Shown piece by piece: positions 1 through 32,000 of a stretch of 32,000 nt of DNA. The notes under the pieces are model-generated. The model was given only the letters and a program-made list of their open reading frames with translations, ran no database searches and was not told the DNA's origin. This DNA comes from Limnohabitans sp. MMS-10A-178. Its GTDB lineage: Bacteria > Pseudomonadota > Gammaproteobacteria > Burkholderiales > Burkholderiaceae_C. The stretch lies in the NCBI RefSeq assembly GCF_003063375.1, contig NZ_NERY01000004.1:137420-169419 (forward strand), read 5' to 3'. The translations under genes and the position numbers were made by a program. Within the stretch, counting starts at the first letter, position 1, and every line of letters starts with the position of its first letter.

Positions 1-329
1 CGCGCAGCGACACGCTATTGATTCAACCAGCATCCTATTTTCTCGCGCCACATCAAGATGCCCGATGTGACGCCAGCCCATATGTTTTCCCTTGCAGCCT
101 GGAAGCTTTAGGTTTTAACGCCTATTGCCCCCTTGCCCAGCCTATCGGCCAACTGTTGCAAGGCTCACCGGATTAAGCGGCGAGTGCGAAACGTTCGTCG
201 TTTGCAGTTAGTTTTTTTTCTGCTGTTTTACGAGGATCAGAACCTCGACATGCCCTGCCACGCGTCCGAACCCATGTCGAAACCAGTGCAGCCCCAAGCT
301 TTGTATTTTAGGCCTGTTCTGTCAATTGC

Positions 330-1316
330 TCAAGCGATACTTTCCACCCGCCCAAACCTCACCATGGTGCTGCCCACCGTAAAGCGCTGGCTGCGCGTAG
401 GCATGATCAACACCGCGTTGTCATAGGGCGATCGCAGTGTGTGGCCCGCATCTTCTGCCAAGGCCGTGCCTGCTTTTTCAATCACTTCCAAGCCGTTGTA
501 AATGTCGAGCCACTGAAAGTCGAGTGATTTGGCTGCATAGCCTTCAGTCACTTGCACCACCTTCTGTTCAAGCGCTGGCAAACTGCAACGTGAATCGCCC
601 CATTCTGCTGTGGCAACGCCAGTGACTTTCAAAAATTGCAAGGTGGTTTCGCGCGCAATTTGCTCGCAGGCCTTCTCCCAATGCTGACCCGCTTCAAGCA
701 AGATAGCAGTGTTGTGTTTGTTGGGGTCGCCAAAAGCCCCGCGCTCAATCATGCGCAAACCATTGGCATGGCCTGTGTCTACCATCAGCCATTCGGGCAA
801 GCCAATTTTGGCCGATAAGTTGATAGATTTTTGCCCGCCTTTGGGGCGCACACCGCACACCATGAGAGGCGCGCTGGGCGCGCTCATGGAATGCAAATCG
901 AGCAAGTAGTCGGCGGTGTCGATGTAGGCCACCAATTCGCGCGCGCGGCGCAACTCTACGCTGTCGCGGGGGCCTTTTAAGACTTCATCAGACCAAACGC
1001 GGTTGAAGTCTTCTTCTACATAGCGGTTGCCATCGGGGTTGGCCGGATCCCACATTTGATAGGCCGCTACGTTGGCAAAGATGAAAGACACAACACCACA
1101 GGTGGGTTGAAAGTTTTGATTGAACAAATAGTCCAGCGTAATGGCGCCACTCAATTCATTGCCATGCGTTAAGGCTTGCACAATCACGTGCGGGCCAGGT
1201 TTGCCTGAGTCGTAACGCGTGACATAGTCAATGCCTACATTGCTGGCTCGATAGGCACTGATGTCGGGTGCGGTGAGTTCAACTTGGAAAGGCGTTATTG
1301 TTTGTTTTGTTGTCAT
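330..1316 (-). CDS. succinylglutamate desuccinylase/aspartoacylase (AstE/AspA) family zinc hydrolase
   Basis: 328-aa ORF with ATG at 1314-1316. The N-terminal HVIVQALTHGNELSG contains the HxxE zinc-ligand motif typical of this family. Composition matches the GC-rich core. Confidence 0.8.
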   Translation of the reverse strand: MTTKQTITPFQVELTAPDISAYRASNVGIDYVTRYDSGKPGPHVIVQALTHGNELSGAITLDYLFNQNFQPTCGVVSFIFANVAAYQMWDPANPDGNRYVEEDFNRVWSDEVLKGPRDSVELRRARELVAYIDTADYLLDLHSMSAPSAPLMVCGVRPKGGQKSINLSAKIGLPEWLMVDTGHANGLRMIERGAFGDPNKHNTAILLEAGQHWEKACEQIARETTLQFLKVTGVATAEWGDSRCSLPALEQKVVQVTEGYAAKSLDFQWLDIYNGLEVIEKAGTALAEDAGHTLRSPYDNAVLIMPTRSQRFTVGSTMVRFGRVESIA

Positions 1317-1585
1317 TATTTTTTAGCGTCTGCTTTGGGGGCACTCTTGCCATCAGCCTTTGCATCTCCCTTACCGTCACCCTTGCCATCAGCTTTTGCG
1401 GCCGCAGCGCCGTCTTGCACTTTGACCACTCGGCACTTTTTGTAAGCAGGCTCTTTGGACGTGGCAGGAATGTTTTCACAAATTTTTTCGACTTTGTAGG
1501 CCCAGGCGCTGCCGGCCATGACCCAGCTGCCTAAGAAAGCAATGAGTACCGCCAAACGAAGAGTCATGAAAAAACCTTGAAACAT
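1316..1585 (-). CDS. small secreted protein with a Lys/Gly/Asp-rich repetitive C-terminus
   Basis: Signal-peptide-like MFQGFFMTLRLAVLIAFLGSWVMAGSAWA, then a tail KADGKGDGKGDAKADGKSAPKADAKK. Its TAA (1316-1318) overlaps the ATG (1314-1316) of the downstream hydrolase by 1 nt. The start is uncertain (ATG 1585 or 1567; the track ORF extends to 1666). Confidence 0.5.
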   Translation of the reverse strand: MFQGFFMTLRLAVLIAFLGSWVMAGSAWAYKVEKICENIPATSKEPAYKKCRVVKVQDGAAAAKADGKGDGKGDAKADGKSAPKADAKK

Positions 1586-1666
1586 GGTTGAAAATGCGAT
1601 GATGTGTACCTGAACAAAACCATTGTCGTGGTCTGACATGGTTGAATTATCGGAAAGAAGAATCAA

Positions 1667-2431
1667 TTGTCAAATTTGATCCGTTGGCCATTGACTGCTT
1701 TGGCGGTTTGGGGAGGGGTTTGGTACCTTTATTTGTTCTTGGTTGAACAAGGCATTCACCCTTCCGTTGCCATGATGTTTGCCACCTGTGGTGGTGTTTT
1801 TGCCGCTGCCGTTGCTTGGAAAAAAGGTTTTTCTCAGGCCAGAACCGCGGCTTTGGCCATGGGCTTTCCGGTTTCTTTCTGGCTCATGGGCATGGCCACT
1901 GTGCCTGCTTGGGTTTGGTTGTTGCCCCTGGTTTTGATCATCTGGATTTACCCCATGCACGCATGGCGCGATGCCCCCGTGTTTCCCACCCCCCTCAATG
2001 CATTGCGCGAAGTGCCGCGCTGGGCAGTTTTGCCGGCACAAGCCAAAATTTTGGATGCTGGCTGTGGCGCAGGCGATGGGCTGAAGGCCTTGCGCTTGGC
2101 TTATGTCAATGCACAGTGGATTGGCATTGAGTTTAGTCGCCCTTTAAGCTGGCTGGCCAAGTTCAGATGCCCTTGGGCCGAGGTGCGGTGCGGCGATATT
2201 TGGGACGACCATTGGGGTGCCTACGACATGGTCTATTTGTTTCAACGACCCGAAACCATGCCTCGTGCCGTAGAGAAAGCCAAAGCAGAAATGAAGCCGG
2301 GTGCTTGGTTGGTGAGCTTGGAGTTTGAGGCGGCAGACCTAAAGCCCACCGCTGTGACTGATGCCAGCCCCAATCGCCCCGTTTGGCTTTATCAGGCGCC
2401 TTTTGCGGGTCAATCCCGAGTGACACGATAG
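1667..2431 (+). CDS. class I SAM-dependent methyltransferase with an N-terminal multi-pass membrane domain
   Basis: SAM-binding motif ILDAGCGAGDGL in the C-terminal half. The N-terminal ~100 aa form 3-4 hydrophobic helices. The start at 1667 is TTG, so the exact start is uncertain. Confidence 0.7.
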   Translation: MSNLIRWPLTALAVWGGVWYLYLFLVEQGIHPSVAMMFATCGGVFAAAVAWKKGFSQARTAALAMGFPVSFWLMGMATVPAWVWLLPLVLIIWIYPMHAWRDAPVFPTPLNALREVPRWAVLPAQAKILDAGCGAGDGLKALRLAYVNAQWIGIEFSRPLSWLAKFRCPWAEVRCGDIWDDHWGAYDMVYLFQRPETMPRAVEKAKAEMKPGAWLVSLEFEAADLKPTAVTDASPNRPVWLYQAPFAGQSRVTR

Positions 2432-2476
2432 CGCTTCAGACTATCATCTTCGAATTCTTTCTATTCGGAGATTTTC

Positions 2477-4099
2477 ATGCTCAAACCCGGCCTCATGATG
2501 GACCGCCCCTTGCTCTTGTCGGGCATCTTGGAGCACGCAGCAATGCAGTTTGGTGGACAAGAAGTGGTTTAGCGCGAAACGCATGGTCCTTTGTTTCGCT
2601 ACACCTACGCCGATTGTGCAAAGCGCTCTCGCAAACTGGCCAACGCTCTGAAGGGCTTGAGCCTGAAAGAAGGCAGCGTGGTGGGCTCAATTGCATGGAA
2701 CAACCACCGCCACTTAGAAGCTTACTACGCGGTGTCTGGCAGCGGCATGGTGATGCACACTTGCAATCCGCGCTTGCACCCCCAGCAACTCATCTACATC
2801 ATCAACCACGCCGAAGATGAAGTGGTGTTGTTTGACATCACCTTTGCGCCGCTCATCAAAGGCATTGCGGCGCATTGCCCCAAAGTGCGTGCTTGGGTGT
2901 GCCTCACTGAGCGTGCCCACATGCCCGACATTGAAGGCGTGGCCAATGTGCTGTGCTATGACGAGCTCATTGCCCCTGCCAGCGATGTGTTTGAGTGGCC
3001 CGATTTTGACGAGCGATCGGCTGCCGCCATTTGCTACACGTCTGGCACCACGGGCAATCCCAAAGGCGCCATGTATTCGCACCGCGCCATTGTGATCAAT
3101 TCACTGTCGGGTTGCTTGCCCAGCATTTTGAACTTGTCGCCCGAAGAGGCCATTCTGCCTGTGGTGCCCATGTTTCACATCAATGCGTGGTGCATTCCTT
3201 ATGCAGCGCCCATTGCTGGTGCCAAGTTGGTCTTGCCAGGCCCCAAACTGGATGGTGCCAGTTTGTACGAGCTCATTGAAGCCGAGAAAGTGACCATCAG
3301 TGCCGGTGTGCCCACCATTTGGATGGCCCTCATTCAGCACCTTGAGCAAAACAAATTGCGTTTCAGCTACATGAAGCGCACTGCAGTGGGCGGCTCGGCC
3401 ATGCCCACCGCCCTCATTGCCAAATTCAGCGACGACTACGGTGTGGAAGTGCGCCATGGTTGGGGCATGACCGAAACCACTGCGGTGGCCACCATGAGCA
3501 GCATGACCCCACAGCAGCGCGCCATGCCTGCGGCAGATCGCCACGCATTGGTTGGCAAACAAGGCCGCTCGGTGTTTGGCGTAGAAATTAAAGTGGTTGA
3601 CGAAGAGGGCAATACCTTGCCACGCGATGGCACCTCACAAGGCGAACTCATGGTGCGCGGTCAGTGGATTGTTTCGGGATACTACAAAGGCGAAAAATCG
3701 CCCTTGGTGGATGGTTGGTTTCCCACCGGCGACATTGCCACCATCGATGCGCAAGGCGTGATGCAAATTCGCGATCGCACCAAAGACGTGATCAAAACCG
3801 GCGGTGAATGGATCAGCTCCATTGATTTGGAAAACGCAGCCATTGCGCATCCTGCAGTGGCCATGGCGGCCGTCATTGGTGTGAAGCATCCCAAGTGGGA
3901 TGAGCGCCCCTTGATGTTTGTGGTGCGCAAGCCAGGGCAGGCCGTAGAGAAAGATGAGATCTTGTCTTTCTTAGAGACCAAAGTGGCCAAGTGGTGGGTG
4001 CCCGACGATGTGATCTTCCTAGATTCCTTGCCTGTGGGTGGCACAGGCAAGGTTCAAAAGGGTGACTTGCGCAAAACCTACGGCGGCTTGTTCAGTTAA
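2477..4099 (+). pseudogene. AMP-dependent acyl-CoA synthetase (long/medium-chain fatty-acid-CoA ligase, DmdB-like) interrupted by an in-frame TAG at 2570-2572
   Basis: GGAG (2467-2470) then ATG 2477 opens MLKPGLMMDRPLLLSGILEHAAMQFGGQEVV, then TAG, then in the same frame RETHGPLFRYTYADC..., continuing as track ORF 2591-4099. AMP-binding motif YTSGTTGNPKG is present. The track ORF simply restarts at TTG 2591. Confidence 0.75.
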
Positions 4100-4121
4100 A
4101 CATTGTTGAGCTAAACAGTCT

Positions 4122-4877
4122 TCAATGCCCCAAGATCTTGGATAAAAAGTCTTGGGCTCTGTCGGTTTGTGGCGAGTCAAAAAATTGCTGGGGCGGTGCT
4201 TGCTCAACCACCTGACCTTGGTCCATGAAGATCACACGGTCGGCCACCGCCTTGGCAAAGCCCATCTCGTGCGTCACGCACAACATGGTCATGCCTTGGC
4301 TCGTCAACTCAATCATCACGTCCAGCACTTCCTTGATCATCTCGGGGTCGAGGGCCGAAGTGGGCTCATCGAACAGCATGATCTTGGGTGTTAGGCACAG
4401 GGCACGGGCAATAGCTACGCGCTGCTGTTGGCCGCCAGACAATTGCAGGGGGTATTTGTTGGCATGCTCGGCAATGCGCACGCGTTCGAGTTGCACCATG
4501 GCTTTGTCGATGGCGTCCTTGCGCGGCATCTTGGCCACCCAGGTGGGTGACAAGATGAGGTTTTCCATCACCGTCAGGTGAGGGAACAGGTTGAACTGCT
4601 GAAACACCATGCCAACTTCGCGGCGCACTTGGTCGATGCCCTTGAGGTCATCGCCTAAAACCGTGCCGTCTACGGTGAGGGTGCCTTCTTGGTATTCCTC
4701 AAGGGCGTTGATACAGCGGATGAGGGTGGACTTGCCCGAGCCCGAGGGACCGCAAATAACCACTTTTTCGCCTTTGGCGAACTGCAGGTTGACATCGCGC
4801 AGCACGTGGTAACCATTGCTGGCATACCACTTGTTCACGCCTTTGAATTCAATGATGGGGGTTGCGTTGGAGGTCAT
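4122..4877 (-). CDS. aapP: polar/general amino-acid ABC transporter ATP-binding protein
   Basis: Walker A GPSGSGKST, signature LSGGQQQRVAIARAL, Walker B MLFDEPTSALD. It is the last gene of a J-Q-M-P operon with sizes matching AapJQMP. Confidence 0.85.
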   Translation of the reverse strand: MTSNATPIIEFKGVNKWYASNGYHVLRDVNLQFAKGEKVVICGPSGSGKSTLIRCINALEEYQEGTLTVDGTVLGDDLKGIDQVRREVGMVFQQFNLFPHLTVMENLILSPTWVAKMPRKDAIDKAMVQLERVRIAEHANKYPLQLSGGQQQRVAIARALCLTPKIMLFDEPTSALDPEMIKEVLDVMIELTSQGMTMLCVTHEMGFAKAVADRVIFMDQGQVVEQAPPQQFFDSPQTDRAQDFLSKILGH

Positions 4878-4890
4878 AGGTCTCTTTCGT

Positions 4891-5991
4891 TCAGCGGACT
4901 TTACTCACGGCCGTGCGCTCTTCGATCCAGAGACTGTAGCGCGACATGGCAAAGCAGAACGCGAAATAAATGAAGGTGATGAAAAGGTAGGCTTCAATTT
5001 TGAAGGGGCGCCAGTCGGCGTCGGAGTTGAGCGCCAAGCCCAAAGCACCAGTGAGCTCATACAGCGACACAATGGTGACCAGCGAGGTGTCTTTGAACAG
5101 GCCAATGAAGGTGTTCATGATGGAAGGCACCACGGTGGCCAAAGCTTGTGGCAAGACGATCATTCGCTGGGTTTGCCAATAAGTTAGGCCCAAAGTAGCG
5201 GCCGCCTCGGTTTGGCCTTTAGGCAAAGCCTGCAAGCCGCCGCGAATGACTTCGGCCATATAAGCCGCCGAAAACAGCGTGATACCCACCACCACACGCA
5301 CCAGCACGTCAATCTTCACGCCCTCGGGCATGAACAAGGGCAACATAAACGAGGCCATGAACAACACGGTAATGAGCGGCACGCCGCGAATTAGCTCTAC
5401 ATACAGGGTGCACAAAGCCTTGATGGCGGGCATATTAGAGCGACGGCCCAACGCCACAAAGATGGCCAGCGGGAACGCCAGCGTCATGGAGATCACAGTG
5501 AGCATGACCGTAAGCGGAAAGCCGCCCCACTGGTCGGTGTCTACCTCGGTGAGGCCCATCCAGCCGCCTTTCATGAGGATGAAATAAACCACCAGCATGA
5601 GGGCCCAGACCAAAGGCAAAGCCTTGTTCCAAAAACGCGGCATGCAACTGACCACCACCACGCCAAGCATGAGGGCAGTGGCAATCACCGGACGCCAATG
5701 CTCGGCCTCTGGGTATCGGCCCATCACAATTAGGCGCCCTTTTTCTGTAATCACACCCCAGCAAGCTCCTACGCCGCGCACGTCGTTGCAAGCCTGCAAG
5801 TTGGCGCCAAACACGGCTTGCACAAGAGCCCAGTCCATGGACGCCACCAGCGACCAGATGCCCAACGCCAGCAGCAACAAGGTCATCACGCTGTTGCTGG
5901 TGCTCGAAAACAAGTTGAAGCGGAGCCAAGCCAGTGGGCCGGCACTGCTGCCCGGCATGGGCCGAGCCTCGATGGATTTGAAAACTTGCAT
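4891..5991 (-). CDS. aapM: amino-acid ABC transporter permease
   Basis: Multi-pass permease. ATG at 5989-5991 lies 1 nt after the upstream gene's TGA (5993-5995). The track ORF extends to a GTG at 6015, which is an alternative start. Confidence 0.8.
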   Translation of the reverse strand: MQVFKSIEARPMPGSSAGPLAWLRFNLFSSTSNSVMTLLLLALGIWSLVASMDWALVQAVFGANLQACNDVRGVGACWGVITEKGRLIVMGRYPEAEHWRPVIATALMLGVVVVSCMPRFWNKALPLVWALMLVVYFILMKGGWMGLTEVDTDQWGGFPLTVMLTVISMTLAFPLAIFVALGRRSNMPAIKALCTLYVELIRGVPLITVLFMASFMLPLFMPEGVKIDVLVRVVVGITLFSAAYMAEVIRGGLQALPKGQTEAAATLGLTYWQTQRMIVLPQALATVVPSIMNTFIGLFKDTSLVTIVSLYELTGALGLALNSDADWRPFKIEAYLFITFIYFAFCFAMSRYSLWIEERTAVSKVR

Positions 5992-5992
5992 G

Positions 5993-7192
5993 TCAGCGCT
6001 CCTGGATAGCGGCACTGGCGTTGAACCAGTTCATGAGGGCCGAAGTGATGAGAGACAAGGTGAGGTACACCAGCATGACAATAGACAGCGCTTCGATGGC
6101 GCGGCCTGTTTGGTTAAGCGTGGTGTTGGCGATCGAGACCAATTCGGGGTAGCCAATGGCCACAGCGAGCGATGAGTTTTTGGTGAGGTTCAGGTACTGG
6201 CTGGTCAATGGCGGAATGATCACGCGCAATGCTTGTGGTAACACCACCAAGCGCATAGCTTGGTTTTTGCTCAGGCCCAAAGAAGCCGCAGCTTCGTGCT
6301 GCCCCAATGACACCGAAGCAATTCCCGAGCGCACCACTTCGGCAATGAAGGCGGCTGTGTAAAACACCAAGCCAAACAACAAGGCCATGAATTCAGGGCT
6401 AAAAGCACCGCCATCTTCAATTTGGAAATCGCCCACCTTGGGCAAATCCCACTCCATAGGTGCCCCCCCAGCCAGCCAGCCCAACACCGACAAACCCAGG
6501 GTAGCAGCCAGTGCCACCCACACAACAGGGCGCGGCTGACCAGTCAAATCGAAGTGTGCGCGCGCCAAGCGCCGGTAGTACAGCCCAAAAACCAGGCCCA
6601 AACCCGCACCCACCACGGCCAGTGTTTGCCCCAGCTGCCAAACGGGCCAAGGGAAAGAAATACCGTTTTTGCTCAGATAAAAATGACCGACATTCCAAGC
6701 ACCGTCTAAATCGGGCAAAGCTTCGGCAAACACCAAATACCAAATTAGCAATTGCAAATAGACAGGCACGTTGCGGAAAAACTCAACATAGGCATAGCAG
6801 ATTTTCTTGACCAAATAGTTGGCCGAAAATCGGCCAATGCCGATGAGCACGCCCACCACAGTGGCCAAGGCAATTCCGATGATGGCCACCTTGATGGTGT
6901 TGAGCATGCCGATGGCAAAAGCCACAAAGTAGGAGCTGTTGTGTGCGTATTCGATAACCGTTTCGCTGATGTCAAAGCCAAACGGTTGGAACAAAAAGTC
7001 GTATCCGCTCTGGATGCCACGCAAACGCATGTTGGCCAGAGTGTTGCGAACCAGCAAGGCGATGAGCGCAAACGCCGACAAAATGGCGACGATTTGGTAA
7101 ATGACCGAACGCCCCTCACGGCTGCGCCACGAAATGGTCCGGTTTTTCTTGTCTGGTGAGGGCCGGGCCTCGATCATGGAAAAGTGGGACAT
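5993..7192 (-). CDS. aapQ: amino-acid ABC transporter permease
   Basis: 399-aa multi-pass membrane protein with ATG at 7190-7192, positioned between the binding-protein gene and the second permease gene. Confidence 0.8.
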   Translation of the reverse strand: MSHFSMIEARPSPDKKNRTISWRSREGRSVIYQIVAILSAFALIALLVRNTLANMRLRGIQSGYDFLFQPFGFDISETVIEYAHNSSYFVAFAIGMLNTIKVAIIGIALATVVGVLIGIGRFSANYLVKKICYAYVEFFRNVPVYLQLLIWYLVFAEALPDLDGAWNVGHFYLSKNGISFPWPVWQLGQTLAVVGAGLGLVFGLYYRRLARAHFDLTGQPRPVVWVALAATLGLSVLGWLAGGAPMEWDLPKVGDFQIEDGGAFSPEFMALLFGLVFYTAAFIAEVVRSGIASVSLGQHEAAASLGLSKNQAMRLVVLPQALRVIIPPLTSQYLNLTKNSSLAVAIGYPELVSIANTTLNQTGRAIEALSIVMLVYLTLSLITSALMNWFNASAAIQER

Positions 7193-7275
7193 GCTTGTTG
7201 CCTAAACTAAAACAGACTGACAAAAAATACGCCCCACAAAGGGGCGTATTCAATGCTTTCAAAGAGGCAGAAAAA

Positions 7276-8304
7276 TCAACGCAGCGGTGCAGCGTACTGC
7301 AAGCCGCCCTGGCTCCACTGACGGTTCATGCCGCGCGGCAGGTTGATGGAGGTTTTGGGACCCACATTGCGCTCAAACATTTCGCCGTAGTTGCCGGTGA
7401 CCTTGATGGCGCGCAACAGCCACTCTTTGTCCAAGCCCAAGTGCTTGCCCAAATCTTCAGTCACGCCTAGCAAACGACCCACTTGTGGATTGTCGCTGGT
7501 CTTCATTTGGTCGACGTTAGCTTGGGTAATGCCATACTCTTCGGCTTCAATCAAACCGGCCAACACCCACTTGTTGATGGCCAACCACTCGTCATCACCA
7601 CGGCGTACCATGGGGCCCAGAGGCTCTTTGGAGACCAGGTCGGGCAAGATCACGTGGGCTGCAGGGTCTTTGGCTTCTTTGGCGCGCACAGAGGCCAAGC
7701 CCGATGCGTCGGTGGTGTAAGCCTGGCAACGGCCAGCAAAGTAAGCGCCGGTGGCAGCTTCAACTTTTTCAAACACCACAGGCTTCAGGTTGAGCTTGTT
7801 GGCGCGTGAGTAATCGGTCAAATTTTTCTCAGTAGTGGTGCCTGATTGCACGCAAACCGTAGCGCCCTTGAGCTGCTTGGCGCTGGTAATCTTGCCTTTA
7901 GGAACCATAAAGCCTTGGCCGTCGTAGTAGTTGGCACCCACAAAATGCAGGCCCAATGAAGCATCGCGGCTCAGGGTGCTGGTGGTGTTGCGAGCCAACA
8001 CATCGATCTCACCAGACTGCAGGGCTGTGAAGCGCTGCTGGGCTGTCAAGGGCACGTATTTGACCTTGGTGGCGTCGCTCAGCACGGCTGCTGCCACCGC
8101 ACGGCAGTGGTCCACGTCCAAACCAGACCAGTTGCCACTGGAATCAGCAGCTGAAAAACCTGCCAAGCCCGTGTTGACACCGCAGACGACTTGGCCACGT
8201 TGCTTGATTTGATCAAGCGTTTTGCCGGCCATGGCAGAGGTTGCAGCCATCAAGCCAGCAGCAGCCAGCACTGATCCGATCAAAGTACGTGTGTATTTCT
8301 TCAT
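7276..8304 (-). CDS. aapJ: amino-acid ABC transporter periplasmic substrate-binding protein
   Basis: Signal peptide MKKYTRTLIGSVLAAAGLMAATSAMA starts from ATG 8304 (the track start 8337 is TTG). About 340 aa, family-3 binding-protein-like, first gene of the operon. Confidence 0.8.
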   Translation of the reverse strand: MKKYTRTLIGSVLAAAGLMAATSAMAGKTLDQIKQRGQVVCGVNTGLAGFSAADSSGNWSGLDVDHCRAVAAAVLSDATKVKYVPLTAQQRFTALQSGEIDVLARNTTSTLSRDASLGLHFVGANYYDGQGFMVPKGKITSAKQLKGATVCVQSGTTTEKNLTDYSRANKLNLKPVVFEKVEAATGAYFAGRCQAYTTDASGLASVRAKEAKDPAAHVILPDLVSKEPLGPMVRRGDDEWLAINKWVLAGLIEAEEYGITQANVDQMKTSDNPQVGRLLGVTEDLGKHLGLDKEWLLRAIKVTGNYGEMFERNVGPKTSINLPRGMNRQWSQGGLQYAAPLR

Positions 8305-8569
8305 GAATAGAATCTTTCTAAATTTATGAGTAGCCAATTGCTACACGAATGATTACATGCCAAAACATCAAAACACCCCTACTCTGGAGCATTTTTAGGC
8401 TTTTGCAATACAAGGGATTCATCTTGACGACGCAACAAAAAAGTGCAGACCGACAAGATAGGTTTTCCAGTTTGCATAATTTATGCCAACTCAAACCCAG
8501 AACTCAAATATATTCAATATGAGGACAAGGTTGGATCAGGGTGTACCCTTAAGATTATTCAATGAATTC

Positions 8570-9055
8570 ATGGCAAAACACGTATCCGAGACCCCAGCCA
8601 CTCAATGGCTGAAGCAAAAAAAGATTGTTTACTCAGAGCACCCCTACGAGTATGTAGAGCATGGCGGCACGGCAGAGTCGTCTAAACAGCTGGGTGTGCC
8701 CGAGCACGAAGTGGTCAAAACACTGATCATGCAAGACGATCAAGGCAAAGGCTTGGTGGTTTTGATTCATGGCGATTGCAAAACCTCCACCAAAAACTTG
8801 GCACGGCAAATTGGCCGTAAATCTGTAGAGCCTTGCACGCCAGAGGCGGCGCAAAAGAACTCAGGCTATTTGGTGGGTGGCACGTCACCTTTTGGATTGC
8901 GCAAACCCATGCCCGTGTACATAGAGTCCAGCATTTTGGAATTGCCCAAAATTTGGATCAATGGCGGCAAACGTGGTTTTTTGGTGGGCATCGACCCCAA
9001 GGTTTTGACGACTGAGTTGGGTGCACAGCCTGTTCAATGTGCGTTGCCGGTGTGA
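8570..9055 (+). CDS. ybaK: Cys-tRNA(Pro)/Cys-tRNA(Cys) deacylase YbaK
   Basis: 161 aa from ATG 8570 (MAKHVSETPATQWLKQKKI...). YbaK/EbsC-like length and sequence (GGTSPFG). The upstream extension to 8483 is unlikely. Confidence 0.75.
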   Translation: MAKHVSETPATQWLKQKKIVYSEHPYEYVEHGGTAESSKQLGVPEHEVVKTLIMQDDQGKGLVVLIHGDCKTSTKNLARQIGRKSVEPCTPEAAQKNSGYLVGGTSPFGLRKPMPVYIESSILELPKIWINGGKRGFLVGIDPKVLTTELGAQPVQCALPV

Positions 9056-9085
9056 AGTCGGTGTAGATGGGTAGGTGATTTGTGT

Positions 9086-10081
9086 TCATGGCTTTAAGAC
9101 CATTCTATTTTTGGCGCCAGCCAAGACTTCTTTGTAGGCTTCCATGGCATGGGGCAAACCAATCATGTCGGCAGCTGCAACTGGAAAAGGCTTCAAAGTG
9201 CCATCTTCAAAACCTGGGCGAAGCTCGTCCAACAATTCGCAAGAACGCACGCAATCTAGGGCCAGTGTGTCGATGCCCACAAAGTTGTGCATGCCGCGGT
9301 AAAACTTGAACACATCAAAGGCCACCGTTTGTCCCTTGGTGGCAATGATGAAAATTTGGGTGGCGCCTTTGGCCATGATGGCGTGACCCACTTCCCAATA
9401 CACTTTGTCGACGGTGTTGAAAACTAAGTTGGCGCCTTTGCCCTGCGTCAATTCCATGATGCGTGCAGTGGGTTCAGTGTGGGTGCTGTTGATGACTTCA
9501 ACGGGGGCGCATGCAAAACCTTCTAATTGGTCTTGACGCTGAACAGCAATGACTTTGGCGCCGGCGCGCGCTGCAATTTGAACGGCAGCCTGGCCAACTT
9601 TGCCATTGGCGCCAAGCACCACCACGGTTTGGCCAGCTTTAACACCACCGGCTCGGCTATAGCCTTCACATGCAGTTACAAAGGGCACGCCCACTGCGCC
9701 AGCCTCTTCCATACTGATGCCCTTTGGCACTTGCTTCACTGCGGCTATAGGCAAAACCAAATAGCGTGCATGGCTGCCATTGCGCGTAATGCCAATGTCG
9801 CCACCAGAGCCCCAAACTGAAAGCCCCTTCAATGCCTCGGGGCCATCTACCACCAGGCCCGCGAAATCGCGCCCCGGAGTTCTTGGAAAAACTGCATGCG
9901 GCATGATGCCCAAAGTGGCTTTCACGTCGCTGGGGTTGACCGCTGCAGCCACCACCTGAACAAGCACTTCATGTGCGGCAATGGTGGGTTTGCTTTGCGA
10001 TTGGCAATCTAGTTGCAGGGTGTCGATGCTGCTGCCTTTGGCCGCAACGTGAAGTGCAAATGAGGGTGTATTAGAACTCAT
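9086..10081 (-). CDS. MDR-superfamily NAD(P)H:quinone oxidoreductase / zinc-type alcohol dehydrogenase-like protein
   Basis: 331 aa. VNPSDVK near the N-terminus and Rossmann motif GANGKVGQAAVQIAARAGAKV. ATG at 10079-10081. Confidence 0.75.
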   Translation of the reverse strand: MSSNTPSFALHVAAKGSSIDTLQLDCQSQSKPTIAAHEVLVQVVAAAVNPSDVKATLGIMPHAVFPRTPGRDFAGLVVDGPEALKGLSVWGSGGDIGITRNGSHARYLVLPIAAVKQVPKGISMEEAGAVGVPFVTACEGYSRAGGVKAGQTVVVLGANGKVGQAAVQIAARAGAKVIAVQRQDQLEGFACAPVEVINSTHTEPTARIMELTQGKGANLVFNTVDKVYWEVGHAIMAKGATQIFIIATKGQTVAFDVFKFYRGMHNFVGIDTLALDCVRSCELLDELRPGFEDGTLKPFPVAAADMIGLPHAMEAYKEVLAGAKNRMVLKP

Positions 10082-10118
10082 GAAATTTGAACAGAAGTAG
10101 ATGCATTAAGTTTATTTA

Positions 10119-10145
10119 GTGCATTAAGTGCATTAAGTGCATTAA
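10119..10145. repeat. 3 tandem copies of the 9-mer GTGCATTAA (plus a degenerate copy at about 10100-10110)
   Basis: Read directly: GTGCATTAA GTGCATTAA GTGCATTAA. The last copy supplies the TAA stop (10142-10144 on the minus strand) of the dioxygenase gene. Confidence 0.9.
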
Positions 10146-11035
10146 GGAATGGGTGGCATTGGAAAATGCATTTCACCCGCCTGCAAAACAAAGTCGTACT
10201 CAAGTGAGTAGCCTACCTCGCCAGGGGCAGTGCGCTTTTTGAATTTGCCAACCAAGCTTTCCACCACGGAGAAAGTGACATCGGTGTGCAGTCGGTGATC
10301 GTCGTCTGCAAACACTTGGGTAATTAACACCTGGTAGCCTGGTTTGGAAATCATGTAGTGCACATGCGCAGGGCGATAGGGGTCGCGCCTTTGTGCGCGC
10401 AGCAAATCGCCACAGGGGCCGTCGACTGGCACGGGGTAGCCAGAGGGGCGCACCGATTTGAAACTGAACTTGCCGGTGGCATCGGTTTTGAAGCGGCCAC
10501 GCAAATTCATGTCGGGCTGCTCTTCGTCTTGGTTTTCGTAAAAGCCCAGAGGGGAGGCTTGCCACACATCCACTTCGGCGCCTTCAATAGGCTGGCCTTG
10601 TGCATCGCGCACATGGCCAGTCACTTCAAACAATTGATCGGTTTGCTTGGATTCTGGGCCGTGCGAGATGTTGCCACCCGACTCATAGACGGGTGCGTTT
10701 TTACGCCAAAAGGGTCCCAACAGCGCTGACTCGGTTTGATACTGACCTGCCTTTTCTGCGCGCTTCACATTGTTGATGAGCGTGATGAGGGTGGAGGCAC
10801 CCAAAATATCGGAAGCCAAAATGACTTCGTTCTTTTTCTCGCTGGTGTTTTTTCCAAGGCCTACCAAAAACTCACAGCCTTTTTCGAACTCAGCATCGGA
10901 AGGCTCAACCTCGCGAACAAAGGCGTGAAGGTGTTTGACAAGCGATTGCATCACCTCACGCAGACGAGGGTCGGGCGTTTTTTCAAATACCTCCAAAACC
11001 TGCGCGGTGATGTTTTCTTGAGTTACAAAGGTCAT
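10142..11035 (-). CDS. intradiol ring-cleavage dioxygenase (hydroxyquinol/catechol 1,2-dioxygenase family)
   Basis: 297 aa with an N-terminal dioxygenase_N-like helix region. The catalytic region includes GYPVPVDGP and RPAHVHYMI, typical of intradiol Fe(III) dioxygenases. Confidence 0.8.
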   Translation of the reverse strand: MTFVTQENITAQVLEVFEKTPDPRLREVMQSLVKHLHAFVREVEPSDAEFEKGCEFLVGLGKNTSEKKNEVILASDILGASTLITLINNVKRAEKAGQYQTESALLGPFWRKNAPVYESGGNISHGPESKQTDQLFEVTGHVRDAQGQPIEGAEVDVWQASPLGFYENQDEEQPDMNLRGRFKTDATGKFSFKSVRPSGYPVPVDGPCGDLLRAQRRDPYRPAHVHYMISKPGYQVLITQVFADDDHRLHTDVTFSVVESLVGKFKKRTAPGEVGYSLEYDFVLQAGEMHFPMPPIP

Positions 11036-11088
11036 CTAAAACTCCAAACGGGCGTGAGCAAAATTTTGCATTGATGATGATTATCAAG

Positions 11089-11970
11089 TTATTTGTATTT
11101 GGCTTCCAGAGCGTCAAACAATGGTTTTTGAACCAATGCTTGGCGTTCGGCAAAAGTGGCCACCACACTTGCGTCTTCTTGCAATTGGCCCTGATTTTTT
11201 AGCAGGGTGAGGGCTTGAGTCATGCCTCGAACAGCGCCTTGAAGCGCGGCGTTGGCATAGAGCACCAAGCCAAACCCCATTTCAGCCAACACGGGCTGCG
11301 CCAAAGCAGGGGTTTTGCCGCCAATGACCACATTGACAATTTGCGGACAACTCAGCTCTTTGGCAATGCGCTGCATTTCCTCGATGCTTTCAGGTGCTTC
11401 CACAAACGTCATGTCAGCACCATGTTCTGCATAGGCCGCGGCTCGATCTAGCGCTTCATTGATGCCCAACACTGCGCGTGCATCGGTGCGAGCAATGATT
11501 AAGAAATCTGAGTGCTGACGTGCATCGACAGCTGCCTTGATTTTGCCAATCATCTCCTCTGCTGAAACAACTGCTTTGCCTGCAAAGTGACCACACTTTT
11601 TGGGCATCAGTTGATCTTCAAGTTGAATTGCATTGGCACCCGAACGTTCTAAGGTGCGCACAGTTTGGCGCACATTCAGTGCGTTGCCAAAGCCTGTGTC
11701 GGCATCGACAATGATGGGCAATTCAACGGCATCTCTGGTGGCGGCAGTGTGCTGGGCTAAGTCGCTTAAGCCAATAAAGCCCAAGTCGGGAATGCCATAA
11801 AAGGTATTGGTAATGCCTGCGCCGCTGAGGTAGACGGCTTCAAATCCAACCTGTTGAATAACTCTTGCGGCCAATGCGTTGGCAGCACCGGCGACCAACA
11901 GGCCGTTTTTGGCATTCACTTTTTGCCTAAGCAAAGTGCCAGGGTGTAGGCTCTGAGATAAAGAAGTCAC
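11089..11970 (-). CDS. isocitrate lyase/PEP mutase family protein (methylisocitrate-lyase-like or oxaloacetate-decarboxylase-like)
   Basis: 293 aa. Motifs IIVDADTGFG and LEDQ..PKKCGH are characteristic of the ICL/PEPM superfamily. GTG start at 11968-11970 immediately follows the upstream stop. Confidence 0.75.
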   Translation of the reverse strand: MTSLSQSLHPGTLLRQKVNAKNGLLVAGAANALAARVIQQVGFEAVYLSGAGITNTFYGIPDLGFIGLSDLAQHTAATRDAVELPIIVDADTGFGNALNVRQTVRTLERSGANAIQLEDQLMPKKCGHFAGKAVVSAEEMIGKIKAAVDARQHSDFLIIARTDARAVLGINEALDRAAAYAEHGADMTFVEAPESIEEMQRIAKELSCPQIVNVVIGGKTPALAQPVLAEMGFGLVLYANAALQGAVRGMTQALTLLKNQGQLQEDASVVATFAERQALVQKPLFDALEAKYK

Positions 11971-12984
11971 TTAATCTTCTTTCATGCCAGCGGCGCGAAT
12001 GATGTTGCCCAACTTGGCGCGCTCTGCATTCACAAATTCATTGAAGCTGGCGCGTGTGCCACCCACGGGTTCAATGCCCATGGCTTTGAGTCGATCGGTA
12101 ATGGCGGGATTTTTCATGGCGGCATCGACGGCTGAAGCCAGCTTGTCCATGATTTCTGGTGGCACACCCACGGGTGCATGAATGCCTGCCCAATGTGCAA
12201 TCTGAATTTCAGGAAAACCCAGCTCGGCTGTGGTGGGCAGGTCGGGCGCTGCAGACATGCGCTTGGTCCAGGTGGTGGCCAAAGCCCTGAACTTGCCGCC
12301 CGCTTGTGTATGCGGCAACGACACAATACTGGCTTCAGATGTGCCCTCTACTTGCCCACTCATGACTGCAGTTGAGCCTTCAGAGCCACTCTTGTAAGGG
12401 ACTGGAATGAGCTTGGTGCCGTAATGCATGTTCATCATTTCGGACACAAAGTGCGGGGTGCTGCCAGTGCCCGCTGTGGCGAAATGTGCGCCTTGACCTT
12501 GCTTGGCAAACTCAATGAACTCTTTCAAATTATTGTGCTTAGATTTGGACGAAGTGACGATGATGGAAGGAGCCAAACCAATCATGACCACGGGCACCAA
12601 CTCATTGTCTTTGTAGGGCGCAGACTTTTTGATCATGGTGTTGGATATAACACCCGCAGCACTGATTAAAAATGTGTAGCCATCGGGCGCACTTTTAATG
12701 CCCAGCATGGTGCCCAACGTACCGCCTGCGCCTGGCCTGTTGTCAATGACCACTGGCTGGCCCAATACCTTGGAGGCGCCTTCGGCAGCTGCGCGAGCCA
12801 GCAAATCGTTGGCACCACCAGCGGCAAAAGGAACGATGAACTTGACGGTTTTGTTGGGCCAGTTGGCTGCCGCGTTGGTCGTTTGAGCCAAGCTGTTCAA
12901 GCTGAGTCCACAAACTAGGGTGAAGGCAAGGCTTGTTGCAGATTTTTGCAAGATGGATCTGCGGGCGACTTGTAAATGATTCAT
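11971..12984 (-). CDS. Bug/TctC-family tripartite tricarboxylate transporter substrate-binding protein
   Basis: AAGGAGA RBS then ATG 12984. Signal peptide MNHLQVARRSILQKSATSLAFTLVCGLSLNSLAQT, about 337 aa, Bug-like. The track ORF's N-terminal extension overlaps the next gene and is rejected. Confidence 0.8.
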   Translation of the reverse strand: MNHLQVARRSILQKSATSLAFTLVCGLSLNSLAQTTNAAANWPNKTVKFIVPFAAGGANDLLARAAAEGASKVLGQPVVIDNRPGAGGTLGTMLGIKSAPDGYTFLISAAGVISNTMIKKSAPYKDNELVPVVMIGLAPSIIVTSSKSKHNNLKEFIEFAKQGQGAHFATAGTGSTPHFVSEMMNMHYGTKLIPVPYKSGSEGSTAVMSGQVEGTSEASIVSLPHTQAGGKFRALATTWTKRMSAAPDLPTTAELGFPEIQIAHWAGIHAPVGVPPEIMDKLASAVDAAMKNPAITDRLKAMGIEPVGGTRASFNEFVNAERAKLGNIIRAAGMKED

Positions 12985-13069
12985 GCTGTCTCCTTCAATT
13001 TTTATCGTGAGTTTGAATGGCATTGTAATTTTGACCCATTCGGTGATGTCGTGTTGTGAGAATTTGGAA

Positions 13070-13936
13070 TCAGTGTGGTGCCTTAGAGCGCTCTGATCGA
13101 AGGATGAGCAAGCCCGAAATAACCAATAGAAAAATACCAGCCCAGGCAAGCGTGTTGGGCACTTCATCCCACACCACATAGCCAATGAGCAGTGCAAACA
13201 ACAAACCACTGTAGCGAAACGGTGCCACCAAACTCATTTCGCCAGAGCGCATGGCCACTATCAAAAAATAGTAGGCTACAGAAAGAAACACCGAGGCGCA
13301 GAACAGCAAAGCCAGCGAAGTGTTGTCAACGGGCACCCAGGTTTGAGTGAGTGTGATGCCGCCCGCGCCCAATGCCACTGACACGGCGGTGGACAAGCTA
13401 ATGAGAAGTGCGGGCACATGCAGGCCAATGCCCCGAGTGAGTGTGTCGCGTGTTGCATGAAGCAAAGTGGCCAGCACTGCAATCCAAGCGTACACATTGA
13501 AACCCTCAGAGCTGGGTTGAACCACCATGAGCACGCCAGTGAAGCCTAACAAAATGAGTCCGCCGCGAACAACAGTGACACGCTCTTTGAAGAAAAAGAT
13601 GGCAAACACAGTGATGAACAAAGGGGATGCCAAATTGATGGCCGTTGCATTGCCCAGTGGCAAGTGGAAAACCGCTGTGAGATAAGTGAGAGACGCTGCG
13701 GCATCGACAACACCGCGAAGCCACAACTTGGCGTTGAGCATAAGACGCCAGTTTTTGAGATGACCCATGGCTTGGGCCATGATGAGCACCAAAGTGGTGG
13801 CCATCAGGCCGCGTATGAAAATGAGCTGGTGGCCTGGTAATGTGGCGCTAACCTGCTTCACTAGCGCATCGTTGGCAATGAAAAGCGCCATGGCCAGACT
13901 CATGGCCAAAATACCGCGGCGATTGTCAGCGTCCAT
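13070..13936 (-). CDS. DMT-superfamily (EamA-like) transporter
   Basis: About 10 hydrophobic helices in two EamA-like halves. ATG at 13934-13936 (MDADNRRGILAMSLAMALF...). Confidence 0.75.
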   Translation of the reverse strand: MDADNRRGILAMSLAMALFIANDALVKQVSATLPGHQLIFIRGLMATTLVLIMAQAMGHLKNWRLMLNAKLWLRGVVDAAASLTYLTAVFHLPLGNATAINLASPLFITVFAIFFFKERVTVVRGGLILLGFTGVLMVVQPSSEGFNVYAWIAVLATLLHATRDTLTRGIGLHVPALLISLSTAVSVALGAGGITLTQTWVPVDNTSLALLFCASVFLSVAYYFLIVAMRSGEMSLVAPFRYSGLLFALLIGYVVWDEVPNTLAWAGIFLLVISGLLILRSERSKAPH

Positions 13937-13968
13937 GCAGACCTTCCTGGTGACCACGACAAGATCAT

Positions 13969-14000
13969 GAAAAAAGCCCCCTGTGCATGCACGGGGGGCT
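13969..14000 (-). terminator. intrinsic terminator downstream of the tRNA
   Basis: Minus strand: AGCCCCCCGTGCATGCACAGGGGGCT forms a hairpin with an ~11-bp stem, followed by TTTTTT. Confidence 0.75.
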
Positions 14001-14007
14001 CTAAGTT

Positions 14008-14084
14008 TGGTGGCTCTTCACGGATTCGAACCGCGGACCTGTGGATTATGATTCCATCGCTCTAACCGACTGAGCTAAAGAGCC
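14008..14084 (-). tRNA. tRNA with anticodon CAT (elongator Met, or Ile2 if C34 is lysidinylated)
   Basis: Reverse complement reads GGCTCTTTAGCTCAGTCGGTTAGAGCGATGGAATCATAATCCACAGGTCCGCGGTTCGAATCCGTGAAGAGCCACCA. It folds as a full cloverleaf with a 7-bp acceptor stem, a TTCGAAT T-loop and an encoded CCA. G1-C72 excludes an initiator tRNA. Confidence 0.93.
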
Positions 14085-14152
14085 TGAGCCAAAGATTGTA
14101 GCAAACGATTTGGTGAGATTGTTAGAACTTTTGAATAAAGTTTGGGACCTTG
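14046..14152. repeat. left copy of the 107-bp direct repeat (tRNA positions 1 to the end of the anticodon loop, plus ~68 bp upstream)
   Basis: Aligns with 25760-25866 at a constant offset of 11,714 bp. By manual alignment 101/107 are identical. Mismatches are at 14094, 14098, 14111 and 14115-14117, all outside the tRNA part. Confidence 0.9.
14095..14103 (-). promoter_or_regulatory. extended -10 promoter element (TGCTACAAT) for the intact tRNA
   Basis: The minus strand reads TGCTACAAT, ending 10 nt upstream of the mature tRNA 5' end, preceded by an AT-rich UP-like tract. No good -35 is present. Confidence 0.55.
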
Positions 14153-14186
14153 TCATTTAGATTGAAGCTCGCTTTTCTCGCGGCTA

Positions 14187-14256
14187 GGCAAAAACCGTTG
14201 TTCTAAGTTGAGTTCAGCGTGGGGATCGTGCTTGTGGGTGCGTTGAGAAAAAACGC
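14187..14256 (+). repeat. C0: diverged member of the C repeat family, contiguous with the tRNA-upstream repeat
   Basis: GGCAAAAACCGTTG..TTGAGTTCAGCG..CGTGCTTGTGGG aligns with C2 (GCGTAAAAATCGTTGAG..TTGAGTTCGGCG..CGTGCTCGTGGC). It ends in the hairpin GCGTT-N7-AACGC (14240-14256). Confidence 0.55.
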
Positions 14257-14428
14257 TTGACTATATCAACTTTATCAATCAAACTTTTACGAATGTTCAC
14301 TGACTTGTTAAACGCAATCGCTTTTGCTAATGCTTCTACGGCAGGTCAAGTCACGTCTACGCAACTAATGATGGAAATGTTATAGGCGGACTTAGTGAAC
14401 TAAAGGCAATACAAAATGCCACCCCACA

Positions 14429-14457
14429 AAGCCCGCTTACTCAGCGGGCTTTTTTGT
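14429..14457 (+). terminator. intrinsic terminator (AAGCCCGC-TTACTCA-GCGGGCTT + T-run)
   Basis: An 8-bp GC-rich stem followed by TTTTTTG. It lies inside the N-terminal extension of track ORF 14416-15009, which argues for the downstream GNAT start. Confidence 0.7.
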
Positions 14458-14487
14458 TGTCCAAAACTTACCCAAAGGATGATTGAT

Positions 14488-15009
14488 ATGAGTGATTTGA
14501 AGTTTTCTATTCGCAGAGCAGAACCTAATGATGCCGCAGGCTGCTGTGAATTGATGAGAAATGAAGATGTCTTCGCAGGATTGCTTCAGTTGCCATACCC
14601 AACAGAAACAGCTTGGCGTGAAAGGCTTTCAAGTAAATCAAATGAGGGCGACATTCTGTTGGTAGCTGTTGATAACGGTGAGGTTATTGGGCAGATAAGT
14701 TTGTTTGGAAATACACAAATGCGTAGAAGACACGCCGCAATGTTTGGACTCGCAGTGATTGGACACGCGCAGAACAAAGGTGTGGGCTCAGCATTGATGA
14801 AGGCAATGATTGACTACGCTGATAGGTGGACAACATTTCTACGCATTGAACTAACCGTCTATGCTGATAATGCGAATGCTATAGCTTTATATAAAAAGTT
14901 TGGTTTTGAGCACGAAGGCTTGCTACGCAAATATTCGCTGAGAAATGGACGCTTTGAAGATGTGGTTTCTATGGCTCGTTTCAATCCAAATCAGGCAATC
15001 GTTAGATGA
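14488..15009 (+). CDS. GNAT-family N-acetyltransferase
   Basis: AAGGA RBS 8 nt before ATG 14488. The acetyl-CoA-binding motif region QNKGVGSALMKAMIDYA and the fold pattern are typical of GNATs. Confidence 0.8.
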   Translation: MSDLKFSIRRAEPNDAAGCCELMRNEDVFAGLLQLPYPTETAWRERLSSKSNEGDILLVAVDNGEVIGQISLFGNTQMRRRHAAMFGLAVIGHAQNKGVGSALMKAMIDYADRWTTFLRIELTVYADNANAIALYKKFGFEHEGLLRKYSLRNGRFEDVVSMARFNPNQAIVR

Positions 15010-15010
15010 A

Positions 15011-15574
15011 ATGGCAAACTCTATGGAACTCATAACGCCATCTGTTGAAATTAGTGAAAGTTTTTTTGAGGCTTTGGAAAAAGGCTACGTGGATAAGTCG
15101 CGCGGAAAAATTACAACCGACAAAGACATAAACATCATCAAAAATGACTTCTCTGCTTTCGTGCGTACTTTTGATGATTTAGAAGCATCAGCAGATTTGA
15201 TTGCTTTGCCTAATGGGGACAAAGTTGAACGCTTACCAAGCATTACAAGATGGATTTGGGATGAAGGATTCTCAGGTTCAATCTCATTGCGATGGCAGAA
15301 AGGCACAACTGACTTGCCCTACTATTGTTTAGGGCACATAGGGTATGAAGTTGTGGAGTGGAAAAGAGATAAAGGGTTGGCAACTTTCGCATTGAAGTCA
15401 ATGTGTGAAACTGCTCAAAGTATGAAAATGCCGTTTGTAGAAGTCGTCACGGACATTGAAAATAAAAAGTCACAAAGAGTGATTGAGAAATCTAATGGGC
15501 GTTTGATTGAGACATTTACAAAACCAAAGCATTTGGATCAAACGCTTTCAAATCGTTATCGTATCTTTTTGTAA
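15011..15574 (+). CDS. second GNAT-like acetyltransferase (COG3981-like predicted acetyltransferase)
   Basis: ATG 15011 lies 1 nt after the upstream TGA. LRWQKGTTDLPYYCLGHIGYEVVEWKRDKGLATFAL resembles the COG3981 GNAT group (from memory). Its last ~10 codons run into repeat C1. Confidence 0.6.
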   Translation: MANSMELITPSVEISESFFEALEKGYVDKSRGKITTDKDINIIKNDFSAFVRTFDDLEASADLIALPNGDKVERLPSITRWIWDEGFSGSISLRWQKGTTDLPYYCLGHIGYEVVEWKRDKGLATFALKSMCETAQSMKMPFVEVVTDIENKKSQRVIEKSNGRLIETFTKPKHLDQTLSNRYRIFL

Positions 15575-15715
15575 AGTTTGGGGTCCTGAAGGGTGCAACC
15601 CATTTTTACCCACTGCGCACAGATTGTTGAGTCAGGTTTGGTTTCGGCGGGAGAACCGTGTTGCTAGGTTGAACTGGTTGGCAAGGGTTGTTTTACACGA
15701 CAGTTGGTGGTGTGG
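15545..15715 (+). repeat. C1: member of the C repeat family
   Basis: Contains TAAAGTTTGGGGTCC, GTTGAGTCAGGTTTG, CGG-GAGAA-CCG and the terminal hairpin GTTGT-TTTAC-ACGAC followed by AGTTGG. Confidence 0.8.
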
Positions 15716-15774
15716 TTGATGGTAGAAATGAAAAAGCTAGACGAATGCTTGGATTTCTTTATAAATTCAGTTAG

Positions 15775-16968
15775 TTAATCAGTTAAAGACTCCACATCAA
15801 TTTGCCGCCCACTAGCTGCAAACACTTCCTTACCTGCCTTGTTAAGCAACCGAATATTTAACAATCTGACCGGAACAGCATATCTAATATCGGTCACATC
15901 AATCGGACGGTCGAAGGTAGGCTTTGTTTTATCTTCGTTCTTGATCAAGAATGGGTTGTCTTTGGCAAGTGGGTAACGAGGATCGAAAACGACTTCCATA
16001 ACAATCTTTCCCGTTTCAAGAATTTCTTTGGCATCGCCACGATTAAACGGAGTCGAGAATCGTTGCCTTGAGTCTGCACCGTAATCTTTTGTAGCCTGAC
16101 TCAATATCGCAAAACCGTATCTAGTTATACCCATTTCAACTACCTCAATAGAAGCCCCAAGTCTATTTTTAGCCGTATAGGTTTTTAACTTGTGATCCAT
16201 TGATTCAATTTGAATGAATGAGTTATGAAGCCATTTCAAACCTTCTTTTCCACCAGAGTTAATCCAAACTAAATCACGGCTTATGGAGGGAAGAGAAATC
16301 CTAATTACCTCTGAATCTGGGTCAAAATAAACTAACTTCTCTTTTTTATTTTGAGGGTTATCTATGTCAAAGCTAATCTTGTAGCCTCTTCCCTTTTTGA
16401 ATTGGTCTGAATATGCTTGTTTTCTTAGCTCGTATTCGGCTTTTGACTCAAAGTCACCCTTGCTTAGCTTTTCCCCTTGCATAGCTTTGATATCAGCCAA
16501 AAATGAATTTTTGTCTCCAAAAACTACCGGTATTGCTTGCTCGGCTTTTTTTTCAGGCGCTGTAATCACGGGAGAAGGCTGTACAACAGAGGAAGGGGTG
16601 CTACTTTCAGAAGGTACTTTACTTAGCACTAACCCATCGTTTTTACTGCTGCTAGCAAGTTCTGTAGAAGTAACACTGAGTGGAATAATGCGAACTTTGG
16701 AGCGAGCATCACATCTACCAATCTGTCGATCACGAAGAATCTTTTCAATTTGTTGTTCTGTTTTTGGTTTTAAAAGTGGGTGGTTGTATGCGCTGCATAG
16801 ATCGGCATCGCTTTGTGAAGACAAAAGAACAACTCTGTCGTAGTCGATCATTTCTTCGATATTTTTTGACTGTATTGCTCCGCACGATGCAAGAAATACA
16901 GAAATAAAGCCCACCCCCAGCCTTTTTATCGACTGCTTAATGTTTTCTTTATTCAAACCAGTAGCCAT
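15775..16968 (-). CDS. hypothetical lipoprotein
   Basis: Strong RBS AAGGAGA then ATG 16968. Lipobox VFLASC follows a basic N-terminus, then a Ser/Pro-rich linker. No domain was recognised. Confidence 0.7.
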   Translation of the reverse strand: MATGLNKENIKQSIKRLGVGFISVFLASCGAIQSKNIEEMIDYDRVVLLSSQSDADLCSAYNHPLLKPKTEQQIEKILRDRQIGRCDARSKVRIIPLSVTSTELASSSKNDGLVLSKVPSESSTPSSVVQPSPVITAPEKKAEQAIPVVFGDKNSFLADIKAMQGEKLSKGDFESKAEYELRKQAYSDQFKKGRGYKISFDIDNPQNKKEKLVYFDPDSEVIRISLPSISRDLVWINSGGKEGLKWLHNSFIQIESMDHKLKTYTAKNRLGASIEVVEMGITRYGFAILSQATKDYGADSRQRFSTPFNRGDAKEILETGKIVMEVVFDPRYPLAKDNPFLIKNEDKTKPTFDRPIDVTDIRYAVPVRLLNIRLLNKAGKEVFAASGRQIDVESLTD

Positions 16969-17333
16969 ATTTGTCTCCTTTACGCAATGGTTTTACAGCA
17001 TTTCTCTGAACTGTCTTTCGCTGTATTTCAATGCCGTGAACTTAAATTCCACATTATTCAAAACACAAAATATCATCTAACAAATATATTAAATGTAGAG
17101 GATTGAATGGTACCTTCGTAAAGAAGGTAACGTGTTGTTATCCAAATAACTAGAAACTGCTTTCCTCTGGCTCGCCTATGGCAATTAAAACTGAGCCAAG
17201 TTGCATCCAATTTTGAGACACGCTAATTGCACACATCTCTTAAATTCTAAGCAAAATAATCACACAGAGTTGACCATCAACGGAACAATTTTGGACAAAG
17301 GCGCAAAGAGTGCCTTTGTTCAATTCGGAACAT

Positions 17334-17774
17334 TTACTGAGCAAAGCCATCCCTGAGCTTGTTGGCGGCGGCATCAATCTGTGTGTCCAGTTCCCCGTTG
17401 AGCACGGCAGTTTTGATCAGCTCCAGTGTGGGCACCAAGTCTTTCTCACTGCCAACTTCCACTGCCACTTTGCCCTTGGCTAGTTCCAGCACCTTGGTGC
17501 CATAGCGTACTGATAAAGCAAGTTTGCCTGTGTCGGTGACAAACCACCAAGGCTTTACTCGCTTGGGCGTTTCTACTTGACGGCGTATGCCAGTATCCTG
17601 TTCCACGATACTTCGAAACTTGACAGGGGCAAATGTAGTTCCACCTGCTTGCGCTCGGGCTAACTCGCATTGCTCCCATAAACGAAGAACTAACTTGTTA
17701 CGACGAAGTTGGATGGATGGGACACTAGTGGGTTTAACAGCTGCGCTGAGTTTGAGTGTTGATAGAGTTGCCAT
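17334..17774 (-). CDS. hypothetical 146-aa protein (recalls a conserved ~140-aa island-borne family, possibly DUF6641; from memory only)
   Basis: RBS AGGAA then ATG 17774. Visibly higher GC than the flanking island genes. A hairpin lies just downstream (17295-17319). Confidence 0.65.
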   Translation of the reverse strand: MATLSTLKLSAAVKPTSVPSIQLRRNKLVLRLWEQCELARAQAGGTTFAPVKFRSIVEQDTGIRRQVETPKRVKPWWFVTDTGKLALSVRYGTKVLELAKGKVAVEVGSEKDLVPTLELIKTAVLNGELDTQIDAAANKLRDGFAQ

Positions 17775-17917
17775 ATACTTTTCCTTTCAATGTTGATAAA
17801 GCACAGACAATTTTGTGATCTGCTGGCGCTGGTGAGCAACCAATATCCGTCCATTTTGACTGGTTGATATTGCCTAAGTAGCACGAGAAGCTATAAGTCC
17901 TAGGCACCTTTCTTAAC

Positions 17918-18085
17918 TTAAATTGACTGAAGTTTTGCCATCGACTTCTGAATTCCAGCCAATCGCTTTTGCTGCTTCGTCACCTTAAGTCTGTTAGCTG
18001 CTTGATCTGCTCGTTGCTTTAGTGCGTCAGCCTGAAGCTCTTCGGGTGATTTGGGTTTTGTTGAGGTAATTTCACTTAAGCGCAT
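17918..18085 (-). CDS. possible 55-aa basic coiled-coil protein
   Basis: ATG 18085 lies 9 nt after the TGA of the upstream 120-aa gene. Sequence MRLSEITSTKPKSPEELQADALKQRADQAANRLKVTKQQKRLAGIQKSMAKLQSI. No clear SD, and it is below the track's length cutoff. Confidence 0.35.
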   Translation of the reverse strand: MRLSEITSTKPKSPEELQADALKQRADQAANRLKVTKQQKRLAGIQKSMAKLQSI

Positions 18086-18094
18086 ATTTGACTA

Positions 18095-18457
18095 TCAGCA
18101 AATAACAATTGGTGGTGCTGTGTAATTGTTGTCGCTTTCCATATAGACTTTTGCGATCGAGCGAATGACAAGTTTTCTTACTGCTTCATTTTGCGAGTCT
18201 ATTCTTTGAACTCTTTTTACGATTTCTTGAGCAATCATTGATTGAAGTTCTGTAATCTTTTTATTTGGACTTGTTGAATTTTTATGCTCAAGTATTTCAG
18301 ATAGAAAAAGTAGGCTGTTTGTTGGGATGTCTAAGTTTTGTGAACTGACACTTCCATAATAGCCTTCACTTTTCCCTAAATATCTACTGAATTTTCTGGC
18401 TGTTACTTCAGGTAAAGCCATTGATGTCATTTCGAATAGTTGTTTTGTAAAGCTCAT
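18095..18457 (-). CDS. hypothetical 120-aa protein
   Basis: Strong RBS AGGAGA then ATG 18457. No domain recognised with confidence. Confidence 0.65.
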   Translation of the reverse strand: MSFTKQLFEMTSMALPEVTARKFSRYLGKSEGYYGSVSSQNLDIPTNSLLFLSEILEHKNSTSPNKKITELQSMIAQEIVKRVQRIDSQNEAVRKLVIRSIAKVYMESDNNYTAPPIVIC

Positions 18458-18570
18458 AGTTGTCTCCTGTATAAAGTATTTATATGCCTAGCTAAAGCTA
18501 GTCGCGATACAGATTTCTCTTCGAGCAAATCCATATCGCATTTATTTCTTTCAAACTGAAATGATCGAAT

Positions 18571-18594
18571 TGAAGTGAAGTGAAGTGAAGTGAA
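18571..18594. repeat. pentanucleotide microsatellite (TGAAG) x4.8
   Basis: Read directly: TGAAGTGAAGTGAAGTGAAGTGAA, about 115 bp upstream of the 18457 start codon. Confidence 0.9.
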
Positions 18595-19030
18595 ATAACA
18601 TTTAGATGTCATTCACTAGGAAGCATAGATGCCACGCTAAAAAAGCGCGGCGACATTCACTGAGGTATTCATAGCTACATATACACAACTTGATTGAACA
18701 AGAAAGGCAGGTTTTGCGATCTCCTTTTATGTGCGTGTCCTTACGCAAGCAGCAGAATTCCTATGTAGTCAGATGTTTCTGTGCCTTGTGGGTTACTCTT
18801 TCGAGTGTGGCTTCCCACTCACTTTTGATTGAGCCGTATGTGGCTCTTTCACAACTATTAAGACATCACAAATGTTACATCCTGAGACGGAGTCATTTAA
18901 GCATCCTGCTGATCTTTATGGCAGCAGGTTAGTGCGATGAATCAGCGCAACAAGCTACGCCTTCTTTACCGTCTCACATCAGAACGGGTTTAGCAGCTCA
19001 ATTCAATCGGCGAGCAACCTTCTTCTTGTT

Positions 19031-19049
19031 CGTATAACTTATTTATACG
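19031..19049. repeat. perfect 7-5-7 palindrome CGTATAA-CTTAT-TTATACG
   Basis: Read directly. It lies in the 840-bp ORF-free region, 250 bp upstream of the small recombinase gene. Confidence 0.85.
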
Positions 19050-19299
19050 GACATTCTGTTTTATCGGGGCTTAGCAGCTATTTTTTGGAAATTCGAAGAG
19101 TCGAGTAGCTGGATTGGCACAAAAACGCTTGTAGGGCATTTAAAGCTGTCTATCAAAACCACGCACCAAAGAAAATTAGCATTTTCTTTACCAGTGTTGA
19201 TTTCATTGAAGAATTTATGCCCTTAAATTCGGTTGTCCTTTTTCACAAAAGAAAACAAACTTGTGTACGACTTTTTATTTGTTTCGAGGAATTGAAAAA

Positions 19300-19863
19300 A
19301 TGGCACAAGCAAAAACTTTTACTAAAGAGGAATTTGAAGAGCTTCTCGACTTCGTATCAAAGCGCAGCTACGCGATGCGAAATCGAATGATGATTTTGAT
19401 CAGCTTTTGGTCTGGAATGCGAGTTGGCGAAATTGCCAGCTTGCGAATTGAGGATGTTGTAGATACATCAGGAAAAGTAAGACGCGAAATTCGATTGGAT
19501 GCTTCACAAACAAAGGGAAATCACGCTAGAACTGTTTTTTTCCCTGATAAATTGAGAGCGGAACTTCAAATCTATGTTGATGTTCGGGCAGTTAAGGATC
19601 GAAAGCAGCCATTCTTTATGACTGCTGGTGGCAAATCTTTTTCTGCGAATGTGATGACGCAGCATTTCTTTTGGCTGTATCGAAAAGCAGGCTTTGAGAC
19701 TGGAAGCCACAGCGGCAGACGTAGTTTTATTACCAATCTTGCTTCCAAAGGTATTGGCGTAAGAGTCTTGGCAAGTTTGGCGGGACACAAATCAATTAGT
19801 GTGACGCAAAAATATATTGACGTGAATGATGATATGAAACGGAACGCAATTGAAATGATCTAA
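19300..19863 (+). CDS. small (187-aa) tyrosine recombinase, catalytic domain only
   Basis: GAGGA RBS 9 nt before ATG 19300. Catalytic signature residues are present: R in GMRVGE, H-x-x-R in SHSGRRSF, H in LAGHKS, Y in TQKYID. There is no room for an N-terminal core-binding domain. Confidence 0.8.
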   Translation: MAQAKTFTKEEFEELLDFVSKRSYAMRNRMMILISFWSGMRVGEIASLRIEDVVDTSGKVRREIRLDASQTKGNHARTVFFPDKLRAELQIYVDVRAVKDRKQPFFMTAGGKSFSANVMTQHFFWLYRKAGFETGSHSGRRSFITNLASKGIGVRVLASLAGHKSISVTQKYIDVNDDMKRNAIEMI

Positions 19864-19875
19864 CAATTGCTTTAA

Positions 19876-20934
19876 TTAAGCATCTCGAATAATGACAATT
19901 CTTTCCCGCGGTTGGATGATTAAATTGTTTTGCCTTGTTCTCTCGGGCTCGTCGTAGTAGATACCTTTTACACCTGCTAATTTATTCACACTTAGCTCTG
20001 AAATTAGGTTCAGGTTCCACCAACTACTCTCAAGCTCTTTGTGCTGATCTAGTTGTCTTTGTGTAAATCGTTGTCCATTTAAGGCAACTTCTTCGTAGCT
20101 TGGGAAGATGCCTCTTTCGGCATTGGCAGTAAGTAGTCCCGCTTTTTGAATATTTCGGCTGACGGCTACTCTCATTCGGTTGTGCCTTGCTCTAACTTCA
20201 TCTGGTGAACCACTCATCGATTCGTTTTTGGGGCTTACTTTGAGTAATTTTCCAATTCGATAGAGATCCGCTTTCGACGTTTCTCTCAAAGCCTCAGGTT
20301 TATTTTGCTTAAGCCACTTTGGCTTTTCAATAAGTTCTCGATGAAGGGCGTATACCTCGTGAACCTTTTGGAGAATCGGTGTTCCAAATTGAACAGGTTG
20401 GATTTTGAACTCAGCAGTAGTCAGTTCAATTCGCCTATTTAATCTAATACTTTCGTATTCTTTTAATAGTTTTCCAATATTTTTTTGAATAGTCCGAGTG
20501 CTTAGTTTCAATGGTATTTCAACCCAAATCTTGTCCTCTGCGGGTAATTGTCTTTCTCGATCAGAAGGACGTCTGGGCACTTCTTTTACTTTTGGGAATT
20601 TTTCTTCTTCGCTAAAGATTCTGTAACCACGTTCTACCCACCATTCATCAAAGTTGGTTTTGTATACATCACCGAACCGTCTGTAAACCCTGCGAAGCTT
20701 CTCATCTTGAGTAGCTATGTTGTGACCTTGTGTTGTTTGACAAACCAGCCAGTAAGCCTTGCTGAGACGAAGGCATTCCCACCACCAGCGTCGAACACTA
20801 TTTCTCACATCTACGAGTGACTCCTCCGGTTTTTTGTACCGAAGTTTTCGAAGTCCTTTTAGAACGTGCTCTTGGTTATCAGGTGGTGAAAAATCTTCAT
20901 TCATTATTAGTCTGCCATATGCGCGAAACAACAT
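19876..20934 (-). CDS. hypothetical 352-aa basic protein
   Basis: Long ORF with island-like composition. The N-terminal RRWWWECLRLSKAYW faintly recalls the W-x-W-E-F-L-R-R motif of regulator-like domains on integrative elements (from memory, weak). The start is ATG 20934 or 20904. Confidence 0.6.
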   Translation of the reverse strand: MLFRAYGRLIMNEDFSPPDNQEHVLKGLRKLRYKKPEESLVDVRNSVRRWWWECLRLSKAYWLVCQTTQGHNIATQDEKLRRVYRRFGDVYKTNFDEWWVERGYRIFSEEEKFPKVKEVPRRPSDRERQLPAEDKIWVEIPLKLSTRTIQKNIGKLLKEYESIRLNRRIELTTAEFKIQPVQFGTPILQKVHEVYALHRELIEKPKWLKQNKPEALRETSKADLYRIGKLLKVSPKNESMSGSPDEVRARHNRMRVAVSRNIQKAGLLTANAERGIFPSYEEVALNGQRFTQRQLDQHKELESSWWNLNLISELSVNKLAGVKGIYYDEPERTRQNNLIIQPRERIVIIRDA

Positions 20935-21070
20935 TTAACGGCTAAGCAGGCAAAGTGTAACTGTTAGCGATGGAAACAGAAAGCAAAAGCGATTTGGGAC
21001 TGTTGTTAATGGCAACTTGAGCAGGTTGTTCAGGTTGTCTTTTTAACTTGGTTACATAAAGGAATACCAA

Positions 21071-22081
21071 ATGACAGCAGTTATTGAGAAAACTACATCT
21101 TCTGTAAACACTACAGCTACTTTCAGTACAACTTTGCCAAATGGTCAAAAAATGACTATCAATAGTGGAGTTGAAGAATTGGAGTTTGTAAGCAATCAAT
21201 TTAAAGATTTGCCGATTGAAGAGCGATTGGTTGCCGCCGAAAAAGTTCGGGATGAAATGATAGAAAACACAGACAACGAAGATAAGGAGCAATTGGATAA
21301 AGAAATCAGCGAAATGACATCTTCGTACGAGCAGCCAAAGGAACAGTATTCGGTTCCTGCGAAATTGGAATACACGATTGACGAAGATGAGGAAGAAGAA
21401 AAGATAGAGCCTAAGACGCGTCAAGCATATGTCTGGTATTTCAAAGCGCATCAGCGTCGTACAGCAATCGCTTCTTTACAAATGTGTCGCGTTGTCTACG
21501 AAGCTAGTAAGTCATTAGCAGATCTAAACTTCGACGAGTTTTGTAAAAACATTGGTTACGAACCAAAAAGCAGCACTATCCGGAAATTCACAGTTGTAGG
21601 AAAGGTGTACCCACGATTGATCAAATATGCTGATCAATTGCCAGCAGCGTGGACAAGCATCTACGCTTTGACACAAATGCCAGCCGATGAATTTGAACGT
21701 TGTATTGAAAGTGGGTACCGTTTGTGTGATCTTTCTGGTGGCGAAATTGATCAGTTAGTTAAGAAAACTCGACAGATCAATAACTTGATGTCGCCATTCA
21801 AGTTAGATAAGAAGCAAAACGCCATTTGCGTAGCAAAAGTTTATTTCACACGCACGATGGATGACGTTGATCTGCGATTGCTTCAGAAAGCATTTGATGA
21901 AGTTGCCGCTAGATTGCCAGTCAAGCTGAGTATTGAAACGCAAGTTCTCGAAATGTTCAAAGAGCGTGCCAATCAGCGTTATCAAAAGCTAAAGCAAGAA
22001 GCTCCTGAAACAGGTATCAAACCTGAAGCTTGGGACTATGGTGTTGCTGCTAATTCTGTCTATAACAAAGACGCAGCATAA
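21071..22081 (+). CDS. hypothetical 336-aa protein with an acidic N-terminal half
   Basis: AAGGA RBS 8 nt before ATG 21071. The acidic low-complexity N-terminus is followed by a C-terminal region (FCKNIGYEPKSSTIRKFTVVGKVYPRL...LPAAWTSIYALTQMP) that resembles phage/plasmid helix-rich DNA-binding proteins (weak). Confidence 0.6.
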   Translation: MTAVIEKTTSSVNTTATFSTTLPNGQKMTINSGVEELEFVSNQFKDLPIEERLVAAEKVRDEMIENTDNEDKEQLDKEISEMTSSYEQPKEQYSVPAKLEYTIDEDEEEEKIEPKTRQAYVWYFKAHQRRTAIASLQMCRVVYEASKSLADLNFDEFCKNIGYEPKSSTIRKFTVVGKVYPRLIKYADQLPAAWTSIYALTQMPADEFERCIESGYRLCDLSGGEIDQLVKKTRQINNLMSPFKLDKKQNAICVAKVYFTRTMDDVDLRLLQKAFDEVAARLPVKLSIETQVLEMFKERANQRYQKLKQEAPETGIKPEAWDYGVAANSVYNKDAA

Positions 22082-22115
22082 GTTTGTTCCAAATAGAACA
22101 AATCATCAACTAAAC

Positions 22116-22135
22116 GGGAGGGGGAAACCCCTCCC
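22116..22135 (+). terminator. GC-rich hairpin GGGAGGGG-GAAA-CCCCTCCC downstream of the 336-aa gene
   Basis: A perfect 8-bp stem. No strong T-run follows on either strand, so its role as a terminator is tentative. Confidence 0.4.
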
Positions 22136-22162
22136 AATTAAGTCAAATAAACAGGAGCACTT

Positions 22163-22321
22163 ATGACCAAGAATACATTCACCAAAGACGTACGCGAGTT
22201 CTATTTTTCAAACTACAGCCATTACAGTGAGGACTTCTCAATTGATGAGGATTTGATTTATTCGCCAGAAGAATTGAAAGATCTTCGCAAATCAATGATG
22301 CTGGAATACTGGATTGATTAA
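22163..22321 (+). CDS. possible 52-aa acidic protein
   Basis: AGGAG RBS 6-7 nt before ATG 22163. Sequence MTKNTFTKDVREFYFSNYSHYSEDFSIDEDLIYSPEELKDLRKSMMLEYWID. Its stop overlaps the stop of the convergent XRE gene. Confidence 0.45.
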   Translation: MTKNTFTKDVREFYFSNYSHYSEDFSIDEDLIYSPEELKDLRKSMMLEYWID

Positions 22322-22737
22322 GCAATCAACAATTCATCAAGCTCTGGGACTTTAAATTCAGCTGCTAATTCTCGTAAAAGTCGACGTTGAACTTTACTAA
22401 GCGCTAGATACTGCTTGATGAATTTTTGATCTGCGTTTGAGACTTCAAATTCACCACGACCCAAATCAGCTATTAGAGTTTTTTCACGATCTATTCCGAA
22501 ACGCAATTGTTCAGGACTTGTATCCAACAGTTTGGCAAGGAGTACTAACTTTTCTTGAGTTGGCAAACTTTTTCCAAGTAACCAATTTCGTGCTGTATGA
22601 GGAGTAATTAGTCTGCCCTCATACTTTGAGTTGAATAAGTTGGCAATGACAGTAGGGCTTTGCTTGAACCCTTTCGAGTCAATAGCTATGGCAAGTCGCT
22701 CTGCGAATTTTTGGTTTTCAATTTGAGTAGGTAGCAA
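22318..22737 (-). CDS. XRE-family helix-turn-helix transcriptional regulator
   Basis: N-terminal HTH (FAERLAIAIDSKGFKQSPTVIANLF...TARNWLLGKSLPTQEKLVLLAKLLDTSPEQL). The only possible start is TTG at 22737. Confidence 0.7.
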   Translation of the reverse strand: MLPTQIENQKFAERLAIAIDSKGFKQSPTVIANLFNSKYEGRLITPHTARNWLLGKSLPTQEKLVLLAKLLDTSPEQLRFGIDREKTLIADLGRGEFEVSNADQKFIKQYLALSKVQRRLLRELAAEFKVPELDELLIA

Positions 22738-22920
22738 GACAGTCCAATCAACAATGGACAGATCTTAGATTGAATTTACAAAAAACGCGATAAAGATTTA
22801 AAAATGTAAGTGCTTGTATCAATTAGTTAGGTTGTTGTCGACATCACCACTAAAGTTGTCATCAATTACAGCTGTTGATAAATCAATCTGAAACTTTAAG
22901 CCCCGAGTCTTCAAACGGTG

Positions 22921-23178
22921 TCAAAACCATCCGCAATAAACCTCTACTCGCTTAATACCATTAGCTGCTAGAGGCAACTTGACCGCATTTGAAAGATGAA
23001 AAGTGCCATTGAATACGGCACCCCTGTATGTGGCATTTTTCACTTTTATGACGCGAATATTTTGAAGATGGACTGTGCCCTTAACTTTGGCAAGTTTGCT
23101 TAAGTCTGGGCATTTCGTTTTGTCCCAGATTGGTCGCTCGAAATAGTGGTTCATTTTGTATCCAGATAAATGTTCCAA
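22921..23178 (-). CDS. hypothetical small protein (77-85 aa)
   Basis: ORF only. The start is TTG 23178 or ATG 23154. No RBS and no recognisable domain. Confidence 0.4.
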   Translation of the reverse strand: MEHLSGYKMNHYFERPIWDKTKCPDLSKLAKVKGTVHLQNIRVIKVKNATYRGAVFNGTFHLSNAVKLPLAANGIKRVEVYCGWF

Positions 23179-23378
23179 ATATCTTAGAACTTGTTTTTAT
23201 CTGTGTCTAGAGTGAAGTCAGTTTGCTTTGTAAGTGCCGTTAAGTTTTGACATAAAAAAACAGCGTGAGTTGTTAGCCCACCCTGTTCTTGCTATATCAA
23301 GTTGAAATTACTTTGCTTTTTAATCAGCCAGTTGCTTCTCTAGTGCTGCAATTTCTTCAAGCCTTTGTTGTGGTGTTG

Positions 23379-24185
23379 TCATTTCATTTGATCCCTATTA
23401 ATTTCTTGATTTTTTTTCTTAATGGCTCTGTCAGATGCTTCTATACTTTCCGACGCCTTGGTCCAGGACGCTCTCACAGCAGCGTTAATGACAAAGCCCA
23501 TACAGTAACGATTTACATCAGAGTCTTTTGGGATAAATACTCCCTTAAGAACACTACTGATGAAACGCTCTTGAGATGGTTCGCAAGTCACTCTCGATAC
23601 ACTTGGTCCTTCGAACTGAAACGCCCAAATCGTTCCGGCAACATCATAGAAATCCATTGCCGTGGATAAACTTTTTGAAAACTCCGGCATTTCATCTGAA
23701 CTTTCGCGAAGGTAAGATTGAACTTCAAATTTAGGATCAGAAATTACACCAGAATAGTCTCTATATGAAACACCTGTCCCCACTCGCGTTTGAACTCGTC
23801 TCACTACTTGCAATATCTTTTGTGCTTTTTCAATCTTTTTTCTTTCACTTGCTATCCGCTTCTCTTCCGCTGCAATCTTTTCTGCTTCTATTTTTGCTAA
23901 TGCCTCTTTTTCTTTTCTTTCACTTGCTAGCTTCTTCTCTTCTGCTGCAATCTTTTCTGCTTCTATTCTTGCTACTTCCTCTTTTTGTTTTCTATCATTC
24001 TCTTCCTGCATCATCTTTTTAGTTTGTCTATCAAAACAATCTGCTTTTTTAGCAGCATTTTTTATTGCTTGGCACTCTTGCAAACCTGTCAATGATGAAG
24101 CATAAGTTGAACTTACTACAGACAACAAAAGCAATCCAATCAATGCACCTTTGATCGCTACTTTTTCCACAGGATTTCCTTTCAT
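23379..24185 (-). CDS. secreted coiled-coil protein with an internal 25-aa tandem duplication
   Basis: Signal peptide MKGNPVEKVAIKGALIGLLLLSVVSSTYA from ATG 24185. Repeats ARIEAEKIAAEEKKLASERK / AKIEAEKIAAEEKRIASERK. The C-terminal ~130 aa are non-repetitive. Confidence 0.65.
   Translation of the reverse strand: MKGNPVEKVAIKGALIGLLLLSVVSSTYASSLTGLQECQAIKNAAKKADCFDRQTKKMMQEENDRKQKEEVARIEAEKIAAEEKKLASERKEKEALAKIEAEKIAAEEKRIASERKKIEKAQKILQVVRRVQTRVGTGVSYRDYSGVISDPKFEVQSYLRESSDEMPEFSKSLSTAMDFYDVAGTIWAFQFEGPSVSRVTCEPSQERFISSVLKGVFIPKDSDVNRYCMGFVINAAVRASWTKASESIEASDRAIKKKNQEINRDQMK
23840..23975. repeat. 75-bp in-frame tandem duplication inside the coiled-coil gene
   Basis: CTTTCACTTGCTA recurs at 23843 and 23918 with near-identical following sequence. 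Confidence 0.8.
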
Positions 24186-24228
24186 TTTTTCGCAATCATA
24201 CACATCTCGAAAATAGAATCAACAAACA

Positions 24229-25584
24229 TCAAGCCAACTTATCAGCAGCCATCGTTGCCGTCAATTTAGAGTAATGCCGCTCCAACATAGTCACAGAAGT
24301 TCCCATTTGCCGCGCAAGTGTGTGAATGTCAGTGCCAGCTAATAGTTCCTGTGTAGCATAGGTATGGCGTAAGCTGTAAAGCGTTCTGTCTGTGCCTGCC
24401 TGTCCCTTTACCAAGTCCAAGTCTTCCAACAAGCGCCTAAATATCTTGTTCATTTCAAAAGGTTTGCGTCCATCTTTGAACCTGAACAATTTGACTGGCA
24501 TTCTCAGCGCCAGCAAATCGTCAAAATTCAAGTCAGCGGTGTCAGTGTGAGTTGCCTTTAGTCGCTCAAGCACAGGCAGGCATTCGTGTTTGGCAATAAG
24601 CCACCTTGCGCCTGTTTTACCAGACACCCATATGCGTAAGTAGCGCACATCCTTTTCTACATACCACTCAATGTGCCGCCACTCCAAGTTCATTGACTCA
24701 GTGCCTTGTCGCATTCCTGTCAAACACAAAATATCCACCAAGTCTCGCAGCATCAGCCGCATCTCGCCTGTGTAGCCTTCCACGCCCACATACCAATTCT
24801 TCAGGAGCTGTTGAATTCGTGCTACTTCGTCGTTGGTGAAAGCAGGGCGAGCTTTTCCTTTCTCACCACGCACATTGAGTTTTGGCACTGGCACCTTATC
24901 GCTGATCCATCCTTGCTCCACTGCGGTTTTAGTGATGCGTGTGAATGCTGTAGAAAAAGTGAGTAGGGTAGAGACTTTGGGAGGACGTCTCAGTTGTGAA
25001 TTTCTCCACACCTCAAATTCAGCGATGTGCTTGTTGGTGATGCTGGTCAAATACATCTGCCCAAAGAACGGTATCAAATAAGTTTCAATCACAGCGATGT
25101 ATGCGGTGTAGATTTTCTTGCCTGTGCCTGCTGCGATGTCTCGCCTCATCTCAGCGACACAGCACTTTGCCATTTCATCAAATCGTTTTACCAGTGGGGT
25201 AAATCCCAAACGCTCTCTGTATCGTGCTTCGTCATATCTGTCGCAGGCAATCTGCTTGGCGTCATCGAGATTTCTGCGTCTGGTGCTAAAGCGTATCCAC
25301 TTGCCTGTGTAGATGCGAAACCTTGCTTGCCAGTAGTTGCTGCGAGCTACTTTGAACAGGACAACTTCGCTGTCTCGCAAGTGGACGAGCCTACCTTCAG
25401 CAGCAGCCAATTCGTCGATGGAATCACGCTCGAGCAGCGTTTCTACACGCTTGTGCTGCTTGACTATGCTCTCAGTTTTAACAGCGTACTTAACGCTGTT
25501 TGATGCGTTTAACAGCACAGTCGTGCTGTGGGCGCCGTAGTAATTTTTAAATGAAAAAATCTCAAGTGCGTCACGCTGTTTCAT
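24229..25584 (-). CDS. int: tyrosine-type site-specific integrase of the island
   Basis: 451 aa. C-terminal catalytic region LCLTGMRQGT...YSLRHTYATQELLAGTDIHTLARQMGTSVTMLERHYSKL. It sits 176 bp from the truncated tRNA repeat. Confidence 0.88.
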   Translation of the reverse strand: MKQRDALEIFSFKNYYGAHSTTVLLNASNSVKYAVKTESIVKQHKRVETLLERDSIDELAAAEGRLVHLRDSEVVLFKVARSNYWQARFRIYTGKWIRFSTRRRNLDDAKQIACDRYDEARYRERLGFTPLVKRFDEMAKCCVAEMRRDIAAGTGKKIYTAYIAVIETYLIPFFGQMYLTSITNKHIAEFEVWRNSQLRRPPKVSTLLTFSTAFTRITKTAVEQGWISDKVPVPKLNVRGEKGKARPAFTNDEVARIQQLLKNWYVGVEGYTGEMRLMLRDLVDILCLTGMRQGTESMNLEWRHIEWYVEKDVRYLRIWVSGKTGARWLIAKHECLPVLERLKATHTDTADLNFDDLLALRMPVKLFRFKDGRKPFEMNKIFRRLLEDLDLVKGQAGTDRTLYSLRHTYATQELLAGTDIHTLARQMGTSVTMLERHYSKLTATMAADKLA

Positions 25585-25680
25585 TCACTAACTTTATTGT
25601 CGAACTGCTAAAAGGACAACCGAGCGATAAAGTTTTTCCAGCGTAAAAACCGTGAAAAAGTAAACACGAGTGCGCTTTAG

Positions 25681-25717
25681 AAAACAAAAAAGCCCAAGCT
25701 GGACTAGCATTGGGCTT
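25681..25717 (-). terminator. intrinsic terminator between the orphan tRNA promoter/5' half and int
   Basis: Minus strand: AAGCCCAA-(12-nt loop that extends the stem)-TTGGGCTT followed by TTTTTGTTTT. Confidence 0.7.
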
Positions 25718-25760
25718 GTTATGTGAACTTAACGGTATTGGCACCGTCGTCACTGTTTTT

Positions 25761-25798
25761 TATGATTCCATCGCTCTAACCGACTGAGCTAAAGAGCC
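25761..25798 (-). pseudogene. truncated tRNA(CAT): 5' half only (position 1 to the anticodon loop)
   Basis: 38 nt identical to 14047-14084. The sequence left of 25760 has no similarity to the tRNA 3' half. Confidence 0.9.
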
Positions 25799-25808
25799 TG
25801 AGCCAAAA

Positions 25809-25817
25809 ATTATAGCA
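25809..25817 (-). promoter_or_regulatory. extended -10 element TGCTATAAT in front of the truncated tRNA
   Basis: Consensus TGnTATAAT on the minus strand, at the position homologous to 14095-14103. Confidence 0.55.
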
Positions 25818-25920
25818 AACGATTGGGTTCAATTGTTAGAACTTTTGAATAAAGTTTGGGACCTTGGATAGATGTAGCTAAGTTAGCGAGCTAATGTCAG
25901 CCTAGGGTATAACTTTACAA

Positions 25921-27504
25921 ATGATGACTCATTCAATGAAAAACTTAAGGCTGGCGATGTTGTTTTCGCTTGCATATGTATGCGTTGACTGGCTTAGTTT
26001 CATTCATCCAATGGGGCAACTCAACATAACACCTTGGAACCCGCCTGCCGCTGTTCAAGTACTTTTCTTAACTTGGGCGGGATTGCTGTGGGCACCGTGG
26101 GTGTTTATCACAATCGGATTTGCTGATTGGTTAATCCGCGATTCAGTTATCTTTTCTTCATCTGTTTTGATTGGAAATGCGATCTTGATCGGATGCTACG
26201 CAATTATTTCGTATGTATTGATCAAGCTAATGAAAGGTGTTCCAAGACTTCAAAACCGAGTTGAAGTTTTTAAGCTAAGTTTGGTTAGCGTGATTGGTGC
26301 GGCGATAACTGCAATCTTATATGTAGGTTTGCAAACTCTAATTGGCAAATTGGGAAAAGATGATTTCTTAGAGGCAAGTTATCGTTTTTTTGTAGGAGAT
26401 TTATTGGGACTGATAGTTGTACTGCCGTTGGCGCTATTGTTTATAAACCCGTTCAGGCGCGAACAATTCAAACAAATGTTTTTAAGTTATTCGTTTTGGC
26501 TGTTGTTCTTGGGACTTCTAATTTGTGAGTACCTAGTCTTTTCATTGCCAATTGAAATGCAAATGAAGTACTTTTTTCCATTGTTCTTTGTGGTCGGTTT
26601 AATTGGTGCGGCTCACTCTTTGCCTGGTTCTACTTTTGCTGCCGCAGTCGTGCAAGTCCCTTTAGTGATCAGTTTTACGCAAGTGGGTGTGCTGCCCAGT
26701 GATTTGATTGATATGCAAATTGTGATGTTCACGCTGTCAATGACGGGTTTGCTCATTGGAACTGTTGTTGACGAACGATTAAACACGCAAGAAAAGTTGA
26801 AGGAAACTTTGCAACTGGTGGCTGCAGGCGAATTAGCTGGCTCTCTCGCTCACGAATTGCATCAGCCTATGAGTGCGATCAATACCTATGCGGAATCGGC
26901 TTTGCTACTGTCCTCAATTGAGAGCAAAGAAGTCAATCAAAAAAATAAAGACCGATTACGTCAAACACTAGATCAAATCATAAAGGAATCAATTCGTGCA
27001 TCCGAGATTGTCCGAGGATTGAGAAGTTTCTTCATAGGTGGCACATCAAATATCAAAGAAGCGGAAGTTGAGCGGTTGGTGATAGATACAGTTTCGCAGT
27101 TAGAAAATTATGCGCAAAAATTAAGTGTGCAGATCAAGGTTGAAAAGCTCAATGAACCAGTTTCGGTGATGGTTGACATTACTCAAGTGAAAACAGCATT
27201 AGGTAACTTGATCAAAAATGCTATAGAGTCTGCCAACTCAAATGGTGTCGTTGAAGTTATGTTTACATTAGATAAACAACAACGCATTGAAATTAGCATT
27301 TTTGATACTGGTAAAACTCTTGATACTTATGAAAGCGAAATTATTTTTAAGCCCTTCTATAGTGATAAGAAAGACGGCTTAGGTTTGGGTTTGTCCATTA
27401 GTAAATCATTGATTGAAAACAATGATGGATCAATTACATACAGATCAAATCCCAGAAAATGTTTTGTTGTTTCATTACCTACAGGAAACAAAATAGATGT
27501 CTGA
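25921..27504 (+). CDS. sensor histidine kinase with a MASE1-like membrane N-terminal domain
   Basis: About 280 aa of multi-pass membrane domain (IHPMGQLNITPWNPPAAVQV, MASE1-like). H-box LAHELHQPMSAINTYAE, N-box NLIKNAIES, G-box DGLGLGLSISK. Confidence 0.8.
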   Translation: MMTHSMKNLRLAMLFSLAYVCVDWLSFIHPMGQLNITPWNPPAAVQVLFLTWAGLLWAPWVFITIGFADWLIRDSVIFSSSVLIGNAILIGCYAIISYVLIKLMKGVPRLQNRVEVFKLSLVSVIGAAITAILYVGLQTLIGKLGKDDFLEASYRFFVGDLLGLIVVLPLALLFINPFRREQFKQMFLSYSFWLLFLGLLICEYLVFSLPIEMQMKYFFPLFFVVGLIGAAHSLPGSTFAAAVVQVPLVISFTQVGVLPSDLIDMQIVMFTLSMTGLLIGTVVDERLNTQEKLKETLQLVAAGELAGSLAHELHQPMSAINTYAESALLLSSIESKEVNQKNKDRLRQTLDQIIKESIRASEIVRGLRSFFIGGTSNIKEAEVERLVIDTVSQLENYAQKLSVQIKVEKLNEPVSVMVDITQVKTALGNLIKNAIESANSNGVVEVMFTLDKQQRIEISIFDTGKTLDTYESEIIFKPFYSDKKDGLGLGLSISKSLIENNDGSITYRSNPRKCFVVSLPTGNKIDV

Positions 27505-28084
27505 AAACAAACTGATTTGTATTGTTGATGATGATGCATCTGTGCGTGATTCACTGAGCTTGGTGCTTGGATTGAAAGGCTACGACTGCAGGACTTATGA
27601 AAGTGCAGAGTCTTTCCTTTCTAGTTTGCCCAATCGTCCCGCTTGTATCATTTTGGATTTGAAGATGACTGGGATGAGTGGACTTGAATTGCAAAACCGC
27701 TTGCTAAGTCAAAAAGTGCCAGTGCAAATCATTTTTTTAACTGCGTTTGCAGATGTACAAGTGATGCGCGAAGCATTTTTAGGCAATGCAGTGGACTTCT
27801 TAGAAAAGCCATTTGTACTTGAACAGCTTCTGGAATCTATCAATCGCTCATTACACAACTTATCAGCAACTACCGAAACAATTCAACATAATCAAAAATT
27901 GAGTTTGCTGACACCTCGGGAAAAAGAAGTCTTTGATGTTCTTGCCCTAGGAAAAAGCCACCGAGAGATAGGGGAGTTGTTAAAAATTAGCCCAAGAACT
28001 GTTGAGGTTCATAAGGGTAGAGTACTGGAGAAACTTGGTATCAAGACATTAGCTGACATCTTGCGAATTGCCATCAAAACTTGA
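27497..28084 (+). CDS. FixJ/LuxR-family response regulator
   Basis: Receiver domain (IVDDDASVRDSL...ILDLKMTGMSG) plus a LuxR HTH (LTPREKEVFDVLALGKSHREIGELLKISPRTVEVHKGRVLEKLG). It overlaps the kinase gene by 8 nt. Confidence 0.88.
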   Translation: MSENKLICIVDDDASVRDSLSLVLGLKGYDCRTYESAESFLSSLPNRPACIILDLKMTGMSGLELQNRLLSQKVPVQIIFLTAFADVQVMREAFLGNAVDFLEKPFVLEQLLESINRSLHNLSATTETIQHNQKLSLLTPREKEVFDVLALGKSHREIGELLKISPRTVEVHKGRVLEKLGIKTLADILRIAIKT

Positions 28085-28171
28085 TTTGATATAAGGGCAG
28101 CCCGTACGTCATTATCGGATGTACAAACTTGATGAGGTTTTCTATATTGGTGCAACTATTGAAAGTTGCAA

Positions 28172-28345
28172 ATGCCTTCTTCAAATTCCAATCCCACCGC
28201 CATCGGCTTCATAATGTCAGGGGTTTTGGTTCTTGTTGTTTCGTTAGTGGTTCATCTCTTGACTGAAAATCCCACTGGCTTGTATTTTGTGTCGCTAGGA
28301 TTTCTTGTAATTGGTGTTCTGTTAAATTTTGTTGATGACAAATAG
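28172..28345 (+). CDS. possible 57-aa two-helix membrane protein
   Basis: MPSSNSNPTAIGFIMSGVLVLVVSLVVHLLTENPTGLYFVSLGFLVIGVLLNFVDDK. No clear RBS, and it is below the track cutoff. Confidence 0.3.
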   Translation: MPSSNSNPTAIGFIMSGVLVLVVSLVVHLLTENPTGLYFVSLGFLVIGVLLNFVDDK

Positions 28346-28468
28346 TTCAAGTCTTGACTATTTCAATGTAATTCAGATGGACGTTTCGTTTGGATCAACA
28401 AGTTACAAGTAAAGTCAAGTTATCCTGTTCTAAAGATTTATCTTCTTTGTCGTCTTCAAGGATCCAAT

Positions 28469-28663
28469 ATGTTTCAAGTAGTCGTTCAGTCCGCTATGCG
28501 CCTACTGAAATCAAAAAAATTTCGCTTACCTCCACCGCCCACTGATGCTTCAGAAACAGATAAAAAATATGAATCTAAAGACAAAACAGGGCTCATCTTG
28601 ATTCTTATGATTGGTGGCGGAGTATTTTTGATGGCTATGTTCTCAAATCTACCAAGTAACTAA
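28469..28663 (+). CDS. possible 64-aa protein with a C-terminal membrane helix
   Basis: ORF only. Its 3' end overlaps sequence that looks like a decayed tRNA 5' half leading into repeat C2, so it may be fortuitous. Confidence 0.3.
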   Translation: MFQVVVQSAMRLLKSKKFRLPPPPTDASETDKKYESKDKTGLILILMIGGGVFLMAMFSNLPSN

Positions 28664-28822
28664 ATTTTTTTAAGGTTGTATTCTTTTGTTTGGGGTCTAG
28701 GAGGATGCCCACCTATTTTTACCCCCTGCGTAAAAATCGTTGAGTCAGGTTTGAGTTCGGCGGTTCTACCGTGCTCGTGGCTTGGTGTGGAGATCAGGTG
28801 TCGTTTTACACGACAGTTGGTT
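28640..28822 (+). repeat. C2: member of the C repeat family
   Basis: GTTTGGGGTC...GCGTAAAAATCGTTGAGTCAGGTTTGAGTTCGGCGGTTCTACCGTGCT...GTGGAGATCAGGTGTCGTTTTACACGACAGTTGG. The core spans 28688-28822. Confidence 0.85.
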
Positions 28823-28887
28823 TTGGGGTTCGCTTGATACGTCAGGAAAAAGTCAGAAAATAACTTAAAACCTTTTTAAAGGTGTAT

Positions 28888-29202
28888 TTACTTTTTTTGT
28901 TTTCCCAAAAATATAGTGGCGCCGTTTAAGCCTGCGAAAACTTGAAAATGTAAATTAGCAGGGAGTAGGAACTCCTCCTCCAGTTGGAATCTGTAGGTAC
29001 CTGATGCTGTTTGAATTTCTAGATTCCCTGTTAGAACCATTCCTAGAATAATTCGATCTGTGTGCTGTAAGCAAGTGCTTTGAAACGGCTTAAGCGTTCT
29101 CAAATTACCTCTATGAAATCCTCGTTCAATCAAACTTGAACTGTAGTCTGAGATCAGTTTGCTTAAATTGGTTTTTTGTGCAGTCACATCAGCCTCCAGC
29201 AA
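28888..29202 (-). CDS. hypothetical ~100-aa protein, possibly a cupin-like beta-barrel
   Basis: ORF with a TTG start. The beta-strand-rich C-terminus (ILGMVLTGNLEIQTASGTYRFQLEEEFLLPANLHFQVFAG) is cupin-like by eye only. Confidence 0.4.
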   Translation of the reverse strand: MLEADVTAQKTNLSKLISDYSSSLIERGFHRGNLRTLKPFQSTCLQHTDRIILGMVLTGNLEIQTASGTYRFQLEEEFLLPANLHFQVFAGLNGATIFLGKQKK

Positions 29203-29321
29203 GCAGATAAATTTTCTTAGTTCAATTTAGAATTTCGAATAACCATACCTTTTCTTTGCTTTTTAAAATCTAAATATGTCATTTGAATGAACAGAAAATT
29301 AAATTTTTGAATAACACCCAA

Positions 29322-29530
29322 AACTGATCCACCCAAATCGCAGATCCAAGTTGAGTTTTTGAGCAATGATTAGATTCTCAGTACTTTTAAATAAAGGTTG
29401 AAGTCTTTAAGGATGAGCTTCAAAAGGACAAACGTAAAAATCGTTGAGTCAGGTTTAGTTTCTGCGGGTCTACCGTGCTACTGGGTGGAGTGGAGATCAG
29501 GTGTCGTTTTACACGACAGCGGGTGTGTGG
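29322..29530 (+). repeat. C3: member of the C repeat family, including a decayed tRNA-5'-half/promoter-like leader
   Basis: GTACTTTTAAATAAAGGTTGAAGTC aligns with GAACTTTTGAATAAAGTTTGGGACC of the tRNA-upstream repeat. Then follows CGTAAAAATCGTTGAGTCAGGTTTAG...GTGGAGATCAGGTGTCGTTTTACACGACAG. Confidence 0.85.
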
Positions 29531-29616
29531 GTGAACCTAGCAATTGTTCATTGTTGACATCTTCATTTCCAGTGTGGCAATAATAAATGTATGCACACAC
29601 ACGAGGAGATATCGAT

Positions 29617-30240
29617 ATGCAAATTGTTGAATTAATACTATCAAAGGCTCAAACACTCAAAGTTGGTGAAGTGTCATTGATTGATGGCAAGAAGTCCATG
29701 TGTATCAATGTTGATGGTTATTTCGGTGGTGGACAAGGCCCAGTTTGGGCCACTGAAGGCACAAAGATAGTTTTCACCACACTCAACCACTGCTCATTGG
29801 TGGAAGGCATATGTACCAAGGTCTATCCAGATTGCCTCAATGTGACCATAGAACTCACAAAAGCTAACACTTGGGGGAAATATGTCACTGGCACGAAAGT
29901 TCGACTGCACATATCATCCATTCACAGATATCACCTAGCTACAAGTGACACAGAACTATTACTGGAATCTTCAAGAAAACATGCAGCTGAAGTCTTCAAC
30001 AAGAAGGCTTTTCAAAACATCTCACTCAAAGAGATTCATGAAGCCATTGAATCCGAGCATCATCTAAAGGTGAGAGATCGGATTGGCAAAGTAAATTATC
30101 AGTACTTACAGGATGTCATCGGCTTGTACCTACGCATTTCTAAAAAAGTGGGTGCAAAAGATGTTGGCGGTAATCGATCACAGATAGATCAACTTATCAG
30201 TAGATTGCATGATCGAATCAAGGAATTCAAAGCCGATTGA
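29617..30240 (+). CDS. hypothetical 207-aa protein
   Basis: GAGGAG RBS 8 nt before ATG 29617 (the track start 29587 is less likely). No domain recognised. Confidence 0.65.
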   Translation: MQIVELILSKAQTLKVGEVSLIDGKKSMCINVDGYFGGGQGPVWATEGTKIVFTTLNHCSLVEGICTKVYPDCLNVTIELTKANTWGKYVTGTKVRLHISSIHRYHLATSDTELLLESSRKHAAEVFNKKAFQNISLKEIHEAIESEHHLKVRDRIGKVNYQYLQDVIGLYLRISKKVGAKDVGGNRSQIDQLISRLHDRIKEFKAD

Positions 30241-30389
30241 AACTATTGCAATCGCCTTTCAATCATTCAATAGCCTTCCAATTCACTCAAGAATTACATA
30301 CCGTAGGTATGGTTAGCTAATCTTAAGCTGAATTTGACAGACCGACTTATTTCATGGTTTGCTAAAAAAGGAAAAATAACCAAAGGAAC

Positions 30390-31418
30390 GTGTTGACTCA
30401 TATCGAACTTAGCAATTTATCCACTGATGCCGACCGAGCTTTAGGTAGTGTTATGGGAGCACTTATTGGTGACGCTGCAGGCGGCATATTTGAATTCATG
30501 GGTAGGCCACCCACACTTCGAGAAGCTCAAGCAGCTCTTAATTTACCCGGTGGTGGAGTGTTTGACCTCGCTCCAGGACAATTTACCGATGATGGTGAAA
30601 TGACAATGGCTTTGTTAGGGGCAATAGATAAAGGCAAAGGAGCCTACAGACAGGAGCTTGCAGCACATGCTTATTGTGAGTGGGAACAGTCGAACCCATT
30701 CGACATTGGCCTTGCTACAAGGGCTGCATTAAGTGTTCCAAAGGCTGCAATGAGTAATTCCAAATCTCTTGCAAAACTTGTTTGCTCCCAAGCACTTGAA
30801 CACAATTCCGCATCAAAAGCGAATGGTTGCATGATGAGGGCAACTCCACTGGGAATAGCGGCAACAGGGTGCAATATTGAAGAGACTATTGAAATGGTGA
30901 CTTCGGATGTTGTACTCACGCATCCAAACAAAGACTGCATTGATTCAACAGTTGCATATGTACTTGCATTGCGACATTTGATTTTGCATGATGGCGACGA
31001 CGTGGGTGCAATAAAAACTGCAAACAGCTATCTGTCTAGTAACAACCATTCAGTTCTGGGTTGGTTAGACCAAGCGATGGAAGGAAAAATCGATCCAGTT
31101 ACAAAGCAAATTGGTTTCGTAAAGCATGGCTTCACATTGGCATTTCACTTTTTAGCCTATCAATACAGCTACGAAGAAGCAATTGTTCAAACCTTATTAA
31201 AGTCTGGGGATACAGATACAAATGCTTGTATTGTGGGCGGAATGATTGGAGCAAAAATTGGTGCACACAATATTTCAAAACGATCAGTACAAATATTGCT
31301 CAACAATTCAAATAAATCTAGGCCATTGCAGCTTCAAGCTTCAATGCTTACTAAATATTTGAGTTACTTTTATGATTTCAATTTAGAAATTAAAAAGTAC
31401 GCTGCAGTCGTTACTTAA
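30390..31418 (+). CDS. ADP-ribosylglycohydrolase (ARH/DraG) family protein
   Basis: Motifs GALIGDAAGG, QFTDDGEMTMAL and SGDTDTNACIVGGMIGA match the metal-binding signature of the ARH family. GTG start at 30390 after AAAGGAA. Confidence 0.85.
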   Translation: MLTHIELSNLSTDADRALGSVMGALIGDAAGGIFEFMGRPPTLREAQAALNLPGGGVFDLAPGQFTDDGEMTMALLGAIDKGKGAYRQELAAHAYCEWEQSNPFDIGLATRAALSVPKAAMSNSKSLAKLVCSQALEHNSASKANGCMMRATPLGIAATGCNIEETIEMVTSDVVLTHPNKDCIDSTVAYVLALRHLILHDGDDVGAIKTANSYLSSNNHSVLGWLDQAMEGKIDPVTKQIGFVKHGFTLAFHFLAYQYSYEEAIVQTLLKSGDTDTNACIVGGMIGAKIGAHNISKRSVQILLNNSNKSRPLQLQASMLTKYLSYFYDFNLEIKKYAAVVT

Positions 31419-31430
31419 ATGAGGTCACTT

Positions 31431-31958
31431 ATGAAAACAGATCTAGAAAAATATTTTTATCTAATGGCATTTTTATTGATATTTTTTTTTGGTGTCTATT
31501 GGATCAAAGGCTTGGTTGAAAGTTATGAACCACCTAGCGGATTAGTAGTTAACATGCAGGCCGAAATTATTAAAAAAAGTGATAAGCAAAAGGAATTAAG
31601 ACAAGGCGCTAAATTTTGGCAACATCAACTTGATGAAGTCCGTAAGGCAATAAAAGAACCCGAAGAGGTCATTGCCTTGAGTCATCAGTTGAATGAAATT
31701 AAGAACAGAAATTATGAAATAAAAAAATCAATTGAGGCTAGTGTGGAAAAGACGTTAATTGAAAGTGGTCTAAATACACCAGAGGCGCAAAGTCGTAGGG
31801 CGGCTAGAAAAGAAATAGAACGAATAGAGGAAAAGTTAGAAAATTCAGAAACCACTAGTTATCTTCAAAGCAGATATGATGCTGCAATTAAAAGACAACC
31901 AGCGTTGCTGAATCTTGAAGAAATTATTTCTTTAAAATTAAACAACTTCAAAAATTAA
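31431..31958 (+). CDS. membrane-anchored coiled-coil protein
   Basis: An ATG at 31419 abuts the ARH TAA. A second ATG at 31431 has a GAGG RBS 6 nt upstream. One N-terminal TM helix (YFYLMAFLLIFFFGVYWI) is followed by a charged coiled coil. Confidence 0.6.
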   Translation: MKTDLEKYFYLMAFLLIFFFGVYWIKGLVESYEPPSGLVVNMQAEIIKKSDKQKELRQGAKFWQHQLDEVRKAIKEPEEVIALSHQLNEIKNRNYEIKKSIEASVEKTLIESGLNTPEAQSRRAARKEIERIEEKLENSETTSYLQSRYDAAIKRQPALLNLEEIISLKLNNFKN

Positions 31959-32000
31959 ATAAAAAATCTAATAAAGACTTCACCGAAATTTAGGTTCAGG

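Follow-up and report, generated by a model that had tools for sequence, protein, structure and literature searches.

In elements whose tyrosine integrases target tRNA genes, attP usually contains the stretch of the tRNA gene that lies 3′ of the crossover. The tRNA-Met gene described here raises the question of which half of the gene, and whose promoter, an island leaves in working position when the repeat at its ends comprises the 5′ half. The window, meaning the whole 32,000-nt stretch of Limnohabitans sp. MMS-10A-178 that was analysed (NZ_NERY01000004.1:137420–169419), contains an 11.7-kb mobile island in the tRNA-Met gene of this freshwater bacterium. The gene and the repeat are laid out as follows:

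13970–14002, minus strand: chromosomal terminator (hairpin and T-run) 3′ of the tRNA, directly before the EamA gene; read from the sequence, flank kept in relatives
14008–14084, minus strand: intact tRNA-Met(CAT); ARAGORN and Rfam (tRNA model, 66.9 bits)
14046–14152, minus strand: left repeat copy (attR side), 107 nt, comprising the tRNA 5′ half (14046–14084) and a 68-nt promoter block (14085–14152); repeat search and alignment
14095–14103, minus strand: extended −10 TGCTACAAT of the left block, ending 10 nt ahead of tRNA position 1; read from the sequence, position kept in all relatives
25760–25866, minus strand: right repeat copy (attL side), comprising a truncated tRNA 5′ half (25760–25798) and a displaced promoter block (25799–25866); repeat search and alignment
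25809–25817, minus strand: extended −10 TGCTATAAT of the right block; read from the sequence

The pair 14039–14152/25753–25866 was the top-ranked direct repeat of the window, and our own alignment of 14046–14152 with 25760–25866 gave 101 identical positions out of 107. The copies are identical over tRNA positions 1–38, and all six mismatches lie in the 68 nt of promoter sequence upstream of position 1 (repeat positions 35–37, 41, 54 and 58 in tRNA orientation). The edge of the repeat coincides exactly with the 3′ edge of the anticodon loop (...GGAATCATAA), beyond which the left copy continues into the tRNA 3′ half and the right copy into unrelated DNA. A 48-nt core occurs exactly twice, with 0.00 occurrences expected from 100 shuffles. 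The intact gene stands at the int-distal end, 11.5 kb from the int-proximal copy.

These results agree with a preliminary description of the locus, which had reported the intact minus-strand gene, the 101/107 recurrence with all mismatches upstream, the duplication of the 5′ half plus about 68 bp rather than the 3′ end, an extended −10 in both blocks and an integrase gene beside the truncated copy. Its remark that composition turns AT-rich at the tRNA stands, as GC falls there from ~0.52 to ~0.43; however, it had not mentioned that GC stays at 0.34–0.45 past 25866 to the window end. A simple sigma-70 scan called neither extended −10, because neither has a −35 match; the element TGCTACAAT at 14095–14103 belongs to the presumed promoter now driving the intact tRNA.

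The int-proximal end and the putative recombination sites comprise the following features:

24229–25584, minus strand: integrase (Int), a divergent tyrosine recombinase of 451 aa; PHROG_1, AF2 fold and Foldseek
25585–25759, minus strand: P′ arm of attP (attL side); alignment shows its conservation across the Met- and Phe-targeting groups
25681–25717, minus strand: intrinsic terminator between the orphaned promoter with its 5′ half and int, on the tRNA/int strand; terminator scan
25732–25747, minus strand: invariant palindrome ACGGT-N6-ACCGT, 13 nt past the junction, a candidate protein-binding site; alignment
14135–14143, minus strand: AAACTTTAT motif in the distal promoter block, a candidate arm-type Int site; motif count
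14154–14262, minus strand: repeat RE1, directly upstream of the left promoter block, the proposed P arm of attP; nhmmer profile, E=2e-27

The int ATG lies 175 nt from the truncated copy. Int matches PHROG_1 integrases over residues 32–448 (E=1.4e-30) and, weakly, Pfam PF00589 (21.7 bits, under the 27.1 cutoff); its homologues number more than 3550. With the AF2 model (mean pLDDT 78.6) as query, the top 50 Foldseek matches in the PDB are all tyrosine recombinases (E down to 3e-9), led by XerH, full-length lambda Int (aligned over ~400 columns), IntI4, XerA, Tn1549 Int and Cre. The predicted structure places Int in the tyrosine recombinase/phage integrase superfamily, with the catalytic and core-binding fold. 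Residues R292, K323, R406, H407, H437 and Y438 are invariant among 11 homologues and, as candidate catalytic residues, fit the R..K..H/Y-x-x-R..H/W..Y pattern; two canonical His positions are apparently substituted, and the C-terminal LRHTYAT...HY segment aligns with IntI4 box II. The N-terminal region is modelled as a four-stranded sheet (67–100) followed by a helix (106–125), resembling the arm-binding domain of lambda-like integrases.

Across 11 elements the terminator hairpin of the P′ arm shows three pairs with compensatory changes; the palindrome shows sequence conservation only, with no covariation in the same set. The motif AAACTTTAT occurs three times in the 32 kb (0.52 expected), always on the minus strand: once in each promoter block and once in the P′ arm. 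It may possibly also belong to an UP-like A/T tract.

Homologues of Int were compared at loci with at least 215 nt of upstream sequence (n=45), mostly on metagenome contigs, many of which break at the repeat. At 41 of the 45 loci a truncated tRNA-Met 5′ half ending in ATCATAA lies 175–177 nt before the int ATG and is followed by the conserved arm with its terminator; this holds for every Int with at least 63% identity, including L063, where the acceptor stem and promoter of the host tRNA differ. In ~20 Limnohabitans-like genomes the tRNA 3′ half is invariably joined to EamA, a conserved core gene, and the order tRNA 3′ half, terminator, EamA is syntenic in ~20 relatives. Two further Met islands are complete, with both ends on one contig: L070 (6 kb, then EamA) and L114. 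Loci with near-identical Int and P′ arm vary in promoter spacer type and in the DNA upstream of the truncated copy, so that the joint falls between promoter spacer and P′ arm. Odd contexts within the same Int group are an intact tRNA-Met 1.1 kb upstream of int (L064) and a 3′ tRNA fragment upstream of int (L145).

Three of the remaining four loci, which represent a sister group, have a truncated tRNA-Phe 5′ half that likewise ends at the loop edge (...TTGAAAA), so that the identity block has the same edge at 41 Met loci, in the window and at three Phe loci. In L126 a Phe island is preserved with its two ends: a native ntrC-like gene precedes the truncated copy, and upstream of the intact far-end copy lies element DNA that has its own TGCTACAAT and is shared with L131. 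The hosts of L126 and L131 differ in their 3′ flanks, and the element DNA is conserved. An extended −10 stands at a fixed distance in every far-end copy and within element-specific DNA in these two loci, and on this sequence comparison the far-end promoter is element-borne.

Relatives at 49–55% identity have the classical layout, in which int comes after an intact tRNA for Lys, Cys or Phe, and in an NJ tree the 5′-type Ints group apart from them. The survey of related integrases proposed in the preliminary description thus finds the 5′ layout group-wide and the classical one in more distant relatives. As read from these sequences, a single integrase family can switch its polarity of restoration (3′ vs. 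5′) without a change in where int lies relative to the crossover.

We are highly confident that the segment between the repeat copies is a genomic island, one of a family in freshwater Comamonadaceae (Limnohabitans and relatives); its boundaries can be drawn anywhere within the repeat, e.g., at 14046–25759. Very probably its attP carries a promoter together with the tRNA 5′ half, and the working tRNA combines an element-supplied promoter and 5′ half (14046–14084) with a chromosomal 3′ half (14008–14045). The preliminary description had proposed such an attP and such a chimera, and the 41 of 45 loci, the contiguity with EamA and the Phe group support both. In mechanistic terms, a lambda-like tyrosine recombinase whose N-terminal domain resembles the arm-binding type would recombine attP with the anticodon loop of the tRNA(CAT) gene. 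The attP would run from the crossover toward the 5′ end, through the loop, tRNA positions 1–38, the full extended −10 promoter and an upstream arm (RE). The expected order after integration is older DNA, the previous promoter and 5′ half, then the P′ arm with its terminator, int, cargo, RE, the island promoter and 5′ half, and finally the chromosomal 3′ half, terminator and EamA. Since the island promoter and 5′ half would then precede the chromosomal 3′ half, the working tRNA would be transcribed from island DNA, and the displaced promoter would fire into the terminator set before int. From the sequence we infer that strand exchange takes place in the 7-nt loop, that the promoter and the terminator are active and that the island is still mobile. 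The compared contigs yielded neither an excised circle nor a precisely repaired attB; L113 contains an attP-like junction, but a tandem array, or an assembly that passed through the repeat, could account for it.

Each new arrival would enter the intact gene and push earlier islands upstream, so the orphaned promoter of the window probably came from an earlier island. The DNA beyond the truncated copy bears on this point:

25867–32000, no strand assigned: AT-rich flank, probably older island material; GC 0.34–0.43, Pfam and RE matches
25921–27504, plus strand: histidine kinase (HK); Pfam
27497–28084, plus strand: LuxR-type response regulator (RR); Pfam
28704–28837: solo repeat RE3; RE profile
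29432–29538: solo repeat RE4; RE profile
30390–31418, plus strand: ADP-ribosylglycohydrolase; Pfam

The HK/RR module abuts the truncated copy in the window. In L075 it makes up the far end of an island from the same family, next to the intact tRNA, and in L005 it likewise adjoins the intact tRNA. Because of the L075 arrangement, and because low GC and island-type repeats reach the window end, the orphaned promoter is read as the far end of an older island, and it was probably delivered by this earlier same-family island. The preliminary description had called it the native promoter; orphaned it is, but probably not native. The right flank and the orphaned promoter together appear to reflect tandem accretion. 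The right-hand block matches, at 100% identity, the one beside the intact tRNA of L001, the closest relative. The preliminary description expected island-free relatives to have an upstream region of the right-hand type; L005 reads HK/RR, RE, block, intact tRNA, EamA, with no int island between, and is therefore unoccupied for this island. However, RE stands beside the block in L005 and is absent from the right-hand block in the window, so the match to an empty site is only approximate. At this tRNA, a promoter that is clearly native and island-free was found in none of the relatives compared, L005 with its RE included.

The interior of the island contains the following:

14263–24228, no strand assigned: cargo region; Pfam, NCBIfam and PHROG scans
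14416–15574, plus strand: two GNAT acetyltransferases
15587–15722: solo repeat RE2; RE profile search
15775–16968, minus strand: ORF
17334–17774, minus strand: DUF6641 protein
18095–18457, minus strand: DUF6626-like protein
19261–19863, plus strand: small tyrosine recombinase, catalytic domain only
22318–22737, minus strand: HTH regulator
23379–24203, minus strand: 274-aa ORF

ORFs without an assigned family are also present. The cargo core (17295–23207) is collinear in L075, L079, L082 and L018 at 79–87% identity.

RE also precedes the promoter block at many intact and truncated copies. The window contains 4 instances of RE with the distal 33 nt of the block, and 61 were counted across 38 sources, in one orientation throughout. 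Upstream of the tRNA the units bound variable gene modules of 0.4–2.7 kb, the repeat itself being ~110–175 nt; those before modules keep the distal block up to ...AAAAGTTCT(nnGAATCTAAGCATTGAT) and then diverge. Simple accretion would not predict such solo units, in which both the −10 and the 5′ half are missing. HK/RR and similar modules stand at differing positions in differing loci.

We regard it as doubtful that these modules are no decayed islands but arose through a second, site-specific system of cassette capture with its anchor in the tRNA promoter region. There the P-arm repeat would act like attC, and the island integrase or the conserved small recombinase would move the small int-less modules in trans. 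If true, this would be a tRNA-anchored system, integron-like in function and unrelated to integrons. The modules resemble integrons in forming repeat-separated arrays of one orientation, here upstream of the tRNA; unlike attC, the RE repeat is homologous to the promoter-proximal arm of a tRNA. An actual integron was considered and rejected: Int scores 18 bits against the integron-integrase model TIGR02249 (cutoff 265), and the RE units contain no R″/R′ core sites, no conserved attC-like fold and no GTTRRRY-type boundaries. RNAalifold on 32 RE copies gave no consensus pairing.

The same repeats bear on the rival readings of the locus. Homology among many relatives' genomes breaks sharply at CAAGGTC, the distal block edge, whose sequences recur in solo RE units, and mismatches alone cannot place the crossover. 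One could therefore suppose that the island integrated upstream of an untouched native tRNA, with a crossover near 14152/25866, the int-side 107 nt being element-borne homology or a decoy and the intact gene and promoter wholly chromosomal. We consider this improbable, because the int-side copy stops exactly at the loop edge in both the Met and the Phe group, which is the classical crossover sublocation and would otherwise be without reason. Moreover, the int-side block varies in spacer and upstream flank next to identical P′ arms, as expected of recipient rather than element DNA, the truncated Phe copy in L126 retains its native upstream gene, and the right-hand block is that of the intact tRNA in L001.

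Still less probable is a repeat that marks no integration at all, a dispersed promoter/RE family whose duplication reflects the shuffling of modules or homologous recombination within a hypervariable region, with the integrase a mere neighbour. The abundance of RE with the distal 33 nt, its uniform orientation around variable modules and the change of position of modules such as HK/RR between loci would fit such a family; yet the full block with the 5′ half is confined to three situations, namely the intact tRNA, the loop-edge truncation 175–177 nt from int (41 loci) and a D-loop truncation (2 loci). The Phe group repeats the geometry with another tRNA and another promoter, which excludes a Limnohabitans-specific dispersed repeat. 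That contigs were mis-joined at the repeated tRNA/promoter sequence is the least credible reading: although many metagenome contigs end in or beside the repeat, and the junctions of L113 and L061 could be chimeric, the window covers the two copies, which differ at six positions and lie 11.6 kb of unique DNA apart, and the architecture recurs in assemblies that several projects made independently, among them L070 and L114, where a single contig includes the two ends. An attP carrying the promoter and the 5′ half is thus the reading we retain.

On this reading a tRNA gene, possibly an essential one, appears to be transcribed in island-bearing cells from a promoter in mobile DNA, with the previous promoter parked before a terminator; control of a core component of translation would then pass between elements at each landing. 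The family offers a natural system for asking what holds most elements to the 3′ solution. In practical terms, tools for island finding and annotation that look for 3′ fragments will put such islands in the wrong place, and the repeated promoter and half-tRNA break metagenome assemblies at this locus in abundant freshwater bacteria.

Classical anticodon-loop integrases, in the sublocation scheme of Williams 2002, are phage and island integrases that restore the 3′ part of their target. The present system resembles them in that int adjoins tRNA-derived sequence in the same orientation, the homology edge lies at the anticodon loop, an attP replacement segment keeps the target gene working and tandem arrays form at one tDNA. 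Unlike theirs, its identity block (107 nt) runs from the loop toward the 5′ end through the promoter, and as a result the int-proximal copy is truncated and the intact gene is int-distal. The usual 3′-restoring layout, with the intact tRNA by int and a 3′ fragment at the far end, was found in none of the window, L070, L114 and L126. The window shows the reversed, 5′-restoring configuration, with 25760–25798, 24229–25584 and 14008–14084 all on the minus strand and the integrase inside the interval. PMC10111431 gives a general account of classical tRNA-targeting tyrosine integrases, and a 5′ fragment located upstream of the tDNA is among the configurations that Islander explicitly admits (PMC4383910).

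Systems of another domain of life also duplicate the tRNA 5′ part, with integrases of a different type. Recombination with the 5′-distal part of tRNA genes is likewise on record as a 'considerably less frequent' mode, with Zhao & Williams 2002 given as the bacterial example in a citing paper (PMC6563490). The arrangement is therefore rare and unusual but not new in principle, and the island is a new, large case of one already described, common here to a whole integrase group. As far as the Zhao & Williams case can be judged through that citing paper, the two are alike in recombining at the 5′-distal part of a tRNA gene; ours extends over an entire integrase group, two tRNA targets and dozens of instances in freshwater Comamonadaceae.

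The window holds a single tRNA gene, tRNA-Met(CAT) according to ARAGORN with Rfam concurring, whose 5′ half and upstream region recur as a truncated copy beside an integrase gene. A repeat search across the whole window returned 14039-14152 / 25753-25866 as the top direct repeat. Manual alignment of 14046-14152 with 25760-25866 gave 101 of 107 identical positions, all six differences lying upstream of tRNA position 1, and the 48-nt identical core occurs exactly twice (zero expected from shuffles). In tRNA orientation, the repeat comprises a 68-nt block with an extended -10 element at its end, then tRNA positions 1-38, and ends directly after the anticodon loop (...GGAATCATAA). Beyond this point, the tRNA 3′ half follows in the left copy and unrelated DNA in the right.

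14008-14084, minus strand: intact tRNA-Met(CAT)
14095-14103: extended -10 of the left copy, TGCTACAAT, read from the sequence
25809-25817: extended -10 of the right copy, TGCTATAAT, read from the sequence
24229-25584, minus strand: integrase (Int), 451 aa, start 175 nt past the truncated copy

Every particular of the preliminary description concerning the tRNA, the 107-nt repeat, the extended -10 elements and the position of int was borne out. The AT-rich turn that it placed at the tRNA is also real (GC falls from ~0.52 to ~0.43), with the addition that GC remains low up to position 32000, AT-rich DNA running past the right-hand repeat. With its CAT anticodon and A at position 32, the gene may be an elongator tRNA-Met or a tRNA-Ile2 (lysidine).

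Scanning species-representative genomes with the neighbouring EamA transporter yielded 60 loci, the closest belonging to Limnohabitans and Comamonadaceae MAGs (78-94% amino-acid identity). In ~20 of these closest loci the tRNA sits immediately before EamA and has the 3′ flank seen in the window; judging by this shared order, the tRNA 3′ half and all window DNA to its left are conserved core chromosome. The 5′ part of a tmRNA gene (1-295, minus strand; Rfam, 100.7 bits) runs off the left window end, and locus L024 carries the same tmRNA ~9.5 kb from tRNA-Met. All ~20 relatives also possess the 68-nt block, its spacer (about -33 to -12) occurring as several types. At the intact tRNA of the closest relative, L001, the block is identical to the right-hand, int-proximal block of the window, a suggestive hint as to native origin. 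Spacer type was rejected as a marker of "native" versus "element" DNA: a histidine kinase and response regulator (HK/RR) module, present in the right flank of the window, is joined to three spacer types in three genomes, which makes these types unreliable as lineage markers.

Pfam recognition of the integrase ORF is weak. It matches PHROG_1 (integrase) over residues 32-448 (E=1.4e-30), and the PDB matches of its AlphaFold model (mean pLDDT 78.6) are all tyrosine recombinases: XerH, full-length lambda Int, IntI4, Tn1549 Int and Cre. In the model, residues 67-125 form a small sheet and helix resembling an arm-binding domain. Look-ups of the exact Int and EamA proteins gave no recorded match. Int has >3550 homologues; a metagenome scan gave 79 loci from freshwater samples, with context added from distant-homologue look-ups. 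IMG/VR contained no match to the Int protein or to the junction pattern, and there is no evidence of a phage or satellite nature of the island. No defence genes were detected by PADLOC.

The Int N-terminus is contained in 61 loci, and in 45 of them the upstream sequence extends for 215 nt or more. Of the 45, 41 carry a truncated tRNA-Met 5′ half ending ...ATCATAA, 175-177 nt before the ATG; these are all the loci with an Int identity of 63% or higher to that of the window, and the junction is a trait shared across this integrase group. The interval between truncated copy and int, here called the P′ arm (25585-25759 in the window), has the following features:

immediately past the junction: nnAACAG, conserved
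palindrome ACGGT-N6-ACCGT, invariant
25681-25717, minus strand: intrinsic terminator, three compensatory pairs in the stem, 11 elements
further conserved blocks as far as int

The terminator sits between the orphaned promoter with its 5′ half and int, and implies a predicted short chimeric RNA of ~110 nt (tRNA 5′ half plus arm hairpin), which attL and also attP would produce. Of the four exceptions, three (L123, L125 and L126; Int identity 57-59%) have a tRNA-Phe 5′ half instead, truncated at the loop edge (...TTGAAAA) and adjoined by a homologous arm. Complete Met islands lie on single contigs in L070 (6 kb: Int, a small recombinase, DUF6641, then tRNA and EamA) and L114 (6.6 kb, both ends). 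Two Ints of this 5′-type group, in L064 and L145, have atypical contexts. L064 (Hydrogenophaga defluvii, 9078-15388) has five hairpins GTGTCGGGTTACACGAC of the repeat-element type described below around its Int, an intact tRNA-Met 1.1 kb upstream of int and an IS adjoining int, and may be rearranged. A second junction type was observed in L061 (14203-14222) and L102 (1779-1796), where the block and the first 18 nt of the tRNA, to the D loop, are followed by conserved C(A/G)A(G/T)CTCACGGTGTAAAACGATACATCC. No recombinase is encoded in the 2.5 kb past this junction in L102; it could represent another 5′-end-replacing element, or a chimera.

If the crossover lay at the distal block edge, the intact tRNA and its promoter would be wholly chromosomal. 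The block accompanies the tRNA throughout the ~20 relatives, and past this edge (CAAGGTC) the genomes have widely differing DNA. Among elements that share an identical P′ arm and a near-identical Int, the adjoining truncated copies vary in spacer type and upstream flank; this variation requires the joint to be located between promoter spacer and P′ arm. In one of the 41 loci, L063, the host tRNA differs in its acceptor stem, the native promoter is unrelated, and core genes flank the locus. Taken with the loop-edge homology common to the Met and Phe groups, the position of the joint puts the crossover at, or close to, the anticodon loop (the classical symmetric sublocation); its precise overlap region is inferred. 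The cleanest evidence for an element-supplied promoter and 5′ half comes from both ends of the tRNA-Phe island in L126. Its truncated copy stands behind the native ntrC-like gene and its promoter. At a distance of 6.3 kb downstream, the intact tRNA-Phe has other DNA in front of it, which includes a TGCTACAAT of its own. This far-end DNA is conserved in L131, in which the tRNA 3′ flank differs, indicating a different host.

An attP carrying a promoter and the tRNA 5′ half, with a chimeric functional tRNA, as originally proposed, is therefore the reading supported by the joint position, the loop-edge homology and the L126/L131 far-end DNA. The integrated order would be: previous promoter, 5′ half, P′ arm, int, cargo, repeat element (RE), island promoter, 5′ half, chromosomal 3′ half. 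The predicted circle junction would run from RE1 (14154-14262) through the left-type block and 5′ half to ATCATAA, then AAAACAGTGACGACGG and int. AAACTTTAT, present in both the distal block and the P′ arm, is a candidate arm-type site, in which case RE plus block would be the P arm. An empty site with a right-type upstream region had been anticipated. In L005, HK/RR (83% identity to the window's right flank) is connected via RE and block to an intact tRNA and EamA, and the int island is absent; by this layout L005 is an unoccupied state for the window's island. The match is inexact, the window having no RE next to its right-hand block.

The promoter orphaned beside int had been described as native. 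To the right of 25866 the DNA is AT-rich with two further RE copies, and L075 carries an island core 87% identical to 17297-23207, followed by the same HK/RR module, RE, block and intact tRNA. Its HK/RR and block segment is, by this arrangement, the far end of a same-family island; the orphaned promoter is thus probably not native and is better termed previously resident. Serial integration is the simplest reading of both layouts: a newcomer would enter the intact tRNA, pushing earlier islands and the promoters they brought upstream. In L113, an L114-type far end is joined via block and 5′ half to a P′ arm and int, as expected for a tandem pair or excised circle; an assembly path through the repeat could also produce this junction.

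The RE measures ~110-175 nt, starts with a hairpin (GTGTCGTnTTACACGACAC) and lies upstream of the block in front of many tRNA copies, both intact and truncated. There are also "solo" units, 3-5 in L006, L013 and L018 and four in the window:

14154-14262, tRNA orientation: RE copy
15587-15722, tRNA orientation: RE copy
28704-28837, tRNA orientation: RE copy
29432-29538, tRNA orientation: RE copy

Solo units, all in tRNA orientation and 0.4-2.7 kb apart, retain the distal block to ...AAAAGTTCT, often then nnGAATCTAAGCATTGAT, without the -10 and tRNA half. Simple accretion does not predict them; deletion or decay, or a second site-specific process, is possible. RE arrays upstream of the tRNA bound variable gene modules (GNATs, HK/RR, LysE). 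This layout resembles a cassette array, but the RE lacks integron features and a conserved fold: a structured RNA or attC-like hairpin was rejected, as RNAalifold found no consensus structure in 32 copies, and the only Rfam matches across the window were tRNA and tmRNA. The idea of RE modules as transposons bounded by terminal inverted repeats was likewise rejected, because TCTAAGCATTGAT occurs in one orientation only, making it part of the repeat unit.

A small tyrosine recombinase (19261-19863, plus strand; 200 aa, catalytic domain only) is kept in islands of this family, classical-layout ones included. A ~0.7-kb segment adjoining it (18338-19053), with a palindrome TGTTCGTATAActtatTTATACGGACA at 19027-19053, is inverted relative to the gene in L002 and L089. 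FimB/E size and this difference in orientation speak against a cassette recombinase and point to a local inversion switch, which the pair may constitute. A 274-aa ORF adjoining int (23379-24203, minus strand) gave no family match; it contains two copies of a tandem 75-nt repeat (23838-23987, 89% identity).

The classical layout is found with more distant Ints (49-55% identity): int comes within 135-165 nt of an intact tRNA-Lys, tRNA-Cys or tRNA-Phe. These Ints stand apart from the 5′-type group in a neighbour-joining tree. Some of their islands share the small recombinase and DUF6641. From these relationships and common genes, it seems that one island family has undergone a switch in the polarity of gene restoration.

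That attP carries the replacement segment is the general rule (PMC10111431), and a 5′ fragment lying upstream of the tDNA is explicitly accommodated by the Islander algorithm, which also recognises tandem arrays (PMC4383910). Recombination at the 5′-distal portion of a tRNA gene is cited as an infrequent mode (PMC6563490, citing Zhao & Williams 2002). The 5′-half-replacing arrangement is accordingly of a known but rare kind. To this the present comparison adds a large coherent integrase group using the 5′ mode at two tRNA targets and sister to relatives of classical layout, what appears to be a complete promoter inside attP, a conserved predicted terminator shielding int, and probable tandem accretion in an abundant freshwater genus.

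Follow-up and report, generated by a model that had tools for sequence, protein, structure and literature searches.

The tRNA-Met locus and its repeats

The window, by which we mean the whole 32,000-nucleotide stretch of DNA analysed here, carries an island anchored at a gene for tRNA-Met(CAT), which lies on the minus strand at positions 14008–14084 and was identified with both ARAGORN and Rfam. A direct repeat begins within this gene: its first copy (14046–14152, plus strand; found by repeat search and BLAST, and 92% identical to 25753–25866) consists of the complement of tRNA positions 1–39 followed by 68 nt of tRNA-upstream sequence, at the end of which sits a 19-nt motif, ‘L’ (ACTTTTGAATAAAGTTTGG; 14127–14145, plus strand), a candidate crossover core on the strength of a motif scan, a logo of 218 copies and the sharp breakpoints described below. 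The second copy (25760–25866, plus strand; repeat search, BLAST and motif scan) comprises a displaced 39-nt tRNA 5' half (25760–25798) and a copy of the tRNA-upstream sequence, with L at 25841–25859.

These two repeats bound an intact integrative element of 11.7 kb (~14.15–25.75 kb), which has the hallmarks of tRNA targeting, i.e. a partial-tRNA direct repeat at its far end and a tyrosine integrase beside the att site. The integrase (451 aa; 24229–25584, minus strand) gives weak Pfam integrase and SAM-like matches that fall below their cut-offs, and has a 92% identical homologue in locus L074, beside the same 39-nt partial tRNA; this tRNA half is also present in loci L119, L068 and L098. The att repeat ends in the anticodon loop, where the crossover of the large integrase therefore probably falls, and not at L. 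The element encodes a second tyrosine recombinase (200 aa; 19261–19863, plus strand; Pfam Phage_integrase, 1.9e-27), consisting of a catalytic domain only and resembling Xer proteins and invertases, which stays far under the cut-off of all NCBIfam Xer, integron-integrase and invertase models (48.5 bits against integrase_gron, with a cut-off of 265) and has homologues in loci L093, L039, L011 and L065; we infer a role for it as a candidate trans-acting enzyme. Two backbone ORFs (19876–20934 and 21071–22081) have no Pfam or NCBIfam match.

A second repeat, ‘C’, recurs along the island. The att region of the intact element holds, along with L, a truncated and divergent copy, C0 (14184–14239, plus strand; nhmmer --max E-value 9e-4, and alignment), which lies directly upstream of tRNA-Met and represents the left half of C alone (profile positions 10–66), with an alignment score reached by 4 of 2000 shuffles; in loci L060 and L072 the order is tRNA, L and then a complete C. 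The complete core of C1 (15606–15712, plus strand; nhmmer 85.7 bits, and alignment) follows a degenerate L module (ATCTTTTTGTAAAGTTTGGGGTCCTGAAGGGTG; 15563–15595, plus strand) that overlaps the stop codon of the ORF at 14945–15574. C2, also complete (28719–28825, plus strand; nhmmer 104.8 bits), is preceded by a remnant, the right half of an L module (GTTTGGGGTCTAGGAGGATG; 28688–28707, plus strand), at which homology with locus L125 stops exactly. C2 is a mosaic junction: the cassette to its left, encoding a histidine kinase, a response regulator and a 64-aa protein (HK-RR-64aa), has other right-hand neighbours in loci L125–L128.

C3 (29430–29528, plus strand; nhmmer 93.2 bits) has an L motif with three mismatches (ACTTTTAAATAAAGGTTGA; 29383–29401, plus strand) and, between L and the core, a degenerate palindrome, ‘H’ (TGAGCTTCAAAAGGACA; 29414–29430, plus strand), both located by motif scan. 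Its right flank is 99% common to locus L032, and its left flank is unrelated. The H family (consensus TGTCCTTTWAAAGGACA) brackets many C cores, occurring upstream of 48 and downstream of 47 of the 201 complete C copies, i.e. about a quarter. The H palindrome and the hairpin at the end of C are related to one another (TGTCC..GGACA against TGTCG..CGACA). The last ORF of the window has no exact-protein record; a look-up of one core protein matched just an 8-kb Logan contig.

C1, C2 and C3 are true repeats, all in the same orientation (nhmmer E-values of 1e-26 to 1e-32; 86–105 bits against the family profile), with a mean column identity of 80% across their alignment. The identical runs quoted in the original prediction are present where it had placed them, and GTTGAGTCAGGTTT and GTTTTACACGACAG each occur three times in the window, always on the plus strand, against an expectation of 0.02–0.03 from shuffles. 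The terminal hairpin that had been ascribed to all three copies (TGTCGT-TTTAC-ACGACA) is found in C2 (28799–28815) and C3 (29502–29518), and is weakened in C1 (15686–15702) by one G-T pair and one G/A mismatch. Similarly, the proposed kinship of the leaders with the tRNA-upstream repeat is sound for C1 and C3, where none of 2000 shuffles reaches the observed score, and is not significant for C2 taken alone, where 855 of 2000 do; the leader shares its ancestry with the stretch of tRNA-upstream sequence within the att repeat of the integrase-bearing element. The ‘decayed tRNA 5' half’ read to the left of C3 has a score reached by 1664 of 2000 shuffles, and in related copies this stretch aligns with the tRNA-upstream region and not with the tRNA itself.

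A large repeat family in freshwater bacteria

Across some 600 kb of loci, drawn from freshwater metagenome contigs and two Comamonadaceae/Burkholderiales MAGs (the Comamonadaceae MAGs of the lineage being CANKBG01 and CAJCDH01), we count 317 copies of C and ~260 of L; at L003 and L129 the search pattern matched by chance within genes. In 110 of 111 loci all C and L copies point the same way, and the boundaries that they form are spaced at a median of 1033 nt. L lies ~25–30 nt upstream of 60% of complete C copies, and C follows 67% of L copies; as 40% of complete C copies stand without an L, and one third of the L copies without a C, the coupling between the two is not obligatory. The only type of tRNA seen in these loci is tRNA-Met, always on the opposite strand, and an identical tRNA-Met adjoins C/L arrays in loci L060, L110 and L072. 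A phage origin was rejected, as three scans of IMG/VR (two for C, one for L) gave a single match, which lies in GC-rich coding sequence and is due to chance.

The conservation profile of C alternates between invariant blocks and discrete variable blocks, and ATCGTTGAGTCAGGTTT and ACCGTGCT are among the blocks of C; divergent copies of the GTTCTGTCAGG type also exist. Half copies recur, breaking near profile position 65. A left partial copy is followed by a right partial copy just once, compared with 16–25 instances for each of the other transitions that involve partials, and on this ground a model of insertion into C (C-left, cargo, C-right) was rejected as a general rule.

Several functional readings of the repeat were likewise set aside. 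An ORF traverses some copies, with conservation that has no 3-nt periodicity; a coding role was rejected on account of 1-nt indels in ~5% of copies and of an alternative 5' linker that adds a stop codon. A promoter or terminator was rejected too: by inspection, neither L nor C has properly spaced sigma-70-like hexamers, a U-tract is absent after the C hairpin and after H, and the genes are randomly oriented. No convincing likeness to LexA, IHF or dif sites was found by eye. C is, in sum, a large repeat family without earlier description that marks cassette boundaries beside tRNA-Met in freshwater Comamonadaceae-like bacteria, and the statement that no annotated feature type accounts for it holds.

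Cassettes, mosaicism and breakpoints

Comparison with other contigs bears out the proposal that C sits at module boundaries. The junctions are always intergenic and independent of the orientation of the flanking genes, whose four combinations are about equally frequent (38, 31, 30 and 28), and ORFs in the arrays run with the repeats in 192 cases and against them in 172. The cargo amounts to 598 ORFs in 303 clusters, the commonest being GNATs, hydrolases and cyclases, with two-component systems also among the cassettes; the 25 Pfam families that rank highest in 150 clusters of cassette proteins include no integrase. Integrases are present in just ~5 of ~120 loci (short contigs), and no recombinase consistently adjoins the arrays.

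The same cassettes recur with different neighbours (a hydrolase cassette in at least six contexts), and 38 pairs have only one flank in common. Where the left flank is shared, identity stops 0–18 nt past L in 47 of 53 events; where the right flank is shared, it stops 0–10 nt before L in 10 of 17. Breakpoints within C are dispersed, from -3 to 85. L itself contains a conserved dyad, AACTT-TTGAATA-AAGTT, the most variable positions of which are central (logo of 218 distinct copies). At the distal ends of arrays, C-left lies beside higher-GC core DNA. Products of deletion at microhomology were seen, such as the truncation in locus L126; among the loci there were no circular cassette contigs, and a search for empty sites returned artefactual matches only (self or adjacent repeats).

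Discussion

Synthesising these observations, we propose, with a probability of roughly 55%, that L and C together form the junction module of an additive cassette array anchored at tRNA-Met, in which L is likely the site-specific crossover and C, beside it, a conserved arm that takes part in homologous recombination as well. At that same level of confidence, each junction would comprise an L module, then a variable linker or an H palindrome, then C-left and C-right, and would separate cassettes of ~1 kb. What the comparisons do show is that the junctions mark the points at which identical cassettes gain different neighbours, and that they always have a single orientation, opposite to that of the tRNA.

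We suggest that incoming DNA would bring with it a copy of the tRNA-upstream/L/C segment, as the intact 11.7-kb element does with its tRNA 5' half, upstream region, L and C0. Site-specific recombination at L, a dyad of 19 bp, would then link cassettes or swap them, through a tyrosine recombinase that is supplied by resident elements and acts in trans, the candidates being the integrase of 451 aa and the Xer-like enzyme of 200 aa. C, lying 25–30 nt to one side of L, may behave as att arms do, and the simplest view of its hairpin and invariant blocks is that they are putative sites of protein binding or bending. As a long direct repeat, C would also undergo homologous exchange and gene conversion, and these may keep its copies similar and further shuffle or delete cassettes. 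Saying this, the breakpoints at L could instead arise from rare homologous exchange within 19–45 nt of identity; an arm that was essential would hardly be expected to be degenerate in the sole apparently intact element, as C0 is; and the half copies breaking near position 65 fall outside the junction model's account and count against it. So do the lack of circular cassette contigs, of clean empty sites and of a consistently adjacent recombinase, the loose coupling of L with C, and the end of the 11.7-kb element's att repeat in the anticodon loop.

Gene-cassette arrays are known mainly from integrons, and the arrays here resemble those built on attC sites (e.g. the Vibrio VCRs): cassettes are ~1 kb, mostly single-gene and rich in GNATs, the repeats are ~100–150 nt long, in one orientation and highly similar within a lineage, the same cassette turns up in different contexts, and the word GTTGAGT in C fits the GTTRRRY core. 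However, GTTGAGT lies on the 5' side of C, whereas the attC core is at the 3' end, and breakpoints fall in this invariant block in some cases and outside it in others. C also differs in having neither an imperfect palindrome (folds of both strands are no better than those of shuffles, and the consensus fold shows just a terminal hairpin of 4–6 bp) nor an inverse core, the complement of GTTGAGT being absent from the C unit; unlike in integrons, the cassette genes are not co-oriented, there is no IntI, attI or Pc, and a tRNA gene serves as the anchor. We speculate, as a tentative extension that we consider possible and no stronger, that the arrays constitute a non-integron cassette system. Single-gene cassettes would be cut out as circles and inserted beside tRNA-Met by a tyrosine recombinase that acts in trans and has L as its recognition site, and C, as an accessory site borne on the cassette, would play the part that attC has in integrons. 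The most speculative candidate for that recombinase would be the small Xer-like enzyme, with its catalytic domain only.

Xer/dif systems, elements that integrate at dif by way of Xer among them, offer a further parallel, in that a small Xer-like recombinase is found in the island and that the pdif modules of Acinetobacter plasmids are small cargo modules bounded by short dyad sites and exchanged between contexts. L is, by eye, unlike dif in sequence; dif is a site of 28 bp, with two 11-bp arms and a 6-bp centre, and the dyad of L has arms of 5–6 bp and a centre of 5–7 nt. The sites here are all direct and do not alternate as in pdif modules, and the long C module has no counterpart there. In Neisseria, RS repeats flanked by dRS3 are combinatorial intergenic modules of 50–150 bp, bracketed by ~20-bp palindromes and linked to recombination and to the integration of mobile DNA. 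The L, C and H modules can be likened to these mosaics by general description; the sequences and taxa differ, and L and C, unlike the neisserial modules, are strictly uniform in orientation, in an array tied to one tRNA.

Also among the closest known parallels to the locus are the tandem tRNA-linked elements described as tycheposon arrays in Prochlorococcus (10.1101/2020.12.28.424599), as additive flexible genomic islands (fGIs) in Alteromonas (PMC4898812) and in Methylophilaceae, including the tRNA-Lys island of ‘Ca. Methylopumilus’ (PMC10872708). In common with these it has a tRNA-adjacent hotspot (tRNA-Met being a known target), serial addition, direct repeats derived from att sites, tyrosine integrase elements, and a low-GC, highly variable cargo. 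It departs from them in that the repeat is not a piece of tRNA, being a 19-nt tRNA-upstream motif plus an unrelated 110-nt module, in that the intact element replaces the tRNA 5' half and promoter and not the 3' end, and in that the cassettes are mostly single genes without integrases. The C2 and C3 junctions contain no tRNA-derived sequence, and what they share with the tRNA region is the tRNA-upstream motif L only.

A rival reading is a passive origin, in which each L/C would be the leftover att arm of a former integrative element that entered at the tRNA and whose backbone has since been deleted, with gene conversion alone keeping the repeats similar, no site-specific mobility of cassettes and no function for C. 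There are good precedents for elements accumulating in tandem at tRNAs, with repeats of part of the tRNA (10.1101/2020.12.28.424599; PMC4898812; PMC10872708), the window has one intact element with a tRNA half, L and C0, and both the dispersed breakpoints in C and the microhomology deletions, as in L126, speak for this reading. The numbers stand against it, as there are just 9 tRNA 5' halves in the ~600 kb of loci that hold the ~260 L and 317 C copies, and neutral decay is unlikely to have kept the 19-nt L and the invariant blocks of C every time and yet to have removed the 39 nt of tRNA next to them; furthermore, cassettes of ~1 kb are far below the size of any integrase-bearing element, the invariant and variable blocks of C alternate discretely, and the breakpoints at L are sharp. 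We regard this origin as doubtful. It is here that the prediction of relic att arms bounding a stack of islands divides: the repeats are indeed the junctions of a stacked, tRNA-Met-anchored island, but ‘decayed relic’ is wrong, since the core, with blocks that do not vary across upwards of 300 copies, is conserved to a degree not expected of neutral relics, and since most copies lack any sequence derived from the tRNA and the proposed tRNA half is non-significant.

The original prediction also raised the possibilities of a mobile miniature element and of a structured RNA. That C, with H palindromes as its ends, is a selfish element of the REP, BIME or MITE type, mobilised by a transposase encoded elsewhere, draws on the many copies, the combinatorial modules, the H palindromes that flank about a quarter of cores and resemble the C hairpin, and the many copies at contig ends, where assembly-breaking repeats would be. 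Against this, the single orientation and the restriction to one type of island argue against free transposition: the tRNA-Met context alone is seen in the loci covered, the 14-kb core-genome part of the window holds no copy of C, and a two-block C pattern (45–65-nt gap) found two real matches and one chance match among GTDB species representatives. C-specific terminal inverted repeats are absent, and neither target duplications nor empty sites came to light, the empty-site search, as noted, having produced artefacts only; we consider such an element improbable.

The least probable reading, and a very unlikely one, is that C is a small non-coding RNA or a cis-regulatory RNA acting on island cassettes; it can point to a strongly conserved intergenic stretch of ~110 nt with a conserved 3' hairpin of 6–7 bp and an A-T replacement in the hairpin of one copy, but only tmRNA and tRNA match Rfam at gathering thresholds (an E-value search of 28500–29700, up to E 10, gives only SNORD115 at E 8.3), RNAalifold yields -3.6 kcal/mol with no compensatory pairs in 95 distinct copies (-6.6 kcal/mol on the minus strand, with the hairpin and one short helix only), single-sequence folds are no better than shuffles (z-scores of -1.3 to +1.2 over both strands), and the hairpin is invariant in 88 copies outside search-pattern selection. 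The central stem that had looked ‘compensatory’ dissolves in the same 95 copies: just 66% of cells can pair, two of its six pairs are open in most copies, changes on both sides of a pair are absent, and the covariation score is inside the shuffle range. Mutual information is dominated by adjacent columns. Moreover, copies without L lack a conserved upstream promoter, no U-tract follows the hairpin, and orientation tracks the array and not the flanking genes, which are randomly oriented.

Significance

Islands linked to tRNAs are usually described just as hotspots marked by repeats of tRNA fragments. What is new here is that, in lake bacteria that are abundant, a tRNA-Met hotspot owes its organisation to a specific and strongly conserved two-part junction, L plus C: a variant of tRNA-linked additive islands that is integron-like in outcome, with neither attC nor IntI. 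This junction marks the exact points at which ~1-kb cassettes are swapped between strains, and public metagenomes from fresh water contain hundreds of copies of it, which break assemblies.

If L is only an anchor for homologous recombination, the junction is still a marker of island structure and a reason for caution in binning and assembly. Should L prove a true recombinase site, it would provide a testable molecular handle on how the flexible genome of freshwater bacterioplankton is assembled, as well as a candidate new recombinase/site pair, and L/C profiles would become a search key for delimiting arrays in MAGs. And if the arrays are indeed a non-integron cassette system, freshwater Comamonadaceae would own a second, independently evolved platform for cassette capture.

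C repeats in the window and beyond

The original prediction of three repeats in one orientation, C1, C2 and C3 (cores 15606-15712, 28719-28825 and 29430-29528), is largely confirmed: the identical runs it quoted are found in the window sequence, the three copies align at 80% mean column identity and score 86-105 bits against the family profile, and GTTGAGTCAGGTTT and GTTTTACACGACAG each occur three times in the window, on the plus strand only, against an expectation of 0.02-0.03. A profile search with filters off (E 9e-4) added a truncated fourth copy, C0 (14184-14239), directly after the tRNA-upstream repeat and spanning profile positions 10-66 only (a C-left half).

Apart from one chance match, a two-block pattern scan of the GTDB species representatives returned two real homologues; one is a Comamonadaceae MAG, the other a Burkholderiales MAG, and both come from lakes. 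A three-block pattern run on JGI/ENA metagenomes gave at least 120 contigs, mostly freshwater by record names, and in many of those listed the match lies at a contig end. Scans of IMG/VR found neither real C nor L (the leader motif upstream of C), and we found no description of the L/C family in the literature searched. The listed loci (~600 kb; contigs labelled L002, L060 and so on) hold 317 C copies by profile HMM and ~260 copies of the 19-nt L motif ACTTTTGAATAAAGTTTGG by fuzzy search.

A full unit runs from an L module (ttAGATTcTcAGA-ACTTTTGAATAAAGTTTGG-GGTCTAGAAGGATG), through a 17-nt palindrome, H, or a 'CCCATTTTTACCCC' linker, into the C core (~110 nt), a G/T-rich tail and often a second H. 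In the listed loci H (TGTCCTTTWAAAGGACA) frequently brackets the C core, often lying immediately before and after it (29414-29430 in the window; loci L004-L123), and it differs from the C hairpin by a symmetric C/G swap (TGTCC..GGACA against TGTCG..CGACA), a likeness that suggests a common dimeric binding protein or a common hairpin. The near-invariant blocks of the core (ATCGTTGAGTCAGGTTTG, TTTC.GCGG, ACCGTGCT and GTGTCGT.T.ACACGACAG) are separated by short variable blocks, present as discrete alleles. Among the listed loci, L stands 25-30 nt upstream in 60% of complete cores, the other 40% being without L, and C comes next after 67% of L copies. Half copies either end (~17) or begin (~14) near profile position 65, with diverse flanks in both groups. 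A sub-family with GTTCTGTCAGG replacing GTTGAGTCAGG in block 1 (L084 8422-8484, L100, L109, L062 and L097) consists mostly of left halves that stop near position 65 and give way to unrelated DNA.

tRNA-Met and the 11.7-kb element

Positions 1-14000 belong to the core genome of a Comamonadaceae-like betaproteobacterium (GC ~0.50-0.58) and encode ABC transporters and several TctC/Bug-type receptors. A tmRNA gene (1-295, minus strand, 100.7 bits) is truncated at the window start; islands commonly target tmRNA genes too, but the DNA adjoining this one has core-like GC. Right of tRNA-Met(CAT) (14008-14084, minus strand) GC is low throughout (~0.38-0.45). Between an EamA-family gene and the tRNA-Met 3' end lies a G+C-rich inverted repeat, gccccctgtgcatgcacggggggc (13975-14003), probably a terminator common to both convergent genes.

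An 11.7-kb element is flanked by a 114-nt direct repeat (14039-14152 and 25753-25866, 92% identical), the complement of tRNA-Met positions 1-39 plus 68 nt of tRNA-upstream sequence; its att repeats, at 14046-14152 and 25760-25866, hold the tRNA 5' half, to the anticodon loop, and the upstream promoter region. Integrative elements usually duplicate the 3' part of a tRNA; since this one duplicates the 5' half and promoter region, it must bring the tRNA a working promoter and 5' half. It encodes a 451-aa integrase (24229-25584), a 200-aa tyrosine recombinase of catalytic domain only (19261-19863, plus strand), an HTH protein and DUF6641/DUF6626 proteins. The best NCBIfam matches of the 200-aa recombinase are Xer, integron-integrase and Fim-type invertase models, all far under cut-off; L093, L039, L011 and L065 contain homologues (43-59% identity), and in both loci checked (L065 and L011) a large integrase gene adjoins them. 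A lysine/glutamate-rich ORF of the element (23379-24203, minus strand) contains a 75-nt tandem duplication (23838-23987, 89% identical).

The 68-nt tRNA-upstream segment has many partial copies in the listed loci, all keeping its last ~23-53 nt, that is, L and the sequence preceding it. In local alignments, the proposed homology of the C leaders to this region holds for C3 and C1 (0 of 2000 shuffles each) but not for C2 alone (855 of 2000), and the 'decayed tRNA 5' half' proposed left of C3 fails, its score being reached by 1664 of 2000 shuffles. Judging by relatives such as L098, L125 and L111, the counterpart of that stretch is not the tRNA but upstream sequence 16-40 nt away from it (TTGAGCAAACGATT aligned with TTGTAGCAAACGATT). 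tRNA-Met is the only tRNA among the listed loci and in every case runs against L and C. L060, L110 and L072 have it intact, while L119, L074, L068 and L098 carry the identical 39-nt 5' half. In L060 and L072 the order is tRNA, upstream region, L, complete C.

Cassettes and breakpoints

L/C units are spaced by a median of 1033 nt in the listed loci, and the cassettes between them are highly diverse (598 ORFs in 303 clusters), the commonest products being GNAT acetyltransferases, alpha/beta hydrolases, nucleotide cyclases, GFA and beta-lactamase-fold proteins; the 25 Pfam families met most often in cassette proteins include none of recombinases. One alpha/beta-hydrolase cassette is the first after tRNA-Met in L060 and the last before GC-0.56 DNA holding a TctC gene in L002, and is present additionally in L047, L010, L058, L012 and L084. 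The cassette left of C2, present in 22 public contigs, joins a MASE1 histidine kinase and GerE-type response regulator (25921-28084) to a 64-aa ORF (28469-28663, plus strand) that always accompanies them. On its right, the four contigs examined (L125-L128) carry neighbours unlike those in the window, and homology stops either at 28683 or where the L module ends, at 28707. L032 carries the cassette right of C3 at 99% identity with an unrelated left flank; overall, 38 of 3828 pairs of C copies share one flank only.

Breakpoints are sharp when anchored on L. Where left flanks are near-identical, identity is lost within 0-18 nt beyond L in 47 of 53 distinct events. Where right flanks are near-identical, it is lost 0-10 nt short of L in 10 of 17 events and 27 nt short of it in four, the latter representing the longer tRNA-upstream form. 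L itself is a dyad (AACTT-TTGAATA-AAGTT, or 6-bp arms around 5 nt) with its variable positions central, from which we infer the layout of a tyrosine-recombinase core site. Breakpoints anchored on C are scattered (core coordinates -3, 15, 16, 29, 37, 43, 54, 62, 78 and 85), tending toward the edges of invariant blocks, which is the pattern expected from homologous exchange or gene conversion between diverged direct repeats.

At distal array ends in L002, L010 and L089, a C-left half abuts a common flank, ttaatgaaatcacgtag, beyond which, in L002, lies DNA of GC 0.56. L126-L128 carry a variant adjoining DNA of GC 0.59-0.63, in which the C copy after the histidine-kinase cassette is truncated at about position 40 (L126 2660-2720) and fused via TTCAGCG to the sequence that follows a C-right half in L036 (134-260); this looks like a deletion through microhomology at the island's distal border, beside a GC-0.6 TctC gene.

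Alternative readings of C

A conserved structured RNA, one option first considered, is not supported: Rfam gave no match to C even at E up to 10, single copies fold no better than shuffles on either strand, and RNAalifold on 95 distinct copies gave -3.6 kcal/mol with a covariation term of -0.03 and no compensatory pair, the minus-strand fold comprising the same hairpin and one short helix only. The GAG/CGG...CCG/CTC helix, thought to be compensatory, reaches 66% pairing; two of its pairs are mostly open, and it shows no double-sided changes. The terminal hairpin is 93-99% paired because its sequence is invariant, as it is also in 88 copies outside the search-pattern selection; mutations in the hairpin mostly disrupt pairs. 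Mutual information is dominated by adjacent columns and, in the copies compared, is that of linked alleles, not of Watson-Crick partners.

A freely transposing MITE is not supported either: C and L keep a uniform orientation in 110 of 111 listed loci, and the window's core DNA holds neither. As a UTR, promoter or terminator C was rejected, the four orientation combinations of flanking genes being equally common (38/31/30/28); as coding sequence, on 1-nt length variants, a stop in the alternative linker and no 3-nt periodicity.

A model for the array

We read L and C together as the junction module of an additive cassette array anchored at tRNA-Met. The att-related reading of C was partly right: the repeats would mark junctions of such an array, but the claimed tRNA half is not supported. 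L is the probable site-specific crossover point, and C may be a conserved arm neighbouring it, with invariant blocks and hairpin as possible protein-binding sites; C would double as an anchor for homologous recombination. The intact 11.7-kb element, whose att region holds the tRNA half, the upstream region, L and C0, may illustrate how such segments travel. The anticodon loop is the classical crossover place of tRNA integrases, and the tRNA-half repeat terminates there, so the large integrase may act at that point and another enzyme at L.

It is established that elements integrate serially at tRNA genes, with direct repeats derived from att, in Alteromonas additive islands (PMC4898812), the 'Ca. 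Methylopumilus' tRNA-Lys island (PMC10872708) and Prochlorococcus tycheposon arrays (10.1101/2020.12.28.424599). Here, unlike in those systems, the recurring repeat joins a part derived from tRNA-upstream sequence to a non-tRNA module of 110 nt, the replaced part is the tRNA 5' half with its promoter, and the units are single-gene cassettes. Single-gene units are shared with integrons, but attC and IntI are absent here, and C was rejected as an attC, having no palindromic architecture and genes that are not co-oriented. The C/L repeats form a family that is abundant, sharply delimited and open to direct test.
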